Shown here: piece after piece, positions 1 through 64,000 of the stretch
Layout of the letters: each line of letters begins with the position of its first letter
How positions within the stretch are numbered: the first letter of the stretch is position 1
Virus record (IMG/VR): IMGVR_UViG_3300037231_000119
Span: 32,001 to 96,000 of that record
Origin: a virus
Direction: 5' to 3' (one strand)
Length of the DNA stretch: 64,000 bases
Notes under the pieces: generated by a model
Told to the model about the DNA's origin: nothing
Seen by the model: the letters and a program-made list of their open reading frames with translations, nothing else
Databases searched by the model: none
Translations under genes and position numbers: made by a program

Positions 1-431
1 CCCTTATAGATACACTCCTTATGGTCCACTTCGGGCCGATAGCCTTTCTCGCATTTCTGCTTAAGTCTTTTCATTAGGGACCAATTAAACTCGGTCCTAA
101 AGTTGGTTGGTTTACCATAGATTCGGCCATTAATTAGGAGCTGTTCGATCAGGGGTACGTAATCATGTTGGCATAAGGCACACCTGAAGTCTTGTCTAAC
201 CAATAGGTAGAATAGGGACTCCTCGTGCTGGGGCCGGAAATGCGCTTTAGCACTAAGGGAGCAATCTCTACCACAGTACTTTTTACCCTTTACTTTCGTG
301 GAGTTGCACCATGCGCACATCTTGATGCCATCAATAACAATGGTCTTAATTTTATCTAGGGCCTCATATCGATTGGTGCAGCTTTTGATTAAATCTATGG
401 CGATGGGGTTGAGGGGAAGCTTGAGGATCAT
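1..431 (-). CDS. HNH endonuclease-like protein (partial, runs off window start)
   Basis: Manually translated open frame from ATG at 431: CAWC...YCGRDC...FRCALC...PEVDHKECIYKG (HNH motif start). Confidence 0.7.
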   Translation of the reverse strand, partial: MILKLPLNPIAIDLIKSCTNRYEALDKIKTIVIDGIKMCAWCNSTKVKGKKYCGRDCSLSAKAHFRPQHEESLFYLLVRQDFRCALCQHDYVPLIEQLLINGRIYGKPTNFRTEFNWSLMKRLKQKCEKGYRPEVDHKECIYK

Positions 432-454
432 ATGATAAGATATATCACAATAAA

Positions 455-490
455 CAAAAAGCGCCCAACTAATTAAAGTTGGACGCCTTT
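455..490 (-). terminator. Rho-independent terminator after 519..2150
   Basis: Minus strand GGCGTCCAAC-loop-GTTGGGCGC followed by TTTTTGTTT. Confidence 0.75.
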
Positions 491-518
491 CAAATTCATC
501 CTACCGTGGGTAAGTAAA

Positions 519-2150
519 TTAAGTGATTACGTAGGCGGCAGAACCAACTTGAGAAGTAGCCTGACCAGCCAGAATAGCGATCGCCTGAACCGTCTCACTA
601 GCACTCACAGTGATGGGTCCAGTATAGAGAGTGCTATGGACAGTAGGAGTCGATCCATTGACGCTGAAGTAAATAGCCGCTCCAACGGTTCCACTACTGA
701 TCGTTACAGTTTGCGACGCAGGATAAGATCCGCCAAGAGGACTGAAGGCTGGACGAGCTACCTGAGAGGAAACAGGAAGCAATACGGTCGTAACTACCGC
801 ACCGTTGGAGCTGGAGAATGCTTCAGCCATAACTGGAGTCTCAGGTCCAGTAGAAGGCGCTACAACGGCCGTCGCCGCACTCAAAGTGACCGCACCCGTA
901 AGAGCAATCAGGGAACCGTTAACCGTTCCACCTTCAGTAACCGTGATACTATCTTCAGCAATGACATTACCGTAAAAAGTAGCGCCAGCGCTTGCCACAC
1001 TCTGATTGATGGTAGCTGAAGAGCCGACGATCCAATAGATACTTGTATTAGAAGCCGTTGCACCACCAGTGAACACCATAGTTGGAACGTCCGTACTACC
1101 AGAAGCCCCCGTTAACAACGTCGATGGTGAGTACAAGATATACGTACCGGCACCATTGAAGGTGAGAGTGCTATGCCCAGATGTCAACGACAATCCGAAA
1201 CTAGTGGCAGATTGATAGTTGCCAGGAGTTAGGGTTTGACCACCAAGTTCAGCGGCAATCGTGGTACCGGCCAACCCTAGGGTCTGTTTAGCTGTGAACG
1301 AAGCTTGAGCTGCAGTTTGAGCGCTGGACGCGACACCATCAGCAATGTGCTCTCCGCCAGAATAGACAGCTGGTGGAAAACCAGTAATGGATGTACCAGG
1401 ATAAATGCCCAGATCTCCAGTCAATACGCTGTTACCCGTATTTGTAACCGCTGAGGCTCCCAAGACAGCGAAGGCGCCCATCCCACCCGAAGTAGCATTC
1501 ATAGCTAATACCGTTTTAGCAGCTACCTGTGCGGCGGTATCTCCAGAAAGGATCGTAACCTCGATCCCCGTAAACCCAGCAGGGGCTGGATCCGTATTAG
1601 AACCACCGGAAACATTGTACCATACGTAGTACGAGTTAGAGTTTCCTCCGGTATAGATTTTAAAGTATTCGCCAGCACCGGTAGAAGCGAAGGCAGAACC
1701 CGCAGGGAACGTCATAACATCGTATTGTTGAAGCGCTGGCCCTACAAAGTTAACCGCAAATGAAAATCCCGCAGGCATCGTGACATTCATCGGACTTGAA
1801 TTTGCGAACCCATTAGGGTAAGCATTTGGAGCAACATTGGGGAGAAAGTTTGGATAGCCAGGAACCTGGACGCCGCCAGCTAGATTGGCCAAGACGGAAG
1901 CCAGAGCCGAATCGGGCATGCTGAAGCCATCTTTCAAAAACTGAGTATCGCGCACCGAAAGGCTATATGTACCCAAAATACAGGCCTGAATATTTGAGGC
2001 CACGTCTGGCTCCGTGGCATCACTCAATCGAGTAAAATCGATGGTGGAAAGGACGGTGCCGTTTTGGATGGCCGAAATCAGATTATTACCGGAAGTTGTA
2101 CTCCCCATACCGCTAATAAGATATGATTGTGCTTCTAAAGAAATTGACAT
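519..2150 (-). CDS. Putative virion protein with DUF3494 (ice-binding-like) domain and C-terminal chitobiase/FN3-associated domain
   Basis: GAFAVLGASAVTNTGNSVLTGDLGIYPGTSITGFPP...LGGQTLTPGNY...IYWIVGSSAT...FYGNVIA..SIT...VNGSLIALTGAVTL matches DUF3494. C-terminal PAFSPLGGSY...IYFSVNGSTPT...YTGPITV. Late-promoter motif at 2193. Confidence 0.85.
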   Translation of the reverse strand: MSISLEAQSYLISGMGSTTSGNNLISAIQNGTVLSTIDFTRLSDATEPDVASNIQACILGTYSLSVRDTQFLKDGFSMPDSALASVLANLAGGVQVPGYPNFLPNVAPNAYPNGFANSSPMNVTMPAGFSFAVNFVGPALQQYDVMTFPAGSAFASTGAGEYFKIYTGGNSNSYYVWYNVSGGSNTDPAPAGFTGIEVTILSGDTAAQVAAKTVLAMNATSGGMGAFAVLGASAVTNTGNSVLTGDLGIYPGTSITGFPPAVYSGGEHIADGVASSAQTAAQASFTAKQTLGLAGTTIAAELGGQTLTPGNYQSATSFGLSLTSGHSTLTFNGAGTYILYSPSTLLTGASGSTDVPTMVFTGGATASNTSIYWIVGSSATINQSVASAGATFYGNVIAEDSITVTEGGTVNGSLIALTGAVTLSAATAVVAPSTGPETPVMAEAFSSSNGAVVTTVLLPVSSQVARPAFSPLGGSYPASQTVTISSGTVGAAIYFSVNGSTPTVHSTLYTGPITVSASETVQAIAILAGQATSQVGSAAYVIT

Positions 2151-2234
2151 TTAAGACTCCTAGTGTTTTTTGACCCTTATGTGGGCTGATTATAAGATTG
2201 GCTGAACTCGGACAGTTATAGTAACTACTTGATT

Positions 2235-2393
2235 TTATTCACTTTCATCTTTTGGCTCTGGCACTATACATACCATGATCCAAAATCCTACGGTGGGACG
2301 ATCGGATAGGCCATAGTAAGCATGGCAGGCTTCTCCGGTAGGATAGCCCGTCTCTGGATTTAATTCTAGCCAATAATGGTCTGGGTAAGTCAT
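2235..2393 (-). CDS. Small hypothetical protein (52 aa)
   Basis: Manually found ATG..TAA frame with upstream AGAGGA. Confidence 0.45.
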   Translation of the reverse strand: MTYPDHYWLELNPETGYPTGEACHAYYGLSDRPTVGFWIMVCIVPEPKDESE

Positions 2394-2433
2394 TTGTCGT
2401 CCTCTAGGTGACATTCTTAGTCACATACTAGTC

Positions 2434-2646
2434 CTATAGCTTCTTAACTATCATTTTGGGGGTAGATTCGGACTCTACCGTGAAACTCTTATTGCAATGT
2501 TCGCAAGTAAAAGAACCCTCAAATTCCATATCATCAATGGGATCTATACCAAAACGATACGTGTTCATATATCCAGGCTTCTTTTGGTCTGAAGTCTCCT
2601 CACCACAATGAGGACAATCAATTAAAAGAGTGTCATAACAGCCCAT
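2434..2646 (-). CDS. Zinc-ribbon small protein
   Basis: CPHC and CEHC pairs; abuts neighbouring genes. Confidence 0.7.
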   Translation of the reverse strand: MGCYDTLLIDCPHCGEETSDQKKPGYMNTYRFGIDPIDDMEFEGSFTCEHCNKSFTVESESTPKMIVKKL

Positions 2647-2844
2647 TTAAGATCCTTCCGATAGAGTGTCTTTACTCATTGGGGTTAGGCCTAGATCTTC
2701 TCTAACGCAATTCAATAGTTCAAATCCGAGATCGACCATATTAACTCCTCCTGGATTATGTATGGCGGCAAGAAGTTCTATCTCGAATGTCTTGATACCA
2801 CCCTCAGTCCAATGCCTAATAGGCACGATCTTCCGTAAGTCCAT
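2647..2844 (-). CDS. Hypothetical protein
   Basis: Tightly packed in minus-strand operon. Confidence 0.6.
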   Translation of the reverse strand: MDLRKIVPIRHWTEGGIKTFEIELLAAIHNPGGVNMVDLGFELLNCVREDLGLTPMSKDTLSEGS

Positions 2845-2846
2845 AA

Positions 2847-3038
2847 TTATTTTTTCTCTGTAAGACCAGCCGCCTTAGCCTCTTCAAGCTTAGCATTAAC
2901 CATAGCAAGTTCCCTACTGAGAAACTGGCGATATGAGGTCTCCCGATTCAAATGCTTTCCAGGAAGATTCTTATCCTGGAGCTTATTCTTGGTATCATTG
3001 GCGTACTTAGTCAAACTGGCGAACTTTTCTTTAGTCAT
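2847..3038 (-). CDS. Hypothetical protein
   Basis: GGAG RBS; operon packing. Confidence 0.65.
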   Translation of the reverse strand: MTKEKFASLTKYANDTKNKLQDKNLPGKHLNRETSYRQFLSRELAMVNAKLEEAKAAGLTEKK

Positions 3039-3083
3039 ATTGGTCTCCTATGGGTTATAAGCTATCCTACATTCCTTCTTATG

Positions 3084-3314
3084 TCAAGATACTTCTTCCT
3101 CTCCTAAACTCTCAATGTCTTTTGTGGGAATTTCCAGCCACGAATAAGCTTCCGGGTCCATAGAAATAATCATTTCTCGAGCTGCTATAAAACCAGCCTT
3201 ATACAAATCCATTGCAAATTCCAACTCAATTTGTACTGGACGATTCCCGAAATCCAAAGTTACTAGGCCTGAATTTAGAGCTGCCTCTCGGGCTAATTGA
3301 TCAATTTTCTTCAT
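3084..3314 (-). CDS. Hypothetical protein
   Basis: Operon packing; GAGG RBS. Confidence 0.6.
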   Translation of the reverse strand: MKKIDQLAREAALNSGLVTLDFGNRPVQIELEFAMDLYKAGFIAAREMIISMDPEAYSWLEIPTKDIESLGEEEVS

Positions 3315-3317
3315 AAT

Positions 3318-3848
3318 TTATTCCTCTACACAGGTAATAGGCCTGTTATTGTATACATGAAATTTCTCAATTGCCAATTCGGCCTGATTTATAGCGCTCT
3401 GCTCGTCCGGAGCATAAACTTTTACCTTAGATTCGTATGAAGATCCTACACAATCCCAAATTGGATTATTGAATGAATCCGAGGGTATAGATGAACATCC
3501 GGTTAGGAAAAGACCTAAGATAAAAACCTTTACCTTAACAAAGACGGACGCCTTCTTTGGAGTTTCCCACTTCTTATGGAATGGATTTGCCAAACAAAAC
3601 TCCTGAGTACATTGGCCTTCATTATTAAGAAGGGTTTCGCACATACAGCAATTACAAATAATGATTTCTGATCTTGGATTTGGACAAACTAGTCTTCCCT
3701 CGTATACTTTACCAAAAAAATCGATGCCTGCTTCTGTAATTACACCATCCCTTAGTACCCATCCATAATCTGGGTGGAACATGTGTTCGGCTGGTCCCAT
3801 GTTGAGAGCGGATTGTATTGCCGCTTGTTCAACTTCTTCTTCGGTCAT
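3318..3848 (-). CDS. Hypothetical mosaic protein (Cys cluster, internal lipobox-like segment)
   Basis: Start MTEEE follows the stop of the upstream gene; contains ILGLFLTGC. Confidence 0.6.
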   Translation of the reverse strand: MTEEEVEQAAIQSALNMGPAEHMFHPDYGWVLRDGVITEAGIDFFGKVYEGRLVCPNPRSEIIICNCCMCETLLNNEGQCTQEFCLANPFHKKWETPKKASVFVKVKVFILGLFLTGCSSIPSDSFNNPIWDCVGSSYESKVKVYAPDEQSAINQAELAIEKFHVYNNRPITCVEE

Positions 3849-3850
3849 AC

Positions 3851-4186
3851 TTAAGCCTTCTTCGTATCGCAATGTGCACAATATTCGTATTTGGTCCAAC
3901 CGGAATCGTAGGTCTTCCAGGAATGGTCGCAACTCTTTGAAACTACTGGAAGTTCCATAAGATCTTCTTCATTGAAAACAGAGGTATGTCTCATGCGATT
4001 ATATTCTGTGGCATTAGAACCATTAGGAGCGATCTGAAAAAGAAAATCGTCGTGATCGTAACTAACATTATACGTTACGGCCTCAATATCCGGATATCTC
4101 ATGACATGCCACCCGGTAACAACGCCTTCCTTGTTGAGGGGTTTAATAAAAACTTTCTCCATCACACTAAATTTAGTCACAATCAT
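3851..4186 (-). CDS. Hypothetical protein with C-terminal Cys/His motif
   Basis: CDHSWK...YCAHC; ATGA overlap with upstream gene. Confidence 0.65.
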   Translation of the reverse strand: MIVTKFSVMEKVFIKPLNKEGVVTGWHVMRYPDIEAVTYNVSYDHDDFLFQIAPNGSNATEYNRMRHTSVFNEEDLMELPVVSKSCDHSWKTYDSGWTKYEYCAHCDTKKA

Positions 4187-4407
4187 ACTTCCTCCTCTGT
4201 CGCTTCTCTAAAATCCTGAGGGTGCGTCAACCAAACAACCTCACCAGAATGCTTGATAACGGCGCAATGCCCTGGAGCATTAGGGATGTCGCCCAAATAT
4301 AAAACGCTTTCGCCGATCTTAATGAGACCATCTTTGTAAGCTTCCGGATGTTCCTTGCCATAAGGGGGTTCAAATATTACTATTGACAACTTCTTAAGTT
4401 TTTTCAT
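4183..4407 (-). CDS. Hypothetical protein
   Basis: GGAG RBS before MKKLKK; LYLGDIPNAPGHCAV motif. Confidence 0.65.
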   Translation of the reverse strand: MKKLKKLSIVIFEPPYGKEHPEAYKDGLIKIGESVLYLGDIPNAPGHCAVIKHSGEVVWLTHPQDFREATEEEV

Positions 4408-4443
4408 TTTACTCCCATAGAATCGCACAAAAGTATACCAATG

Positions 4444-4827
4444 TCAAACCTTTATTACTTCAAAACACTTAATCTCGCAAAGAGGGACGTAATAGCCCGT
4501 ATCTTCATGGACATATCGACCCCTAGAGATGAAATTTTCGATGCACCGTTCAGCCTTATCCCTAGACGAATCCTTATCTAAATAATATTGTCCTAACCAA
4601 TCAATTTCGCAAGTTGGTTCAAATGTGGAGGACATAACAATCTCGCCACCTTTTGTTTTCACTTTAACTCTAAACTTTGGCTTCAGATTTTGTTCGGCCA
4701 ACCAGTCTTTTTGCTTTTTAACGAGAGCTTCCATTTCCTTCTTACTGGTCTTTCTGTCAGAAAGAATTGCCCACATGAAAAAGGCTGGAATTGCCATAAA
4801 TAGAGTAAGCACGTATCCATTAGTCAT
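4444..4827 (-). CDS. Membrane-anchored hypothetical protein
   Basis: N-terminal hydrophobic helix. Confidence 0.65.
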   Translation of the reverse strand: MTNGYVLTLFMAIPAFFMWAILSDRKTSKKEMEALVKKQKDWLAEQNLKPKFRVKVKTKGGEIVMSSTFEPTCEIDWLGQYYLDKDSSRDKAERCIENFISRGRYVHEDTGYYVPLCEIKCFEVIKV

Positions 4828-5158
4828 TAATAAGCTCCTTTGCTCTCTCCATCCAATAGTCCCTATTTAGGGACCTCACTCCGGTTGTAGGCCATTCCAC
4901 AATATCTATAAGTGCCGAGAGAACTTTTACCAACTCGTCTCTTCGTTCTGCAACCAATCCTAAGACTCCAGATTCGTCATCTCTTTGGCCAGTAGCAATG
5001 AAAAGTTGGTATTCGAGGTCTATAACGTGCTTTTCTAGATCCCTAATGCGCTCGAATGGACCTGGCTTATTGGGGTTGTAATTTGTCCGGACTGATTCCA
5101 CAATGCATGAGTGGCAAGAGAAAAATTCTTGATGTGGACACTTCATATTCAGCTCCAA
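4820..5158 (-). CDS. Hypothetical protein
   Basis: Overlapping operon packing. Confidence 0.6.
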   Translation of the reverse strand: MELNMKCPHQEFFSCHSCIVESVRTNYNPNKPGPFERIRDLEKHVIDLEYQLFIATGQRDDESGVLGLVAERRDELVKVLSALIDIVEWPTTGVRSLNRDYWMERAKELIND

Positions 5159-5511
5159 ATACCCTTCCTATATCCACTAACCCTATTTACCTTTAGGAAC
5201 TCTCTGACTTTATTATACTCTGACAGTTTTAATACCATTCCCTTACCGTCGAAACGTATAATAGAAGCGTGAATTTCGGACTTGGTACCACGATCGAAAT
5301 ATGACTGTGGCCATCTAGACGTATGTTCCCATTTCTTCTTATGAAACTCCTTCATAAATTGGTCAAAGGTGCCATATCCCCAAACATCAGAGTGATTGAT
5401 TGTCATCTCCTTATGAACTTTTGATTCAGTGTCGAGATAGGCATTGACGATGACCATTAGGAAAATGGCGACTAGGGAAAGGACGGCGATTGGTAATATG
5501 TAGTGCGTCAT
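5149..5511 (-). CDS. Membrane-anchored hypothetical protein
   Basis: N-terminal TM helix; TTGACA promoter at ~5545 implies start near 5511. Confidence 0.6.
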   Translation of the reverse strand: MTHYILPIAVLSLVAIFLMVIVNAYLDTESKVHKEMTINHSDVWGYGTFDQFMKEFHKKKWEHTSRWPQSYFDRGTKSEIHASIIRFDGKGMVLKLSEYNKVREFLKVNRVSGYRKGIWS

Positions 5512-5790
5512 AGTATGACCATAACTCAAAGTTTTTGGGGTGTCAATAAGTATTTTGTATTGCAAGTTAAGACACAGTTTGTGCTATAAGTTGTGCTTTA
5601 ACTTTATAGCTAGGGATAAAGATGAGTAATTTCGAATACTTGTAAAATACGGTCCGATACTTGTTATTTCATACAAGTATGATCTGGTTCTGGATCATTT
5701 TACGTTTCATGGTCCACAAATCATCGTGGAATGATACCCTTCACGCCATACACATAACCTAAACTCTTGGTTTATCACTATCTAAGTAAT

Positions 5791-6462
5791 TCATTTTAAA
5801 TATACCCCTTCAAGAGCCCTAAGGACTAGTTCTGCGTCTTCCCAAGAGATTTGATACTTACCTTGAATTACGATTCCGTTCCGCATACAATCTAAAGAAA
5901 GCCCCGAAACAGTACATCCAGAAATGGAATCCCTGGTAAGATCCGCCAAGGCATTCATCAAAGGGATGGGATCAAATGACCAATTAGTACCGATGCAAAG
6001 AAAACTGTCCTTCAACTCGACCTTCCATGGCTTATTATCTGGATTATCTCTACAGTCGTAACCTTCCTTTGGGCCAACATAAAAGGGTGCGAAGGTGGGT
6101 TTTGGATTTTGGCGATAAACCGAATAGCCTTTGTAAGGATTGGAGGAAAAATTGTACCATTGGCTGTCATCATCGTTATTATGTTTTCGCTGTACTTTAT
6201 CTGTATATTGTGACAGGAGAAGATGTTCGGCTTTTATGCCCGCATTCGCGGTTGCAATTAGGGATTCAAGATCAGACTCTTCCTTGACCAATTCGAACCG
6301 ACTGACATCTACGCTAATATCTGCCGAAGTCATTTCAACGAAATCCATGTCGTTTTCGTAAACTGCAGAGACTGTAAAGGTCTCTCCGGGATGACCAGTA
6401 AAAGAACCATCGATTGAATCTCCAATACAAACTACCTTATCACCTACCTTGAATTTAGTCAT
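5791..6462 (-). CDS. Hypothetical protein with N-terminal SH3/KOW-like segment
   Basis: 223-aa ORF starting KFKVGDKVVC. Confidence 0.75.
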   Translation of the reverse strand: MTKFKVGDKVVCIGDSIDGSFTGHPGETFTVSAVYENDMDFVEMTSADISVDVSRFELVKEESDLESLIATANAGIKAEHLLLSQYTDKVQRKHNNDDDSQWYNFSSNPYKGYSVYRQNPKPTFAPFYVGPKEGYDCRDNPDNKPWKVELKDSFLCIGTNWSFDPIPLMNALADLTRDSISGCTVSGLSLDCMRNGIVIQGKYQISWEDAELVLRALEGVYLK

Positions 6463-6671
6463 TTTATATTCTCCAACTTATAAATATCACACCAATCAGA
6501 GTGATTGGCGAATCCATGGGTTTCTTTTCCGCACTCGCAGATTGGGACTAAAATGGGAGTTCTGAAGGAAGGTCCGGCCCCCTCTATACTCTTACGAAAC
6601 GCTTCTCGAAACCACTCGATATCGACCAAATCTGGTGTAACGCTAAAGTTGCCAATAATTAAAGTGCCCAT
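6459..6671 (-). CDS. Hypothetical protein (CECG...HSDWC zinc motif)
   Basis: GAGG RBS; ATGA overlap. Confidence 0.65.
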   Translation of the reverse strand: MGTLIIGNFSVTPDLVDIEWFREAFRKSIEGAGPSFRTPILVPICECGKETHGFANHSDWCDIYKLENIK

Positions 6672-6688
6672 AAATTACCTCAAAATTT

Positions 6689-6835
6689 GTAAGTGGGTAG
6701 GGCGCTACTCCTACTATTGGATATTCAGTGGTATTACCCATATCGCCTACGATTGCGTGTCTCTAGAGAAGGTACGTTGACGCGGCGTCCACCGAATCCG
6801 TCTTCCTGTCCTCAGCTTTCCACGCCGCCACTTAC
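6689..6835 (-). ncRNA. Candidate tRNA-like structured RNA
   Basis: Terminal stem GTAAGTGG/CCACTTAC, D-like stem GCGTG/CACGC with a long insert, T-like arm GTAGG-AGTAGCGC-CCTAC; TTGACC promoter just upstream. Confidence 0.5.
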
Positions 6836-6929
6836 TTAAATAAGGTCTCATAGATTAACCAAGGGGTCAAGGGAATTTTTGGACGGATCTGTCCTTGGAA
6901 GGCTTTATTCTTAAATTTAGGCCAAAATC

Positions 6930-7117
6930 GTAAACTAAAACAGTTGAAAACCAAAATCCTCAATGAAATCAACAAACACTTAAAAGAATACTTGGATAAA
7001 CCAAAGAAGAGAAAGATGACTCTTATCTATCATGGCTAAGAGCAATTAATACAAACTATTATTGGTTAATAGTAAAATAAATTATTAGTTTTGGTTAAAA
7101 TACATAAAAAGAAAGAA
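6930..7117. repeat. A-rich non-coding direct repeat, copy 1
   Basis: 6930-7000 is identical to 23552-23622 (71 nt); similarity continues for about 120 nt more. Confidence 0.9.
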
Positions 7118-7153
7118 CTGGACAGAGGAAACGAGGTGTGAGATGGTGAAAGT

Positions 7154-7387
7154 ATGAAAAACAAGCAAATGCGAATTGACGGTCTTATTAAGCGCCTGCA
7201 AACCGTCCGGAAGAAATATGGGAACGTGCCCGTGAACACTTTGGACTATACTGAGTTGGAAAGCAATGGTGAGATTGTCTCCGCTCCCATTTCCTTTTGT
7301 TTTGTAGAAGATGAAGGTGGGAGTCTAAGCGAGCTTCAGATTATCAATATGTCTTTGGCTCAAGATCTAGATCCCTGGAATAATTGA
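7154..7387 (+). CDS. Hypothetical protein
   Basis: First gene of plus-strand operon. Confidence 0.65.
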   Translation: MKNKQMRIDGLIKRLQTVRKKYGNVPVNTLDYTELESNGEIVSAPISFCFVEDEGGSLSELQIINMSLAQDLDPWNN

Positions 7388-7394
7388 GGAATAT

Positions 7395-7640
7395 ATGAAC
7401 TTAGTAGCAATTGCACTATTGTGCCAAGTAACTGGGGTCGCACAGGGCCATAGGCAGAGGGATCCGACCTATGATGAAATTCAAACGACACAACAATCGT
7501 GCCAAAAGTACTATGTGAAGTGCTGGAATAATAAGCGTGAAGAGCAACTTAAGAATGCCGCAAAAGGTGGAAAGTTAACCCAGGATCAGATTTACGATTC
7601 AGACGCCTTCCTAGCCCAATGTGTATTGGAGAGACCGTGA
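7395..7640 (+). CDS. Secreted Cys-containing hypothetical protein
   Basis: GAGG RBS; signal-like N-terminus. Confidence 0.65.
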   Translation: MNLVAIALLCQVTGVAQGHRQRDPTYDEIQTTQQSCQKYYVKCWNNKREEQLKNAAKGGKLTQDQIYDSDAFLAQCVLERP

Positions 7641-7861
7641 CCTACATCTTAAAGACTTTATTGGGGCTATTCGCCGTATCATTACTATTGGCGGCACTTT
7701 ATAAGACTGCTTATTTTATTGGAGGGCTATATGATCCAACAGATATGACCAATCGAATCGAAGGGGGAATATTTACTCTGATCGTTGCACCATTTCTGAT
7801 TCGAGGACTCTATTGTGTAGGAAGTGATATTTGGGGATTGATTCGGGGAGAAGTGTTCTAA
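7637..7861 (+). CDS. Two-TM membrane protein
   Basis: GTGA overlap; two hydrophobic helices. Confidence 0.55.
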   Translation: MTYILKTLLGLFAVSLLLAALYKTAYFIGGLYDPTDMTNRIEGGIFTLIVAPFLIRGLYCVGSDIWGLIRGEVF

Positions 7862-8121
7862 TGGGATGTTCTTGTCATATCGATCCTCCGTGTAACTATT
7901 GCACCGAACTTTACGAATGCATGGGGTGGGAATTAATTCAGACTACAAAAGTTCCCGGATCGTATATGACATGTCTGGTTTGGAATTATTATCAAGCAAA
8001 TCAAGCATTTAACTGTCTATTCGCACCCTCTCCAATTTTGTGCCTTGACGCGAATAAGATGACCATGAGATATTGTAACTCGTTGATGGAAGCTAAAGAA
8101 TTTTACGAGGAGACTATATGA
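7861..8121 (+). CDS. Hypothetical protein (CSCHIxPPCxxC motif)
   Basis: Starts MGCSCHIDPPCNYC. Confidence 0.6.
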   Translation: MGCSCHIDPPCNYCTELYECMGWELIQTTKVPGSYMTCLVWNYYQANQAFNCLFAPSPILCLDANKMTMRYCNSLMEAKEFYEETI

Positions 8122-8684
8122 AAGGCGCTAGACCGCTTACAGACCAAGAAATTCAGGGAGTTCTCAATGATCTCAAGACTTTACGGGACAAAGCTCTACT
8201 GATCCTTGGCTGCAAAACGGGCCTCCGTATCTCAGAAATGCTTTCTCTCACATGGGGAGACGTTATGGAGCACGGATCCATTGGGGATTATGTGACGGTC
8301 CAAAAGAAGAACACAAAGGGTAAGATCGAATCGAAGACTCTACCTCTGGGACCAACGATCAAGGAAGCTCTCAGAACCTATCATGAATCCATTAGACCCA
8401 TTGACCTCACTCAACCCCTTTTCAAGTCCACTCAATCCAATAAGTCGATTACTCGAGCCCAAGCCCATAACGTGCTCAAGGATGCCTTCAGGAGCCAAAA
8501 GTTGACTGGGAACTGTTCGACCCATTCCTGTCGAAAGAGCTATGCCCAAAGGATCCACAAAGCCTTAGGGGAGAAGATCGAGATGACACAGGTAGCTCTC
8601 TGTCACCGGAGCCTCTCAAGCACGCAGTCCTATATTTCCGTTGATAGGGAAGCCGTGGAGAAGGCGATTGTGGGGTTGGGATAA
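8118..8684 (+). CDS. Tyrosine recombinase, catalytic domain only (188 aa)
   Basis: RDKALL..G.KTGLRISE, K, HSCRK, LCHRS, Y: complete R-K-H-R-H-Y set. Confidence 0.9.
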   Translation: MKGARPLTDQEIQGVLNDLKTLRDKALLILGCKTGLRISEMLSLTWGDVMEHGSIGDYVTVQKKNTKGKIESKTLPLGPTIKEALRTYHESIRPIDLTQPLFKSTQSNKSITRAQAHNVLKDAFRSQKLTGNCSTHSCRKSYAQRIHKALGEKIEMTQVALCHRSLSSTQSYISVDREAVEKAIVGLG

Positions 8685-8718
8685 TGAATCCCCGGAGCGC
8701 AGCGACCAGACGGGCAGA

Positions 8719-8994
8719 TCACCGTAATTCACTATCGCAAGAAAGTTCGGAATAATAAACAGTGCCATCTGTTAGGGTGATCTGACATCCCTCGCTCAAC
8801 CGCTTCTTACAGGACTTGAACGTATTAGCTAATTCTAACTTACATGGATGGTAATCAAACTGCTCATACTCCTTCACTAATTTTACGTCTAAGTGCTTGG
8901 AATACTTCTGTATTGGAGCGCATTGTAATGCAAAATCGCTAAAATGACCAACGTTGGAACAAAACATCGTAGCTACGGCGAAGAAAGTGTTCAT
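8719..8994 (-). CDS. Hypothetical Cys-containing protein
   Basis: ATGA overlap with 8991..9173. Confidence 0.6.
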   Translation of the reverse strand: MNTFFAVATMFCSNVGHFSDFALQCAPIQKYSKHLDVKLVKEYEQFDYHPCKLELANTFKSCKKRLSEGCQITLTDGTVYYSELSCDSELR

Positions 8995-9173
8995 GTCTTC
9001 TCCACCAGGCTTTCAACTCTTTCCATAGAAAGCTCCTCTAACTCCTCATCGTTGTATTCACGCCCGTTATCGAAGTTATTTTGGGCATCTTCTAGGTCAA
9101 CACCATCAACCCAGGCCTTCTTACGGACTTTTGCAATGTAGGTGACTTGAAATTTCTTAATAGTTCCGGTCAT
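8991..9173 (-). CDS. Small acidic hypothetical protein
   Basis: GGAG RBS. Confidence 0.65.
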   Translation of the reverse strand: MTGTIKKFQVTYIAKVRKKAWVDGVDLEDAQNNFDNGREYNDEELEELSMERVESLVEKT

Positions 9174-9193
9174 TTAGTTCTCCAAAAGTTTAG

Positions 9194-9293
9194 CGTAGTG
9201 GGCCAGGGATTCGAACCCCGGACCCAACCTGTTCTAGGATGGGAATCGAACCCATCGGGGCAGTGCTAACTGCAGTACCGGACACCCACTACG
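9194..9293 (-). ncRNA. tRNA-like RNA with two T-loop hairpins (possibly a degenerate tRNA-Ser(CGA))
   Basis: Closing stem CGTAGTGGG/CCCACTACG; hairpins GATGGG-TTCGATT-CCCATC and CCGGGG-TTCGAAT-CCCTGG; TTGACT promoter immediately upstream. Confidence 0.65.
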
Positions 9294-9395
9294 TTAAATA
9301 GAAGCTACCATGAAGGGGGAGGCAGAGTCAAATGAAAAATAAGGGCAAAGATTATTTATTGACGCTAGCCATAAGCTGTGATAGGTTAACTATAT

Positions 9396-9640
9396 AGCGG
9401 CGCCGAAAGCCAATGGGAAAGCAAGCTACGAAACCAAAGGCCGATTCCAGCAACCTGCGAACGTGGGTTGGGTAGGTGACCGTAAATGAGTGGGCTGGCA
9501 GATGTGACTGCCAGGGTCTTCCGGAAGCACTATCCAGGGCGGAAGTTAAATAGGTATGAGGCGCGAGCCTAGGGGTAAATCGAGAATCCCTACCCACTAA
9601 AATTTAATGTCCCGGGCCGAAGGCCAAAGGGGCTACGGGA
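9396..9640 (+). ncRNA. Candidate structured ncRNA
   Basis: TTGACG promoter at 9359; no plus-strand ORF; multiple hairpins (CTGGCAG/CTGCCAG, AGGC-GCGA-GCCT, GGGTAGG/CCTACCC, TCCCG/CGGGA). Confidence 0.45.
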
Positions 9641-9654
9641 TTGAATTGGCGAGC

Positions 9655-10653
9655 TTATAGGCGGCCCATTCTTCGGTCAATGAGATTGCATTTATTACAC
9701 CAATTACCTCCCTTAAGGTGATTTCCATCAATTTTTAATTTATGTCCTCGTTTGCAGTCAATGCTGTACTTATGGTATTGCGTTCCCAAATAAACTGTAT
9801 CTTCTAAAACGCCACCTTTGGATTCCACTATATCCTTCAGTTCTTTCAACCTATCGTCATGTTCACTGCGGTACACCTTCTTCAGATCAATTTCAATGGG
9901 TCTTTTAACATCAAGGCTAATTCCAAATTCGCCCAACCTATTGAAGATAAGGGCTTCTAGGTCGCTTTTATCGAGTTTGGGGCCAAAAGTAGGTATTACG
10001 ATTAAATTAATTCCATTTTCGTTACAGAGTTCTACTTTCTTGCAGTCGTTATCTTGAAGAGTTTTTAGTTGTTTCTGGCCGCCCCAACTTTTAATGGCCT
10101 TATAGTGCTGTCTTCCTTGATATTCGAATGCGAGTTTTAATTCCTCATTATAACCATCTAATTCTAATCCTTTCAGCCACTTAGGGTACTTGGTTGGGAA
10201 CGGTTTACCGAAAATGGCTTCTAACATCGCCCTACAATAAGCTTCTCCAAAATAAATCTTGCATTCTGGGCACCAACTACCGCGTATTATATTCCGGGGC
10301 GTTGCGGACCAGACGTGCTTCTGTGGGCACTCGAAATCCATTTTGGTGTGATTACCGATATACTTATCCGACAGCGTAATACCACCACGTTCTTTAGCTA
10401 AGTTACTAATCCTTTCGAACTGTTCTTCTTTATTAAGAATGTGGTCCCTAGCGAGAGGAGCTTCTTTCACAATACGTTCCACAAAACCATGTTGGTGAAT
10501 GGAGGCGTGTAAGGAACCATCTTTTTTACGAAGCTCTTTTAGGCTAGTAAACTTACGCGCTTCTTTTAGACAATTGTCGTAATTTTTCAAATAGCCTGAG
10601 GGTCGAGGCCCCAACTGTATTGTATTTATTGGCATATAAAATATATGTATCAT
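9655..10653 (-). CDS. Free-standing homing-endonuclease-like protein (zinc ribbons plus Vsr/PD-(D/E)XK-like domain)
   Basis: CPQKH..WCPEC, LELDGYNEELKLAFEYQGRQH, CKRGH..WCNKC. Confidence 0.85.
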   Translation of the reverse strand: MIHIFYMPINTIQLGPRPSGYLKNYDNCLKEARKFTSLKELRKKDGSLHASIHQHGFVERIVKEAPLARDHILNKEEQFERISNLAKERGGITLSDKYIGNHTKMDFECPQKHVWSATPRNIIRGSWCPECKIYFGEAYCRAMLEAIFGKPFPTKYPKWLKGLELDGYNEELKLAFEYQGRQHYKAIKSWGGQKQLKTLQDNDCKKVELCNENGINLIVIPTFGPKLDKSDLEALIFNRLGEFGISLDVKRPIEIDLKKVYRSEHDDRLKELKDIVESKGGVLEDTVYLGTQYHKYSIDCKRGHKLKIDGNHLKGGNWCNKCNLIDRRMGRL

Positions 10654-11398
10654 ATGTCTGCATAAATAGGAAGGATTTTTGGCACGATTTCTATATAAAA
10701 ATTTTTAGTGAAATCAGGGGGTTAGGACGGACCAATTTAGGGCTTAAATTTTAGGAAAAATAAAATTTATTTAGTGATATCAGGCACTTAGAATAAATGT
10801 AGTATCATGGGCCTTTACTTTCCCATACCCTAATAGACACTGCCTTGAGGGAATTATGTCAATCATTTCATATAGTTACGTTGAATTTGTGTGATCAAAC
10901 TTTATACATATACACCATATGACACATAGGTATACTGTCATTCTACTAACAGGGGTCGTGACACATGGACGCCCATGCAAGGTTGATGCCTGGAGACAGC
11001 TCGCTATAGGCGCGCCACGCATTGTATGCACTCCTATGACTCCCGATGCCTCAAGTCGTCTCATATGGCATCGTGGCGCGTCTAATGGGTTATAGTTGGA
11101 CGGTCGATTCCTATAGTTGGGCTATAGTTGAGGGGCGCGGGCTTATAGCCATGGCGTCACGCTTATATTGGGTTATACATATCCCCAAAACGTCAAACGA
11201 CTTTTACAGCTAAGTCCATAAAACTATTGAGTTTTGATTTTGAGACGTACCCGGATGCGGGTGGCAGTTGAGATGGTAGACGCAACAAAGCGTCACGCTG
11301 ATATGAGTCAGGCGACGCGGTTTGACTTTTATTTTTGTTACACTAAGGAATAGGGCCACCCAAACCGATCGAAAAATGGGGTGGCCCGTAGTAAAGAT

Positions 11399-11501
11399 TG
11401 TCGATCTTTTATACAAACGTATTGATCTTAGACGCGTTACTAATGACACACTTTAATGATTTCACATAGTTACGGCGCAATAGTTTGGCCTACCCATTGC
11501 A
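11399..11501 (+). promoter_or_regulatory. sigma54 promoter P1 with UAS-like and IHF-like sites
   Basis: TGGCCTACCCATTGCA (GG-N10-GC); TTTCACATAGTTA; tandem GTC-N9-TAC and GTA-N9-GAC. Confidence 0.75.
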
Positions 11502-11512
11502 GTTACCCTCTC

Positions 11513-12013
11513 ATGGGAACACACTTTGAAACTGAAGTCTGCTCTAGATGCCATGGTTCAGGTAAATACTCCTTTTGCGAGCGATACGCCGACCGTTGTT
11601 TTAAATGTGCCGGTCAAACGGTCGTGCTGACTAAACGCGGCGCCGCAGCTAAGACCTATCTCGAAACATTGTGCTCTAAACCCGCTAGCTCCCTCATGGT
11701 TGGAGATCGTATTTCTAGAAATAGTGTGACTTATGGCGGTTCTGTGTATTCCTACATCGCAACCGTGACCAAAGTTGAGGATGCTAACGATTCCCAGTCT
11801 GGCACGGTTATTGATGGTCAAACCGTTTGGACTAATAACAAAAATGTCTGCATAACAACGGAACATCCTAAGTATGGCATTGTGGGCCTGATATGCTCCC
11901 CAGATAGTCTCGTTAGGACATATCCTGTTGATAACGCTGCTAAAATCGCTATGGCATTGGAATATCAGGCAAAATTGACTAAACAAGGCAAACCGCGAAA
12001 GGTCTCTATATGA
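11513..12013 (+). CDS. Early protein with CxxCxGxG zinc finger
   Basis: CSRCHGSG..CFKCAG; ATG lies at the predicted sigma54 start site (leaderless). Confidence 0.75.
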   Translation: MGTHFETEVCSRCHGSGKYSFCERYADRCFKCAGQTVVLTKRGAAAKTYLETLCSKPASSLMVGDRISRNSVTYGGSVYSYIATVTKVEDANDSQSGTVIDGQTVWTNNKNVCITTEHPKYGIVGLICSPDSLVRTYPVDNAAKIAMALEYQAKLTKQGKPRKVSI

Positions 12014-12274
12014 AAACCCGATTTAGTACGATCGAACAAGTTTGGGAAGCGATTGAGAACGGTAAAGAAGTTTTTTGGTGCAATGACTCCTACCATCTCA
12101 CAATAGAGAACCCATCTCACAATAGAGAACCTATCTCCCTTCAGTGACACATTTACCTTGAAAGATGGCAAGTTGCTTAGAGTTACCTATATTGAGAACT
12201 ACTTTGGGTCTCTCCTACTAAAATCAGAGATTCCAAAGCTATACTGCTATGGCCCTATAAAGATGGTTGCCTAA
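12010..12274 (+). pseudogene. 81-aa gene frameshifted by a 19-nt tandem duplication
   Basis: CCATCTCACAATAGAGAAC x2 (12093-12130); removing one copy restores an ORF ending at TAA 12274. Confidence 0.7.
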
Positions 12275-12360
12275 GTCTTTTACACTGTATACTAGTTCTA
12301 CGGTTATTTTACTTCAGATTTCAATAGTTTCGCGTACTTATCTTTGGCACGCTGTTAGCA
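12269..12360 (+). promoter_or_regulatory. sigma54 promoter P2
   Basis: TGGCACGCTGTTAGCA; GTATACTAGTTCTAC UAS-like site; GATTTCAATAGTT. Confidence 0.75.
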
Positions 12361-12406
12361 TTACCTAGTACCGTACAGATTGAAAAACAAACTAGGAGAA
12401 CTCAAT

Positions 12407-12535
12407 ATGACAATTCAAATTGGTGATTTATACCCAGTTGGGATGATTTTTACAACTGACGATGGTCGTATGTATATCGCTGACGGCAGCTATAGACGCG
12501 AAAAAGACGAGACTCCGATGGGAACGAAGGACTAG
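12407..12535 (+). CDS. Small hypothetical protein (42 aa)
   Basis: AGGAG RBS downstream of P2. Confidence 0.55.
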   Translation: MTIQIGDLYPVGMIFTTDDGRMYIADGSYRREKDETPMGTKD

Positions 12536-12649
12536 TATGAAATTATCAAAGTATGACAAGAGGTATTGAATATGAAACCCCAAACACTCATAGTTTATAC
12601 GACTCTCCTAATAACTGCCCTAATCGACCTAATGGCGCGGAGTTAATTT

Positions 12650-12985
12650 ATGACTATCAAGAAATACATACAAGTGTGTGATCCTGGACATGGTTGGCTG
12701 AAAGTACCTAGGGCAGACTATGACGCTAGCGGTTTCAAGGCTAGCTCCTTCAGTTATCAATCGGATAATAGTAAGTACATCTACCTTGAGGAGGATTGTG
12801 ACCTATACGGGTTTTTGAAGGCGGCCGGTCTCCTAATGCCTTTCAATGGCTCATGGGCTATTGATAGATCTAAAGTCGAGATAGCCTATAAGCATGTTAA
12901 TAAAACTTCGATTAGGGATATGCGTCCTATCTCCCTAATGACTAGGGCGGAATATGAAAGTCGATTTAAAACCTTGAATCTCTAA
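12650..12985 (+). CDS. Conserved phage hypothetical protein (DPGHGWL...YLEEDCD family)
   Basis: Recognisable motif pair; GGAG RBS. Confidence 0.75.
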   Translation: MTIKKYIQVCDPGHGWLKVPRADYDASGFKASSFSYQSDNSKYIYLEEDCDLYGFLKAAGLLMPFNGSWAIDRSKVEIAYKHVNKTSIRDMRPISLMTRAEYESRFKTLNL

Positions 12986-13000
12986 ACTGAAAGGATTAAT

Positions 13001-13279
13001 ATGATGAAACAAGACGAATTTATTAATTTCAATAGTTCTAAGGGTTTCCATTGGTTTGATAAAGGAAGCATGGCATTTTTTAGGTCTAGGGTATCTAATT
13101 GGGATTCTATCTCGGGACTATTCATTAGCTCCGAACGCGGTCCTAATGGCGGTCGTGCCTATTCCATTCGAAAGGCTGACTTTGAGACTGGGAATGTTTC
13201 GACTATCGGTAAATTCCAGGCTTATGATTCTATTGGATCGGCCAAGACTGCTTTGAGACGCTTATTGCGAAATGGTTAA
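13001..13279 (+). CDS. Conserved phage hypothetical protein
   Basis: HWFDKGSMAFFRSRV...FISSE; AAGGA RBS. Confidence 0.7.
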   Translation: MMKQDEFINFNSSKGFHWFDKGSMAFFRSRVSNWDSISGLFISSERGPNGGRAYSIRKADFETGNVSTIGKFQAYDSIGSAKTALRRLLRNG

Positions 13280-13290
13280 CTATTAATCAC

Positions 13291-13364
13291 TGTCTACTAG
13301 TTCTACACTTAATTGGCTTCGTATCCCTGATTTTATTAGCTTTTATCTTGGCCCTTCGATTGCA
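13291..13364 (+). promoter_or_regulatory. sigma54 promoter P3
   Basis: TGGCCCTTCGATTGCA; GTCTACTAGTTCTAC; 13329-13372 is identical to 15903-15946. Confidence 0.8.
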
Positions 13365-13397
13365 ATACTATAGAACCATATATAGGAGACTTCGAAA

Positions 13398-13595
13398 ATG
13401 AAACCGCTTAAACTAAATGAATTGATTAAGTTACTCGAGTCTAATGGCTTCACCCTGATTCGCTCTAATGGTCACATGGTGTACGCAAATGGTATCGTGA
13501 GACTTGCCCTTGCCCACCAGCGCGTTGTTTCCCCTGGAATCATGAGGGAAGCAATGAGGGCTATTAAGATGGTTCAGATCGGGAAGGTTGCTTGA
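13398..13595 (+). CDS. hicA: HicA-family toxin-like protein (orphan)
   Basis: ELIKLLESNGFTLIRSNGHMVY...V SPG.MR pattern typical of HicA; 65 aa. Confidence 0.7.
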   Translation: MKPLKLNELIKLLESNGFTLIRSNGHMVYANGIVRLALAHQRVVSPGIMREAMRAIKMVQIGKVA

Positions 13596-13648
13596 TATGC
13601 TCGTATTTATTGTTGAAATCGTACCAACTAAAGAATCGAAAGGATTGT

Positions 13649-13822
13649 ATGGCTAAAAATCAATATGCCATTTTTGACTGGGCCGGCAATAGGCACGATA
13701 CCCTTGGTACTTTCGAATGCTTTGAATCGGCTTGGGACTTCATTTTGGGCGATTTAACCGATAGACTATCTCTAATTGAGGAAGACTATCAGGACTACTA
13801 CGTGGAGAGGGTTTCAATATGA
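13649..13822 (+). CDS. Small acidic hypothetical protein
   Basis: AAGGA RBS before MAKNQY. Confidence 0.6.
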   Translation: MAKNQYAIFDWAGNRHDTLGTFECFESAWDFILGDLTDRLSLIEEDYQDYYVERVSI

Positions 13823-13900
13823 TCACGACTTTGCTAGTTATTACCTATATCTCTTTAACTGTATTGGTTTATGACGTCTCAACTTCTTGAAAGGATTTAT

Positions 13901-14128
13901 ATGACCACAACTACCTATATTGTTAAGTTTACTAAGCATTTCGTTTCTGGCTCTCTTAGAGGATTGACCTATGATACCGAAGTTACCTATCCAAATTTGG
14001 ATGCCGCGTCTCGCCATGTGTCATTCTGTCATGATCACTTAACTAAACCAGTTAAGGCTTTTGGTGGGTCAAACTATACCTGCCATAGTGCTCGAATTGT
14101 GCCTGTAACTCGACGTTGCGAGGAATAA
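13901..14128 (+). CDS. Hypothetical protein
   Basis: AAGGA RBS before MTTTT. Confidence 0.6.
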   Translation: MTTTTYIVKFTKHFVSGSLRGLTYDTEVTYPNLDAASRHVSFCHDHLTKPVKAFGGSNYTCHSARIVPVTRRCEE

Positions 14129-14137
14129 AAGTGATCT

Positions 14138-14602
14138 ATGGGACACATAACCTTGCTAGTATTCATTCTCCTATTCTCATGTGGTCAAAATCCAAACGTG
14201 GCACCTATTCAGGCCGTAACGGTCGATCCTGCTTTACAGCCATACTTTGACGCATTCCAAACGACTATCGGTTATCCCTCAACTGGCATCAATGGTCAAT
14301 TTTCCGATACTGAATCGAATCCAAACCCATTAGGCGAAACTATTGGGGAATGCACTATCTATAGCGATGGCATTCGGACTATCCAAATTGACTCTTCGTT
14401 TTGGGCTTCTGCCGATGAATCTGAAAGGACACAGATCGTTTTTCACGAAATTGGGCACTGCGCCTTGAATTTACAGCATATTGTGAGTGAGTTACCTAGT
14501 GGTTGTCCTACTAGCATTATGTATCCGTATACGTTTGGGGATAACCCATGTTATGCGTCTAACCTGACCTACTATTTTAATGAACTTGCTTCACATAGAT
14601 AA
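14138..14602 (+). CDS. Lipoprotein zincin metallopeptidase
   Basis: Lipobox LFSC; HEIGHCALNLQH; SIMYP Met-turn. Confidence 0.8.
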   Translation: MGHITLLVFILLFSCGQNPNVAPIQAVTVDPALQPYFDAFQTTIGYPSTGINGQFSDTESNPNPLGETIGECTIYSDGIRTIQIDSSFWASADESERTQIVFHEIGHCALNLQHIVSELPSGCPTSIMYPYTFGDNPCYASNLTYYFNELASHR

Positions 14603-14607
14603 GACTC

Positions 14608-14710
14608 GTATAACTTTCATACAATCGTATAGTTCTTAATCAGGCATTCAAGACACACTTCTAATGAATTCGCATACTTGCGCTATCTATTCCTTGGCCC
14701 TTACTTTGCA
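14608..14710 (+). promoter_or_regulatory. sigma54 promoter P4
   Basis: TGGCCCTTACTTTGCA; GTATAACTTTCATAC; AATGAATTCGCATACTTG. Confidence 0.75.
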
Positions 14711-14747
14711 ATACTAATCATAACCGAACTCTAGAAAGGAATTCGAA

Positions 14748-14900
14748 ATGGAACTCTCAACTAAGATGTTTATGGTTTACGAAATTGCCTACCTCATGGG
14801 CAATAAGCATCTTGACCTGCCCAAAGCTCATAGACTGGCTAGCAACTTCTCGGATGCTGAATTGAATCGAATCTATAATGCTCTTATCAAAAGGAACTAA
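14748..14900 (+). CDS. Small hypothetical protein (50 aa)
   Basis: AAGGA RBS downstream of P4. Confidence 0.55.
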   Translation: MELSTKMFMVYEIAYLMGNKHLDLPKAHRLASNFSDAELNRIYNALIKRN

Positions 14901-15565
14901 TATGATTACCAAAATTGACCTATCTATGAGCAGTATTGACCGCAATGAAATTTATGCGTCATTGGATTCTAAAGCTATCCTCGAAAAGTTTGAATTGCAT
15001 GACGTCAATAAGCTTTTAGAGGATAATGAGGATATTTATTGGACCGGCGAAGCTGAAAAGTATCTAAATGAGACTTTAGGCCTTGAAGTTGTTTGGAGCG
15101 GCAATACCTATAACCATGAGTCAGATCTAACCGATATCATGCAATGGGCCATTATGGCACCTAAAGGCTCTGAACTCTATTCAGACGGCATTCTATTGGT
15201 TCAATTACATCATGGTGGCGACGCACGCGGTAACTATGGGAGTGTCAAGGCATACAAATGGGAAGGAGAAGACACATTCTTCTTTCTAGACACGGTCGTG
15301 GGGTGGTATATTACCGATTTGGAAGGTGAAAGACTCGAAACCAATTTAACTCGGCGTTTCGAATCGGGATATTCTCAAAATCCCACATATGAACTCAATA
15401 AGCATATCGTCAAAATTATTGAAATCAGTGAAGAATCGGCCAAAATTGAATTGGATGATGGCACGGTATGCAATATCAGTCCCGAACATTCGGCTAACTG
15501 GGCTTAATCCGAAAAGTGAATTTTAAGGGGAATCTATAGTGCTCTTATCAAAAGGAACTAATATG
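14869..15565 (+). repeat. 36-nt direct repeats (14869-14904 and 15530-15565) flanking one gene
   Basis: GAATCTATA(A/G)TGCTCTTATCAAAAGGAACTAATATG, one mismatch. Confidence 0.9.
14902..15507 (+). CDS. Acidic hypothetical protein
   Basis: NTYNHESDL...LHHGGDARGNY; AAGGA RBS. Confidence 0.75.
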   Translation: MITKIDLSMSSIDRNEIYASLDSKAILEKFELHDVNKLLEDNEDIYWTGEAEKYLNETLGLEVVWSGNTYNHESDLTDIMQWAIMAPKGSELYSDGILLVQLHHGGDARGNYGSVKAYKWEGEDTFFFLDTVVGWYITDLEGERLETNLTRRFESGYSQNPTYELNKHIVKIIEISEESAKIELDDGTVCNISPEHSANWA

Positions 15566-15847
15566 TTTAATAAGAAGCTGTATAAGTTTATGATCAATGG
15601 TAAGAGATACTATACATGCGCCTATTCCGCCGATCAAGCATGGTTCTTCATTCAATGGCGCATTGAAAATGGTAACCCATAATATGCAAGTTAGAATTAG
15701 TTCTAATATATGTGATCTATCGGGAGTAGGGCTTGAGTACCTGCTAGACGACTCAGGATCTATTAGGGCGGTCTTTTGGAATGGCAATATAGATGGTTGC
15801 GAGACGATTCAGGGCAATTCAGAGATAACCAAGGGTGTTGCTTAACT

Positions 15848-15938
15848 GTCTAAGGTTTTCAATCCGTATAAAAGATATACGGCATTCTTTTACTGCATAC
15901 ACGATTTTATTAGCTTTTATCTTGGCCCTTCGATTGCA
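15848..15938 (+). promoter_or_regulatory. sigma54 promoter P5
   Basis: TGGCCCTTCGATTGCA; CGTATAAAAGATATACG UAS-like palindrome. Confidence 0.8.
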
Positions 15939-15951
15939 ATACTATATAACC

Positions 15952-16107
15952 ATGAGAACGATAGAAATAACCTACAAGATCAAGGGAGAATTGAAAGAAT
16001 CGAGTTACAACGTTCGGACTAGTGGGGAAGCGATTAGGCTCCTTCTAAGCGGTCTGTCTAGACGTGATAAACTCAGTTTCAAAATAGTCAAAATATCAAT
16101 GATTTGA
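15952..16107 (+). CDS. Small basic hypothetical protein
   Basis: ATG near the predicted P5 start site. Confidence 0.55.
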   Translation: MRTIEITYKIKGELKESSYNVRTSGEAIRLLLSGLSRRDKLSFKIVKISMI

Positions 16108-16116
16108 AAGGATTAT

Positions 16117-16314
16117 ATGGCCAAGATTATCGATTTAAAGACTCGGGAAGTGTTAGCTGATCTGCCAGTAAAGTTGACTAGTCGCGTAGTGACTCTTTGG
16201 GCATCTCCTAAGAAATTCAACTTGTATGCCATTGCCGTGACTTCCTTCGGTGCATCTACATATCTGGGAAATATAACGGGTCCCATCAAAACGATTACAA
16301 AGAAAGTAGGATAA
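16117..16314 (+). CDS. Hypothetical protein
   Basis: AAGGA RBS. Confidence 0.65.
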   Translation: MAKIIDLKTREVLADLPVKLTSRVVTLWASPKKFNLYAIAVTSFGASTYLGNITGPIKTITKKVG

Positions 16315-16315
16315 T

Positions 16316-16876
16316 GTGTTGAAACTTAAAAAGACTTATGAATTTGAAAAAATTGGCTTGAATGAAGTAATCGGATTGAAAGTTGCAATGGAAGAAGTTT
16401 TGCAACCAATTGTGAACCATCTAGAGCGGTCAATTCATTGGATTGATGATCTTAAGTTTTCCGAGACTGAGTACCGCTCTAGGGATGGTTTTATACCCTA
16501 TGAGTCAAATTGCGGTGGAATGGAATTGTGCGAGATTATCCCAAAGTGTGAGGAATATAACTTTTCATTCCTAGAATTTGGGGAATGTGACGAATGCAAT
16601 GGTGAAACGCAATGCGGTTATGAAGGTATGGAGTGTGCGGGCGATTCGGAGGGCCATAATGATGCTAAGTTGCGCGTATGGCTTAAGTTCGAAGGTATTG
16701 AGAATGGTATCATGAGTTTCTATCTCGTTCTATCTGGCGGCAATGGAGATGCGCCATACTTCAGGGAGAAGTCTTCTACTACATACTTTGAAAGTGAATT
16801 CAAAGCTTGCTCACTTGAGGCATTCAAACGAATCGCAACGGGGCATGTTGCCGAACTATTGAAGGTAATGAAGTAA
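16316..16876 (+). CDS. Acidic Cys-containing hypothetical protein
   Basis: 186-aa ORF with YRSRDGFIP motif. Confidence 0.75.
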   Translation: MLKLKKTYEFEKIGLNEVIGLKVAMEEVLQPIVNHLERSIHWIDDLKFSETEYRSRDGFIPYESNCGGMELCEIIPKCEEYNFSFLEFGECDECNGETQCGYEGMECAGDSEGHNDAKLRVWLKFEGIENGIMSFYLVLSGGNGDAPYFREKSSTTYFESEFKACSLEAFKRIATGHVAELLKVMK

Positions 16877-16904
16877 TTCAAAAGTGAATTTTTGAAAGGA
16901 ATAT

Positions 16905-17435
16905 ATGAATAAAGAAATCAAAGCATTGAACAATAAATTGGCCAACATTTCAGATAACGAATTTGCGATCAAACAAGAATTGCAACTGGCCTGGAATAAA
17001 GTGTTTGACGATATGAGTGTCCTTCGTGATGCAATTACCAAAGTTGAAGCGTCCAATGAGTACACTTGGGAGTCTAGAGGCGAGGATATTTGTTCCTGGA
17101 TTCGATTCGATACTAAGTCTTTTGATGATTGTGCTGAGTATCTGAAAGAATACTTGAGGAATGAACATTACGTCGAAATTGACTTCGAAAACGATGCTTT
17201 GTTGTATTCCATGGGTCCATCTATTATCATCAATGAGGATGGTGACGTCCTAGATCAAGACGGCGATAAATGGTTCATCAATAAGGATGATTATCGAGAC
17301 GAGGATTCTGGCGACTTGAATGAAGGTAAACGAAATGAATTGATTGAAGCTTATATGGAAAAAACGGGTTGCTATCCTGGAGTATTCCGCACCGACCGTC
17401 ATGGCAATGTTTTTGCGGTCAGTACTAAAGCCTGA
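16905..17435 (+). CDS. Highly acidic hypothetical protein
   Basis: About 22% Asp+Glu; AAGGA RBS. Confidence 0.75.
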   Translation: MNKEIKALNNKLANISDNEFAIKQELQLAWNKVFDDMSVLRDAITKVEASNEYTWESRGEDICSWIRFDTKSFDDCAEYLKEYLRNEHYVEIDFENDALLYSMGPSIIINEDGDVLDQDGDKWFINKDDYRDEDSGDLNEGKRNELIEAYMEKTGCYPGVFRTDRHGNVFAVSTKA

Positions 17436-17464
17436 AAAGTGAATTTTAAGGAGAACTAAACTAT

Positions 17465-17695
17465 ATGAACCACTACTTTACATTGTTTTTCACTGAAGAC
17501 TATGAGCCAACTGATCAAGAGATACATTACTTTGAAGCCTTTACAGGTCGGGAGATAGGTGTAGGAGATGGATTCATTAATGTGTATACGATTGACGAGA
17601 CCATCATAAAAGACTTGATCGATATTATCGGCGAATTCTACATCAGTGAAGTTAGTCCTGCTTTGACCGTAGAAGTGAATTTTAAGGAGAATTGA
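17465..17695 (+). CDS. Acidic hypothetical protein
   Basis: GGAG RBS. Confidence 0.65.
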   Translation: MNHYFTLFFTEDYEPTDQEIHYFEAFTGREIGVGDGFINVYTIDETIIKDLIDIIGEFYISEVSPALTVEVNFKEN

Positions 17696-17696
17696 T

Positions 17697-17894
17697 ATGT
17701 ATACATTTATTGTTCTAGTAACCGATGAACCGATGCAGTCCTTCACAAGTGTAGTATCAGCTATTGATTATGCGGCCAGACATGTCTATCTGCCAGTGGA
17801 AAAAGGGCGTGCTTGTTGTAAGGCGCTTAATGAGGGAAGACCATATGCATATAGTTATGGATTTAAAGAAGTAGAAATTAGAGTGGAGAATTGA
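17697..17894 (+). CDS. Hypothetical protein
   Basis: GGAG RBS. Confidence 0.65.
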   Translation: MYTFIVLVTDEPMQSFTSVVSAIDYAARHVYLPVEKGRACCKALNEGRPYAYSYGFKEVEIRVEN

Positions 17895-18050
17895 TATGAC
17901 CGCATTCGTAATCGGCTTAGGTATTGTCTGGCTAGTAACCGCCTTATCGGGAAAGGATTTCAAAGTCACGGGCTTTGGAGGCATCCTCCTCGCTATAGGT
18001 ATCTGTTATGGACTGGGATCTTTAGTTCTACTTCTTTTAAAGAGGTAGGT

Positions 18051-18143
18051 GTATAGCAGATTAACAGCCGACAATAAGTTACCCGAAAAGTGAATTTCAG
18101 CATCCAATAATTTCAAGTACTTAAGCTTGGCACAACAATAGCA
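18051..18143 (+). promoter_or_regulatory. sigma54 promoter P6
   Basis: TGGCACAACAATAGCA; IHF-like TTTCAAGTACTTA. Confidence 0.75.
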
Positions 18144-18171
18144 ATAGATAGTAATAAGAGGTAATTTAAAA

Positions 18172-18582
18172 ATGCGATCACTACGGTCAAATCTAGTTCT
18201 GGTATCGGCCTACGGTTCTAAACTCTCGAATGAGCAAAATCATGCCAACCATGAGAAGGCCATTGAAATGCTTGAGAGAGACAACGTTCGATTCCAGGTA
18301 GTCAATGGAGTCTATAAGGGAGCCAAGGAGCTTGTATTCCTAATGGCTAGCACTGACACTGATACACATGACCAAAATGTGACGACCGCTTATATGTTAG
18401 GGCACTTGTTTAATCAAGAGAGTCTACTTGAAGTTCATAACGACAATACGGCGGTACTTCACTACTTGGGAGGCGAGAGCGTTAGCCTTGGGAAGTTTCA
18501 GGAAGTTAGTGAATTTGAAGCTTTGAGTCACGATTCATATACGCATGAGCCAGTATTGGATCGATATTTTGTGGTTAAGTAA
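18172..18582 (+). CDS. S-adenosylmethionine lyase (T3 SAMase-like), putative anti-restriction/anti-BREX
   Basis: VLVSAY..N..NH, GVY...E, FNQESLL, LGKFQEV parallel T3 gp0.3 motifs (VLVSAF, GCYRE, WEQDCVL, GSFQEV). Confidence 0.75.
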   Translation: MRSLRSNLVLVSAYGSKLSNEQNHANHEKAIEMLERDNVRFQVVNGVYKGAKELVFLMASTDTDTHDQNVTTAYMLGHLFNQESLLEVHNDNTAVLHYLGGESVSLGKFQEVSEFEALSHDSYTHEPVLDRYFVVK

Positions 18583-18603
18583 TTAAAACTTAAGGAGAAT
18601 AGT

Positions 18604-19584
18604 ATGAGTATTAAGGGGTTCAAAGCAATGAGTGCAGATATGACCTGCCGTGAGTTTAAATTCAAAGTAGGTAAAACCTATACTACCGATACGGTTACTA
18701 TGTGTTCTAGCGGGTTTCATTTTTGTGAGAATGCGTTTGATGTATACAATTACTATCCTAAGAGCGTCAATACGGTCGTATGTGAAATAGAAGCGTTAGG
18801 TGAAGTTCTTAAAGAGGGAGATAAAAGCGCAACTAATAAAATTAAGATCATTAGAAAATTAACAGAAACCGATTTACTTAATCTTTGGATTAAACGAACG
18901 AACTCGGGCTATGGGAACTCGGGCAATAGGAACTCGGGCGATTGGAACTCGGGCGATTGGAACTCGGGCTATGGGAACTCGGGCAATAGGAACTCGGGCG
19001 ATGGGAACTCGGGCGATTGGAACTCGGGCAATAGGAACTCGGGCAATAGGAACTCGGGCGATGGGAACTCGGGCGATTGGAACTCGGGCAATAGGAACTC
19101 GGGCTATGGGAACTCGGGCAATAGGAACTCGGGCTATGGGAACTCGGGCAATAGGAACTCGGGCGATTGGAACTCGGGCGATGGGAACTCGGGCTATTTT
19201 AATACAACTATTCCAGTTTATCTCTTCAATAAGCCATCCACTATGGTCTACTCGGAGGAATTTGAAAATCGTATTAGAGGCTTATCTGTCAAGCCTATTC
19301 TTGAATGGGTTGGAATGGACACTATGACTGAGGAAGAAAAAACGATTTACCCATCCCACAAAACTACAGGCGGATTCCTACGTAAAACAGATAGGTTCGA
19401 CTGGCGCTATCTGACCAATGAAGATAAGGAATTCATTAAGGCACTTCCAAATTTCGATGATAGCTTGTTTAAACAAATCAGTAATGGTGTCAGTCTTTCA
19501 GATAATGTGGAAGTTACTATTAATGGTAAAACTAAAACTATCTCCAAGGCTAAGGCTATTGAGATGGGGTTAATCGAAGAATAG
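18604..19584 (+). CDS. Phage protein with NSGxx pentapeptide repeats
   Basis: N-terminal GFK...CSSGFHFC..YY domain followed by 20 NSGxx repeats. Confidence 0.85.
   Translation: MSIKGFKAMSADMTCREFKFKVGKTYTTDTVTMCSSGFHFCENAFDVYNYYPKSVNTVVCEIEALGEVLKEGDKSATNKIKIIRKLTETDLLNLWIKRTNSGYGNSGNRNSGDWNSGDWNSGYGNSGNRNSGDGNSGDWNSGNRNSGNRNSGDGNSGDWNSGNRNSGYGNSGNRNSGYGNSGNRNSGDWNSGDGNSGYFNTTIPVYLFNKPSTMVYSEEFENRIRGLSVKPILEWVGMDTMTEEEKTIYPSHKTTGGFLRKTDRFDWRYLTNEDKEFIKALPNFDDSLFKQISNGVSLSDNVEVTINGKTKTISKAKAIEMGLIEE
18901..19200 (+). repeat. Tandem repeat, 20 x 15 nt
   Basis: AACTCGGGC plus AATAGG/GATTGG/TATGGG/GATGGG. Confidence 0.95.
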
Positions 19585-19629
19585 GGTCAGAAGTGATTTT
19601 TAACAAAAGTGAATTTTAAGGGGAATGGT

Positions 19630-20007
19630 ATGTTGAAGAAGAATGCAATGAGATGGGTTAAGGCTTTGAGATCTGGTAAGTATAAACAGGGAGATCAATT
19701 TTTAATGAGGGGAGATGAAGACTCAGTCCATAGATTTTGTTGCCTCGGGGTATTGGCAGCCATCAATGGAGTTGAGGTTGAACCAGACGATCGTCAGGCT
19801 CTTGATAACGGCTTGCATGTGGACTGTGACCTCGCCACCGAAGCGGGAAGAATCTATAAGCTCGATGAATATAACAACCGTTTTCCAATTAAACTGAAGG
19901 TGGGAGGAAAACTGTGGTCTTACCAATCGTTGGCGGATGCTAATGATAGTGGTGCAAGTTTTAAGGTCATCGCAACTTGGATTGAAAAGAACTATAGGTT
20001 AATTTAG
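19630..20007 (+). CDS. Conserved phage hypothetical protein
   Basis: WVKALRSGKYKQG...FCCLGVL...ND.G.SF..IA.WIE. Confidence 0.75.
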   Translation: MLKKNAMRWVKALRSGKYKQGDQFLMRGDEDSVHRFCCLGVLAAINGVEVEPDDRQALDNGLHVDCDLATEAGRIYKLDEYNNRFPIKLKVGGKLWSYQSLADANDSGASFKVIATWIEKNYRLI

Positions 20008-20053
20008 TTCCAGAAGTGAATTTTCAGCGTCGATAAACAATAAGAAGGAAAAT

Positions 20054-20806
20054 ATGAATAACGGTATTAAGTTGATCTTGATCTTGGTTGGATGTGTTGT
20101 GTTGAATGGCTGCGGTGGGAGTCAAGGTAATACGGGCGCAACGGGAGCACAAGGCAATGACGGAGCGGTCGGCGCAACTGGTGTAACCGGTCCTACGGCA
20201 TCTCCTAGTCCAACGGCAACCGAGTCAGCTGCTCAAGTATTGGTTGATGAAGTTAATGCTTCTAGGGAGTTACAAGGACAAGCTCCATTCACTTCCGGTC
20301 TTGCTTGTACGGTCCAAGCAGTTGGATCTGGCCAATGGTTGTCGGCTTCTAGTCCCGGGTACGTCGCCTTGACTGCGGCACAACAGACAGCGGAGGGTAT
20401 TATTACGGTTCTGGCCGGTTCTAAGTCCTATCCCTATCTGTTCACCGGCTCGTTTGACCAGGTTAATAGCGGTCCAGGGGCCAACAGCCTATTGCCAACG
20501 GCCTTGCAACCACTATTCTTGGCCAATAACTATAAGATCGGCTGTAATGGTCAACTTGTGATTACTCAAGCTGGATACTATACGTTGGATATGAACAGCG
20601 ATGATGGATCGATCCTAACCATTGACGGTGTTCAGGTCATCAATAATGACGGTAACCATGCCATGACTGATGGAACGGGCGTATACTTCTTTACTGAGGC
20701 AGTCCATACGTTTAGCTTGCTCTATGCTCAATCTGGTGGTGGTAACTTTGGATTGGTGCTTCAGTCTAATGGCACGGTTCTCGATGGTTCGTTGTTCTAT
20801 CATTAA
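20054..20806 (+). CDS. Lipoprotein with collagen-like segment and PA14 domain
   Basis: Lipobox LNGC; GxT repeats; SDDGSILTIDG.QVINNDGNH. Confidence 0.85.
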   Translation: MNNGIKLILILVGCVVLNGCGGSQGNTGATGAQGNDGAVGATGVTGPTASPSPTATESAAQVLVDEVNASRELQGQAPFTSGLACTVQAVGSGQWLSASSPGYVALTAAQQTAEGIITVLAGSKSYPYLFTGSFDQVNSGPGANSLLPTALQPLFLANNYKIGCNGQLVITQAGYYTLDMNSDDGSILTIDGVQVINNDGNHAMTDGTGVYFFTEAVHTFSLLYAQSGGGNFGLVLQSNGTVLDGSLFYH

Positions 20807-20885
20807 TAGTTAAGGCGCCCCATATGTGATTTTAGGGTTGCATATGGGATTTTTTATAAAAGTGAATTTTAACAAAGGAGTTTAT

Positions 20886-21203
20886 ATGAATAAGATCTTG
20901 ATCGGCTTGTCTTTCTTGGTAATGTCCTGTGGTTCTGGTTCCTCTAGTCCATTCGCCCCTTCTTGTCAGACGGGTCAGTTACTTGGATATGACAATCAAT
21001 GCTATTCCTGTAATACCGGTACCCCAGAATACGCATCGGGGGAATTTGGATACTGTAGTTCCATAAATTCTGGGGGAGTTACTTGTTGTTCTACGGAATT
21101 CTGGAACTATAATAACATTACTTGTGAGCCAAGAACCCCATGGTTGTGTTCGGATGCACTATGCCACTCTTCAAATATTGGAGTTTGTGTTTATCTTCCA
21201 TGA
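20886..21203 (+). CDS. Cys-rich lipoprotein
   Basis: Lipobox VMSC; many Cys; GGAG RBS. Confidence 0.7.
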   Translation: MNKILIGLSFLVMSCGSGSSSPFAPSCQTGQLLGYDNQCYSCNTGTPEYASGEFGYCSSINSGGVTCCSTEFWNYNNITCEPRTPWLCSDALCHSSNIGVCVYLP

Positions 21204-21229
21204 GAAGTGAATTTTAAGGAGAATTCTAT

Positions 21230-21451
21230 ATGACCAAATATGAAGAAAGTCAACAAGCTAAAAGAATTCTGGCCGGTCAGTTTTATGCCGCTCCACCATA
21301 TGAAGGATGGGCTAAGCTTTATGTGGACGCCGAACGTGGTATTCCAAAGGCTTGGTATAACGATTTCATTGACGAATTGGTTAGTGAAGATGTGCACTAC
21401 AGACATCAGCTTGAGGAGTCGGTGAGATATTTTGGGGTGCATTGGGTATGA
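21230..21451 (+). CDS. Hypothetical protein
   Basis: GGAG RBS. Confidence 0.6.
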   Translation: MTKYEESQQAKRILAGQFYAAPPYEGWAKLYVDAERGIPKAWYNDFIDELVSEDVHYRHQLEESVRYFGVHWV

Positions 21452-21660
21452 CAGACGTAGTTTTTAGGGCAGACTTAGAACCAATGAGCTGTTCAACTTG
21501 TAATGTTCCTCTGAAGAAAGCTTCATATGTTCCAGGAAACCATGGACTTTATTGTAATATATGTGTTGAATTCGTGGAAGAAATTGAAGAAGAGGGGGAG
21601 CAAGAAATTGTGGAAGATAGTGGGGTTGTGCCAGAAGTGAATTTTGAGGAGGCAGTATGA
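21448..21660 (+). CDS. Zinc-ribbon acidic protein
   Basis: CSTC..CNIC. Confidence 0.55.
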   Translation: MTDVVFRADLEPMSCSTCNVPLKKASYVPGNHGLYCNICVEFVEEIEEEGEQEIVEDSGVVPEVNFEEAV

Positions 21661-21866
21661 AAAGTGTTTTTCTGGTAGAGTCAGGAGAGAGATATGAGGG
21701 ATCGGTTGTTATAGGAGTTTATAGATCCCGAGGCGGTGTTGTTCAGGCAGCGATGGATGAACAGGAGGATCACGAAGGAAAATGGGTTAAGAACAATCAC
21801 TCTTCTTATTGAACCAATGGATCCGACTATGTGCGCATAACTGAAATTGACGTTGAGGAGTAAAAT

Positions 21867-22055
21867 ATGGATTTTGTTAATGGAGATACTGTGATCATGA
21901 AGTCTGGTGGACCTACTATGATCGTTATAGATGAAAACACAAAGTATGGTTATGTAACCTGCGCATGGTTTGATAGAAATGGTGAAGTTCATCAAAATAA
22001 CTTTCTTCCCATTACATTGGAAAAATATAGGCGCCCAAGGCCAGGTCCAAGATGA
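21867..22055 (+). CDS. YodC/DUF2158-family protein
   Basis: F..GDTV.MKSGGPTM.V...VTCAWF. Confidence 0.85.
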   Translation: MDFVNGDTVIMKSGGPTMIVIDENTKYGYVTCAWFDRNGEVHQNNFLPITLEKYRRPRPGPR

Positions 22056-22157
22056 GTGCGCCAGGACCAACCAAGTTAGATAGGCAAATGGCCCATGTAT
22101 GTTTTCTATTGTCGATTGTGATTTTTGTGATAGTGTGGAAACTGAAATGAGTAATTT

Positions 22158-22325
22158 ATGAAATATTTGAAAGTGATTTTGCAGCCAATTAAAATTAAGG
22201 GTGACTTGGATGATGAAACCCAACTACAGCAGGATGTGTATGAGAAAGTAATGAATATGATCGAGTCGGAAACATTGTCGTTCCAGGTGGACGACGAGGA
22301 AGAGGAAGACGACTGTGACTTCTAA
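22158..22325 (+). CDS. Small acidic protein (55 aa)
   Basis: Manually found: MKYLKVILQPIKIKGDLDDE...DDEEEEDDCDF. Confidence 0.5.
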   Translation: MKYLKVILQPIKIKGDLDDETQLQQDVYEKVMNMIESETLSFQVDDEEEEDDCDF

Positions 22326-22536
22326 TATTTCAATGTTGGAATTTTACCGAATGCTTGAAGAGCACGACTGGTACTTTACCATGTCGGATGACAGAAGTGT
22401 TTATCTTAGGGGAAGCCGAGAGGAATCGGAACTAAAAGCTATTTCTAGCAGTTCTCCTGAACGTAAGGCTCTTTATGATGAGTACTATTCCTATCAGTGG
22501 AAGGGTACTGAAAAGCCAGCTAAGCCTCTATTCTAA
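22315..22536 (+). CDS. Hypothetical protein (HDWYF.MSDD family)
   Basis: Recognisable motif. Confidence 0.65.
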   Translation: MTSNISMLEFYRMLEEHDWYFTMSDDRSVYLRGSREESELKAISSSSPERKALYDEYYSYQWKGTEKPAKPLF

Positions 22537-23012
22537 AAGCCTTCTTTATTGGCTTCAGCTTTTCCATCAATCTCTTCTAAGTTGCCGAAATCCATCCCAC
22601 CTGACTTAGGTAGTGGCTTAGATTCGGCTTTCTTAATTTCAGCTTGGATGGTTTCCTGCGTAGGCCTTTTCTTTTTAGCCGCTCTGGCAATCTCTCTATT
22701 AAGTACGGCGTCAACCATTTGCTCTTCTTCCTCCTTACTTACGCGACGATAGGTTGGATCTTTGATCAGGTAGAGTTTCTCGAGGAGGTCTTCCCCTTCT
22801 TGCTCAATAATGGATGGATGGTACTTATCTTCATACAGCGCCTGTAAGACCATCATAGGATCTAGCTCGTTCATAACCACATGAAGAGCGGTATGGAATT
22901 GGACGCTATACTGGCGACAGCGAATTCTCCACACAGAATCTGGAGTGGGATCGAGACATGCGTTGATTGCTTTGAGTTCGCAATACTCAAATAGGGAGAA
23001 GAAGTCGATCAT
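22533..23012 (-). CDS. Putative tail assembly chaperone (second part)
   Basis: R.YS..FHT.L..V..L motif; lies downstream of a chaperone-like gene. Confidence 0.55.
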   Translation of the reverse strand: MIDFFSLFEYCELKAINACLDPTPDSVWRIRCRQYSVQFHTALHVVMNELDPMMVLQALYEDKYHPSIIEQEGEDLLEKLYLIKDPTYRRVSKEEEEQMVDAVLNREIARAAKKKRPTQETIQAEIKKAESKPLPKSGGMDFGNLEEIDGKAEANKEGF

Positions 23013-23024
23013 AGTAGGGGCCCA

Positions 23025-23471
23025 TTACTCAGCAGCCTTCTGAAGAAGTGCCTCAGCCTTAGCTATTGATTTAGTTAAGATCTCCTCACGTTCTTTAGAA
23101 ATCTTATCTTTGAACATAGTCTCGGCACGATCGCTTGCGTCAAGAACCAATTTGATGATCTGAAGGTCCCCTATGTTTCCTGCGATGCCCCCCGGTTCTT
23201 GGGATGCGGATGTCCAAAAAGGTGGGGCCTTAATAATAAGCTGGTTGAGACGACTAAGAGCGTAAGCTAAGTTAATTTCCGTCTCACTGGCCAACATCGC
23301 AAACTGTCCGAGATAGCTCCTATACTCCCTACCAGCATGAAGAAGTTCTGTGGGATTGAGATAGGTGCGAAATACGAAGGTCCCAGTGTATGTTCCACCT
23401 ACCTCCGAATCAGTTTTTGGCATAACCCAAGTAGCCGTTGAACCTTCTAAACGAATATCATTGTTGTTCAA
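23025..23471 (-). CDS. Putative tail assembly chaperone
   Basis: G.YTGTF.FR...L...IIKAPPFW pattern. Confidence 0.6.
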   Translation of the reverse strand: MNNNDIRLEGSTATWVMPKTDSEVGGTYTGTFVFRTYLNPTELLHAGREYRSYLGQFAMLASETEINLAYALSRLNQLIIKAPPFWTSASQEPGGIAGNIGDLQIIKLVLDASDRAETMFKDKISKEREEILTKSIAKAEALLQKAAE

Positions 23472-23551
23472 AATAAACCCCTCAATCCTTATTTACAATA
23501 TATCACGGAACTGTGACCTGACGGCAAATCCCCGAATTAAACCTATAAATT

Positions 23552-23739
23552 GTAAACTAAAACAGTTGAAAACCAAAATCCTCAATGAAATCAACAAACA
23601 CTTAAAAGAATACTTGGATAAATCAAGAGAAAGAAAACTTACTCTTCTTCTATCATGAGAAACAACCAAAGCTACAAACTATTTTACATAAACAGTAAAA
23701 TAAATTTCTTTCCTTGGTTAAAATACATAAAAGAAAGAA
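23552..23739. repeat. A-rich non-coding direct repeat, copy 2
   Basis: 71 nt identical to 6930-7000. Confidence 0.9.
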
Positions 23740-23816
23740 GGCAGCTAGAAAATCAAATTTTCGCTTGACCATCTTCTCGAGAGTTGATATGGTACTAATT
23801 AAGGAGTAACTGAATT

Positions 23817-24059
23817 ATGAACAACCTTTACGAGATCGGTCCAGACCTCTTTGAAGTCCACTCAAGCCGCCCTACAGCTGTCTACAAGGGCACGCAGCTT
23901 CAAACCTTAGTCTATTGCGTCCAAGTGCTCAAAGTCGATCCAGAACAACTACAGTTCGCTATGATAGATATGATTCAGAAGGATCACAACAGCGCGGACT
24001 TTGGTATTCTTGGAACATTCCTGTATAGTTTTAATAGATATGAAAAGAAGGCTTCCTAA
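23817..24059 (+). CDS. Hypothetical protein
   Basis: TTGACC promoter and AAGGAG RBS. Confidence 0.7.
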   Translation: MNNLYEIGPDLFEVHSSRPTAVYKGTQLQTLVYCVQVLKVDPEQLQFAMIDMIQKDHNSADFGILGTFLYSFNRYEKKAS

Positions 24060-24060
24060 T

Positions 24061-24270
24061 ATGTTTAGACCAATGGAACTCTGGCGGCATCGTAATTGCT
24101 TAGATATCGATATCTTAGTACTCAAGATACAGTTTCAACATAGTGATTATGTTATGGCCAAGGTTAAATACTGGAATCGACACTATAAGGTATTTTCTTG
24201 GGCTGACCCAGAAACGGTTAAGATCTTGAGAAGTGATTTCAGTAAGTGGACCTTGGTGGAAGAAGCATGA
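24061..24270 (+). CDS. Hypothetical protein
   Basis: Follows the previous stop. Confidence 0.6.
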   Translation: MFRPMELWRHRNCLDIDILVLKIQFQHSDYVMAKVKYWNRHYKVFSWADPETVKILRSDFSKWTLVEEA

Positions 24271-24487
24271 GTGTAGAATTGATCAAAACTGAATCAAAAC
24301 CATGTGTTAGATGTGGCTGCAAGGATTTTAAGGTGATCTTGGGAGCTAAGGCTTGTGTTGAATGCCTTACTTATATTCCTAAAGAATTAGTGCGTGATAT
24401 AAGAAAGTAGGAGTATCTATGGAAAACATGAAGACTTTGACCGTTCATTGCTATGCAGAAGATCCAACTCAAGAACGGAGGGTTACC

Positions 24488-24664
24488 ATGAGGCTTGCCC
24501 TTATTACCGTTATTGCAGCAGCCACGGAAGATACTGTGATTAGTGGAAAGCCTCGTAGGATAGTTACGGTGATGTTTATGGATGGCGCCAGCCTGGATGT
24601 AGTGCTCGATCATTCTGATTTGACCATGTTGGAAGAAGCAATTGGGTCTTACTGTTTTGAATAG
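24488..24664 (+). CDS. Hypothetical protein
   Basis: GGAGG RBS. Confidence 0.55.
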   Translation: MRLALITVIAAATEDTVISGKPRRIVTVMFMDGASLDVVLDHSDLTMLEEAIGSYCFE

Positions 24665-24668
24665 TCGA

Positions 24669-25040
24669 CTATTTTGAATCGACGAGCTTCACCAAAAGCT
24701 CCAGCATGGACTTAGTAGAAGCGGCCAAATCTTCCCTAAGTTCTTGAATTCGTTGACCTAATACTCTAACTTCCGCATTGTACGTATCTTTTACGTGTGT
24801 AAATTCGTTTGTTACGATTTGTTTTTGAGTTTCTAATTCAACTTCTAACTTTTTTATCTTGTCTTCCAATAAGACAGACACCTTAGCCACTTCTTCTTTG
24901 GCCTGATCTAGGATAGACTCTCTGTATTTCTCTCTCTTAATAGCCATCCCAAGCGTAACATGGCGATATGATGTATAAATCATGCCACCTGTGGTGGCTA
25001 TAGCTGCTATAATTCCGGTTGCGGTGCCTATATCGATCAT
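24669..25040 (-). CDS. TM plus coiled-coil protein (lysis-associated candidate)
   Basis: N-terminal TM, coiled coil, late-promoter motif at 25059. Confidence 0.65.
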   Translation of the reverse strand: MIDIGTATGIIAAIATTGGMIYTSYRHVTLGMAIKREKYRESILDQAKEEVAKVSVLLEDKIKKLEVELETQKQIVTNEFTHVKDTYNAEVRVLGQRIQELREDLAASTKSMLELLVKLVDSK

Positions 25041-25108
25041 ATGGTGTATCCCTTCGAGTAAGATTGGCTGAAAATAGGTCATGATATAGTAAGGGATAGG
25101 GGATTTAT

Positions 25109-25381
25109 ATGGAGACTAAAGAAGAAGGTTTTTTCGATTTTTTGCTAGGCTACAGGAAGACTCTGGCTTGGGTTGCCATGTTTGCGATTTCAATAGTTTT
25201 CCGCCTTAAGGGGTATATTGACGGAGGCCAATTTGTGGACCTATCTAAAGCCACTTTTTTGGGATTCATAACTGGTAACTTGGGTGAACATCTCGGGAAC
25301 CTAGGACAGGCCTATTTTAATAGTAAGGCCGGAGCGGCTGTAGAAGCTAAGGCTATCGCTGAGGTTAAAAATGTCATCTAA
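25109..25381 (+). CDS. Putative holin
   Basis: Two TM segments, GYRK motif, precedes spanin-like genes. Confidence 0.6.
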   Translation: METKEEGFFDFLLGYRKTLAWVAMFAISIVFRLKGYIDGGQFVDLSKATFLGFITGNLGEHLGNLGQAYFNSKAGAAVEAKAIAEVKNVI

Positions 25382-25673
25382 ACTGTCCCTCCTCTGGGCA
25401 TACATTAAGGCCGAACTCTCTGACATCTGGGCCAAAAGTAAGATGTGGATTATTGCAGGGGCAAGTCTTATTATCTATTTGAAATGGCGTCAGATTAAGG
25501 AAGCTCTTATTGTAAGAGCCGGAAATAAAGAGATTCAGCAGTCTAATGCACAAGACAAAGATCTTTCGGTAGCTGAGACCACGGCCAATGCTAGCGCTGA
25601 AGCGATCATTAAGTCTGCAGATGCCTTGCCAGCTAGCGAACCGGCCGTCGATGACAATTGGAATACCAAATGA
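25371..25673 (+). CDS. Putative i-spanin-like membrane protein
   Basis: Single TM then helical region. Confidence 0.5.
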   Translation: MSSKLSLLWAYIKAELSDIWAKSKMWIIAGASLIIYLKWRQIKEALIVRAGNKEIQQSNAQDKDLSVAETTANASAEAIIKSADALPASEPAVDDNWNTK

Positions 25674-26062
25674 AAAAACTTATTGTTAGCCTTCTTCTAC
25701 TCTGCACTTTTTCAAATTTAGCTTTCGCCGATTGCGATTGGAAGACCGGCATTGTTCCTGGTCCCAATAAGACCTTTGTGTATTCAGAGGCGTGCCATTT
25801 AGCCGTGGGAAAACTGGTTCAAGATTCGACCGTTAAAGACCAGCAGATTCTGGATTACAAACAGGCTATTTCACTTAAAGATCTTGCTCTAACAAATTCC
25901 GACGCTCGTGTGGCTATGTGGGAAAAAAGTTCTTTAGATCAAATGGATAGGCTTACCAAGATTGATTCAGAGCAGAAACACAATGACTTTCTATATTTTG
26001 GATTGGGAATTCTTAGCGCTGTGGCGGTTGGTTTCGCAACCGCAAAATTGGTGGGTAAATGA
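25670..26062 (+). CDS. Secreted/TM-anchored coiled-coil protein (spanin-like)
   Basis: Signal peptide, coiled coil, C-terminal TM. Confidence 0.5.
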   Translation: MKKLIVSLLLLCTFSNLAFADCDWKTGIVPGPNKTFVYSEACHLAVGKLVQDSTVKDQQILDYKQAISLKDLALTNSDARVAMWEKSSLDQMDRLTKIDSEQKHNDFLYFGLGILSAVAVGFATAKLVGK

Positions 26063-26569
26063 TCAGCCCCTAACGGGTAGGGAAGCCACAATTTTATACA
26101 GATCCGCTGGCGCTAAATTTGCTACTGGTTGAGTGATCTTAACCCCCTCGTAGTTCTCTAGAATATAAGCGACCATTTCCGAACAGAAGTCAGACGACTG
26201 ATCATACTGAAAAGGATTGCTTATTTTAATTCCCACTAATTGTCCCAAACGAACTAGAGCCATACCTAGAATCCCACTAATGCTGTAAGGTTTACCTAAT
26301 TGATTTATGGCAAATTGTAATAGAGCCTTCTTATCCTTAATGGGGAAGGCAAATTCCTTATAAATATTCTCTTTTGTATCGAAAAGAGGTTCGCCTATGA
26401 AGTTAACCACTAATCCACTTGCCTGTATTACTATATTTTCACTTAGCCCGTTCAATTGGACCCGGATATAGGAATGCGAGAACGGCGACCAGTACGCCAA
26501 GCGAATCAGCCATGAAAATGGAGCAAACCAAGCAGCCGGTTTTGAAAATCCTATTACGATTGAGTCCAT
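26063..26569 (-). CDS. Permuted papain-like (YiiX/YebB N1pC/P60) enzyme
   Basis: FSWLIR...FSH...QLGKPY...FCSEMVA...PADL. Confidence 0.85.
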   Translation of the reverse strand: MDSIVIGFSKPAAWFAPFSWLIRLAYWSPFSHSYIRVQLNGLSENIVIQASGLVVNFIGEPLFDTKENIYKEFAFPIKDKKALLQFAINQLGKPYSISGILGMALVRLGQLVGIKISNPFQYDQSSDFCSEMVAYILENYEGVKITQPVANLAPADLYKIVASLPVRG

Positions 26570-26571
26570 GT

Positions 26572-27087
26572 CTAACTCCCCGGATTGGCCGTAGGGACGA
26601 TGCCCAGGTATGCCTGTATTTGATTTAAGTAACTATAAAGAATAGAATTAGTCACAAAAGGAGATAGGGCCGTTTTTATCGAGCTTGTATCTGCAATCAT
26701 AGTATTGATTTCGGTGATAGCGGCATATAGAGATCCAGTTTGAAGATAATAGGCTAAGGTTTGAGCATAGGTCGCCACCGCAATAGTTTTTCCCGACTGT
26801 GTAATTCCAGCTAACATATTTTGTGTCGCGAACTGTAGGGACATATTAGCTCCAAAATATTGCGCTTGCTGTAATATATCTGAAACTATTTCAGTTTCGG
26901 ACATAGATGCGCTAACAGGCGCTGTGAAAACGACATTATCTGTAGTAGTCCAGCCCGTGGTGGGCTGAGGAGATGTATTTGTTATATCGACTAAAATATA
27001 TTGTGAACCAGGATTCCATGCCGATACGCCATCCCAAGTTGCCGTACTGATTACCACACCATTTTGAATAATAGCAATAGTTTTCAT
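26572..27087 (-). CDS. Tail-fibre associated/assembly protein
   Basis: IAIIQNGVV...WDG; directly after the fibre gene. Confidence 0.6.
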   Translation of the reverse strand: MKTIAIIQNGVVISTATWDGVSAWNPGSQYILVDITNTSPQPTTGWTTTDNVVFTAPVSASMSETEIVSDILQQAQYFGANMSLQFATQNMLAGITQSGKTIAVATYAQTLAYYLQTGSLYAAITEINTMIADTSSIKTALSPFVTNSILYSYLNQIQAYLGIVPTANPGS

Positions 27088-27089
27088 AT

Positions 27090-30000
27090 TTACTCCTGCC
27101 AGGTTATGATCATATTTCCAGGATTGCCAGGGGATCCCGCTCCACCATTTCCACCCGCTGAACCCGTACTCGCAAGACTTCCCCCGCCGCCGCCACCGCC
27201 GCCACCAATTCCACCTTCGCCCGCATTGACTACGACGGAGGCCTGGCTTGCAGCGCTTATTCCTGCTGCTCCAGAAGCCCCGCCATTTCCACCCTTTCCA
27301 CCAATGGATAGTGTGACATTGCCAGCAAGATAGTCGGTACCACTGGACGGTGCGCCCGCTCCACCTCCTCCACCTCCCAAAGATCCGCCGCCCGTTGAAG
27401 CGGCTGGGTTTCCACCGCTGATTGCAAAAGGAGAGTTCCTTTGCGTAATGTTATTGGGAAGGATTCCCGCCGCATTTGTTAGGCCGCCAGCTCCACTTAC
27501 CGCCCCATTTCCGCCATATAAACCAGGTCTAGAACCCGCTGCTGCACCTATAGTCGATAGGGAACCTCCTCCTCCACCAAATCCCTCAACTGTACCGACC
27601 CAGGTATACGTATTCCCAGAAATAGCAAAAGTCGTATTGCCTCCCTGTCCACCAATAGTTCCAACGGTACCCGTAGCACCGGCCGCATTAGCCACGGCTC
27701 CAGCGCCACCCGCTCCACTGGTTCCGGCAGCTCCGATGGTAATAGTCGCGGTTGCACCAGGAACAACCGTGAGCGTAACCGGAGTGGATATTGCCGAGGG
27801 CGCGCTCCCCCCGCCGCCGCCCCCAGCAGCACCTGCCGCTGTTGATCCACCACCTCCTCCACCTCCTCCCGATCCTCCACCTGTACCGCCCCGCCCCGTC
27901 GCTGTGATGTTCGTAACTCCAGCAGGTATAATAAAAGAACCACTTGAAGCAAAAGATGCACTTGCTAGGTTGGACGAAGCTGAAACTTTCCACCAGTTCG
28001 TCCCATCGCTTTGGAACGCATAATTCCCGTAATTCGCATAAAGCTTTACTGGGATGGTAGATGCTTGGCCCTCTATTGTTTCCGTTCCAAATGGCGCAAC
28101 GGTCAATTGATTGGTCCCCAATGCCCCACCAACATCCTTAATGCGGAATATTTGTCCAGTTGTGGTCGTAGGATTTGGGAGAGTAACAGTGAATGCTCCA
28201 CCAGACGTATTTACGAAGACCGTTGCATTAGTTGCCGTAATAGCATAAGCGGAAGTTTTTGTAGAAACTAAAGCTGACTGTCCAGTTCCACCATTAGAGA
28301 ATGCAACGACACCAGTTACATTAGATGCGGTCCCGGTTATAGATCCGCTGGGAATAACATAATCGGTACCAGCGATGGCAGCACTAATCGCCGTGCCATT
28401 GCCCTTCAGTATACCTGTGATAGAGGTCGATAAAGTAATCGCAGGCGTGGTTGTAGAAGTGGCAACAGTTCCCGTAAATCCATTTGCGGATACCACTGAA
28501 ACGGAAGTAACTGTTCCGGAAGTAGCGGGAGCGGCCCAAACAGGAACTCCACCAGAAACTGTTAAAACATTACCTGTAGATCCGATAGGAAGTCTAGCAG
28601 CCGTAGGAGTTGAATTCTCATAAACTAAATCACCAACCGTAGTCATCGGGCTTAAGGCATCAAAAGCCGCATTGGGCGTTGTTTGACCAGTTCCTCCGGT
28701 TGCAATTGGTAAAACTCCCGACACTGCTGTCGTAAGAGAAATAGCTGCGGCCACTACATTCTTGCTTGCATCAAGCTGAAGAGGTAGTGACGCGGTAAGA
28801 GTAGGCAATACAATAGTTCCACCAAAAGAACTGGGGGCTGTACCGCTCTGGTTAATGAAATAATTTCCAGAATAGGTGACATTATCAGATATGAAAGCAG
28901 TATTTGTTCCTCCAGAGAGGGCTCCGAACTGGATAAGATTCTTATATCCAGTGATCGCTGTGGAATCGGCTGTAAATAGTAATGCCGCATAATCAAACGC
29001 TAGAGTCCCAGTTCCAGTGAGCGTCACCGGCTGGGCAAGGATACTAGCTATTTGCTGACCCGTATTTGTATTTGTATAAGTTGAACCTGACGGAACATTA
29101 AAAGATAATTGCGTGTGAATACATCCAATGGATCCGGTATCGGACGTAGTAGCTGTAATTGCTCTTACCAATGAAATCTTGCTTCCAATAAAACTCTGGG
29201 TGTTAGTTGTATTGCCCGAAATAGTAAGGCTGCTATTTAGACCAAAATAAGCTCCACCCGTCAAAGGCGACGCAAGCGCGGATTTCAGGGTGATCGTTTC
29301 CGTTCCAGCACCTATTGGCACGTTAGTTCCGATACGAAGTGCGATATTGGTGTTATCCCAGAAGAAGTTCGCATTGTTTTGAGTGAGGGCTGTCCCATTA
29401 GAGAAAATAACAGAACCCGCCGTTAAGGCAGAGCTGTTACCTGTACCACCATTACTTATACCTAGAGTTCCGGTAGTCTGGGTAAGAGGAAGGCTCAAAG
29501 CTGATAAGGTAACCAATGTACTATTTGTTGTGGTAGTTATGTCAGACGCAGTTCCCGTAGTATTCTGATTTAATATTGGTATATCACCAGAAACAAGTAA
29601 TCTAAAGGTGGGTTCTGCGGATCTTCCCCCTACAGGTCCTGCGAATACTGAGTGCTGGTTTTGATCATCAAGGGCAAAATTTAATGTACCGGAATTAGTT
29701 ACCGGACTGCCGGTGATAGTATAGATGGGGAGAGCACTTATATCTGCAAGGGCAACAGAAGTTACCGTTCCACTTCCTGGAGCTGCAGGTGTAACCCATG
29801 CAGGAATACCTCCAGAAACAGTCAATACTTGACCAGTAGAACCAACGACTAATCGGACATTGTGCGTACCGTCATAATAAAGCGTGTCGCCAGCGGTAGT
29901 CAGGGGAGAAAGAGCGTCAAAAGCGGAAGTTTGCGTAGTTTGACCTGTGCCACCATTTGCAATTGCGATCGCTGTTCCATTCCAAACACCAGAAGTAATC

Positions 30001-31211
30001 GTACCAACACCAGTCAGGCTAGAACCTATAACTGTACTATTCAGGGTAGTACCAGAAAGTGTTCCAGCAGGAGCAACTACCACATTGCCACTCGCAGCGG
30101 TAATAAGGCCCTTAGCATTAACCGTGAAAGAAGGGATAGATGTACTAGAACCGAAGGGTCCAACATTGGAGTTGACAGTGGCAAGCGTAAGAGCCGCAGA
30201 TCCAGGACCTGAAGCAGTACCATCACCCGTAAGAGCTGTAATGTAGCTACCTGCTGCTTGTTTTCCATTGAAGGTTGTGAAGTTGGCACTCGTTAAGTAT
30301 CCATTCTGGCTGGCAGATGCTGCGGCTTGAGCAATAGTTACTGGGCTTGCGCCTATAACCGCTCCAGTACCGTTGGTGATAGTGATGCCGTCAGTTCCAG
30401 CATCTGTAAGGTTGGTGATTGATAGGGCTGCTTGCTTGCCGTTAAAGGTGTTCCAGTCAGTTGAAGAAAGATACCCATCTTCAGATGTAGTGGCTTGCTG
30501 GACCGTGATATTTGGAGTAGATCCCCCAGAACTAAACAAGGGGCTTGTGGCAGTTACACTCGTAACACTAGAGCCGCCTATGGTATTGATTTGTCCCTGT
30601 ATTTTTTCAAAAGCTCCCAATACGGAGTCTGTGGCCGCAACCGGCGTATCTGCCCCCACAGCATAACCCGTCAATAACTTACCAGTAACTACAGAAGAAG
30701 TGATCGAAGTAGCTGACTGAGTCCCCGTTACATCACCTGACAGGGATCCAGTAAAAGAAGATGAAGAGCCTGATACATTTCCGGTAATATTCGCAGTAAT
30801 TATTCCCGCTGAAAAATTTCCACTTGAATCTCTTTCTACTAAGCTGCTAGCCGTATCACTTGAAGTAGCGTTACTAACTTTCGTAGCAGCTGTATTGAAA
30901 GTTGACCAATCGGTAGCACTAAGGTATCCATCAACTGAAACAGTTGCCTCTGGGATAGATATATTACTCAAACTTTCTTGAAGAGGTGCTGATACTGTTA
31001 GTCCGCTTCCATCGGCCAATAGTTGCCAATAGGTAGTATTTGTAGGTAAATTTCCGGTAGTGGTTTGTATGGCTATGTAACTATTCCCCAGATAACTTAC
31101 GGAATTTCCCACGGTATATGTTGTGGCTGGATTGTAAGCGCCCATTGGAACTATATTACCAAAATTAATAATTACGGGAGTGTCTAAGAGCTTGACTATA
31201 TTAACGGACAT
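27090..31211 (-). CDS. Long tail fibre/adhesin (1373 aa)
   Basis: N-terminal CBM5/12-like (YNPATTYTVGNSVSY..YW); GYLSSTDWNTFN and IANGGTG repeats; C-terminal glycine-rich domain. Confidence 0.85.
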   Translation of the reverse strand: MSVNIVKLLDTPVIINFGNIVPMGAYNPATTYTVGNSVSYLGNSYIAIQTTTGNLPTNTTYWQLLADGSGLTVSAPLQESLSNISIPEATVSVDGYLSATDWSTFNTAATKVSNATSSDTASSLVERDSSGNFSAGIITANITGNVSGSSSSFTGSLSGDVTGTQSATSITSSVVTGKLLTGYAVGADTPVAATDSVLGAFEKIQGQINTIGGSSVTSVTATSPLFSSGGSTPNITVQQATTSEDGYLSSTDWNTFNGKQAALSITNLTDAGTDGITITNGTGAVIGASPVTIAQAAASASQNGYLTSANFTTFNGKQAAGSYITALTGDGTASGPGSAALTLATVNSNVGPFGSSTSIPSFTVNAKGLITAASGNVVVAPAGTLSGTTLNSTVIGSSLTGVGTITSGVWNGTAIAIANGGTGQTTQTSAFDALSPLTTAGDTLYYDGTHNVRLVVGSTGQVLTVSGGIPAWVTPAAPGSGTVTSVALADISALPIYTITGSPVTNSGTLNFALDDQNQHSVFAGPVGGRSAEPTFRLLVSGDIPILNQNTTGTASDITTTTNSTLVTLSALSLPLTQTTGTLGISNGGTGNSSALTAGSVIFSNGTALTQNNANFFWDNTNIALRIGTNVPIGAGTETITLKSALASPLTGGAYFGLNSSLTISGNTTNTQSFIGSKISLVRAITATTSDTGSIGCIHTQLSFNVPSGSTYTNTNTGQQIASILAQPVTLTGTGTLAFDYAALLFTADSTAITGYKNLIQFGALSGGTNTAFISDNVTYSGNYFINQSGTAPSSFGGTIVLPTLTASLPLQLDASKNVVAAAISLTTAVSGVLPIATGGTGQTTPNAAFDALSPMTTVGDLVYENSTPTAARLPIGSTGNVLTVSGGVPVWAAPATSGTVTSVSVVSANGFTGTVATSTTTPAITLSTSITGILKGNGTAISAAIAGTDYVIPSGSITGTASNVTGVVAFSNGGTGQSALVSTKTSAYAITATNATVFVNTSGGAFTVTLPNPTTTTGQIFRIKDVGGALGTNQLTVAPFGTETIEGQASTIPVKLYANYGNYAFQSDGTNWWKVSASSNLASASFASSGSFIIPAGVTNITATGRGGTGGGSGGGGGGGGSTAAGAAGGGGGGSAPSAISTPVTLTVVPGATATITIGAAGTSGAGGAGAVANAAGATGTVGTIGGQGGNTTFAISGNTYTWVGTVEGFGGGGGSLSTIGAAAGSRPGLYGGNGAVSGAGGLTNAAGILPNNITQRNSPFAISGGNPAASTGGGSLGGGGGGAGAPSSGTDYLAGNVTLSIGGKGGNGGASGAAGISAASQASVVVNAGEGGIGGGGGGGGGSLASTGSAGGNGGAGSPGNPGNMIITWQE

Positions 31212-31921
31212 TATGAATACCCCAATGAAGTTCTATTGTTCCATATATTTGTAAAACTAGCAGATCCATTTGCATACAAAACGCTTGTCATTTCTGAAAT
31301 TTCGACGATTTTAATTATTTGCCATACTGCCGCGCTTGCAACAGATCCAGGGAGTGCTTCCCCCACATAAGTGGTATTGGGAACCGAACTGTCTATTAAA
31401 TAGATGTAATTTGGACCGGGAGCGACGTTGACTGATCCATCTGGATTGACGACCATAGTATTGCCGCCCTCGACGATCGACACGTCTCCTATAGATACAG
31501 TCCCGTCAAAAGTTATGGGGAGGGGGTTCGAATTGCTATAGCCATTACCATACGGATCTACGGGACGAACTCTCCAGGCATCGATAGGATCGGTTTCGTA
31601 GGTAGCCTGAAGTCGGGCCTCCGTTGGGACAGTTGATTTATTTTGCATTTCAGCCGAGATGCGAGAGCCAGAAGTAACAGTGAACGCACTTAGGTCCACA
31701 TTGTGATCTGCACCACCTTTGGTGAGACCAACCCAAAGAGTATTTTTATCCACCACTCTTTTAACATAAACTGTGAGCTGGATAGGCGTATTATTTACGA
31801 GGGTGGCCTGCATACTAAAGAAAAAACCTGCAGTATCAGTAACTTGGAGTACGCCTTCGGTGGTACCATCAGATATGAGTAATACTGGAGGGACTGCATC
31901 CCATTGCCGCTCGTTAGCCAT
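31211..31921 (-). CDS. Virion structural protein (fibre-associated)
   Basis: Coupled to the fibre gene; late motif at 31973. Confidence 0.65.
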   Translation of the reverse strand: MANERQWDAVPPVLLISDGTTEGVLQVTDTAGFFFSMQATLVNNTPIQLTVYVKRVVDKNTLWVGLTKGGADHNVDLSAFTVTSGSRISAEMQNKSTVPTEARLQATYETDPIDAWRVRPVDPYGNGYSNSNPLPITFDGTVSIGDVSIVEGGNTMVVNPDGSVNVAPGPNYIYLIDSSVPNTTYVGEALPGSVASAAVWQIIKIVEISEMTSVLYANGSASFTNIWNNRTSLGYS

Positions 31922-31987
31922 AAAACCATTTCCATGCCCATAAAACGATCAACCATATGATCGAGTTACAGTAAAGATTGGCTAATT

Positions 31988-32377
31988 TTAGGTAACGGGA
32001 GGAGCCCAGGAAATCTGAATACGAGCTGGCCCACAATCACAACCACAGTTACAATTCCATGTCTCATAGCCTGGAGGCAAAGCTTCGGGGAATCCGGCTA
32101 CGAAACACGGCGCGTACGGATAGCCAGGAAAGCCACAATTGAAGGGGAAGATAGGGAAGTTGACTACATAGCCAAGAGGGGTAAAGTAGTTGGTCACATA
32201 GGTAGAGGTCAAGAAAGGGATCATGAAGGGCTCTACCTGAGTAAGGCCATTAGCAATAGCGGCGTTGATTAGGACGGTAGCAGAAGCCACAAAAGTAGCC
32301 TCAGCCGTGACCATAAGAGAGGCAACGGTGGCTTGGGAGGCGGTAAGGGCTGCGGAGGCGGTAGGGAGGGTGGGCAT
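31988..32377 (-). CDS. Late hypothetical protein, Cys/Pro-rich
   Basis: Late motif 5 nt upstream of ATG. Confidence 0.65.
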   Translation of the reverse strand: MPTLPTASAALTASQATVASLMVTAEATFVASATVLINAAIANGLTQVEPFMIPFLTSTYVTNYFTPLGYVVNFPIFPFNCGFPGYPYAPCFVAGFPEALPPGYETWNCNCGCDCGPARIQISWAPPVT

Positions 32378-32391
32378 AAGGGTAAGATTGG

Positions 32392-33486
32392 CTATTGGGA
32401 AAGAAAGTCGAGGCAGCGCTTAATGCAGGATTGCTTGTCTAAATCCCAGTCTTCTTCTTTGATGTGGAGGATTTTGATGCCAATTGAAAGGAAATAGAGG
32501 TCCTTATCTTCGTGGTAGGTTATAATAGCGGAGTCGGACCAAAGATTTTCGTTTTTGGCCTTTCTCATATATTCAAAACTATGATAATAGCTGCCATCGT
32601 ATTCTATGCTTTTACCCAGTTCAGGGACATATATGTCCAGCTCCAAGTACCTCTTTTTATTATTGGGATCATTATAAAATCTCTTTTTTATCGTACCCGG
32701 ATAAATTTCAGAAACTAAAGCAAAAATCTCTCTTTCGGCAATGGATGAACCTTTCAATGTACATTTAGGACACCTTCTTCCATGCCCCTTAAAATTATAG
32801 AAAGTTGTTTCGTACGGATGATTTTTGGGACAAATAAGAAGAATTTTACCTTGGGGATCATATTCTTCCGACTTTAACAAATATCCCTCTTTTTCAACAA
32901 ACTCTTTTATGGATGCCAGAGAATGGGGGCGATTATGAGCGCAGTGTTGACATCTCGCTTTTGCAGACAAAAATCCATTCATCGTAAGAGTTGTTTCGTG
33001 GCCAGCCGAACAAAAAACATTAAGTTTTTGATGGGCGTTTTTGTAATTTGTAGTAATTAGCCTATAACCTTCTTTACGTAAAATGTTAGAGATATCGTCA
33101 ATAGTATATCTTTTAATGCCTCGACATTCGTTACACCCAGAGCCATGGCCGATATAATTATCTAGAGAGGTAGACACTGCGTGCCCGTTTCTACATACCA
33201 TATTAAGTTTTTGTTTCATATTACTGTATGAGATATCAGATAGCGTATACCCATCTCGTTTTAGAATGGCCCTAACACTTTCGACTGTATAGGAAGCCTT
33301 ATCGAGGCAAGTAGGGCATCGACTTTTCTGACTTGTGAAGCAATTAAGTGTAACAAACCAAGGATGTCCCTTTGGACATACGACCTCCAACTTCTTCCCA
33401 CTCCTCACATATATCTTAGATATGAGAGTGTACCCCTCCATCTCAAATATATCTTTTACTGTTTCGTAGCTAAATTTTACCGTCAT
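32392..33486 (-). CDS. Homing-endonuclease-like protein (zinc-ribbon repeats plus Vsr-like nuclease)
   Basis: Four CPKGH..RCPxC-type repeats; ELDIYVPELGKSIEYDGSYYH. Confidence 0.85.
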   Translation of the reverse strand: MTVKFSYETVKDIFEMEGYTLISKIYVRSGKKLEVVCPKGHPWFVTLNCFTSQKSRCPTCLDKASYTVESVRAILKRDGYTLSDISYSNMKQKLNMVCRNGHAVSTSLDNYIGHGSGCNECRGIKRYTIDDISNILRKEGYRLITTNYKNAHQKLNVFCSAGHETTLTMNGFLSAKARCQHCAHNRPHSLASIKEFVEKEGYLLKSEEYDPQGKILLICPKNHPYETTFYNFKGHGRRCPKCTLKGSSIAEREIFALVSEIYPGTIKKRFYNDPNNKKRYLELDIYVPELGKSIEYDGSYYHSFEYMRKAKNENLWSDSAIITYHEDKDLYFLSIGIKILHIKEEDWDLDKQSCIKRCLDFLSQ

Positions 33487-33520
33487 ACAATAAGATTACG
33501 ACACTAATTTTGTTCGGTCA

Positions 33521-33557
33521 ATAAAAAACCCCACATAAACTCAATTATATGGGGTTT
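33521..33557 (-). terminator. Rho-independent terminator after tail tube gene
   Basis: AACCCCATATAA-loop-TTATGTGGGGTT followed by a T run. Confidence 0.75.
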
Positions 33558-33587
33558 GATAGAATAAATTGACTTATTTTTTGATAA

Positions 33588-34103
33588 TTAAGGAAGCGAA
33601 ACCGCCCCTGCTTCCGCATCGTTAGGCGAACTTTCGTCGGTGAGGGCTAATGCTTTGTATGTGATATTTATTTTAGATGTAGCTCGTGACTGGAAATTAT
33701 TGCTATTGGTATCAGGCAATGCACCGATAAGGGTAGCCATTGGAGGACCGGTAGGATTCTCACGATCAGCAACAGTAATCGTAACTGGACCTAGTCCAAG
33801 TAGTTGATTTAATGTAGGAAATTGACCCAAAGCTTTGACGCCAAATCCATATACACGGAATCCGGTGCATTGGACAGTAACCGCATTATAAGCGGTAAGT
33901 GTTATCTCATCAGCGGAATAGCGGCCCAAGAGATGAATATCTTCGCTCGAGATCGATTCACTAATACTGCACGAATCGAAAATACCGATTACGACTGGAG
34001 ATCCACCAGCGCCCTGAATACTTACGACGGATCTACCACCCGTAATAACTTTGGATGCAGCTGGACTAATTCCGCCTCTGCCACTATCATCGATAATTGC
34101 CAT
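33588..34103 (-). CDS. Tail tube protein
   Basis: 171 aa, immediately after sheath; IHLLGRY..EI pattern. Confidence 0.75.
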   Translation of the reverse strand: MAIIDDSGRGGISPAASKVITGGRSVVSIQGAGGSPVVIGIFDSCSISESISSEDIHLLGRYSADEITLTAYNAVTVQCTGFRVYGFGVKALGQFPTLNQLLGLGPVTITVADRENPTGPPMATLIGALPDTNSNNFQSRATSKINITYKALALTDESSPNDAEAGAVSLP

Positions 34104-34126
34104 ATAATTTCTCCCTTAAATCTTTC

Positions 34127-36877
34127 TTAGCTTGCTGACTGTTGAACCGCACTGAGAGCCAAATTAATTGCTACAAAGTATATGCTCGTAGTCAATTTTG
34201 CTTCAACATTCACAGTCATAGTGGGTGCCGAAAGTGTAATGCTGGCATTTTTATATCCAAGAGGTGCATCATTCGACGTAGTCACCATCTTAAGCTTCTT
34301 GTAGAAGTCGAATCTCTGTTGCAAGAAGCTCAGAGCAGAAGCTGCAGTGACATCGGCCACAGATCTTCCAACAATTGCACTCTGAAAACTTTGCGCGAGG
34401 TCAAGAGCTAAAATGTCAGATAGATATACGGCCTGAATCGAATTATAAACGAAGCTCGAATTTAGGCCAAATGAGGTCTGATCGGATACCCACAGGATTC
34501 CACTTGTATTTTGAGTTAGAACCAAAAGGCCCGCAATGATCGCCTCACTCACATCCGCTGGATCACCAGAGTCATATCCAACTGGGTCCTGGAACGAAAC
34601 GATATTGGCCAAGTGGTTACAAATAGATTTGTAGAAACCGCCGCACTGTGTGCCAGCCGCTACTGCCGCCGCATACCAAGGCAAGAACAACTGATTCACA
34701 CCAGCCGAATTTACCTGAGTCACTTGCTGACACGTCAGAGAGCAACGATAGCTTGCCAAGCTCTGAGCTTGTGCCCTAGCATTAGCAAACGTGTCATTGA
34801 TGGACAGAATCGCCATACGATTATGTTTCAGGGTAGGGGTTGAGAACTGAATGCAATGTGACTTAAGAAGCTCATTGATGGCGTCGATCGTATAAGTCGA
34901 ACTTGGATCCGTATTACCGGCCGTAATATCTTTACTCGCATCCTGAGAGAACAAAGGAACAATGATATTGACCTGGATACCGCCCATTTGAGCGATCGCA
35001 TTTACAATGTCATTCGCAGACGTTCCACCCAAAGCGCCACCAGTCAAGAACACCATAGAGCCTGGTACTGGAAGACCGGAAGTAGCCGTAGGAGTAAAAC
35101 CAACCGCCGTAGAAGTATTCAATTGATTCTGGAATGTAAACAGGGAATTCTTCACACGTCCTGGTTGATCTCCGTCCGTAGAAGCAATCCCGATAGCCGT
35201 AACATGATCCAGAGAAGAGGTTGGATTCGAAGTAGCAGAGCTTCCAACCGTTGCCGTATACCCTGGCTGCGTGTTAATGAATGCCGCCAACTGGCCAACC
35301 GTAGTATACTGAGAAAGAACGATTGAGAGATTAGCGCCAGTTCCACCCGTGACGGTCGTTGTCAGCATGGTTGAGTTAATGGTCATCGTTCCGGTCGTTC
35401 CAGCGTACCCAACACTCAAGGCAATAGCTGGAGCAATATTGAACGTCTCATTAATCTGCGCAGTCGTATTGATAATCGAGACTTCAACCGCTGGCTCTTC
35501 GCTAGAAGTAATAAGTCCAGCCGTCATACCAAGAGCGGCCAAATCACCAGGAGTAGAATCGATCAACTCAAAGCTTTGTCCAAATCCACTCGCGTATGGT
35601 GTACCTTCAGCAGCCATCGTGAACACCAGAGTATTCATCGCAGACCCAGCAGATGCCGTAATACCAGCAGGGAGAAGAAGATTCAGCTCCGTAATCAACT
35701 CAGCAATATTGGAATGCGCAGCTCCGACGATAGTTCCAGGTGGAAAGCCAGTGACCGAATTGGTAGGGCTTGATCCCACGTTTCCAGTTACAACCGAAGA
35801 CCCAGTATTGGTAACCCCGGAAGAACCCAAAAGACCGAATGAACCAGCATAGTTAAGAAGAGGGGAATTCTGAGCATTGACAACCGTTGCGGCACTGAGA
35901 GTAACTGCGCCCGTAAGAGCAATCAGGGAACCGTTAACAGTTCCACCCAAAGTATCTGTAATGCTATCTTCCGCAATGACGTTACCAGCGAAGGTTCCGC
36001 TAAAGCCAGAATTGATCGTAGCCGAAGATCCAACTACCCAGTAGATGTTAGCAGCTGTCGCACCACCGGTCAGCGTCATGGTCGGGATACCACCAGAACC
36101 GGTAACCAGAGTGCTAGAGGTCTTGATAACATACACCCCAGCGCCATTGAAGGTTAGGGTTCCAGCTCCAGAAGCTGCCAAGCTAGCTGCGCCCGTGCTA
36201 TAAACACCGGGAGTCAACGTTTGGCCGTCGAGAGTCGCAGAGATCGGAGTAGCGGTCATACCGGTCAGGCTAGTATAGGCAGACATGGCGGCAGATTGAC
36301 CAGCGGCCGATTCAGTAGGAGTAACAGGGCTAGAAGATCCGGAACTGAGTGTAATTACGTGAGATGCTCCACCGTTCACACGAATAGAGAACGTATCGCC
36401 ATCCAGAGCGGTACCAAAAGCAGGGACCGTATTCCCAGTAACTTGTGGAGAAACTTCGTTACTGATGGAGGTAACCGTGTAGTTGAAGAGATTTCCAGCT
36501 ACACCGAAGTTAAGCGCCGTGAGAGTTCCATAACCAGGAACGGAAGCGGTCGCCTGTGTACCCTCGTTGGTTTTGAGGATATAGATGGAAGTAGCCGTTC
36601 CGGAAATGTCTGGATCGTTACTAGGAGCCGAAAGAGCAGCAAAGGCGTCAACGATTGGACCCGAGCCGTAAATAGCTCTTACTTGGTTGTAAGCGCTAGG
36701 CCCGAAGAAGTTGTTAGCCAACGTAACTTCAGAGTAGTTAGGGCCTTGAGCAGCTTCACCCATGATAAGAACAACCCCTGAACTCGCAAGTCCGGAAGCT
36801 GTTGAAATTACAGTGGTATTTACGTAGGCGCCAGGGATTGGGGTAGAAATCCAGGGAGTATTTAAAAATTGTGCCAT
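34127..36877 (-). CDS. Tail sheath protein with inserted circularly permuted DUF3494 domain
   Basis: N-terminal IPGAYV...LIMGEA.QGP...YGSGPIVDA; C-terminal sheath core; insert at about aa 185-388. Confidence 0.9.
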   Translation of the reverse strand: MAQFLNTPWISTPIPGAYVNTTVISTASGLASSGVVLIMGEAAQGPNYSEVTLANNFFGPSAYNQVRAIYGSGPIVDAFAALSAPSNDPDISGTATSIYILKTNEGTQATASVPGYGTLTALNFGVAGNLFNYTVTSISNEVSPQVTGNTVPAFGTALDGDTFSIRVNGGASHVITLSSGSSSPVTPTESAAGQSAAMSAYTSLTGMTATPISATLDGQTLTPGVYSTGAASLAASGAGTLTFNGAGVYVIKTSSTLVTGSGGIPTMTLTGGATAANIYWVVGSSATINSGFSGTFAGNVIAEDSITDTLGGTVNGSLIALTGAVTLSAATVVNAQNSPLLNYAGSFGLLGSSGVTNTGSSVVTGNVGSSPTNSVTGFPPGTIVGAAHSNIAELITELNLLLPAGITASAGSAMNTLVFTMAAEGTPYASGFGQSFELIDSTPGDLAALGMTAGLITSSEEPAVEVSIINTTAQINETFNIAPAIALSVGYAGTTGTMTINSTMLTTTVTGGTGANLSIVLSQYTTVGQLAAFINTQPGYTATVGSSATSNPTSSLDHVTAIGIASTDGDQPGRVKNSLFTFQNQLNTSTAVGFTPTATSGLPVPGSMVFLTGGALGGTSANDIVNAIAQMGGIQVNIIVPLFSQDASKDITAGNTDPSSTYTIDAINELLKSHCIQFSTPTLKHNRMAILSINDTFANARAQAQSLASYRCSLTCQQVTQVNSAGVNQLFLPWYAAAVAAGTQCGGFYKSICNHLANIVSFQDPVGYDSGDPADVSEAIIAGLLVLTQNTSGILWVSDQTSFGLNSSFVYNSIQAVYLSDILALDLAQSFQSAIVGRSVADVTAASALSFLQQRFDFYKKLKMVTTSNDAPLGYKNASITLSAPTMTVNVEAKLTTSIYFVAINLALSAVQQSAS

Positions 36878-36890
36878 ATACTATCTCCTA

Positions 36891-37202
36891 TTACTTAACT
36901 TTTTTGAGTCCAAAATTGAACAAACCGTCGTGAAATTGTTCTGGACTATCCATTCCAATAGCCTTAAGATGCAACCAAAGGGCATGCTCAAGATACTTAG
37001 ATTTTCCGTACTTTGCCCTATTGCCGACCCAGAATTTTCTAAATTCTTCTCTTTTTTGAGCATCGGTGAGAGGCTTAACTTGCGGCTTATGTAGAGAAGC
37101 TCTGTAAGCTTTAGCTTGTTCCAAGGTCATAGCAATAGCTTCAGCCGCCGTTTGGGGCTTAGGTTCCACTTTAACTTGCTTGGTTTTTTGGGGTTTAGCC
37201 AT
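36891..37202 (-). CDS. Conserved late protein upstream of sheath
   Basis: Operon position. Confidence 0.65.
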   Translation of the reverse strand: MAKPQKTKQVKVEPKPQTAAEAIAMTLEQAKAYRASLHKPQVKPLTDAQKREEFRKFWVGNRAKYGKSKYLEHALWLHLKAIGMDSPEQFHDGLFNFGLKKVK

Positions 37203-37207
37203 TTTTG

Positions 37208-37780
37208 TTATCCAGGAAGCTTCGGTTTTGGTTGGGCCTTGATTCCTTCAAGACGTTCTTTATGGGCATCTTTGGAGCCTTCTTTTGCGATCATTTCGCC
37301 AATACCATCGCCAGATTTTCCGTAACCAACAGCGCGTTTTGCACGATCACCGGCAATAGGATTTAGAGGATCCTCGCCTTTATCCATTTCCTTAGCCTTA
37401 GACCCCTTTTTCATTTCCATTTTGCCCATAAATTTAGCCAGCTTATAAGAGCCCTTTTCATGATGCTTAGGATCTTGATTCGTAGCTTCATGCTGCTGAA
37501 CGTCTTGTTCAACCTTTTCACCAAGATCGGCATCGGCTTTAGCATCTGGGTTCTGTTCAGACATTCCCATTTTCTTCATAGGATCTTCAGATTTGCCCAT
37601 CTTAGCTTTAATGGCGCCGTCGATCTTATCAGCAGACTTTTCAGAATAGCCTTCTTTTTTGAGCTTAGAATGAATTTTAGCCCAATCGCCTTTAGCCAAC
37701 GTAGAGTTTTTATACATCTCTTCCGCTTTCTTCAAAACGGCGATGGCGGCTTCGGCTGGTGTAAATTTTTTATCAGACAT
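37208..37780 (-). CDS. Lys-rich putative internal head protein
   Basis: LAKG, MGKSE, MDKGE motifs; late motif at 37801. Confidence 0.65.
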   Translation of the reverse strand: MSDKKFTPAEAAIAVLKKAEEMYKNSTLAKGDWAKIHSKLKKEGYSEKSADKIDGAIKAKMGKSEDPMKKMGMSEQNPDAKADADLGEKVEQDVQQHEATNQDPKHHEKGSYKLAKFMGKMEMKKGSKAKEMDKGEDPLNPIAGDRAKRAVGYGKSGDGIGEMIAKEGSKDAHKERLEGIKAQPKPKLPG

Positions 37781-37816
37781 AGGTAGTCTCCATATAGGTC
37801 TAAGATTGGATTAAAG

Positions 37817-38137
37817 CTATTTCTTAGCCCCTTGTTTCGATAAGAAGCTATGGAGCGCCTGTATACTCGGCTTCTTAAACTCTTGATTTTGTTCACTTTT
37901 ATAGAATTGGCTCGGTTTGTCAGTAGCTTGGCCTGGTTTTTTAGCCTTGGCGGTCTTTACGACTGCTTGAGCGCCAACCCTGGTAGGGCTAGCCGTATTG
38001 GACTGAGTGGGCGATATTACACCAGCTACAGGGGTCAGTTTTGTAGGGGTAAGTCCAGCCATAGCAGCTTTGGCCAGAACTTCAGTCTTTTGAAGGACTA
38101 GGATTGCAACTTGTTGAGGGGTAAAGATTTTGGCCAT
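37817..38137 (-). CDS. Putative internal head protein, paralogous N-terminus to 37208..37780
   Basis: KIFTPQQVAILVLQK vs KKFTPAEAAIAVLKK. Confidence 0.65.
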   Translation of the reverse strand: MAKIFTPQQVAILVLQKTEVLAKAAMAGLTPTKLTPVAGVISPTQSNTASPTRVGAQAVVKTAKAKKPGQATDKPSQFYKSEQNQEFKKPSIQALHSFLSKQGAKK

Positions 38138-38154
38138 ATAGGGTAAAGATTGGA

Positions 38155-39144
38155 CTAATCTTCGTCAGCGTAAGCCAGATCTTGAAGCGTGGACCAATTA
38201 ACGGTCGAGAGGTCTTCTTGGCTATCCGTGATATTGGACAGGATCTTTAGGCCGCCCGTAAACCCATCAGCATTGCCGAGAGATAAGTTCTCAATGTATC
38301 TATGTGGTTGTTCAATCCACCTTGATTCGGTTTGCAAGCTTAGATTTACGTCCCTGCTCCAGATCACTTGACCCGAATCACTATAATCTGGGTTCGGATA
38401 CATTCCTGTAGACTTAAGAACACTTTCAGTGCCTCCTCCCGCCTCCAAAAGTTTCTGTCTATATCTAAGTAGTACGTATACGGTTATGGTATGTAGCCAG
38501 AGTAGAGTCTGTTGGTCCATCGCATGGCAGGATATTTTATAATTCTCTTGCATGAAGGTATGGCCGACTCGAGCTTGATAGGTCTGGAAGTGGGGGATGA
38601 TTCCATAGAGTGCTGGAGTGAAAGTGAGGCCAGGAAGGAGATTAACTTGATTAGCAGTAGTAACTGACTGGATGACGAAACCTGTTCCAGTAGCCGGATC
38701 TACCAATACCATTTCGGGAGCAACAGCATTCAGGTTCACATCCGCATTGAACGAGAAGACACCAGTAACTGAATTATAGGTTCCTCCACTAATAGGTTTT
38801 AAAACAAAAGGGATCGGCTTATTGATGTCATTGGGGTAGAGTGTTACCTTTTCCGTACTTAGGTCGGCCATATGACGCATGTCCATTTTTTCGTCATTTG
38901 ATCCGAGTTCAACAACTATGGCGGGGAATTCAACCTTATCCTCCCTAAGAGACATAAGGATATTTATTCTGTTATTGGTAATCCATTGCTTACATGAGGA
39001 TATTTGACTCCCATAAAGCCTTCTCATGTACTCATTTGACACCGTATCGCCTAAAATATCGTCGATTAACCATAGATTTTTGGTTATATCCTCTAAACCC
39101 AATATTAATGCAGCTTTTACGCGAAGATCGCCAAGGTAGACCAT
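38155..39144 (-). CDS. Putative tail terminator/neck protein
   Basis: Position upstream of sheath; FPAIVVELG pattern. Confidence 0.6.
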   Translation of the reverse strand: MVYLGDLRVKAALILGLEDITKNLWLIDDILGDTVSNEYMRRLYGSQISSCKQWITNNRINILMSLREDKVEFPAIVVELGSNDEKMDMRHMADLSTEKVTLYPNDINKPIPFVLKPISGGTYNSVTGVFSFNADVNLNAVAPEMVLVDPATGTGFVIQSVTTANQVNLLPGLTFTPALYGIIPHFQTYQARVGHTFMQENYKISCHAMDQQTLLWLHTITVYVLLRYRQKLLEAGGGTESVLKSTGMYPNPDYSDSGQVIWSRDVNLSLQTESRWIEQPHRYIENLSLGNADGFTGGLKILSNITDSQEDLSTVNWSTLQDLAYADED

Positions 39145-39148
39145 TTAC

Positions 39149-39964
39149 TTACCCCTTATATTTCTGCAAGATCGCTGGAAGGACACTATTATTCCATTCA
39201 TTTTGGGCCCACTCTGCGGCATCTGGGAAAAATCCCTTAGCGTTTTGAGCCGGATATTGCCACTTCCCATCATCGCCTTCTATGACAGTTCTGAAGGTAG
39301 TCATTACTTTCTTAGCGTTACCATTCTTATTCAAAACCTGATATATGTGGAGCCTTGCGAGTTGCTCGGTATTTCCACGCCCCGGTATCTTACTTGGAAT
39401 GTCAAAAACATGTAAGGGGAGAGGATGTCCATTAGGCCCCATTTTACTTATTCTCGGGCTCCCATTAGAATCCTTTTCAATTCCGCTCCACGAAAGCTTT
39501 TGACCTTTTAGAAAACCTTTGATACTTCCAATAAGCTCCTCATTCTTAGCAAGAGTCTTAATATTCAAACTGTCGGATTCTTTACCTTGTGGCATTGGAA
39601 TAATTTTGTAATGCTTGCCTTTATTAGGGCCATTCTTAACAGTCTCAGAATCTTTCAAGAGACCGTATTCTCCAGGCTTACCCTTCATATCCCACGGCTT
39701 ACCTTCTTCGATAGGAACTGCCGGTTCATTTAACGTGATCTCCCAAAGAAAGTCGCTGATTTGTACGGCTTGGCTTAGACTAGCTAGATATTTTTTTGCA
39801 ATCTGAGTATTTAGCTTTTGTCCCACCTCTTTTACCATGTTGGCGTGGGTAGCTTCCGCAAGCCCCTTAATACCTTTTTGAACATCCTTCGCGATTTCTT
39901 TTGCAAAGTTATTCAGGTATTGGGTTAAAGAGGAGATGTCTAGGTTGACTTTGATATCGCTCAT
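39149..39964 (-). CDS. Putative neck/tail completion protein
   Basis: IEEG..WDMK...LL...IIP...TFRTV...W.YP pattern. Confidence 0.65.
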   Translation of the reverse strand: MSDIKVNLDISSLTQYLNNFAKEIAKDVQKGIKGLAEATHANMVKEVGQKLNTQIAKKYLASLSQAVQISDFLWEITLNEPAVPIEEGKPWDMKGKPGEYGLLKDSETVKNGPNKGKHYKIIPMPQGKESDSLNIKTLAKNEELIGSIKGFLKGQKLSWSGIEKDSNGSPRISKMGPNGHPLPLHVFDIPSKIPGRGNTEQLARLHIYQVLNKNGNAKKVMTTFRTVIEGDDGKWQYPAQNAKGFFPDAAEWAQNEWNNSVLPAILQKYKG

Positions 39965-41151
39965 AGAATACCCATCATCTTCAATTTAGGCTCATTCCAA
40001 AGCTCAGCATTAGGAAATTGTGTAAGAAACCAATCCCATTTAATTTGGGAATGAGGTCTCATATACCCCTTAATTTCGACCCAAGTATTAGGCTCTATAA
40101 GAAATAGATCTGGGCGATATGTCTTAGCTGTCCCAGATTTGGTAAAAAGGGGCGTCGTGAATGTTTGGGGTTGCCACAAAAAATCAATCTTTTTGGAATT
40201 AAGGTAATCCACTACTTTGGGTTCGTAACCGGCCTGACAAATAAGTTCCTCCCCAGTTTTCCAGTGTATTTTTAGGGTAGTATTTTGTAGTTTTTTAGCG
40301 TGCGTTAATGCATATGAGGGATCCTGAGATAGATGTTCTACCCCATACCTCTCCAGATTAGTTTTCCTTATCTTATCTAGTTTTCTTTTGGGATGACCTA
40401 TAAATTCCGCTCTAGGGAGTGACCAGAATTCACCGTGGTCCTTGTCAACGAAACGTGCCGTTTCATTCAGCCCCGTGTAGGTAGTTTCGTCTAAAATAAA
40501 TTCGTCCCCGAACTTCTTTAATTTTAATCTTACCTCCTCAATATTCAATTTCTTACCCTCATTTGCCCTATCGGGATGCCCATGGCCATCCATAACTCTA
40601 GCTGGGGTAGAAATCCATTCTCCGTAATCTACATCCATAAATGAACATTCGCTACGAACTTTCGTATGAGTAGAATCTATTATAGAGACAGTATTGCCAT
40701 GTTTCTCAAAAATGATTTTTTTGATATTTCTCAAGGGGGTTTTTGTTCTGTCATACCCTCTTTGAGGATGACCTCTCCCCCTCAAAACACCAATAACTGT
40801 CGCGGGCCATTCCCCATAGTCGCTATCCACAAAAATAGCCTTCTTGTTTACATTTACATAAGATGTTCGCACAATACGTACCGTATCACCATGTACGCCC
40901 TGAATGCGCTTCTCGATATCATCCACAGAAAGTCTTTTCCCGCTAAACGCATACCTTTTTCTCTTTGGATGGCCCTTGCCGTCCCTATAAAGCGCTGCCG
41001 GAATTGCAGTGAAATTACCAAAAGCCTCATCTATAAAGACAGCGGTAGTTTTTACGTCTACGTAGGAGGATTCTTCCATCCCAATAACGTATGGAAGTCT
41101 TCCCTGGACTCTTTCTAGAACTTCCTTACATGTAAGCTTTTTAATACCCAT
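39961..41151 (-). CDS. Homing-endonuclease-like protein (repeats plus PD-(D/E)XK)
   Basis: Four D..YGEW..P......GHP repeats; TNLERYGV; YRPDLFL...VEIKG. Confidence 0.85.
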   Translation of the reverse strand: MGIKKLTCKEVLERVQGRLPYVIGMEESSYVDVKTTAVFIDEAFGNFTAIPAALYRDGKGHPKRKRYAFSGKRLSVDDIEKRIQGVHGDTVRIVRTSYVNVNKKAIFVDSDYGEWPATVIGVLRGRGHPQRGYDRTKTPLRNIKKIIFEKHGNTVSIIDSTHTKVRSECSFMDVDYGEWISTPARVMDGHGHPDRANEGKKLNIEEVRLKLKKFGDEFILDETTYTGLNETARFVDKDHGEFWSLPRAEFIGHPKRKLDKIRKTNLERYGVEHLSQDPSYALTHAKKLQNTTLKIHWKTGEELICQAGYEPKVVDYLNSKKIDFLWQPQTFTTPLFTKSGTAKTYRPDLFLIEPNTWVEIKGYMRPHSQIKWDWFLTQFPNAELWNEPKLKMMGIL

Positions 41152-41187
41152 ATACTTATAATTTCATATACTTGAATATGTGTCAAG

Positions 41188-41415
41188 TTAATTCTTTGGG
41201 GGTTTTACTGGAGCGCCTGATTGAGGGTCCTTCACTCTGCCTTCCAACATGGAGACGAACCTGATATCTTCTGGATCGTTCGGATTTACCCATTTCATTT
41301 GCGACTTACTTGATAATCCGCCCGGTGGGATAGGGGTTTTTGCAACATGGACAGTAGTATGTTTGGAGGGTAATTTAGCTGCTGAGGGTAGTCCTGCTAC
41401 CCCACCGCTTTTGGG
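41188..41415 (-). other. -1 programmed frameshift extension of the 792-aa protein
   Basis: Slippery C-CCA-AAA (41415-41409); hairpin GGGTAG-CAGGA-CTACCC 6 nt downstream; 75-codon open -1 frame. Confidence 0.7.
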
Positions 41416-43775
41416 TCACTCTGACCCTCCGCTTTCGGTCCATCTGGCGCACCGGATTGTGTAGCTTCCGCGACCGCACCCGGATCCTGAGGTGCATCTG
41501 AACTCATCTTAGGCTCGAGACCTAAGAGTTTGCACAGCTCGATCATGGCCTTAAGCATCTGGATCGTGCTTTGGTAAAGTCCGGGACTTTGATCTTTAGC
41601 CTCTTCTAGGAATGCCTTATTTGCCTTAAATCCCTGTAACGTTTGGGATACTTGATCTATAACCTGCGCCCTCTTTTGTTCCTGCGCGTGGTCATCTAAA
41701 CCACCCTGGAGAACTCCAGCCATATCTGGTTCATCCTGGCCATCTTCAGCCATCGGATCTTGTCCCGATTCTTGTCCCAATTCTCCATTTTGTCCCGATT
41801 CCTGAGCCATCTGATCCGCATCGCCCTGTGTACCTTGATAGTCTGGAGAGGCCATACGATCGATCGGACCTTCTTCTCCGCCTTGACTTCCAGGGCAATC
41901 TGGACAGTTACATTCATGGTCGCTATTCTGCATGTCCTTTTCAGCATCTGAAACGTTATTCTTTTGCTTATCGCCAAAGTTTTCGGGGACAGAGGCCCCC
42001 TCTTCCATCTCGTCGCCTTGAGGAAGTTCAGTATTGTCAATCTTTTTAGCTTCAGCCTCAGGAGTTTGGTCACCCTCTCCTGGCTTCTGATCCAATAGGT
42101 CTAAAACTTCTTCAGCCGTTTCATGTCCTTGTAGATTGGGATCTTCTTGGCCAGTTTGATCTGGCTGCTCTTCGATAGCGTCCCCATACATCTCTTGGCA
42201 CTGCGGACAGTTGTCTGGTTGCTCGGCAGACATATCTTGGACACCCAAAGCGGTCGCATCATGTTTTGGGCAATTCGGGCAGTTACAAATATGGTCTACG
42301 TCTTGTCCTTCGGGAGTCCCAGCTTGAGCTTCTCCAACGGTTTCGGATTCACAATAAGGGCAACCATCTACGCCGCCAGCCTCATCGGGAGTATCTTGGC
42401 AGTATGGGCAGTCATCCTCTTCCGAACTTTCCTGACAATATGGACAATCATCCGTATCTATCCCACCAGTATTTTGCTGGGAAGCATCGTATTCCTTACA
42501 AGCATCACAATCATGCATCCCAGCCGAACCATCCGCATTTTCTTGAGCATCCAAATCTTGGCAATAAGCACAGTCGTCCGTACGGTTATCTTCTTGATCA
42601 GGATTCTGAAAACCCTTGTCTTCTTTGTCGGCAGCTCCGTTATGGAAGCCCTCTTCATGCTTATGAAGATTATGGGTATGTTCAGACTTATACATCTCGG
42701 GCTTAGACATCCCCGCCTTGGAATCAGATCGTAGTTCTGATGCTGGATCGCTGTGTTGGTACGCAGCTCGACTATGTTGGTCAGCTATTTTAGAATGGAT
42801 ATCTCTATGTGCGGGATCCTTAGCTCTTTCTTTGCTACCGAACGCTCCTTGTTTTCCTTGATGAAAACGCCCCAGATCATTGTGAATTTTGGCCGCGTCG
42901 GCATGATCTTGCGGAGTGTATTTTAAAGTATTGGCAAACGCTTCAGATCGAAAATGAACCGGTTTCTTAGATTGGGTATGCCCCACAATATCGGAATCCT
43001 TGGGATGAACTGGTGCCGCATCCGAATCTGATTTATGAAGACCGCATGTATGTTCATACTTTACCATAGGCGCTGTAGTAGGTGCTGGGACTACGGTTAC
43101 CACGTGCCTCATTATGGCGCCATGTTTCTGATCTCTTTTATCCGCAGCACTATGTAAGCCCTTTTTACTTCCCACCGTTCCTTTATAGTGAAGAGTGCCG
43201 GTAGTGGGGCTATGAGAAGCTAAATGATATTTTTCGCCAGGCTTTAGATCTGGGGCGCCATAGAGACCGTGTTCACCTTCAGCTTTATGTAAATCGCACT
43301 TCATATTTTCGCTCTTTTCCAGATAAGCATCCGCAAGCTTCATCTCTTCTTGATTGGCAGTTTTAGCCTTAACTTTTTCGCGCATTTTATCAATGCCCTT
43401 TTCTACTTTAGGTCCATACCAAACCGTCTTATTCTTACCTGTAGCTTTGGCGTAGAGGAGACTTCTACCCGCTTCAGACAAGTCCTTACCAATACCAACT
43501 GAAATATTTAAGTCGGTGGCCTCGTAGTACTTACTTCTTAGCTCTTCCACATCTTTAGCGGCTTCAAACGGGATGCGAAAACTCCCCTCATCTCCACCAC
43601 CAGAAATTCTTTTACCACCACGCTCTGATACCCACTGATTAACGATCTCGTGACCCAAATCGATCTTGGCCGAGATATTGTGGAGAGCCTTCTCATCATT
43701 TGCAATGATGGCCTTACCGCACTGGCGACCAGCACCGTCCGCATCATAAGTAAGTCTGAGCATGGGCTTACTCAT
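41397..43775 (-). CDS. Head-module polyprotein: mCpol-like cyclase, His-rich modules, acidic CxxC repeats
   Basis: YDADGAG...GG.RISGGGDEG...ISVGIG..LSEA...L..AKATGKN; LEKSE/LHKAE/LHKSD/MYKSE motifs. Confidence 0.75.
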   Translation of the reverse strand: MSKPMLRLTYDADGAGRQCGKAIIANDEKALHNISAKIDLGHEIVNQWVSERGGKRISGGGDEGSFRIPFEAAKDVEELRSKYYEATDLNISVGIGKDLSEAGRSLLYAKATGKNKTVWYGPKVEKGIDKMREKVKAKTANQEEMKLADAYLEKSENMKCDLHKAEGEHGLYGAPDLKPGEKYHLASHSPTTGTLHYKGTVGSKKGLHSAADKRDQKHGAIMRHVVTVVPAPTTAPMVKYEHTCGLHKSDSDAAPVHPKDSDIVGHTQSKKPVHFRSEAFANTLKYTPQDHADAAKIHNDLGRFHQGKQGAFGSKERAKDPAHRDIHSKIADQHSRAAYQHSDPASELRSDSKAGMSKPEMYKSEHTHNLHKHEEGFHNGAADKEDKGFQNPDQEDNRTDDCAYCQDLDAQENADGSAGMHDCDACKEYDASQQNTGGIDTDDCPYCQESSEEDDCPYCQDTPDEAGGVDGCPYCESETVGEAQAGTPEGQDVDHICNCPNCPKHDATALGVQDMSAEQPDNCPQCQEMYGDAIEEQPDQTGQEDPNLQGHETAEEVLDLLDQKPGEGDQTPEAEAKKIDNTELPQGDEMEEGASVPENFGDKQKNNVSDAEKDMQNSDHECNCPDCPGSQGGEEGPIDRMASPDYQGTQGDADQMAQESGQNGELGQESGQDPMAEDGQDEPDMAGVLQGGLDDHAQEQKRAQVIDQVSQTLQGFKANKAFLEEAKDQSPGLYQSTIQMLKAMIELCKLLGLEPKMSSDAPQDPGAVAEATQSGAPDGPKAEGQSDPKAVG

Positions 43776-44689
43776 TTACGCCCTCTCAATACTTCTAGCA
43801 ACATTTCGATATTAGATTCATCCCAGCCACGACTAAAACGGAGCTGTACGCCATCCTGAGATTTTTTAAGCCAAATCTTTCTATGCTGATCCTGACCGAA
43901 ACATAGACAGCCGCTGTAGCCCGCAGTCTCACCGAATATGGTTTGTCCGCAGTCATTACAGGAAATCATTTCCGATTTGGCCATTTCAACTTTGAACTCT
44001 CTTGGTTTCTTCTTCCGTTCCAAGAACCCTTTGAGGGGAGATCCCTTTTTAGGGGACTCTTCTTTTTTGGTAATGTCGGAAGGCTTAACTTCGAGTGGCT
44101 TCGTCGTAATAGGGGGAATTGCGACGGAAGGTGTCGCAATACTAGGAGCTTTCATAGCCTCATTCAACTTAGCCATCATTAACTTATGAATAGCTTCTCT
44201 CTGCGCCATCTTATCTTCAACCACCCTGTTAACCAAAGAGTGAAGTTCCATACGTTCATCGATCAGCTTCTGAACCTTACGATCAATATCCTCTTCAACC
44301 TTCTTAGGCTTCGAGAGATCTTCCATGTCATAAAGCTCAAATGTTGAGAGTAGGATTAACCCCAATCCAGGGATAGAACGATTTTTAAAATCATATACCA
44401 ACTTATTATTATCGTAAACAGAGCCAGTGAAGTTGTCTGCGGAGTTTTTGTTAGCACTAACGTAAGCATTGGTACCAAATGGTAAGTGGATATCCTTATG
44501 AGAGTTTAGTTCCATTGGTTCCAGCTCAGAGATCAACATGGACATGACCGCTCTTGGTACGACCTTAAGACCAATCATGATCTCCATCGGATCCAAAACG
44601 GAATTGGACCCAATTTTATAGAGATCTGCCGACTTAGCGAGAGTCTCCAAAAACTGGTCATCTAAGATGTTAAGGAGATCGTTTTTCAT
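43772..44689 (-). CDS. Putative head protein with C-terminal zinc ribbon
   Basis: LAKS, MAKSE motifs; CNDC..CLC. Confidence 0.65.
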   Translation of the reverse strand: MKNDLLNILDDQFLETLAKSADLYKIGSNSVLDPMEIMIGLKVVPRAVMSMLISELEPMELNSHKDIHLPFGTNAYVSANKNSADNFTGSVYDNNKLVYDFKNRSIPGLGLILLSTFELYDMEDLSKPKKVEEDIDRKVQKLIDERMELHSLVNRVVEDKMAQREAIHKLMMAKLNEAMKAPSIATPSVAIPPITTKPLEVKPSDITKKEESPKKGSPLKGFLERKKKPREFKVEMAKSEMISCNDCGQTIFGETAGYSGCLCFGQDQHRKIWLKKSQDGVQLRFSRGWDESNIEMLLEVLRGRK

Positions 44690-44692
44690 AGA

Positions 44693-45172
44693 TTATGAAT
44701 TGACAGGAGGAACAAACGATGGAAGAGGCTTTTGATTAATGAAGGCGCCGGTTTCTTGAATCAAGCGAGTTGGATCTTCCATTGCGTATACGAGTAGGGT
44801 AGCAGCCGAAGTGAATACGTACTGGTTGTTACCTGCCGAGATATATGTCCAGGCATTCGGGGGGCAGGCCACGCCAACATTACCATTCGCATCGGTAGCT
44901 CCAACTGCCAGAGAGGTAGTGGCTGAACCACCGATTGTAATCGATCCAACCGCTCCAGCATTATTGTAAATAGCTAGAATCATTCCCAATTGAGGCAAAA
45001 TCAACCCGGCCGATGCATTCGTTGTATACCCTCCGGAGATCTGAATTGGCAGGTATCTTGGCCCAACTATTAGGGATTTTTGTGCGCCCGAGGCTGGATT
45101 ATATAAAATCGATACAATATCGAGTCCAGAATTCAGGGAGTCATTGTTTACGACACGTTGATTTTTTGGCAT
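44693..45172 (-). CDS. Virion structural protein
   Basis: Late motif at 45202; beta-rich composition. Confidence 0.6.
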   Translation of the reverse strand: MPKNQRVVNNDSLNSGLDIVSILYNPASGAQKSLIVGPRYLPIQISGGYTTNASAGLILPQLGMILAIYNNAGAVGSITIGGSATTSLAVGATDANGNVGVACPPNAWTYISAGNNQYVFTSAATLLVYAMEDPTRLIQETGAFINQKPLPSFVPPVNS

Positions 45173-45215
45173 ATTTTATTCCTTAAGTACCTATATCACT
45201 ATAAGATTGGAGGGG

Positions 45216-46172
45216 TTAATCGCCTGGTAGGCCATCCTCAGCGAATGAGGTCATATCGACTGAGATGGCACCTGGGCCCGGTTTGATGTTATCTAAGGGG
45301 GTTTGGACGGCCCTATTGGGAGTTGTGGACTGAGAGGTATTCTTAGGATCCCCTCTGTTTTGGCTATGCCACACGTACTCACGCTGAATAACGGCATAGT
45401 AGGCCAGTCTCTCTGGAACTCTAGCGCCACCTTCCGTAACATTCGTCATTCTGACCTCCTTCGGCAAAGAGACAACATAGTGAAACGCTTTATATAGGTA
45501 ACGTATTGAATATACTCGACCTTTTCCCGTCTGTGGGTTTATGCCAGGATTTGATCCACCTGGGAGCCAATTGATATTACCAAGCGCGTCAATGCAAAAA
45601 TCTAATCCCTGTACATACGAAATGTTTCGACTATCGATAATCGGCAATTCTAGTTCAACTACCGGAAACATGGTTACATTTGGACCCACTTCGTAGGTCA
45701 TTTTTTGACTCCAGGAGACCTTGACGTTTGCATTTGGATCCGACACGTAGAAACGATCGCCTACATCCAAATAGATACGCTTCCCGTCATTTACTGAATT
45801 GGTATTCAAAGATCCTGCCACCGATTTTGTCGTATTGTAAAAACGAGGCAAAATAAGCCTACTTACAGAGGGGTCTACTTGGCCGCCCTCACTTCTATGC
45901 CTATCCGTAGTATTGTCGGTCTCACAACCAGTAAAAACACCAGCACAAATGTAGAGCATTCCGTTAGCAGTAAGAACGTCCAATCCGTCTCTCCTATAAT
46001 CGCCACGATCGTTTAGGCCAATAGGAGAGGGGATGGACTTCCAATGAGTATAGTCTATACCGGAACTAGTTACAAAGAAGTCATCTTTATTAATGTCAAA
46101 AGAGTGCTGCCCTACTGGGCAATAGGAGGAGATGTCTTGAATTTGTTCCCCGACAGGAGTTCTATTACTCAT
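45216..46172 (-). CDS. Putative head closure/neck protein
   Basis: Position; YSIRY.Y...Y.V..L.KE.R pattern seen in SPO1-like neck genes. Confidence 0.6.
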   Translation of the reverse strand: MSNRTPVGEQIQDISSYCPVGQHSFDINKDDFFVTSSGIDYTHWKSIPSPIGLNDRGDYRRDGLDVLTANGMLYICAGVFTGCETDNTTDRHRSEGGQVDPSVSRLILPRFYNTTKSVAGSLNTNSVNDGKRIYLDVGDRFYVSDPNANVKVSWSQKMTYEVGPNVTMFPVVELELPIIDSRNISYVQGLDFCIDALGNINWLPGGSNPGINPQTGKGRVYSIRYLYKAFHYVVSLPKEVRMTNVTEGGARVPERLAYYAVIQREYVWHSQNRGDPKNTSQSTTPNRAVQTPLDNIKPGPGAISVDMTSFAEDGLPGD

Positions 46173-46521
46173 TTGACCGTCCTAAACATAGTTCGGATAG
46201 CTCCGATAGCCTATTATCAGTGTTGGAATGGAGTCTAGCCAAACCCTTAATCACCTCATTGATATTGAGCGCCTTCTTTATCTTTTCGACTCGTCTTTCG
46301 AATTTGAGACCATCGAGTCTATTATTTGGATTGACGTGAATATCACCACTAAAGCCCTGACCCATTACAGCCATGATCTCTATCTGTTTCAAAAACGAAG
46401 CGATCTTTGGATCAAGAGGGTCATAGTTAACTTGAATCTTAGTAGCCCCCTCGATCTGCCTTACTAATGGCTTATCGATATTAAACTCAATCTCTTCGTT
46501 TCCAATGATCTTAATGCACAT
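46165..46521 (-). CDS. Hypothetical protein
   Basis: Operon coupling. Confidence 0.65.
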   Translation of the reverse strand: MCIKIIGNEEIEFNIDKPLVRQIEGATKIQVNYDPLDPKIASFLKQIEIMAVMGQGFSGDIHVNPNNRLDGLKFERRVEKIKKALNINEVIKGLARLHSNTDNRLSELSELCLGRSNE

Positions 46522-47015
46522 TACGAGATCCTAGCTTTCTTGAGACCTGAAGAGAGGGCTTTCTCGGAAACCGCACCACTCATAGCATGGACGAACTCTT
46601 TAGGGACTTCCAAAGACTGAAGGCAGAGAGAATTACCATGGATAGCGCCATTAGCAGATCCAACTTTGATATTCTGCTTGGTGATATAGAAATCGACATT
46701 TGCACCGTTTTGTACACTATATATGTCGTGACCAGACTTACGAAGATCATCTGAAAGAAAATGGGAATGACTCTCAGCTTGAAGCTTCAGACCTTCCGAT
46801 TTCATGATGGCTGGCTGGAAAGAATTATAGCGCTGTTCAATCGTATAGCATAGTATAGCCTGATGCGAAGCTGCTCCAAGAACCTCTTCCTCACCCTTAG
46901 CCCCAACTTTGGTTGCTAGGCAAAGCCCACCCTTCAATTTTATGAGGCTTACCTGCTTACCGTCCATAACTCCAAAAGGCTCTTTTGATGCAATCTGATC
47001 GTCTTCTATTTTCAT
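46521..47015 (-). CDS. Putative head protein
   Basis: IMKSE, LRKSG motifs; likely start MKIEDD. Confidence 0.6.
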   Translation of the reverse strand: MKIEDDQIASKEPFGVMDGKQVSLIKLKGGLCLATKVGAKGEEEVLGAASHQAILCYTIEQRYNSFQPAIMKSEGLKLQAESHSHFLSDDLRKSGHDIYSVQNGANVDFYITKQNIKVGSANGAIHGNSLCLQSLEVPKEFVHAMSGAVSEKALSSGLKKARIS

Positions 47016-47016
47016 A

Positions 47017-48660
47017 TTATTTCTCTTTTCCGTAGGCTTCTCTGACTTTTGCAACGTGCCAGTGATTTTTGATATCCTGTTTATTTTTTAAAGCGCCTTT
47101 TGTTCCCTGAATTCCATTCAGCCACCCATAGGCTAAATTGTCTGGATTGTTACCCAATACATGCTCCATATGGGATAGGTGCCTATCAGCGATGGTGTTT
47201 TCGAGACCCTTATGGTCGTTCATATAATTATGAAGCTGTTGACCCTTAAGCGCTAAAGCCTTGCCATGTTTTGAGGCCAAATCTTTATGGCCTTTGATAG
47301 TCTCTCTAATAGTTTCTGGCATCAATCCATAGGCGCCATACGCATGCTCAGCCCCATGAATTGGTCCACCACCTGCGGCATGATTCGTGTTTTTTCCACC
47401 ACTCGACTCAACAGAGGCGATAGCCCTAAGCATCTTAGCGTGGTCATAGTTTGATTTAGGTTGGGCGTGTTGAATGCTGGCAGGAGACCGATTTCCAGCA
47501 TCTGTTTGAGGAGCAGATCCAGCTAAGGCGCCAGCCATACCAAGTGCAATACCGGCATTTTTGAGTGCGCCTTTTTCCAAAGACTCGCTTTTATCAAAAT
47601 CTGGATTGTTAAGTCTAGCTCTAGCCTCTGAAAGATAGTTCGGACTTCCAGGCTTAGATTTCATTTTATTCTTTATTGGAGCCATTCTTTCAGCTTCGAG
47701 ATGCTCTAATTGCTGTCCCGACTCTCTCTTTATATCTTTAGCATGGCTGATATTTTTTGATCTGGATTGTTGAGAAGCCATCACGGAATTAAGCTCATCA
47801 CCTGCATTACCGGCCTTCGCTTTATTGGGACTAAGAGCGGCTATGCCCATAAGAGCGCCAGCGGTTTTTTCTTTCCAGCCCTTGTGGAGTTCACATTCTC
47901 CCTTACTCACTTTCTCAGGCAACTTCTTTCCCTTGGTCGCCTCATCCCATTCATGGACACCAGCTTCACCACCTAGAGCTTTTTCTCCATTAGGGGTGTG
48001 CGCCCATCTCTCTTGTGCTAGACTTTCGTAAGGCTTGGCCAATGGCTTCTTACCGAGAACATTTTCAGCTTTAGTAACCGGCACATTCACCTTAGCCGTA
48101 AAATCCGAATGATCCGGAAACTTGGGTTCGGCAGTATCGGCTTCGTGATGGTAAGTTTTGATAGTTTTGGGGCCCTTATTGAGAACTGCATTTCCAAAAG
48201 ACAATCCGGCTTCATGGGCCGTTTTTGCACCGGAAGATTTAATTTTATCCCAAGTACCTTTATCAACACTCACATGCGGAGACCATTCAAATTTTGAAGG
48301 GTGGCCCATATGAGCAAACTTTCCATTGTGCTCCTTCATCTTATCGGCCGAGTTCCCCTTTAATTTGACGACAAATACGTCGTTCCCATTACGATCTTTA
48401 AACTGGGCAGGCTCTATTTGCGTATTTTTAGCATCAGGGGGATTTAGTGGGAGATGTTGGGCCAAATCATGAATGGAGTGAAGATGGTCCTTTTCTTTAT
48501 TGAATTCTTTCAGACTAGCGTGATATCCAATGTTATTATCGGGCCTGTGAGTTTGGCCGTTGATCTTTACGGGATAGCCAAGAAGGATTCCCTCTGAGGC
48601 TAGTTTCGCATAACCGGCAGGATCTTCTTTTTTGTGGAGGTTAGGCGCATTTTTTGACAT
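47017..48660 (-). CDS. Head-module polyprotein: 2H phosphoesterase (Acb1-like) and lytic transglycosylase
   Basis: YHASL (H47) and PHVSV (H129); MLRAIASVESSGG...AYGAYGLMPET...LAYGW. Confidence 0.75.
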   Translation of the reverse strand: MSKNAPNLHKKEDPAGYAKLASEGILLGYPVKINGQTHRPDNNIGYHASLKEFNKEKDHLHSIHDLAQHLPLNPPDAKNTQIEPAQFKDRNGNDVFVVKLKGNSADKMKEHNGKFAHMGHPSKFEWSPHVSVDKGTWDKIKSSGAKTAHEAGLSFGNAVLNKGPKTIKTYHHEADTAEPKFPDHSDFTAKVNVPVTKAENVLGKKPLAKPYESLAQERWAHTPNGEKALGGEAGVHEWDEATKGKKLPEKVSKGECELHKGWKEKTAGALMGIAALSPNKAKAGNAGDELNSVMASQQSRSKNISHAKDIKRESGQQLEHLEAERMAPIKNKMKSKPGSPNYLSEARARLNNPDFDKSESLEKGALKNAGIALGMAGALAGSAPQTDAGNRSPASIQHAQPKSNYDHAKMLRAIASVESSGGKNTNHAAGGGPIHGAEHAYGAYGLMPETIRETIKGHKDLASKHGKALALKGQQLHNYMNDHKGLENTIADRHLSHMEHVLGNNPDNLAYGWLNGIQGTKGALKNKQDIKNHWHVAKVREAYGKEK

Positions 48661-49648
48661 CTGCCCCTCCTAAGAAATCTAGGCAACGTTGAATGCAGGA
48701 TTGTTTATCTAAATCCCAGTCCACCTCTTTGATATGGAGGATTTTAATGTCCTTAGTCGCAAAATGAGCATCCTTAAGGTCGTGGTAATTATAGACGTCT
48801 TCGTCTGGCCAATGTTTACGCGACCTTTTTAGGCCCTTAAAGGAATGATGATAGGTGCCATCAAATTCTATGCCAAGTTTTAGCTCTGGAACGTAGATAT
48901 CTATATCAAAACGTTTAATATGAGGTTTCCCCTCTATGCTAACTTTAGAACGTAACGTATTAGCGGTAGGAAAAAACGCTTTGACGTTATCCGAAAGCTC
49001 TTTCTCTTTAAGGGAAATGCTTCTTGATTTTTTCATATGTGAACATACAATATCCAGTATACCCAAATTTCTCGCTGCATCCCAGGCACCCGCCCCATAT
49101 TTTTTAAATTCCCCACGACTATTGTATTTTAGAGCCTCTTGATGGATCTTTTCTACCGTATCCCATTTGACTTCCCACAGGGGGGTCATATGAACACAAA
49201 AATCTTCTATTATTCCCTGCCTGTGCATCGCGCTATAAACACCCGGATGTAAATCTCTAAGTTGCTCTTTACTATTGCAAGTAAGTGCTATGCGCTTAAG
49301 ATCTTCTAGGGAATAAGCCTCATTGCACTTTTCGCCCATAAAGGCGCAAATATCGTCAAGCCACCCCATTCTTTGAGCTTTGTCGTAAGCTCCTGCACTG
49401 CCCCTAGCAAAAGAAGTTCTATCGGCATAATTATATGCTTCTTTTTGTACTTCCTCAAAAGTCTCCCATTTAGGTTCCCATAAGACTTCCATATGGGAGC
49501 AAATCCTGTCTAAAAATTCGGGACCTTTTCGCCAAGCTGCCTTATAAGCCGCATTACTATATTTTTGAAAATCAATACGGCTAAGATATTTGAGAGCTTC
49601 CGCCCTCAATTCTTCTGGTGTCCATCTGTGCCGTTTTTTAACGCTCAT
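48641..49648 (-). CDS. Homing-endonuclease-like protein (helical repeats plus Vsr-like nuclease)
   Basis: EALKY.SR.DF repeats; DIDIYVPELKLGIEFDGTYHH. Confidence 0.85.
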   Translation of the reverse strand: MSVKKRHRWTPEELRAEALKYLSRIDFQKYSNAAYKAAWRKGPEFLDRICSHMEVLWEPKWETFEEVQKEAYNYADRTSFARGSAGAYDKAQRMGWLDDICAFMGEKCNEAYSLEDLKRIALTCNSKEQLRDLHPGVYSAMHRQGIIEDFCVHMTPLWEVKWDTVEKIHQEALKYNSRGEFKKYGAGAWDAARNLGILDIVCSHMKKSRSISLKEKELSDNVKAFFPTANTLRSKVSIEGKPHIKRFDIDIYVPELKLGIEFDGTYHHSFKGLKRSRKHWPDEDVYNYHDLKDAHFATKDIKILHIKEVDWDLDKQSCIQRCLDFLGGADVKKCA

Positions 49649-49667
49649 ATAGCAAATACTACCATAG

Positions 49668-50606
49668 TTATACGTTAGTTACAAGCATTCGTGTAGAAAA
49701 CGCAGTTTTTATTTTGCCAACCAAAACGTCCCTTTTCTTTTCTAGGAGTTCAATATATGGCAAATAAATCCTCGTGCCTGGACCGCTGCTGCTCTGACTT
49801 ATACCGTCTCTGCTTTGTGATTGGCTAGTATTAATGAACAAGTTCATAATAGCAGAAAGCATATTTATTGCTGCTATGGTACCGATCAAATCGTTAATAA
49901 TTACGGGGTATTGGCCCTCTATCTTAGAGGTGCCCGTCTGATAAGAAATTTGCCAGAATCCGGGTAAAAAATTAATTTGGGAAAACGATAACAGATACGG
50001 AACTCCACCATAGTTACTAAATGCCGCCGATCCAGATGCGACCGAAAAGGCTCCCAAAATCGGTATAATGTTCACGATGCCTTTAGCGAAGTTGCTCGAT
50101 TCTATCCATTCATGAGGTATGGTGAACACTTTATAGCCGTCATTGCTCACAATAGATACGTCTTGAACGGCTAACACCGGATTCTGCTCCGTTTTTAAAT
50201 GAATATAGGTTTTATATAGGTTTGAATCCCATGGAACCCTATCTGTAAACTGCTCTCTATTTATGGTAATTCTGCAAAGTAGTTCTGCCTCATTGGTAGC
50301 CAAAACAATTTGATCTTTGAGATCTTCCGAACTGAAACTATCCCCGTTAGGGAATGCTAGCGGAATTCCCTTTAGATATCGCGATACTAGCAGTGATGGA
50401 GTGAGAATTGGCTCACAGCGCTTCAATAACCCAGAAGACTGGGTCATGTGTACGGGGTAGCCCGCACTGAAAAATTCCGTATTTTTCTCAAAATTTGCCG
50501 GTCTAGGAGTCCCGTTCAGATCACCAACAGGAGCACCGTCGCGAAAATTCGGCTCATAGGGCGCCCCCTGCTCTGTAAACGGAGGTCCTGGCTTACGATT
50601 ACTCAT
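49668..50606 (-). CDS. Head-tail adaptor/neck protein
   Basis: YL.GIP...P.F WQISYQTG...SQSQSRDGISQS. Confidence 0.75.
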   Translation of the reverse strand: MSNRKPGPPFTEQGAPYEPNFRDGAPVGDLNGTPRPANFEKNTEFFSAGYPVHMTQSSGLLKRCEPILTPSLLVSRYLKGIPLAFPNGDSFSSEDLKDQIVLATNEAELLCRITINREQFTDRVPWDSNLYKTYIHLKTEQNPVLAVQDVSIVSNDGYKVFTIPHEWIESSNFAKGIVNIIPILGAFSVASGSAAFSNYGGVPYLLSFSQINFLPGFWQISYQTGTSKIEGQYPVIINDLIGTIAAINMLSAIMNLFINTSQSQSRDGISQSSSGPGTRIYLPYIELLEKKRDVLVGKIKTAFSTRMLVTNV

Positions 50607-51083
50607 TTAGCAACTCCCGCAATTCGTCATTTCGACCGCCAACATGTTAATTACGGTCCAGGTCCAAGTATTGATCCCTTGAGTTAGCGTAAATACGACA
50701 TTACCGCTAGAAGGAGCAACTCCAACATTCGCATATCCAGGTATACTAAATGACCAAACCGAAGAGTCATTGGGATTAGGGGTAGCTACAAAAGTCAAGG
50801 TATTTCCAACATTTAGGCTAGGGAAGGTCACGGTCATGGTAAACGGTTGATTCGAACTCCCAACCCCCGCCAAATACCTTTGAGGCGCAGTTTGTATGGC
50901 AGCATTGAAAAAACCCCCATTAAGAGGGAAAAATGATGCGGGAGATGCCGTATTTTGATTGTCCAAGTCAAATAGTTGATAATACAGGGTATTTGGATCG
51001 CTAGCGCGTATGGTCCATTGACTTGCGGTTTGGAAGTCATTGATATTACTAAAGTTTATGATTGCTTGGGAGGTCAGTCTCAT
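50607..51083 (-). CDS. Virion structural protein
   Basis: Late motif at 51111. Confidence 0.6.
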   Translation of the reverse strand: MRLTSQAIINFSNINDFQTASQWTIRASDPNTLYYQLFDLDNQNTASPASFFPLNGGFFNAAIQTAPQRYLAGVGSSNQPFTMTVTFPSLNVGNTLTFVATPNPNDSSVWSFSIPGYANVGVAPSSGNVVFTLTQGINTWTWTVINMLAVEMTNCGSC

Positions 51084-51166
51084 TTTATACCCCTAAAATA
51101 GTTCTCTAAGTAAGATTGGCTTAAATTTTACTTGAAATGGTGCCAGATAGGCCCTATAGTCAGGTA

Positions 51167-51622
51167 ATGAAGCTTAAGATGACCAAAAGGGAAGTTATTC
51201 AAAAAGCAAAGAGGGTCCTGGAGCAAGAAGGGGTCACCTATGAGATTAAAGCCGAAGAGGCCTGTGGGTGGGCTTATCCCAAAGATAGCCATGTTATAGT
51301 CGGCACTCTAGGATACGACACTGATCAGTTGGCCTCAGTTTTTTGTCACGAACTAGCGCACGTATTGAATTTTAGGAATAGGAAGTACTTCAGATACCAT
51401 AATGGCGGTTTCGATTTTGATCTTTCTCCCGAATTGTGTAAAATGCGTATTCAAATCGGACTTAAAGCTGAAATATACACCGATATGGTAGCCAAAAAGC
51501 TTATGAGGAAGTATTACCCTGGCATGAAATTTATTCCCAGCTATTCAAAGAAATGGCAGCGCGATTGGTATCATAAAAATATCTTGGGTCAATGTAGAGA
51601 GTTTTTGGAGGGCGTGAAATGA
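51167..51622 (+). CDS. HExxH metallopeptidase-like protein (ImmA/IrrE-like)
   Basis: FCHELAH...AEIYTD..A. Confidence 0.7.
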   Translation: MKLKMTKREVIQKAKRVLEQEGVTYEIKAEEACGWAYPKDSHVIVGTLGYDTDQLASVFCHELAHVLNFRNRKYFRYHNGGFDFDLSPELCKMRIQIGLKAEIYTDMVAKKLMRKYYPGMKFIPSYSKKWQRDWYHKNILGQCREFLEGVK

Positions 51623-52470
51623 GTAAGTCTGTTGAATGTAATATTCCCTGTAAGCTATGTGGAAGTTTAGACATAGCGGTCGTATATAGGGAATGTAGCC
51701 ATATTAAGCCCTCCTATCATTGCAATAAGTGTGGCCATAGTAAAACCGTAGATGAGTGGATTAGTGCCCAATCCCATGAGGATTTAGGTAAGTGGGCGAA
51801 ACCACATATCTCCGCTATGGAAGAGATAATAAAAGAGCTAGCTACGGAAAAGTCAAATAAGGAACCCCGTATTAGTCCAGAAGACGTTGCATTTTTAAGA
51901 TCTTTTAATAAGAAAATTGAAGATCTAAATAAGGAAGAGAACGATAGGATAATCGGTTCAGTATCTCACGAGGCAATGATGGAGTGTTTAGCTACGGACG
52001 ACCCAAATAGGGTTACCCCAGAAACCGTTCTCGGGGCAATGAAAGAGGAGTCTGAAGCGATTAAAGAATATTATGAGGGGGTTAAAGGTGACCGAAATGC
52101 CTTCTACGACTCCACTCGGGCCATCCGCCACGATCAAAATAAGCCCCATATGGACCTTTTGAGTCCGATCGCCATGTTTGGAACTGCTCAAGTGTTGACT
52201 AAGGGATTGGAGAAATATCCTGGGAGTCAGTGGAAAAAGGGAATGGCGTGGTCCAAAGTTATTGCTTCTCTGTTAAGACACGCCTTTAAATTTATGGCAG
52301 GGGAAGACTTGGATTACGATCCAAAGTGCGTAGGGTGCCAAAATAAGAGCTGTAAGGAGCACACAGGGCTGCCTCATATAGACTGTATGGCCGTAAATGT
52401 GATGTTTTTACAGGAATATTACAGGAAGCACAAGAATTTGGATGATCGGATTAAGACGGGGTTGGAATGA
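51619..52470 (+). CDS. dATP/dGTP diphosphohydrolase (DUF5664) with N-terminal zinc ribbon
   Basis: HDQNKP.MDLL...VLT.G..KY....WKKG..WS...SL.RH...GED.D...TGLPH. Confidence 0.85.
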   Translation: MSKSVECNIPCKLCGSLDIAVVYRECSHIKPSYHCNKCGHSKTVDEWISAQSHEDLGKWAKPHISAMEEIIKELATEKSNKEPRISPEDVAFLRSFNKKIEDLNKEENDRIIGSVSHEAMMECLATDDPNRVTPETVLGAMKEESEAIKEYYEGVKGDRNAFYDSTRAIRHDQNKPHMDLLSPIAMFGTAQVLTKGLEKYPGSQWKKGMAWSKVIASLLRHAFKFMAGEDLDYDPKCVGCQNKSCKEHTGLPHIDCMAVNVMFLQEYYRKHKNLDDRIKTGLE

Positions 52471-52499
52471 GTTCTGAAGCCTTTGTACTGACGGTAACA

Positions 52500-53006
52500 C
52501 TATCTGTTGCTTTTTCTCATCTCAATTAGAAGATTCGTTATAGCTATCATTTCAATATAAGATATGGAATTATTTTTAATTAGATTGCATGTGGAACAAC
52601 AAGGAACCACATTGTCAGCATAGTAGTCTTTACTGTTATCTTTTCTGTCTAGGCCGTGCCCTGTTTCTGGGAGTCTTCCCTTGCAGTAATGGCAGGAGTC
52701 ATCTTCCACTATGGAAATCCATTCATCCAAAGTAATGTGCCAGCTATAGCCCCTATCTTTGGCAGCTATTATACCTCTTTTGAATCTACTTTTGTTCTTT
52801 CTAGCATGCCCATACGATTTTGCTCGTCTTTCATCTCTATTCGCTAAGTAGTATTTTTTAGATTGAGCGTTCAATTCTTCCCTATTAGAGTTGTTGCGCT
52901 CTATCGTACATTTTTGACAATAAGTCTGAACACCGTCTTTTCGGGCCTTATTTTTTTGGAAATCCCCGATATCTTTTTCTAAATTGCATCCTTTACAGAT
53001 TTTCAT
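52500..53006 (-). CDS. HNH endonuclease
   Basis: CHYC...GLDRKDNSKDY..DNVVPCC.TCN..K. Confidence 0.9.
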   Translation of the reverse strand: MKICKGCNLEKDIGDFQKNKARKDGVQTYCQKCTIERNNSNREELNAQSKKYYLANRDERRAKSYGHARKNKSRFKRGIIAAKDRGYSWHITLDEWISIVEDDSCHYCKGRLPETGHGLDRKDNSKDYYADNVVPCCSTCNLIKNNSISYIEMIAITNLLIEMRKSNR

Positions 53007-53055
53007 ATATACTCCTGACTATAAGATTACCTCATGTATTCTGGCAGTCAAGATA

Positions 53056-53094
53056 AAAATAAAAATCCCCCGGTAAGCATTGCCTACCGAGGGA
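53056..53094 (-). terminator. Rho-independent terminator after capsid gene
   Basis: TCCCTCGGTAGGC-AAT-GCTTACCGGGGGA followed by TTTTTATTTT. Confidence 0.8.
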
Positions 53095-53121
53095 CTTGAA
53101 TTATCTAACTATTGCTAACTA

Positions 53122-54525
53122 TTAGGTAAACAATTGTCCTTGCAAATTCTCGACGATTGCATTTTTCCGTGGCGCCTCTACTGCGAGCGTAGTCCACCTG
53201 TAAAAAGCATTGTTAATGCTCAATTGAGAGATACCGAGCTGAAGCTTTTTAAAGCCACTCAGTTCGCCCATGTGTCCCGTATCCTTCTGAATCAGGAAAC
53301 CCGTGAGAGCGCCAGGAGCCATGTTGCCAAGGTCCGTGAACGTCGCACCACTTGGGGCCGCCGCGATATTCCCGATGAAGAGAACACCCGGAGAAACCGT
53401 AGCTGCCACACCGGCCGCCGTACGATACACACGGTAGTAGAGAGCGCCAGCAGCCGCACCGATCGTCAGAGTGACCTTGTTACCAGCGAGAGCAGGCGTA
53501 ACGGTCGAAACGGCCGAGAGAGGCCCTTCACCGTAGGCGTTAACCGCAGCAACAGCGTACGTATACGCAGCAGCCTGAAGGAGAGACCCAGCGGCCCCGC
53601 CGTCAGCAGAAGCCAACGTAGGCTGAGCAGGAGCGCCCTGAATCTGGACGTTGATCGGATTGATCTGTTTACGCAAATATTGCGACATTTCCATACTGAC
53701 GGCACCTGAGCTAGTCCACTGCGTGCGAAGATGCGCGCCAGTAGCTTCCTGAGGTGAACCAGCGAGAACGATACGTTCCTTAGCCTGGCTGATCTTGTTA
53801 TAAGCAGAGAGGCTGGAAGGATCCAACATCAGCTTGTCCGCGCGACCCATGTTAAGGGCAGAACGAACCGAGATATCTTCGATCAGGGACTGCGTAAGAG
53901 CAGCGCCACCAGCCGAGAACACAACCGTTGCGCTCGAACCGTACGAAGCGAACATCAGATCCTGTCCATTGCGCTCGAAATCCGAGGCGCGAACCTGGAG
54001 ATCCCAACCACGCATATTGGCGAGAGCAGGAACTAGGGCAGGATTGCCATCGAAGACTCCGTTGTTTGAGAAATCAGAGTTACCAGAGAACAGGTCGAAC
54101 TCGATGTCCTGAGCAAGGTTAAGGGCCGCATCCTGAGCTTGGCGCTCTTCAGCAGTCACCTTGTCAAACGTTTCAACAGCGTTCGCAACGAGCGAATGTT
54201 CGCGTGTATCGACGTAGTACGCCATTGGGACCACGAGACGAGCAGCTTGGCCAGTCTTTTTCGCGCCCAGCATACCTTCGTAAGCCGCTGATCCGCCGAA
54301 ACGGCCGACAGACAATTTACGATTGTACTGATAGAGATTCGACTTCGTATTACGAACATCGAGCATCTTCTGCAGTTTGATGGTCTCTTCGGCAGCCGTG
54401 ACATTGATCATCACTGGAGCCAGATCTTCGATTTGATAAGCAGCGCCCTGTACGAGGGTAGAAGGGGCGGCATTATATGAACCCGCTTCGAGTGCCTTCA
54501 TCAGAGTTTGGAGTTGGTCTAACAT
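53122..54525 (-). CDS. Major capsid protein (SPO1/Herelleviridae-like)
   Basis: MKALEAG...GAAYQIEDL...IEFDLFSG; strong codon bias; follows scaffold. Confidence 0.9.
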   Translation of the reverse strand: MLDQLQTLMKALEAGSYNAAPSTLVQGAAYQIEDLAPVMINVTAAEETIKLQKMLDVRNTKSNLYQYNRKLSVGRFGGSAAYEGMLGAKKTGQAARLVVPMAYYVDTREHSLVANAVETFDKVTAEERQAQDAALNLAQDIEFDLFSGNSDFSNNGVFDGNPALVPALANMRGWDLQVRASDFERNGQDLMFASYGSSATVVFSAGGAALTQSLIEDISVRSALNMGRADKLMLDPSSLSAYNKISQAKERIVLAGSPQEATGAHLRTQWTSSGAVSMEMSQYLRKQINPINVQIQGAPAQPTLASADGGAAGSLLQAAAYTYAVAAVNAYGEGPLSAVSTVTPALAGNKVTLTIGAAAGALYYRVYRTAAGVAATVSPGVLFIGNIAAAPSGATFTDLGNMAPGALTGFLIQKDTGHMGELSGFKKLQLGISQLSINNAFYRWTTLAVEAPRKNAIVENLQGQLFT

Positions 54526-54556
54526 ATTGATTTTCCTTTTCTAAAAATTGCCAGTA

Positions 54557-55462
54557 CTACTTAAGTAGATGGCGGACAGATTCGACATTTTTACTAAAAT
54601 AGTAACTGTTAATGGCATCACGATCGGACTTAGTCAGAGAAACATCTTTTGCTTTAGCCAGAAGCTTCGCATCGATTTCACTCTTAGTAAGAGGTTTTTC
54701 GTTTTGGCCGCTTTCGGTCTTAGCGATGATATCCAGGGATGTAATCGCTTTACCGGCAGGAGCAGTTTTCTCAACGAATTTTTTCAGGAAGGCAGCAACA
54801 GCGGCAGTCTCAGCCTTAGCAGCTTCGAGTTCCGACTTAAGCATGCTAATTTCCATAGAAGGTTCTGATTTTTCGAGAGCTTGAGCACCGGTAGAAGCGG
54901 GACCTTTGCCTTCTTTTTCAGATTGACCGTCTTTAGGGCCACCGTTAGGACGGTAACCTTCAGCATCTTTAGCGCAATCTTCCATCTCAGCTTTAGCCAT
55001 GCCATCTTCGCATTTAGCCATGCCCATGCCTTCTAGGCACTTTCTCACAGCGTCATGATGAGCCTTCAGTTCAGGCTTAGACATCGAAGAGTACATCGAG
55101 TGCATGTGACCCATATCTTCGTCGTCGTAACCATGATCTTCATCGGCAGGCGCAGCACCATCTTTGGCCGCCATACCTGGCTGTTCTTGATCGTTTTCGC
55201 CTGGCTTATCTTCAGATTGCTGATCTTGATCCTTGACGCCCTTATCTTCGGGCTTTTCGGTTTCCATCGGCTTCTTTTCTTCGCCACTTGATTCGCTAGA
55301 AGCCTTCTTCTCGTCCTCTTTCTTAGATTCATCCTTTTTGGGAGGAAACTCGGATTTGGCGAGACCAAAACTTTTTTCAGCTTTGGCAAGATGCTTCGAA
55401 AATTCTTTTTCCACATCGGCCATCAGGCTTGAAAGTTGTTGTTCGTCGTACATGATTTTCAT
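54557..55462 (-). CDS. Scaffold protein
   Basis: Charged low-complexity protein with many LxKS/MAKxE motifs, directly upstream of MCP. Confidence 0.75.
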   Translation of the reverse strand: MKIMYDEQQLSSLMADVEKEFSKHLAKAEKSFGLAKSEFPPKKDESKKEDEKKASSESSGEEKKPMETEKPEDKGVKDQDQQSEDKPGENDQEQPGMAAKDGAAPADEDHGYDDEDMGHMHSMYSSMSKPELKAHHDAVRKCLEGMGMAKCEDGMAKAEMEDCAKDAEGYRPNGGPKDGQSEKEGKGPASTGAQALEKSEPSMEISMLKSELEAAKAETAAVAAFLKKFVEKTAPAGKAITSLDIIAKTESGQNEKPLTKSEIDAKLLAKAKDVSLTKSDRDAINSYYFSKNVESVRHLLK

Positions 55463-55497
55463 AATCAGATCCTCTATGTTTGATAGCTATCCGATTC

Positions 55498-56220
55498 TTA
55501 GGTGTTGCCTTTGAAGCCCCAGTCAATATCTTTGAGCTGTTGAACAGGACCCGTGCCAGCCGTAACTTGAGCGTTAACAGCAGCTTCATTAGCCGCCGAA
55601 CCGTTCGCGATACCGAACTGCTGAACAACCATGCCCGTGCGAGCAATTTCGAACAAGCAAGTCGAATAATCCGAACTGCCAGGAATCAGGTTAGCGCCAG
55701 AGAAAGCGGAGTACGTGATCGTCGCATCGCCCGTTCCACTTACCTTGGTAAGCGTTCCGGAAGCAGCCGAAACATACGTGGTGTTGCTGGTCGCCAGCGT
55801 GGTACCAGAAGCAATCGTGCTCTGCACCGTGAAGCTCTGACCGGCAGCGCTAGTATAAACTGCACCCGCCGTGGCAGAAGCAGAACTGACCGTAAACGAA
55901 CCAGCCGTCAACTCGTAAGCGATCTGACAAACGGTTGGCGTGAAAGGAAGCGTGGCATTGCCAAACACGTCCACTGGACTTCCGGCAGGGCTAACACCAG
56001 CGATTTGCTCGAAGAGGTTTGTAATTCTCATCCAAATTACCGGATTGCCTTCGGTAGCGGTGCCACCGTGCGAAACGATAATCAGAGGATAGCCAAATTC
56101 GTCTTGCGACTGAGTGACGGTGTTGAGAGCCGTGGGAAACGTTTGCTGGCTCAAACGCAGATTGAGACGGTCGGTGAGGTCGCGTGCGATCCCTACACTA
56201 TGGTCATTCGAGTAAAGCAT
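55498..56220 (-). CDS. Head decoration/structural protein
   Basis: First gene of capsid operon; MCP-like codon bias. Confidence 0.6.
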   Translation of the reverse strand: MLYSNDHSVGIARDLTDRLNLRLSQQTFPTALNTVTQSQDEFGYPLIIVSHGGTATEGNPVIWMRITNLFEQIAGVSPAGSPVDVFGNATLPFTPTVCQIAYELTAGSFTVSSASATAGAVYTSAAGQSFTVQSTIASGTTLATSNTTYVSAASGTLTKVSGTGDATITYSAFSGANLIPGSSDYSTCLFEIARTGMVVQQFGIANGSAANEAAVNAQVTAGTGPVQQLKDIDWGFKGNT

Positions 56221-56402
56221 TGAAATTCTCCTTGGAAATTTGTCTTTTTACGTAAAAACCATTTCAAACATTGAATATGGCGAACCCTTGGGTTTCAGCT
56301 ATTTAGATTGCCGTGTTAAGAAAAAACTCAATAAATTCAAATAGTTAACCATAAGCATTATTGGAATAAGCATGATCTATACCCTTTGCCAATCTTATTA
56401 GT

Positions 56403-56903
56403 ATGAAAACATGCACAAATCCGATATGCGATCAAATAAACCCCCAACCCTTAACGCAATTTTATAAAAAGAAGAGTGGGAGAGATGGACTAAATGGTAG
56501 GTGTGTAAAGTGTACCAATAAGCAAACAGATGCTTGGTGTGCCCGTAATACCGAAAAGGTGAAGGTTACCAAAAACAAATGGACGACCAACAATACAGAA
56601 AAAGTTAGGGAAAATGGCCAAAAATGGGATAAATTAAATCCAGGTAAAAAAGCCGCTCAAGTTCGTAAGTATCAGGCTTCTAAGCTTAATGCGACTCCCA
56701 AATGGCTTACTAAAGAACAACTTAAGGAAATGCAGGCCCTATATGTTGAAGCGGCCCTAAAAACCAGAGAAACTGGAATCCCCCATGAAGTCGATCATGA
56801 GGAGCCCCTACAGGGTAAGAATATCTGCGGATTGCACGTACCATGGAATCTGAAGGTGGTTACGAGGACCGAAAACCGTAAAAAGAGCAATACGGGTAAA
56901 TAG
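56403..56903 (+). CDS. HNH endonuclease
   Basis: ATPKWL...HEVDH..PLQGKNICGLHVPWNL...N..KSN. Confidence 0.9.
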   Translation: MKTCTNPICDQINPQPLTQFYKKKSGRDGLNGRCVKCTNKQTDAWCARNTEKVKVTKNKWTTNNTEKVRENGQKWDKLNPGKKAAQVRKYQASKLNATPKWLTKEQLKEMQALYVEAALKTRETGIPHEVDHEEPLQGKNICGLHVPWNLKVVTRTENRKKSNTGK

Positions 56904-56931
56904 TCCAATCTTATCCCTTAGGAGTGCTTAA

Positions 56932-58791
56932 ATGTCAACTTATATTTCGGGCGTAGCTAGTTGTTCCGCAATTGATACCGCTGGGGAAATTGTAGATATT
57001 AGCGGTCTCGACATAACCTCCTTAGCTCGTAGCGGTACTTGTAACTGGGAACACAAAGCCGACACCCCGGCACAAACAGTTGGCAAAATACTAAAGGCAA
57101 AAAAGATCTTTAGTGAAAAAGACTGTGAAGATTCCAATCAAAAACACTTTTGGGATAAAACCAAACTACCGTTCGTATATATAGTTGCGGAGCTTTTGGA
57201 TGATTATACGGCTAGTGCAAAAGAATGTGCTGGTCAGATGAGGTACAGTAAGGACCATCCCGAACTATCGGCAATTTTAGGATTTTCCGTTGAAGGAAGT
57301 GAAATACCCGGAACCAGGAAAAATTCCATGCTGATCACACGATCGATTGCAAGAAAGGTTACGCTTACCGTATCTCCAGCAAATAAGTTATGTATTGCTC
57401 AAATTTTCGAGAACCCAGAACAAAAATCCCAAGTCAAAGATGATTTTGAAGAATTGTTTCGTTCTGACCAAGAAGCTATCACTCTCTTCAAGTCAGGTGA
57501 AGGCGAAAAGATTTACGAATCCTATTTGGCCAAAAAAGAGCATGAGCCTAAGAAGCCGTGTAAACATAAGAAAATGAAAAAAGATGAATTTGGTTATCCA
57601 GATTCCCCTAAAACTTCAGCGCCCCCTCCAGAACCAAATAAAGCAAACGCCCAAGCTATGCAAAATGGCGCTGAATCAGGCGGTCCAAGTTTCTCTCAGG
57701 GCCTATCTAACCTGGCCAATGGCTTAATGGGTAAAAGTGAAAACTTCGGATGGTCTAAGGGTAAAGTGGATAAGGATAAAAAGGCAGTTCACTACGAACA
57801 CCCAACTCATGGCACGGTTTCCGTAATCAGACACGATAATGGCGATTTCCACGTAAAGCATCGTGGGGCTTTGGCTGGTGTTGGTGGAGTTAAGGGCTCT
57901 TTCCCTACTTCTGGAGAAGCCGGTACTCACGCTAAGAAATATATGTCTTCCTTAAGCCAGGGTAAAACTTTGGCACCACAAATGCATAATATTTCATCAA
58001 CGGACGTTGCGAGCAAAAAACATCTTAAAAAAGCCATCGATGCCGGTTCCTACAATGCCGCCCCCTCTACCCTAGCTTCCGGTGCCGCTTATCAACGCGA
58101 AAGTCTTGGTTCAAAGCCTGCAACTACTGGGGCTGAAGACCATAACTTTCAGGGGACTAAGAAGAAGGACTGGAATAAGAGATCGAAAGAAGATTACGAG
58201 AATTGGCCCCAAAAAGAGAAGTTTGAGAAGTTTATGTCTGCTAGAATGCCTCATTTGGCATTAGGCGAGATAAAAGCTCTGGGCCGGGCGATATGCTTGA
58301 AAAAGAACATCGAGGCGGAGAAAGCTCTTGGTAATTTGGTTTTGGGTAAGTCTGAAGAGGACCCCAAACTCGGCAATCATTTTCTTTTCAGTGCTGAAAA
58401 TCCAATGCATCCCCATAAAAATGAAAGCAGGATGGACCATAAACAGACCCTGGTACACTTAAAAAGTAAGGGTTTTGATGCCAATGAAGTTAAGGGGCAT
58501 TATGGCGCTCCGGAGACCTCGATCATGGTCCACAATGTTAATCCCAAACAGGCAGAGCATCTTCACGGAATAGCCTCCAAACTTGGTCAGGATAGTTCGA
58601 TCTATAGTAATAATGGCAAGCATGAGATGCGCTACCATCACGGTGAAAAGGCAGGAAAGTCCCATTTAGGTTCTGGTACCGAATTCCATAAAGAAAAGCC
58701 TAAGGATTTCTATACTACTCTACCTAATGGAAAACACTTCACTCACAATTTTGATTTTGATCAATTACATAATAGTAAAAAGAAAAAATAG
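56932..58791 (+). CDS. Prohead protease with C-terminal cargo modules including a SAM-lyase-like domain
   Basis: ISGVAS..AID..GEIVD..GLDI...NWEH...LGFSVEG...VTLT..PAN; C-terminal FSAENP..GHYG..E..LGQDS. Confidence 0.85.
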   Translation: MSTYISGVASCSAIDTAGEIVDISGLDITSLARSGTCNWEHKADTPAQTVGKILKAKKIFSEKDCEDSNQKHFWDKTKLPFVYIVAELLDDYTASAKECAGQMRYSKDHPELSAILGFSVEGSEIPGTRKNSMLITRSIARKVTLTVSPANKLCIAQIFENPEQKSQVKDDFEELFRSDQEAITLFKSGEGEKIYESYLAKKEHEPKKPCKHKKMKKDEFGYPDSPKTSAPPPEPNKANAQAMQNGAESGGPSFSQGLSNLANGLMGKSENFGWSKGKVDKDKKAVHYEHPTHGTVSVIRHDNGDFHVKHRGALAGVGGVKGSFPTSGEAGTHAKKYMSSLSQGKTLAPQMHNISSTDVASKKHLKKAIDAGSYNAAPSTLASGAAYQRESLGSKPATTGAEDHNFQGTKKKDWNKRSKEDYENWPQKEKFEKFMSARMPHLALGEIKALGRAICLKKNIEAEKALGNLVLGKSEEDPKLGNHFLFSAENPMHPHKNESRMDHKQTLVHLKSKGFDANEVKGHYGAPETSIMVHNVNPKQAEHLHGIASKLGQDSSIYSNNGKHEMRYHHGEKAGKSHLGSGTEFHKEKPKDFYTTLPNGKHFTHNFDFDQLHNSKKKK

Positions 58792-59007
58792 TTTGACCGT
58801 ACAAATTCTCATGATATAGTAGGTATGAGAGTTTCTGCAAATGCGCAACCGGGCTAAACAACGTTCTTTCAGTAACGTGCGCGATGTCGAAAGGGCTGCT
58901 TTGAAAGAAGTAGAGGACTGTCGATTTACGACAGCGTGAGCTTTGCCGTTATGCCTGCAAAATCATGGGCCTTAGTAGGACTTAGTGGAAACTCTCATTT
59001 CAAATTT

Positions 59008-59253
59008 ATGAATAGTCCAAAACCATATAGAGTAGCCGAAATAGCTTACGACCCATCCAATCCAGATTTCCCCTGGTATGTGCGTCGAAGCGGAACTATC
59101 GCCGAACAGGGCGGATTGGGATGGGGCTACGAATCCCTATCTTTTGAGACCATCGAAGCCGCATGCGAAGATTTGGCCCAAATGATCACCGAAGATTTAG
59201 ATGCGATTAAGGCCAATATTGAGAAAAGGGAACTGTCTGGAGAGACCGGATAG
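59008..59253 (+). CDS. Hypothetical protein
   Basis: ORF from MNSPKPY. Confidence 0.5.
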   Translation: MNSPKPYRVAEIAYDPSNPDFPWYVRRSGTIAEQGGLGWGYESLSFETIEAACEDLAQMITEDLDAIKANIEKRELSGETG

Positions 59254-59254
59254 T

Positions 59255-59851
59255 TCAGGGATTGAAATATCTATATGCTATTACTGGAGCGCAGTCGTTG
59301 TGAACCCAGTTTCCACCTGGCATTTTCTCCATCCTGATCTGCCACTCCTCCAACTTTGACTCCAACCGACTTCTTACATCGTCACAATTAAGCCCACTCG
59401 CGTCGTAATCTGTAGCTAACCCTATCTTATGGGCTGAATTTTTAGCCCCTTTAACCAAGGCATTGTAGTCTTGGCCATTATGCTCAGATTCCGGATTATT
59501 CAAAATTGGCCTGATCCAACAATGGATATTTATGGGGACATTCAAAAAATCCCTAATAAGGTCCATCTTAGAGGCCTGCCTTAAAATATTCTGTTTTTCT
59601 TCTTCAGATGGTATATGCATTACTTTCCAAGATGGAAGCCAGCAGGTCTCTTTTACACTAAAGTGTTTACTCACCATGGAATCCCCATTAGTCCAATCAA
59701 TGTACGGTGGAACTCCAACATCCGGCACGGATTCCACCTTTGGAGCCTCAACTGTCGCCCCATCAAAAGGAATCTGGGCCTTAATCTCCGCCACTGGTTT
59801 TTTGCCCAAAAGACCAATAACAAATTCTGCCAAAGTGCTTAAAAAATCCAT
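59255..59851 (-). CDS. Peptidase M15-family endolysin
   Basis: HFS..E...IRDFLNVPI.I..WIR...N..VKGA.NSAH..G.ATD...WVH.D. Confidence 0.85.
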   Translation of the reverse strand: MDFLSTLAEFVIGLLGKKPVAEIKAQIPFDGATVEAPKVESVPDVGVPPYIDWTNGDSMVSKHFSVKETCWLPSWKVMHIPSEEEKQNILRQASKMDLIRDFLNVPINIHCWIRPILNNPESEHNGQDYNALVKGAKNSAHKIGLATDYDASGLNCDDVRSRLESKLEEWQIRMEKMPGGNWVHNDCAPVIAYRYFNP

Positions 59852-59895
59852 AAAGACCTCTTGATATTTTGCCCTGTCTAATATAAGATTCTCGC

Positions 59896-60219
59896 ATGAG
59901 ACTTAAGATCAATATCGGGTCTACGGACACCAAGACTATCACCTGGAATAGTCGGATGGATGATTTCCCTAAAATTTTTAAGTACTTCGGTAAGCCCTAT
60001 GAATGGTTTTATTATGATAAGGATCTCACGGGCCAAGTGGATATGATCCTTCATTTTGCTGAACTTGCTAGCTATGACCCTAATTTTTACGCCGATTCGC
60101 CACATTGGCACGAAATTTTCCTAGTAAACAGTGAAATTGACTTGTGCGAATGTGGTGCAAAATTCTCTAGCTTTTCTTGGGATCATATGAGATATTGTCC
60201 TTACTGGAGTAAATGGTAG
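59896..60219 (+). CDS. Hypothetical protein (CECG..H...C)
   Basis: Operon start. Confidence 0.65.
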   Translation: MRLKINIGSTDTKTITWNSRMDDFPKIFKYFGKPYEWFYYDKDLTGQVDMILHFAELASYDPNFYADSPHWHEIFLVNSEIDLCECGAKFSSFSWDHMRYCPYWSKW

Positions 60220-60223
60220 AAAT

Positions 60224-60442
60224 ATGATTGATTCAGAAGAAGATAAATATCTATTCGTCACAATAGCAACGGCCGCTTTCGTTGGGACTTGTTTGAGATG
60301 TAAACAGCCTACTACTGGAAGTTACGATTCGGATTACGACGCTTATTTAAGAATGGAATGCGTGAATTGTGGCTTTAAGCAGCACTTGCTTATGGACGAT
60401 GGCGACAATGGATTAGAGCTGTTGTTGACATCTTCAGGATAA
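60224..60442 (+). CDS. Zinc-ribbon protein
   Basis: CLRC, CVNC. Confidence 0.65.
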   Translation: MIDSEEDKYLFVTIATAAFVGTCLRCKQPTTGSYDSDYDAYLRMECVNCGFKQHLLMDDGDNGLELLLTSSG

Positions 60443-60446
60443 AAAT

Positions 60447-60776
60447 ATGGCCAAAAAGAAACCCCAACTACTATCTGATGAGGCCTATGCCGCCCTAATA
60501 CTAGAGGCTACGAGGCCTAAGGCCGATAAAGAGAAGAAATTCATTAATCTAGGTTGGAAACTTATGGAAGCTAAGTTCCAGTATTACAAGTTGGATGCAC
60601 CTCTTCTCGAGGACTACCAATACGACCTACTCGAGAGAGAATACGACTCCCTAGCTAAAGAACTTGGGGTAGTGCCTACCGCGACCGATATGGTTGGATT
60701 TGACCAAGTTAGATCTAGTGGAGTCCTAGTGGCCGATAAGATTCAGCAAAGAGATCCCCCAAAGGAGCCCGTATGA
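60447..60776 (+). CDS. Stand-alone NAD-dependent DNA ligase domain Ia-like protein
   Basis: YYKLDAPLLEDYQYDLLERE matches LigA YYxxDxPxxxDxEYDxL. Confidence 0.7.
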   Translation: MAKKKPQLLSDEAYAALILEATRPKADKEKKFINLGWKLMEAKFQYYKLDAPLLEDYQYDLLEREYDSLAKELGVVPTATDMVGFDQVRSSGVLVADKIQQRDPPKEPV

Positions 60777-61057
60777 CCAATAAGATTCCTACGTATACCT
60801 TTAAGTTCGATGGGACAGTTTATTTCTTCCATTCTCTTTCAGGAGTTCGCTATTACTCGAGGAGAGTTTGGTGGAAGCCATGGAGAAAGCTGTGGTTCGT
60901 TGAGATGAGCCTATTCAATATCTTCAATTTTCCTAGCGCTCTTTGTGACGGCAGTTACAAATTTATATCTCACGGTCTAAAGACAGAAGGGGAGGCTAAA
61001 GTAGCCTCAGATAGCACTCGCGATACAATTTTGGAATTAATGAGGAGACAAAAATGA
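60773..61057 (+). CDS. Hypothetical protein
   Basis: ATGA overlap. Confidence 0.6.
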   Translation: MTNKIPTYTFKFDGTVYFFHSLSGVRYYSRRVWWKPWRKLWFVEMSLFNIFNFPSALCDGSYKFISHGLKTEGEAKVASDSTRDTILELMRRQK

Positions 61058-61232
61058 ACGACTCCTTCCCCAAATACGTCCTCACCTTCTTAGCCCTAAT
61101 TTACTTGCTTTCTGGAGTAGCCGAAGTTATTATGGTTAAGGGTGGAACTGAAGCGGTATTTGAATCAGTCAAAACCTTAGTTCCACATATCTCGATGTTT
61201 TTATTGGGATTTTATTTCTCTAAGAAGTGAGT

Positions 61233-61430
61233 ATGAATAATCTCAACCCTCCAACCAAATCAATAGACATCTCTACTCAGGAAGGCCTAGATCTACTTAG
61301 GATAAAGGCTAAGTATTATGGACACTACGCGGAATTCTTAAAGGTAGTTGAATTAATAGATGAAATTGAATCCCTAAGAGCGGATCCAGAATTAGCTTTA
61401 CACGAAGCAAACAAATTGTTAGGATGGTAA
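61233..61430 (+). CDS. Hypothetical protein
   Basis: Operon packing. Confidence 0.55.
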   Translation: MNNLNPPTKSIDISTQEGLDLLRIKAKYYGHYAEFLKVVELIDEIESLRADPELALHEANKLLGW

Positions 61431-61432
61431 AT

Positions 61433-61891
61433 ATGGGTGACTATACCGGTTTTCAAATTAAAGTTCTTCTTAAGCCAGATACTCCAATGGAGGTTATCAA
61501 TGTGCTCCGCTGTTGGACAATGCAAGCCGACAATCTGCCCTCAGAAATATCTATTTGCGCAGATCTCGTAAACATAATTGACAGGGCTTCCGTATTGTCT
61601 ATGCAAAGTGCGTACCAAGAAGAGTACAGAAAAGATCAACCCGATGTTGAGGAACGTTTTGCAAAATTCGGAGATTATTGGCTCTTAAATACCAGCAGCG
61701 GTCCTAAATGGGGCACAGGAATACCAGAATTTCTGGAGTATATTTGGCCTTTTGTAGACCAATCGGAATACGGCAAAGAAGTGGCGAACTATAAGTCTGA
61801 ATATACGAACAATAAAACGTGGGTTCGTTTTACGGCCTCCGGACATAATGAAAGACAGGATACTTGTAATGAAGAGGATGATTGGTACTAA
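61433..61891 (+). CDS. Conserved phage hypothetical protein
   Basis: MGDYT...LKPDTP.EVI..L...I..FL..I.P pattern. Confidence 0.7.
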   Translation: MGDYTGFQIKVLLKPDTPMEVINVLRCWTMQADNLPSEISICADLVNIIDRASVLSMQSAYQEEYRKDQPDVEERFAKFGDYWLLNTSSGPKWGTGIPEFLEYIWPFVDQSEYGKEVANYKSEYTNNKTWVRFTASGHNERQDTCNEEDDWY

Positions 61892-61893
61892 TT

Positions 61894-62367
61894 ATGAAAA
61901 AAACTAAAAAAGAAGAACTTACTCTAACCAAAACTCAGCTCTCCCACCTAATAGATTCCACTGTTAGGAATCTGAACTCCCTCCAAAGCTATGAGACCAA
62001 GAAGGGCAACTACAAATTCCTTCTAATGCCAGACCCAATGTGGGAAGATGGCTGTGTTCCTGCAAATCAACCTCCTGAGACCGATGAGGAGACTTGGGAT
62101 ATCGGATTGGTCCATGGAGTTTTTGAGCTTTACGATTTCTTTGCAAATATAGGGTCTATGAGAGCGGAAACTCCTGGAGGAGACACCTTTTTCAGATTTT
62201 TCGAAACCGTAGAAATCAATAGTAAGAACGTTGGGGCTTTCGTGAAGGCCCTATCTGAAATCGATGAAGTCTGGGCTCAAAGCGATATGGAGATGGAACA
62301 GGAAGAGGATTTGAAGAGTAAGACTGAGGGTAAGAACTTGGTCGATGGGAACGATACGGTGAATTAG
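61894..62367 (+). CDS. Acidic hypothetical protein
   Basis: ORF following the previous stop. Confidence 0.65.
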   Translation: MKKTKKEELTLTKTQLSHLIDSTVRNLNSLQSYETKKGNYKFLLMPDPMWEDGCVPANQPPETDEETWDIGLVHGVFELYDFFANIGSMRAETPGGDTFFRFFETVEINSKNVGAFVKALSEIDEVWAQSDMEMEQEEDLKSKTEGKNLVDGNDTVN

Positions 62368-62405
62368 ATATTGACTCCAATCTTATTATCTGATACAACT
62401 TATAT

Positions 62406-62588
62406 ATGGGTCTTTTAAGTAAAAGATTTGCCTCCTGGCTACACGAAGTATCGGTATTGACTTGTGTTTTCGGTATCTTAGAGGGACATCTAAATCCACA
62501 ATACAGTGTGAAATGGTATTGGCCAGTAGTATTTTTGGTAACAATAATGTCTTTTCTAGGAAGCATTATCATGGACAATCGGGAGTAA
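62406..62588 (+). CDS. Two-TM membrane protein
   Basis: Late motif at 62377. Confidence 0.55.
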   Translation: MGLLSKRFASWLHEVSVLTCVFGILEGHLNPQYSVKWYWPVVFLVTIMSFLGSIIMDNRE

Positions 62589-62683
62589 AATATGGAATTA
62601 GCTTATTTTGTTGGAACTGTAGCCGTAATGATCGTGTCTGGGATAGTCGTCACCAGTCCTAAGAAAAAGGTAAATAACGGGCC

Positions 62684-63451
62684 CTAATCCAATCCGCGCT
62701 GAGCCCTATATTCATCGTGTCCAAGCTTGACGAACGATACGTAGCCAGCCTTAAAGCCCCAATCGGAACTTAACATTGTTAAGGAACATCTACAGAATGG
62801 GTGATTTCCGCAAGCGGAGGGTCTATCTTCCCCACGTTTGTGCCAACCCATTGAAAGCTCCGACATCTTAAATACTCGTGGTGTAATTCCGTCTTCCAAT
62901 AGATGAAGCCTCTTACATTCCGAACATAGGCTACCATCCCTAACCACAATAAAGAATACGGTCGGATCTTCAATTCCAGCATTCCCAGACTTATTCGAGA
63001 TATCCATCACGTGACCAAAATTCCGAGTTTTGGTAGTTTCAGCTTCAGCTATTAGCTTCATGTGGCCGCGAGCTTTTTCCATTTCGTTAGAAATCAACTC
63101 GTTTACCTGTGATGATGAGACTTGTTCACCCTTAAGCTTGGACTCCTTAACTAGGGCATCGATAGATTCAACCACATTGGAAGAGGTCTTGTGTTTCAGG
63201 CTTTCAATATACCCAAAGGATGAGGTTAAGATACTTAAAAGAACATCGCGCTCAAAATGATTAGGCTCCCTGTTTGATAGGGCTTGGATGAAGATGTGGG
63301 CCAAACTAAACTTAGGCTGCGAACCAAAAAACTCCATCTTCTTATTACGGAGCTTCGGGATATTGCCCAATAGATGGTATGCGAGTCTATCGAACATGGT
63401 CGAGACTGCTATAGAGATCGATTCTTTTCCGCTGGAGCTTATGCCGTACAT
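62684..63451 (-). CDS. MuF-like head morphogenesis protein
   Basis: IAEAET...D..LC.EC..LH...HPFCRCSL. Confidence 0.8.
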   Translation of the reverse strand: MYGISSSGKESISIAVSTMFDRLAYHLLGNIPKLRNKKMEFFGSQPKFSLAHIFIQALSNREPNHFERDVLLSILTSSFGYIESLKHKTSSNVVESIDALVKESKLKGEQVSSSQVNELISNEMEKARGHMKLIAEAETTKTRNFGHVMDISNKSGNAGIEDPTVFFIVVRDGSLCSECKRLHLLEDGITPRVFKMSELSMGWHKRGEDRPSACGNHPFCRCSLTMLSSDWGFKAGYVSFVKLGHDEYRAQRGLD

Positions 63452-64000
63452 CTTTTCTCCAGATCTTTAATGGTTTTAGCTACATGATCATGATGCCAAA
63501 GCGGTTGCAGATTCGTGTAATGGCACGCAATAAGAAGTTGGTCCCTATTCGTTAAATCAAATAGGCATAGAGCTTCTTTATGATCTATTTCCCATTTTCC
63601 AGGCCCATTACCGTAATTATCCCAAGACATAATTTCTCCCGTTAGGCTATTTGGGTAAAACATCGATTCCAAATATGTAATCAGCCCTTCCACACTGCAA
63701 CCCAAATCCCTCACATGTGATCCGACTTTACGAGAAGGGTCTTTCAATATCCCCCACAACCTATGTCTCAAATTGTTGGCCACCCTAAAACTGGGATCTT
63801 TCCTGCTTCTATTTTTATAATATTCTCTAGAAGTTTTCTTTATTTGTTCCTTATTTTCTAGCCGATATTTTTCTATATATATGGAGTACTTATCCTTGTT
63901 TGCTATCCTACCCCTCTTTTGAGTTTCTCGGGCCTTAGGAGTACTACTATTCTTGCGTAGATTTTCTTTCCCTTTAGGGGTCTGATGGTACGCCTTTTTA
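63439..64000 (-). CDS. HNH-type endonuclease (partial, runs off window end)
   Basis: Frame open to 64000; LGCS..L..YLE...MSWDNYG..WEIDH...HYTNLQPLW. Confidence 0.85.
   Translation of the reverse strand, partial: KKAYHQTPKGKENLRKNSSTPKARETQKRGRIANKDKYSIYIEKYRLENKEQIKKTSREYYKNRSRKDPSFRVANNLRHRLWGILKDPSRKVGSHVRDLGCSVEGLITYLESMFYPNSLTGEIMSWDNYGNGPGKWEIDHKEALCLFDLTNRDQLLIACHYTNLQPLWHHDHVAKTIKDLEKRCTA

Follow-up and report, generated by a model that had tools for sequence, protein, structure and literature searches.

What does a phage gain from a gene in which a 2H phosphoesterase is fused with a lytic transglycosylase and which sits between its capsid and sheath genes? The gene lies in a 64,000-nucleotide stretch of DNA (the window) from the 162-kb genome of an uncultured Mx1-like phage, and its place within the structural (head-neck) module is kept in relatives. 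Searches with the whole 547-aa protein say little about its function. As a single query against Pfam it matches only SLT (E 0.058), the two matches returned from PHROG are both insignificant, a PDB sequence search finds no match, and tblastn against GenBank phages returns nothing at 1e-5. The homologue search yielded 666 representatives at E ≤ 0.001, and 131 homologues are counted when clustered at 90%. The 312-aa ORF upstream of the gene matches a PHROG named tail fiber protein. The answer favored here, with moderate confidence, is that an Mx1-like myovirus packages the gene product into its head, processes it with a protease, and ejects it as a polyvalent (multi-enzyme) virion protein.

Table 1. 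Features of the 2H-SLT gene and of neighboring head genes, in window coordinates.
Feature	Position	Strand	Basis or remark
2H-SLT (polyvalent-protein) ORF, P0001	47017..48660	-	Open, 547 aa, stop codon included
N-terminal leader, aa 1-12, ending L8-H-K-K-E12	48625..48660	-	Alignment A1
2H phosphoesterase domain, aa 17-175	48136..48612	-	AF2 pLDDT 89.9, Foldseek, VIA
2H motif 1, Y-H47-A-S-L-K	48508..48525	-	H47 invariant; strand 47-53 of model
2H motif 2, P-H129-V-S-V-D	48262..48279	-	H129 invariant; strand 129-132 of model
Canonical site V-T-K-A-E, aa 195-199	48064..48078	-	Boundary of 2H domain and conserved module
Conserved ~55-aa module, aa 200-250	47911..48063	-	In all architectures
Canonical site V-S-K-G-E (aa 251-255), then relaxed L-H-K-G (258-261)	47875..47910	-	
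Hydrophobic stretch 1, TAGALMGIAALSP, aa 266-278	47827..47865	-	13 uncharged residues
Variable polar insert, aa 279-354	47599..47826	-	Missing from ~430-aa homologues
Canonical site F-D-K-S-E (aa 355-359), then L-E-K-G (361-364)	47566..47598	-	
Hydrophobic stretch 2, AGIALGMAGALAGSAP, aa 369-384	47509..47556	-	Signal-peptide-like, A-L-A pattern
Family-1 lytic transglycosylase (SLT-like), aa 405-547	47020..47448	-	AF2, VIA, alignment A2
Catalytic E418-S419 in VESSGG	47395-47412	-	Glu invariant
Major capsid protein	53122..54525	-	phrog_752; 46.7% identity to Mx1 capsid protein
Scaffold-like protein	54557..55462	-	Directly upstream of capsid gene; 7 canonical sites
Prohead protease ORF	56932..58791	+	phrog_1028; 34% identity to Mx1 putative prohead protease

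The N-terminal domain was initially annotated as an Acb1-like 2H phosphoesterase. The strings on which this assignment drew are present (YHASLK around H47, VFVVKL at 95-100, and W126-S-P-H129-V-S-V), and membership in the 2H superfamily is borne out by both conservation and fold. Across alignment A1, which comprises 38 diverse homologues of 27-68% identity, no residues other than H47 and H129 are invariant; the whole protein contains 34 His residues and four H-x-[ST] strings, of which only these two are invariant. Both H-x-S motifs lie on β-strands of a confident AF2 model, and this invariance together with the strand location far exceeds chance. The Foldseek comparison that had been proposed as a check returned 2H enzymes for nearly all of the ~48 best PDB matches listed, and searches of BFVD and Atlas return 2H clusters. 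VIA alignments to 2H structures cover 131-143 residues, with Z scores of 9.9 to 1jh6, 9.6 to 1vdx, 9.3 to LigT and YjcG, and 9.2 to VP3, and only 7.0-7.8 to Acb1. Pfam Acb1 (PF23474, cut-off 27 bits) does not match the protein at E ≤ 1 or anything in the genome at E ≤ 10, and it matches 5 of the 38 relatives with a best E of just 0.015. The LigT (PF02834) and 2_5_RNA_ligase2 (PF13563) families likewise do not match the protein itself and match 2/38 and 5/38 relatives, the latter with a best E of 4.6e-5, while a profile of the N-domain finds Acb1 and YjcG among PDB sequences below threshold only (E 0.3-1.1). The N-domain is a 2H enzyme by fold and motifs, and the Acb1 label was too narrow because the scores to CPDase, LigT, YjcG, and VP3 (9-10) exceed those to Acb1. 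Actinophage capsid-morphogenesis fusions carry 2H folds too.

The C-terminal SLT-like domain was also recognized at the outset, and this assignment holds. The AF2 model has pLDDT >90 across the length of the domain, and VIA aligns it with Cj0843 (Z 12.3, rmsd 2.8, 121 aa, 22% identity), residues 465-599 of Slt70 (Z 11.7), and phiKZ gp144 (Z 9.6). The Glu of the catalytic Glu-Ser pair is invariant in the 44 sequences of alignment A2, where E, G, H, and W positions are invariant, and further motifs of the domain are GLMP (445-448) and WLNG (513-516). Pfam SLT (PF01464) stays below its cut-off (13.4 bits vs 21.3 bits needed), a precomputed PF01464 match is present in some homologues, and a profile of the C-domain finds no match among PDB sequences. 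Judged by the model, the SLT-type transglycosylase fold is real despite the weak Pfam score. The C-domain also ends proteins of 1,500-2,500 aa that resemble giant tail proteins. A second, small SLT protein is encoded elsewhere in the genome and is a candidate for the endolysin.

With 2H and SLT, the protein carries at least two unrelated effector domains within a gene placed among virion genes, the hallmark of polyvalent proteins; 2H and lysozyme domains are typical of the phage type (PMC5512222). Homologues carry VTC, NUDIX, or GNAT modules inserted between the same boundaries, and the syntenic gene of the cultured Myxococcus phage Mx1 encodes a 1479-aa protein composed of GNAT, ART-PolyVal, NUDIX, and SLT-like domains. 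Sequence comparison portrays an architecture in which swappable cassettes lie between fixed 2H and SLT ends. An mCpol fusion is encoded in the neighborhood of the 2H-SLT gene.

The 2H fold is equidistant from enzymes acting on RNA ends and those acting on cyclic nucleotides, and therefore favors no particular substrate. It is conceivable, if rather unlikely, that within the same architecture the 2H domain acts on RNA instead of immune signaling nucleotides; early in infection it would then process the RNA ends of host or phage, either as a 2',3'-cyclic phosphodiesterase or as a Usb1-like RNase. The top structural matches (CPDase, LigT, YjcG, and Usb1, Z 8.8-9.9) outscore Acb1, and the relatives match 2_5_RNA_ligase2 better than Acb1, but Z gaps of 1-2 are noise for inferring a substrate. 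For the 2H domains of polyvalent proteins, Iyer et al. (PMC5512222) predicted either the breakdown of defence nucleotides or an RNase role, which makes the latter one of two options. Against an RNA substrate, the NUDIX, VTC, and GNAT modules of the homologues and the neighboring mCpol fusion suggest nucleotide chemistry. Heal-and-seal repair of RNA is further disfavored because the genome encodes no Rnl1, Rnl2, or RtcB ligase to finish it.

Evidence for the head-packaged, processed protein comes from a short motif, [LMIVF]-x-K-[SAG]-[ED] (Phi-x-K-[SAG]-[ED]), referred to here as canonical. This motif is about ten-fold enriched in the head-module proteins, with 24 copies in 7,030 aa of head-module ORFs and 15 in the other 43,026 aa (Fisher p = 1e-11). 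Shuffled head-module sequences give 4.3 ± 2.0 sites, with a maximum of 12 in 1000 shuffles, and elsewhere in the genome the count does not depart from expectation. The relaxed form [LMIVF].K[SAG], which omits the E/D, shows no genome-wide enrichment (199 observed vs 175 expected), and the enrichment is restricted to the version with the trailing E or D and to head-module proteins. The motif is most frequent in the scaffold-like protein, and the orthologues of this protein in two relatives, L001 and L003, contain 8 and 10 copies. In the protease ORF, a C-terminal S-AdoMet lyase domain (PF23780) follows the site LGKSE471, and the 1479-aa Mx1 protein and the Mx1 portal also bear the motif. The 547-aa protein has three canonical sites (p = 0.005), all in low-confidence linkers, and in homologues with extra modules the sites coincide with BLAST module boundaries, as in P0004 at 190, 487, 543, and 763. 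On these statistics the linker motif looks like a head-protease cut site, and the prohead protease is presumed to be the enzyme that cuts it; alternatively, it could serve as a conserved linker or as an assembly signal. The initial annotation had placed the cuts at LHKG-WKEKTAGALMGIAAL (258-276) and LEKG-ALKNAGIALGMAGALAG (361-381). Both strings are present and head-type motif sites do separate the domains, but LHKG and LEKG are weaker variants that lie 6-7 residues downstream of canonical sites.

The distribution of the motif also bears on whether the protein belongs to the head. It is improbable that the product is instead a lysin associated with the tail or baseplate, like phiKZ gp181 or T4 gp5, in which the motif is a linker feature unrelated to the prohead protease. 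The C-domain at the end of giant-tail-like proteins, the tail fiber match of the upstream ORF, and the presence of phiKZ gp144 among the fold matches are consistent with such a role. The motif, however, is concentrated in the scaffold-like protein and present in the protease and the Mx1 portal, all of which are head components, and the sheath and other large tail proteins lack it.

Apart from the two enzymatic domains, the predicted head protein consists of a leader, linkers, a conserved middle module, and two hydrophobic stretches. The leader is a candidate for a short propeptide with its cut site, as judged from alignment A1: most homologues read L-x-K-A-E-D-P at this position, and a motif-like string occurs in the first 40 aa of 25/38 homologue pieces, internal copies in long proteins included. 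In homologues, the extra modules are inserted at the point equivalent to V-T-K-A-E. The ~55-aa module has the consensus PLMKPY.SEAQRRWAHT..GKKALGG.AGVHEWDEATKGKKLPEKV and no second copy in the genome, and nearly all of 80 homologues retain V-x-K-[SAGT]-E at its end. Atlas gives weak leads alone for this module (DUF3008, T7 scaffold-like); a DUF3008-like identity for residues 195-255 was rejected, as Pfam DUF3008, DUF6321, and Phage_T7_Capsid match nothing in the genome. The polar insert has no family match. An LEKG-like string followed by an uncharged run is retained in 36/44 diverse C-domain homologues, and the equivalent of stretch 2 forms the N-terminus of stand-alone homologues (P0237, P0249, and P0250).

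With 13 and 16 uncharged residues, the two stretches exceed the rest of the protein in hydrophobicity and had been taken for hydrophobic helices exposed by cleavage. They are too short for standard transmembrane helices, and their Kyte-Doolittle 19-residue means (0.48 for stretch 1, 1.08 for stretch 2) fall under the usual membrane-helix level; on length and hydropathy a reading as membrane-spanning helices was rejected, and the stretches resemble signal peptides. A non-virion late protein, in which such a stretch is a signal-anchor or SAR-like element, the transglycosylase being exported to serve in lysis or superinfection exclusion and the 2H domain remaining cytoplasmic, would account for the likeness of these Gly/Ala-rich, weakly hydrophobic stretches to SAR and signal sequences and for the N-terminal, Sec-signal-like position in stand-alone homologues, but is very improbable given that two stretches would return the SLT domain to the cytoplasm, that they are very short, that the gene holds a conserved head-neck position, that a separate small SLT endolysin candidate exists, and that head-type motif sites flank every module.

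For the proposed ejected head protein, the analysis shows the two folds with their catalytic residues, the enrichment of the motif, and an architecture built of modules. From this point we infer cleavage, packaging, ejection, and the substrate. The polyvalent protein would be made late and then enter the prohead. There the prohead protease would cut at the Phi-x-K-[SAG]-[ED] linkers and the nearby L-x-K-G strings, as motif statistics and conservation suggest. The products would be a free 2H phosphoesterase of ~20 kDa, the conserved module of 55 aa, a polar piece, and a transglycosylase headed by a short, Gly/Ala-rich leader that resembles a signal peptide. Following the example of T4 Alt and internal proteins, SPN3US and phiKZ ejection proteins, and T7 gp16, the fragments would exit with the DNA at infection. 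The transglycosylase may then open the peptidoglycan, its leader holding the enzyme at the membrane, and the 2H enzyme may hydrolyze a phosphodiester in the cell ahead of any phage gene expression. The most likely substrate would be a cyclic or 2'-5'-linked oligonucleotide involved in defence, with a 2',3'-cyclic RNA end less likely. Processing of ejected head proteins by the prohead protease is established for SPN3US and phiKZ. Most N-terminal propeptides of SPN3US, however, undergo degradation and exit the head (PMC10052503), so that the head might not keep the 2H domain, given its N-terminal position.

Packaging and ejection of the fragments, if they occur, would place a phosphodiesterase inside the cell ahead of all transcription, and no counter to signaling defences such as CBASS, type III CRISPR, and Thoeris-like systems could come earlier. 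The motif would represent a new prohead-protease specificity, and sharing of the motif would provide a simple rule for predicting head cargo in a clade of 115-170-kb phages; Myxococcus phage Mx1 of this clade is cultured, and the rule is therefore directly testable. The evolution of such cargo is illustrated by the VTC, NUDIX, and GNAT cassettes that are exchanged from motif site to motif site. A broader and only tentative proposal is that the Mx1-like capsid delivers a swappable cocktail of nucleotide-acting enzymes freed by one motif, in which the 2H enzyme would destroy host immune oligonucleotides at DNA entry and co-packaged mCpol would supply decoy nucleotides to silence Panoptes-type guards. 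This cocktail may comprise 2H phosphoesterase, NUDIX, VTC/triphosphate-tunnel, GNAT, ART, mCpol cyclase, and SAM lyase enzymes, each perhaps as part of a fusion with a head protein or with the protease.

Comparison with known systems places these features in context. The 2H superfamily fold and two HxS/T motifs are shared with Acb1 (T4 gp57B, phage FBB1; PF23474), the anti-CBASS 2H nuclease of phages. Acb1 is a free early protein of ~150 aa, whereas the domain described here is part of a predicted virion fusion. The best structural matches are the 2',3'-cyclic phosphodiesterases LigT/ThpR, YjcG, and plant CPDase (Z 9.3-9.9 over 134-140 residues), and the distance between the two catalytic His residues, 82 residues, is of a similar order; they differ from it in that the present domain occurs in a putative virion polyprotein, has no partner ligase, and falls below the Pfam thresholds of PF02834 and PF13563. 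The C-terminal domain shares the family-1 SLT fold and catalytic Glu-Ser with the virion lytic transglycosylases T7 gp16 and phiKZ gp181/gp144, in which the SLT is carried in the virion and opens peptidoglycan at entry. Unlike in those proteins, the SLT domain here is C-terminal, follows a signal-peptide-like leader, and is fused to 2H.

The putative processing resembles that of T4 (Alt, IPI-III) and of the SPN3US and phiKZ ejection proteins, in that a short motif is common to scaffold, protease, and internal proteins; in those phages the prohead is where propeptides are cut away, and the proteins later leave together with the DNA (PMC10052503, PMC5694885). The present motif, Phi-x-K-[SAG]-[ED], differs from the L/I-x-E of the T4 prohead protease and the A-x-E of SPN3US, and the predicted cuts would free several enzymes from a single chain, not take off one propeptide. 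A further parallel is to the phage-type polyvalent proteins of Iyer, Burroughs, Anand, de Souza, and Aravind (2017, PMC5512222), whose genes lie among those for virion proteins, which combine several unrelated enzymatic domains in one chain, and for which packaging, processing, and injection were predicted; the syntenic Mx1 protein even has the ART-PolyVal domain that defines the family. In contrast to the proteins described there, the present protein has no MuF, portal, or zincin-like MPTase domain, its processing is apparently by the prohead protease via a shared motif and not by an in-built peptidase, and its modules are cassettes between fixed 2H and SLT ends. The 2H-SLT protein is a variant of the injected multi-enzyme proteins already predicted in phages.

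P0001, the protein under study, divides into four parts when compared by BLAST with 120 homologues, and every string quoted from it in the initial annotation is found where that annotation placed it. Its gene lies in the structural module of a 162,446-bp IMG/VR virus record, which contains the window and is rated complete by CheckV; among cultured phages, Myxococcus phage Mx1 comes closest (capsid protein identity 46.7%; protease identity 34%, in the N-terminal part). Three HNH/homing-endonuclease-like ORFs break up this module, and one of them shares a 20-nt overlap with the start of the P0001 gene. In a related contig (L001), the sheath homologue at 21226-22802 has a Pfam Ice_binding match (PF11999).

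Features of the structural module and of P0001 (window coordinates, or residues of P0001 where marked aa), with sites of the strict motif
Feature	Position	Strand	Motif sites	Remarks
HNH/homing-endonuclease-like ORF	32392-33486	-		phrog_681
Tail sheath	34127-36877			structural module
ORF	37208-37780		4	
HNH/homing-endonuclease-like ORF	39961-41151	-		phrog_3339
mCpol-fusion ORF	41397-43775	-	4: LEKSE152, LHKAE162, LHKSD246, MYKSE361	792 aa
P0001 ORF	47017-48660	-	3: VTKAE195, VSKGE251, FDKSE355 (p = 0.005)	547 aa
HNH/homing-endonuclease-like ORF	48641-49648	-		phrog_559
Major capsid protein	53122-54525			structural module
Scaffold-like ORF	54557-55462	-	7 (range 7-8)	301 aa; structural module; no family match
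Prohead protease	56932-58791	+	2	structural module
Part 1, N-terminal domain	aa 1 to ~190			BLAST
Part 2, small, highly conserved module	aa 195-258			BLAST
Conserved module of about 55 aa	aa 200-250 (47911-48063)	-		70-85% identity
Part 3, variable stretch	aa 260-355			BLAST
Hydrophobic stretch 1	aa 266-278			TAGALMGIAALSP; 13 uncharged residues; 19-residue hydropathy mean 0.48
Part 4, C-terminal domain	aa 357-547			BLAST
Hydrophobic stretch 2	aa 369-384			AGIALGMAGALAGSAP; 16 uncharged residues; 19-residue hydropathy mean 1.08

The N-terminal domain had been proposed to be an Acb1-like 2H phosphoesterase with cyclic-nucleotide nuclease activity. In an alignment of 38 diverse N-domain pieces (27-68% identity), among them stand-alone proteins of 160-216 aa and copies lying inside longer proteins of up to 1,668 aa, the only invariant columns are H47 and H129, which fall in the consensus motifs Y-H-x-[ST]-[ILV]-K and P-H-[IV]-[ST]-[VL]-D. 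AlphaFold models the domain with confidence (pLDDT 89.9) and places both histidines on beta strands. A Foldseek search of the PDB returned 2H enzymes as nearly all of the best ~48 matches listed, with an E value of only 1.5e-3; BFVD and the ESM Atlas yielded clusters of phage '2'-5' RNA ligase', cyclic phosphodiesterase and Acb1. Alignment with VIA-align gave Z values of 9.9 for Arabidopsis CPDase, 9.6 for 1vdx, 9.3 for LigT and YjcG and 9.2 for rotavirus VP3, compared with 7.0-7.8 for Acb1. No curated Pfam 2H model matches P0001, and a few relatives have weak matches to 2_5_RNA_ligase2, Acb1 or LigT_PEase. Together, these results indicate that the domain is a 2H superfamily member with intact catalytic histidines that forms its own clade and is not specifically Acb1-like; the earlier assignment is supported at the level of the superfamily and not beyond it.

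The transglycosylase assignment is borne out at the C-terminus. Among 44 diverse homologues, E418 (in VESSGG), G422, H427, W513 and G516 are invariant. The model of residues 405-547 (pLDDT above 90) superposes on the Cj0843 catalytic domain with Z 12.3 and an rmsd of 2.8 Å over 121 residues (22% identity), and also on those of Slt70 (Z 11.7), MltC, MltE and phiKZ gp144 (Z 9.6). Pfam SLT scores under its cut-off on P0001; as modelled, the domain has the fold of family-1 lytic transglycosylases and a Glu-Ser catalytic pair. Outside the window, the genome encodes a separate 158-aa canonical SLT protein (genome 158453-158929, L004 1459-1935; PF01464, E 3.2e-12) that is the likely endolysin candidate, and consequently the P0001 domain is more likely used at entry.

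The linkers of P0001 carry a motif that is concentrated in the head module. A scan for the strict form [LMIVF]-x-K-[SAG]-[ED] (Phi-x-K-[SAG]-[ED]) found 24 sites in the 7,030 residues encoded by ORFs at 37-59 kb, where 1000 shuffles gave an expectation of 4.3 ± 2.0 and a maximum of 12, versus 15 sites in the 43,026 residues of the rest of the genome, where 17.3 were expected (Fisher's test, p = 1e-11). It is also concentrated in scaffold-like orthologues from two related contigs, with 8 sites in L001 (3285-4265) and 10 in L003 (3707-4720), and in Mx1 it is likewise concentrated in the scaffold-like protein, portal and polyvalent protein. In homologues with extra modules, sites fall exactly at BLAST-defined module boundaries, as in P0004 at 7, 190, 487, 543 and 763. 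In T4, phiKZ and SPN3US, the sharing of one motif by the scaffold, the protease, the portal and internal proteins marks prohead-protease sites (PMC10052503, PMC5694885); by this analogy, we read Phi-x-K-[SAG]-[ED] as a putative prohead-protease site.

LHKG and LEKG, which the initial annotation took as putative cut sites, are relaxed variants lying 6-7 residues downstream of canonical ones; LEKG and the uncharged run after it nevertheless persist in 36 of the 44 C-domain homologues, some of them stand-alone proteins in which LEKG follows a short N-terminal peptide. The hydrophobic segments said to be exposed by cleavage are indeed the hydropathy maxima of P0001 and lie just past motif sites, but they are too short and too low in hydropathy to look like transmembrane helices. 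Some stand-alone homologues (P0237, P0249, P0203) have an ordinary N-terminal signal peptide at the equivalent position, and in many sequences the stretch ends in small-x-small (A-L-A, S-L-A). A better description of the two stretches is that of signal-peptide-like or SAR-like leaders, each of which would be placed at a new N-terminus by a cut at the preceding site. Homologues of about 430 aa carry only the second stretch, immediately after the conserved module, which suggests that the two in P0001 arose by duplication of a cassette. Within the family, that ~55-aa module shows the strongest conservation and is found in all architectures, but it belongs to no recognisable family; it may direct P0001 into the prohead.

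Other enzyme domains occur in the head module. The mCpol-fusion ORF has a minimal CRISPR polymerase domain at its start (PF18182, E 7.7e-11, above cut-off), with its canonical motif sites downstream, and an mCpol protein occupies the same module of a relative (L003 16363-18051). At its C-terminus, the prohead protease ORF carries an S-adenosylmethionine lyase domain (PF23780, 28.6 bits, aa 497-603), closely preceded by an LGKSE site at 471. The Mx1 protease ORF, at 1,239 aa, therefore includes extra sequence too, and a GGDEF 'nucleotide cyclase' adjoins it.

HMMER retrieved 666 representatives of the family at E<=0.001. Close relatives keep the 2H domain N-terminal and the SLT domain C-terminal, with VTC (PF09359), NUDIX or GNAT modules inserted between motif sites; the two end domains are also found separately and in giant proteins. 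The gene position is conserved in related contigs of 116 and 159 kb. The syntenic Mx1 gene (L005 20690-25129, record 24404-28843), annotated as 'NUDIX hydrolase', actually encodes a polyvalent protein of 1479 aa that combines GNAT, ART-PolyVal (PF18760), NUDIX and SLT-like parts, the last 31% identical to P0001 residues 411-544; a 619-aa PI3/4-kinase/HipA-like 'kinase' follows, and both contain Phi-x-K-[SAG]-[ED]. Based on these architectures, P0001 is placed among the phage polyvalent proteins, which are predicted to be packaged and injected and in whose phage type 2H and lysozyme domains are typical (Iyer et al., PMC5512222).

The following course of events is proposed. First, P0001 would be taken into the prohead. 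Next, as the motif statistics suggest, the head protease would cut at the linker motif to yield the 2H enzyme, the 55-aa module, a polar fragment and a leader-SLT fragment, which by analogy would be ejected along with the DNA. The SLT fragment, given its fold and catalytic residue, would then cleave peptidoglycan glycan strands, while the catalytic residues of the 2H enzyme point to hydrolysis of a phosphodiester in the cytoplasm. On balance, we lean towards this scheme as a whole. Within it, immune cyclic or 2'-5' oligonucleotides are a tentative choice of 2H substrate, and RNA ends a less likely one. The 2H domains of polyvalent proteins are never linked to RNA ligases and were proposed to be RNases or degraders of defence nucleotides (PMC5512222); consistent with that proposal, a search of the whole phage genome found no Rnl1, Rnl2 or RtcB.

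P0001 thus shares its general kind with polyvalent virion proteins and prohead-protease-processed head cargo, both already known. In contrast to processing by a built-in metallopeptidase, however, its processing appears to rely on a short motif that is found across the clade and has a new specificity. The family is further set apart by a cassette arrangement in which the 2H and SLT ends are fixed and by signal-peptide-like leaders directly downstream of the putative cuts.

Follow-up and report, generated by a model that had tools for sequence, protein, structure and literature searches.

The prohead protease gene of an uncultured phage with a 162-kb genome encodes, in its last ~144 residues, a SAM-lyase-family domain in which the signature of the family is kept. 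The N-terminal domain of the same ORF (56932-58791) is an assemblin-type prohead protease, and between the two lie, in this order, a linker, a small beta domain, a scaffold-like domain and a junction carrying a motif that is probably a cleavage site of the protease. The best explanation for this arrangement, to which we give about an even chance, is that the C-terminal domain is a cargo that is taken into the capsid, released there by cleavage and passed on to the host together with the DNA. Catalysis by the cargo domain, the cleavage itself, retention in the head and ejection are steps that we infer. The features discussed below lie in a window of 64,000 nucleotides, the whole stretch of DNA that was analysed, and are collected in Table 1.

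Table 1. Features of the protease ORF and related genes, with positions in the 64,000-nucleotide window.
Feature	Position	Strand	Basis
Whole ORF, 619 aa, 68 kDa	56932..58791	+	
Prohead (assemblin-type) serine protease domain, residues 1-180	56932..57471	+	
Internal junction M-G-K-S-E, residues 266-270, putative cleavage site between linker and small beta domain	57727..57741	+	
Conserved scaffold-like domain "mid3", residues 345-470	57964..58341	+	
Near-copy of the major capsid protein (MCP) N terminus within the protease ORF	58018..58101	+	BLASTP E 9e-11
Junction L-G-K-S-E, residues 471-475, putative self-cleavage site	58342..58356	+	
SAM-lyase-like cargo domain, residues 476-619	58357..58788	+	PF23780, AF2 fold, hhalign
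G522-H523-Y524 ... E528, putative substrate-binding residues	58495..58515	+	Alignment to known lyases
Q553-D554-S555	58588..58596	+	Equivalents of T3 Q94-D95 and Svi3-3 Q104-E105-S106
Stand-alone SAM lyase, 136 aa	18172..18582	+	PF23780, 66.7 bits
Acidic scaffold-like protein, 301 aa, adjoins the MCP gene	54557..55462	-	
Major capsid protein	53122..54525	-	phrog_752, E 2e-38
Virion polyprotein, 547 aa, C-terminal SLT-like transglycosylase, two junction motifs	47017..48660	-	
CCAATCTTAT motif, 18 nt upstream of the start codon of the protease ORF, putative late-promoter element	56905..56914	+	

The first-pass annotation had placed a SAM-lyase-like domain, fused to the C terminus of the protease, at 58345-58791. 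These coordinates are correct: codon 472, at which GKSEED begins, starts at 58345, and the stop codon occupies 58789-58791. The possibility that the fusion is an artefact of assembly or gene calling, and the lyase domain a separate gene, is practically negligible. The reading frame runs unbroken and without a stop from the protease domain into the C-terminal domain, the junction offers no plausible start or ribosome-binding context, and at least 14 independent contigs, drawn from different sources, contain the same fusion, with 63-83% identity in the domain. The artefact was rejected on the continuity of the frame and the repetition of the fusion in independent contigs. A blastn search with the protease-lyase gene against GenBank phages gave no match.

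The reading of the N-terminal part as a prohead protease was upheld by sequence matches and fold. In tblastn searches the domain matched the "putative prohead protease" of Myxococcus phage Mx1 (34% identity, E 1e-24) and also the proteases of the Listeria phage P100 group (E about 5e-4), and it matched the head maturation protease family phrog_1028 with E 1.7e-6. An AF2 model of the domain had a pLDDT of 85, and the top 30 Foldseek matches to it were herpesvirus assemblins (prob 0.99-1.0, E about 2e-3, TM 0.36-0.45), with T4 gp21 (5jbl) at rank 40. The residues H41, S119 and E121 are invariant in 36 protease homologues, and H41 and S119 would form the catalytic pair.

The surroundings of the gene are those of a head cluster. 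The MCP is 46.7% identical to that of Mx1, the nearest isolate, and the MCP gene and the gene for the scaffold-like protein lie within 2.5 kb of the protease ORF on the opposite strand, with an HNH gene between. Within the protease ORF, the stretch KKAIDAGSYNAAPSTLASGAAYQRESL resembles KALEAGSYNAAPSTLVQGAAYQIEDL of the MCP; a stretch like the MCP N terminus is also found in the Mx1 protease, and it is possibly a docking element or a shared processing element. The motif CCAATCTTAT has 14 matches with at most one mismatch, where 7.5 were expected, and exact copies at 56389, 56905, 45201 (minus strand), 62377 and 2192 (minus strand). It also precedes other structural genes, and a role as late-promoter element is suggested. 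The stand-alone lyase sits among a run of small ORFs on the same strand in what looks like an early region.

The SAM-lyase-like nature ascribed to the C-terminal domain was borne out by a Pfam match, profile alignment, fold and signature residues. The family PF23780 (S-AdoMet_lyase) matches residues 497-603 with 28.6 bits when the whole protein is searched and with 32 bits when the domain is searched by itself, just above the cutoff of 28 bits. In the family of 51 cargo-domain homologues, 34 members match PF23780 (best E 6e-13), the only Pfam family to appear, while some close homologues, for example P0003, fail to reach the E 0.01 level in the Pfam search. BLASTP between the domain and the stand-alone lyase gave E 0.022, which is not significant by itself, but a profile of the 51 homologues aligned by hhalign with the stand-alone lyase family with a probability of 90.7% (E 1.2e-6, 111 columns). 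The order of motifs first noticed by eye is real, as hhalign pairs FLFSA with VLVSA, His with His, G-H-Y with G-V-Y, E528 with E53 and Q-D-S with Q-E-S. Judged by these profiles, the similarity to the stand-alone lyase is real but remote. No lyase was found by phmmer or hmmsearch with the domain or its profile against the PDB sequences, and hhalign of the cargo-domain profile with the sequence of T3 SAMase gave no match; the link to T3 SAMase is thus structural only. A search of PHROGs gave no match for the C-terminal domain.

Structure prediction against known SAM lyases, which the first-pass annotation had proposed as a check, pointed to T3 SAMase by a clear margin. The AF2 model of the cargo domain had a pLDDT of 88.8, and its two top Foldseek matches were both T3 SAMase (prob 1.0, TM 0.56-0.62). 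With VIA, T3 SAMase ranked first and second (Z 10.8 and 9.8), followed by a generic ferredoxin fold as the next unrelated match (Z 6.7), by Svi3-3 (Z 6.2) and by PII proteins (Z 4-5.6). The proposal had been to model the domain as a trimer. T3 SAMase is a monomeric barrel or a dimer, and the oligomeric state varies within the SAM lyase family (bioRxiv 10.1101/2023.02.27.530186), so that modelling a trimer would say nothing about whether the domain belongs to the family. The length of the cargo domain and its best matches point to the T3 type.

The residues G522, Y524, E528, Q553, D554 and S555 are near-invariant in the 51 diverse homologues (33-80% identity). Their equivalents occur in the same order in T3 SAMase (G55-C-Y57, E68 and Q94-D95), and G56-x-Y58 and E69 of Svi3-3 and G46-V-Y48 and E53 of the stand-alone lyase correspond to the first part of the signature. 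Mutating these residues of T3 SAMase lowers activity (bioRxiv 10.1101/2023.02.27.530186; PMC7877911), and in Svi3-3, with a reported turnover of ~10 per second, the Tyr of G-x-Y contacts the sulfonium (PMC7877911). The cargo domain has a mass of 16.4 kDa, a pI of 9.2 and 11.8% His, compared with a pI of 5.4 for the stand-alone lyase. Its high His and Lys content and its pI, the borderline Pfam score and conserved residues of the family outside the lyase signature would all be accommodated if the domain were a catalytically dead, SAM-lyase-derived structural internal protein, serving as a basic His-rich filler, a DNA-binding protein or an assembly factor. This is very unlikely, because near-invariance of G-x-Y, E and Q-D-S down to 33% identity is unexpected for filler, and the absence of any cargo from most protease relatives (70 of 116) marks the slot as dispensable and not as an essential structural part.

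The cargo subfamily also has near-invariant His residues (H12, H93 and H134 in domain numbering) that the stand-alone lyase is without, so that its chemistry or substrate may differ. A related proposal keeps the fold and the delivery and changes the substrate to a SAM-derived signal, such as the SAM-AMP made by type III CRISPR Cas10, which would make the injected enzyme an anti-CRISPR. SAM-AMP lyases and SAM lyases are members of one PII-like SAM-lyase superfamily and have only the Glu and the Gln in common, and one phage-encoded lyase cleaves SAM-AMP and not SAM (PMC12255297). The extra conserved residues of the subfamily fit such a substrate, a second specificity would make sense with a canonical stand-alone lyase already present, and a few injected molecules would presumably suppress a low-abundance signal more easily than the SAM pool. 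Yet G-x-Y is kept in the cargo domain and its best structural matches are to T3 SAMase, not to a SAM-AMP lyase, and the proposal is considered improbable.

The lyase-like stretch had been described as following LGKSEED, and the L-G-K-S-E at the cargo boundary is a copy of a motif that behaves statistically like a cleavage site. The genome has 33 copies of [LIMFV]-x-K-[SAT]-E, where 12 were expected, and 21 of the 33 fall in the head cluster at 37-59 kb, which makes up 14% of the proteome (binomial P 5e-11); the scaffold-like protein at 54557..55462 alone has seven. Edge counts of K-[SAT]-E were drawn from 164 domains homologous to the cargo domain. The shorter motif was found within 25 aa of the domain edge in 37 of 76 cases upstream (49%) and 44 of 123 downstream (36%), against a background of 7.3%, and inside the domain in only 20 of the 164, with none in the cargo domain itself. 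Plain KSE is only mildly enriched across the proteome (25 versus 16 expected), and the signal resides in the fuller motif and its location. In the protease relatives, the conserved core either ends in a short Lys-rich tail or continues as a K-[SAT]-E junction followed by a module. As the motif is concentrated in the head cluster and flanks the homologous domains, [LIMFV]-x-K-[SAT]-E is probably the cleavage site of the protease. Prohead proteases of the T4 type as a rule cut after Glu, and by analogy the scissile bond would lie after the Glu of the motif. In SPN3US, the protease gp245 cuts after A-x-E and processes itself as well (PMC10052503).

Variability of the C-terminal slot among relatives had been suggested as a further check, and the slot does differ among 116 protease relatives: it is empty in 70, which stop within a few Lys-rich residues after the mid3 domain, holds the cargo domain in 14 and another cargo in 32. 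These states are scattered over the protease tree, and the 14 carriers need 12 changes, at least seven of them forced by supported branches. The relatives P0003, P0009 and P0013 string two or three cargo modules together, while the present ORF has one recognisable effector plus the protease. Pfam searches of ten relatives with other cargo gave only a weak GNAT match in P0059, and searches with the ~900-aa extension of the Mx1 protease, a protein of 1239 aa, gave no identification; Mx1 is without the SAM-lyase-like module.

The SAM-lyase-like domain is not confined to the protease. Polyproteins of 500-2500 aa in a syntenic virion-gene slot of ~155-kb phages also begin with it and combine it with SLT, GNAT and kinase-like modules. 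The polyprotein at 47017..48660 is 48% identical across its SLT part to P0124, which has an SLT Pfam match, and orthologues of this polyprotein in relatives carry a SAM-lyase-like module at the N terminus. Sister polyproteins have up to several GNAT and kinase-like modules. The enzyme-like modules seen as cargo include a SAM/SAM-AMP lyase, GNAT acetyltransferases, an mCpol-like cyclase and a 2H-phosphoesterase-like module.

These carriers bear on the question of where the cargo domain acts. Whether released or still attached, it could be active late in infection in the producing cell alone, with its fragment lost or degraded at maturation. Such a late role might lower SAM during progeny DNA synthesis, or merely exploit late co-expression. 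The gene does follow the late-gene motif. T4 heads expel the fragments of their own protease, which are largely lost, so that a fragment borne by the protease is not automatically retained in the head. A soluble late enzyme, however, needs no fusion to a carrier inside the capsid, and the same module and junction motif are repeatedly joined to other head-internal polyproteins, some of which have a transglycosylase and the kind of hydrophobic segments that ejection proteins usually contain. The cargo module is moreover basic where the stand-alone enzyme is not, and the turnover of cargo in the slot is as expected for counter-defence payloads. Activity confined to the producing cell is therefore regarded as unlikely. 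The internal proteins of T4 are basic in character, and the contrast between the basic cargo module and the acidic stand-alone lyase fits them.

Delivery with the DNA could proceed as follows. The gene product would be a protease-scaffold protein of the herpes pUL26 or P2 gpO kind, with its C terminus extended by a cargo module. Made late, it would join the procapsid through the protease and the scaffold-like part, including the copy of the capsid protein N-arm. The activated protease would then cut after Glu in the [hydrophobic]-x-K-[S/A/T]-E motifs of the scaffold-like protein, of other internal head proteins and of the protease protein itself, and the cut at the L-G-K-S-E junction would set the basic 16-kDa, T3-type SAM lyase domain free inside the capsid. 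The freed domain would stay with the DNA, enter the next host alongside it and there break down SAM, or else a signal derived from it such as SAM-AMP, ahead of any phage gene expression. The loss of SAM or SAM-AMP would weaken SAM-dependent restriction, BREX or CRISPR signalling, and the acidic stand-alone lyase would take over once the early genes are on. By our own estimate, a few tens to a few hundred packaged enzymes working at ~10 per second would deplete the SAM pool only slowly.

Should capsid delivery be true, a pre-packaged SAM/SAM-AMP lyase would act before phage transcription and close the window for SAM-dependent type I/III restriction, BREX and CRISPR signalling. The architecture would represent a simple, evolvable loading rule in which an enzyme is added on to the maturation protease downstream of a site that this protease cuts, of relevance to the diversification of virion proteomes and, for the design of cargo loading, as a precedent from nature. 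The junction motif allows the specificity of the protease to be predicted in testable form, and the capsid cargo of a whole uncultured phage lineage to be listed from sequence alone. More tentatively, the protease-scaffold protein and a few head-internal proteins of Mx1-like large phages might serve as interchangeable "cargo racks", on which counter-defence enzymes placed behind K-[S/A/T]-E are loaded, cut and injected. If so, the racks would be a general, recombination-driven means of pre-loading the virion with a cocktail of anti-immunity enzymes in stoichiometric amounts, with SAM lyase as the most frequent recognisable payload.

Both T3 SAMase and the protease-processed capsid cargo of T4 and SPN3US are already known. 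To our knowledge, the SAM lyases described so far are all soluble proteins expressed early, and in the open-access papers searched neither a SAM lyase packaged in virions nor an effector-bearing prohead protease was reported. Capsid delivery of a SAM lyase is probably a route undescribed so far.

In comparison with T3 SAMase (gp0.3; PDB 7OCK, 8BB1), the cargo domain shares the two-helix beta-barrel topology (118 aligned residues at the higher Z score) and the order of a VLVSAF-like strand, His, G-x-Y, Glu and Gln-Asp. The spacing from Glu to Gln is 25 in the cargo domain and 26 in T3 SAMase, whereas that from Tyr to Glu is 4 and 11, respectively. T3 SAMase is a free, first-expressed early protein whose N-terminal tail also binds host MetK, whereas the cargo domain sits at the C terminus of a capsid protease made late, behind a cleavage-type junction. 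Because there is no similarity to T3 SAMase at the sequence level, the residues that contact MetK cannot be mapped on the cargo domain. Svi3-3 and other environmental phage SAM lyases (PDB 6ZM9) share PF23780 and the conserved Gly, Tyr, Glu and Gln-Glu/Asp-Ser (PMC7877911). Svi3-3 differs in being a trimer with active sites between subunits and in its lower Z score, and the cargo domain is nearer to the longer, monomeric T3 type.

As for the carrier, herpesvirus pUL26 consists of assemblin, linker and scaffold, and P2 gpO is a fusion of protease and scaffold. The phage protein resembles them in its N-terminal assemblin-fold protease, its scaffold-like region for docking to the capsid and its putative self-cleavage at linker sites, but neither of the two has an enzymatic payload beyond the scaffold part, where the phage ORF has its SAM-lyase-like cargo. 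Polyvalent proteins of phages and conjugative elements (Iyer et al. 2017, PMC5512222) and the Dar proteins of P1 string several counter-defence modules on a single virion-associated polypeptide of highly variable content that reaches the host with the DNA, and the phage protein and its relatives may be similar. The carriers in that survey are MuF, portal, DarB, N4-vRNAP and similar proteins, with metallopeptidase or other processing domains, and it names no SAM lyase module or prohead-protease carrier ("SAMase" occurs 0 times and "prohead" once; PMC5512222).

The cargo of T4 and of the SPN3US/phiKZ phages offers a likeness to the proposed delivery, with counter-defence or takeover proteins that are loaded, trimmed by the protease and kept with the DNA. 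In T4, a capsid-targeting sequence, cleavage by gp21 and injection follow one another, and the injected IPI* blocks GmrSD. The internal proteins and Alt of T4 and the ejection proteins of SPN3US and phiKZ are loaded into the prohead, trimmed after Glu and injected (PMC9026906, PMC10052503). The T4 and SPN3US cargos are encoded by separate genes and have short N-terminal targeting propeptides, whereas in the present phage the protease-scaffold protein itself would be the carrier, with the cargo at its C terminus, and the motif is K-[SAT]-E in place of the L/I-x-E or A-x-E of the T4/SPN3US-type systems.

The region at 58345-58791, which the first-pass annotation had assigned to a SAM-lyase-like domain fused to a prohead protease, comprises codons 472-619 and the stop codon of a larger ORF and is read in a frame unbroken from the upstream part; the full product has 619 residues. 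The source virus record is complete (162,446 bp, 43.6% G+C), the window being part of it. The proposed protease identity was borne out by sequence and model. Residues 2-180 are similar to a protein of Myxococcus phage Mx1, the closest isolate, that is annotated as a prohead protease (34% identity, E 1e-24); prohead proteases of Listeria P100-like phages and phrog_1028 match as well. H41, S119 and E121 are invariant among 36 homologues. The model of this domain (pLDDT 85) has herpesvirus assemblins as its top structural matches, with T4 gp21 further down. The gene for the MCP, which matches phrog_752 and shares 47% identity with its Mx1 counterpart, lies close by on the other strand. Beside it, an acidic, low-complexity protein is encoded that gave no match in a family search; it probably serves as the scaffold and would be broken down by the protease. 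The motif CCAATCTTAT precedes the protease gene and further structural genes; matches with at most one mismatch number 14 vs 7.5 expected, and it is a candidate late-promoter element. Three HNH/endonuclease VII-like genes, probably homing endonucleases, are scattered through the head genes and may help to shuffle adjoining modules. One of them lies directly 5' of the protease gene.

Features of the window discussed in the text
Position	Strand	Feature
18172-18582	+	Stand-alone SAM lyase
18604-19584	+	326-aa protein containing a long array of short GNSGN/DWNSG-type repeats, adjoining the stand-alone lyase gene; repeat-derived shadow ORF in another frame
41397-43775	-	792-aa protein: N-terminal mCpol (minimal CRISPR polymerase, PF18182, E 8e-11), then LEKSE, LHKAE
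47017-48660	-	547-aa polyprotein: two junction motifs, hydrophobic segment, C-terminal SLT-like transglycosylase; 48% identity to P0124
48641-49648	-	HNH/endonuclease VII-like gene
52500-53006	-	HNH/endonuclease VII-like gene
56403-56903	+	HNH/endonuclease VII-like gene
54423-54510	-	MCP N-arm, MCP residues 6-33
58018-58101	+	Near-copy of MCP N-arm (AGSYNAAPSTL.xGAAYQxE), protease residues 363-390
54557-55462	-	Scaffold-like protein, 301 aa
56932-58791	+	Protease fusion
56905-56914, 56389-56398, 62377-62386		CCAATCTTAT, exact copies just upstream of structural genes
45201-45210, 2192-2201	-	CCAATCTTAT, exact copies just upstream of structural genes

A protein search yielded 186 matches, of which 120 were inspected. 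The relatives share a protease, a variable linker, a small beta domain and a conserved domain of ~125 residues. The latter contains the near-copy of the MCP N-terminus (BLASTP E 9e-11), also present in the Mx1 protease, which may serve docking by mimicry or be a processing site common to both proteins. In the majority of relatives the protein stops a few Lys residues past the conserved domain; in the remainder it continues through a junction of the form [hydrophobic]-x-K-[S/A/T]-E into one, two or three modules. The window protein carries L-G-K-S-E at residues 471-475 and a second copy, M-G-K-S-E, at 266-270.

The C-terminal domain matches PF23780 (S-AdoMet_lyase) at residues 497-603 with 28.6 bits in the whole protein and 32 bits as a domain alone (cutoff 28 bits), vs 66.7 bits for the stand-alone lyase of the same phage. 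Direct BLASTP between the two gave no significant similarity. A profile built from 51 diverse domain homologues, aligned with the stand-alone lyase family by hhalign, matched over 111 columns (probability 90.7%, E 1.2e-6), pairing FLFSA with VLVSA, G-H-Y with G-V-Y, E with E, and Q-D-S with Q-E-S, exactly the shared motif order noted at first pass. Singly, 34 of the 51 members match PF23780 (best E 6e-13), and no other Pfam family was found among them. T3 SAMase takes the first two places among the PDB matches of the AlphaFold2 model (pLDDT 88.8), with Foldseek prob 1.0 and TM 0.56-0.62 and VIA-align Z scores of 10.8 and 9.8 (118-121 residues aligned); next in VIA-align come a generic ferredoxin fold (Z 6.7), Svi3-3 (6ZM9; Z 6.2) and PII proteins (Z 4-5.6).

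T3 SAMase is described as a monomer with a barrel of nine strands and two helices on the outside, and its conserved active-site residues are E68, Q94 and D95 (bioRxiv 10.1101/2023.02.27.530186); the conserved set of Svi3-3 is G56, Y58, E69 and Q104-E105 (PMC7877911). The module carries G522-H-Y524, E528 and Q553-D554-S555, all near-invariant in the 51-sequence alignment. T3 SAMase has the same order (VLVSAF, H, G55-C-Y57, E68, Q94-D95) with nearly equal Glu-to-Gln spacing, 26 vs 25 residues in the module. Profile, fold and signature residues together thus place the domain in the SAM-lyase family, with catalysis predicted. The module (residues 476-619) is basic (16.4 kDa, pI 9.2) and His-rich (17 of 144 residues). 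Near-invariant His residues at domain positions 12, 93 and 134 of its subfamily are missing from the stand-alone lyase and hint at a modified function. A serious alternative to SAM itself as the substrate is SAM-AMP, as for the candidate AcrIIIB4 (PMC12255297).

The C-terminal slot varies among the 116 relatives whose core is complete. In 70 the protein lacks an extension; the SAM-lyase-like module is attached in 14, and other cargo in 32, including GNAT acetyltransferases, several modules of no known kind and a very common helical module of ~90 residues (KELDEKSLKDIQKETAEKWADRAE). This helical module, for which no family match was found, is the commonest extension, either C-terminal (P0019, P0021, P0023, P0042, P0054, P0066) or, often, behind the lyase module (P0003, P0004, P0006, P0009, P0012); the window protein is without it. 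Placing the 14 lyase carriers on the protease-domain tree takes 12 changes (shuffled mean 13.4), and supported branches force at least 7 of these. The protease nearest to that of the window, P0045 (77% identity), bears different cargo. The Mx1 'prohead protease' (1239 aa; OR576727.2, 5959-9678) consists of the protease, an MCP-N-arm-like motif and ~900 further, unrelated residues, in which neither a Pfam match nor a SAM-lyase module was found. Mx1 is the only cultured system where protease-borne cargo could be examined.

Prohead proteases of the T4/phiKZ type cleave after Glu. SPN3US gp245 cleaves after A-x-E and cleaves itself as well (PMC10052503). The proteome contains 33 copies of [LIMFV]-x-K-[SAT]-E vs 12 expected, and 21 of them lie between 37 and 59 kb, in the structural cluster that accounts for 14% of residues (P 5e-11): 7 in the scaffold-like protein and 2-3 in each of four to five further proteins encoded there. 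In 164 homologous SAM-lyase-like domains, drawn from a library of representatives at 50% identity, K-[SAT]-E is found no more than 25 residues from the upstream edge in 37 of 76 cases and from the downstream edge in 44 of 123, vs 7.3% of random windows; only 20 of the 164 contain it internally. Given the precedents for Glu cutting, these statistics suggest that the junction motif is probably a cleavage site of the protease, cut probably after Glu.

The module is also found on other virion polyproteins. The domain profile matched 681 cluster representatives; of the best 149, 84 bear the module at the N-terminus, 31 internally and 21 at the C-terminus, and in 13 it stands alone. Two homologues on phage contigs of ~35-155 kb, P0124 (514 aa; lyase module, K-S-E junctions, hydrophobic segment, SLT transglycosylase) and P0128 (2036 aa; lyase module, then several GNAT domains), occupy a gene slot syntenic with the 547-aa polyprotein of the window, whose orthologues in relatives bear a SAM-lyase-like module or up to 2000 residues of GNAT modules at the N-terminus. 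A transglycosylase, hydrophobic segments and putative protease processing, as in P0124, would be expected of an ejection protein, and fusion of the lyase module to such a protein would argue for delivery with the DNA. The mCpol protein is a candidate for another capsid cargo enzyme.

We propose that the protease fusion would be synthesised late and enter the procapsid along with the protease and scaffold part, where the K-[SAT]-E junctions would be cleaved and the basic lyase would stay with the DNA. Ejected into the next host, it would destroy SAM or a SAM-derived signal ahead of early gene expression, and the acidic stand-alone lyase, encoded within an early-looking run of small ORFs, would take over afterwards. 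By our estimate, a few tens to a few hundred copies per capsid would deplete the SAM pool only slowly. The open-access literature searched contained no description of SAM lyases carried as virion cargo, nor of effectors carried by a prohead protease, and a survey of polyvalent proteins (PMC5512222) mentions neither. The main interest lies in a general cargo-rack principle and its ready testability. Known from earlier work are SAM lyases acting early against restriction or BREX, capsid proteins that are protease-processed and injected (T4 IPs and Alt, SPN3US E proteins, P1 Dar), and protease-scaffold fusions (herpes pUL26, P2 gpO).
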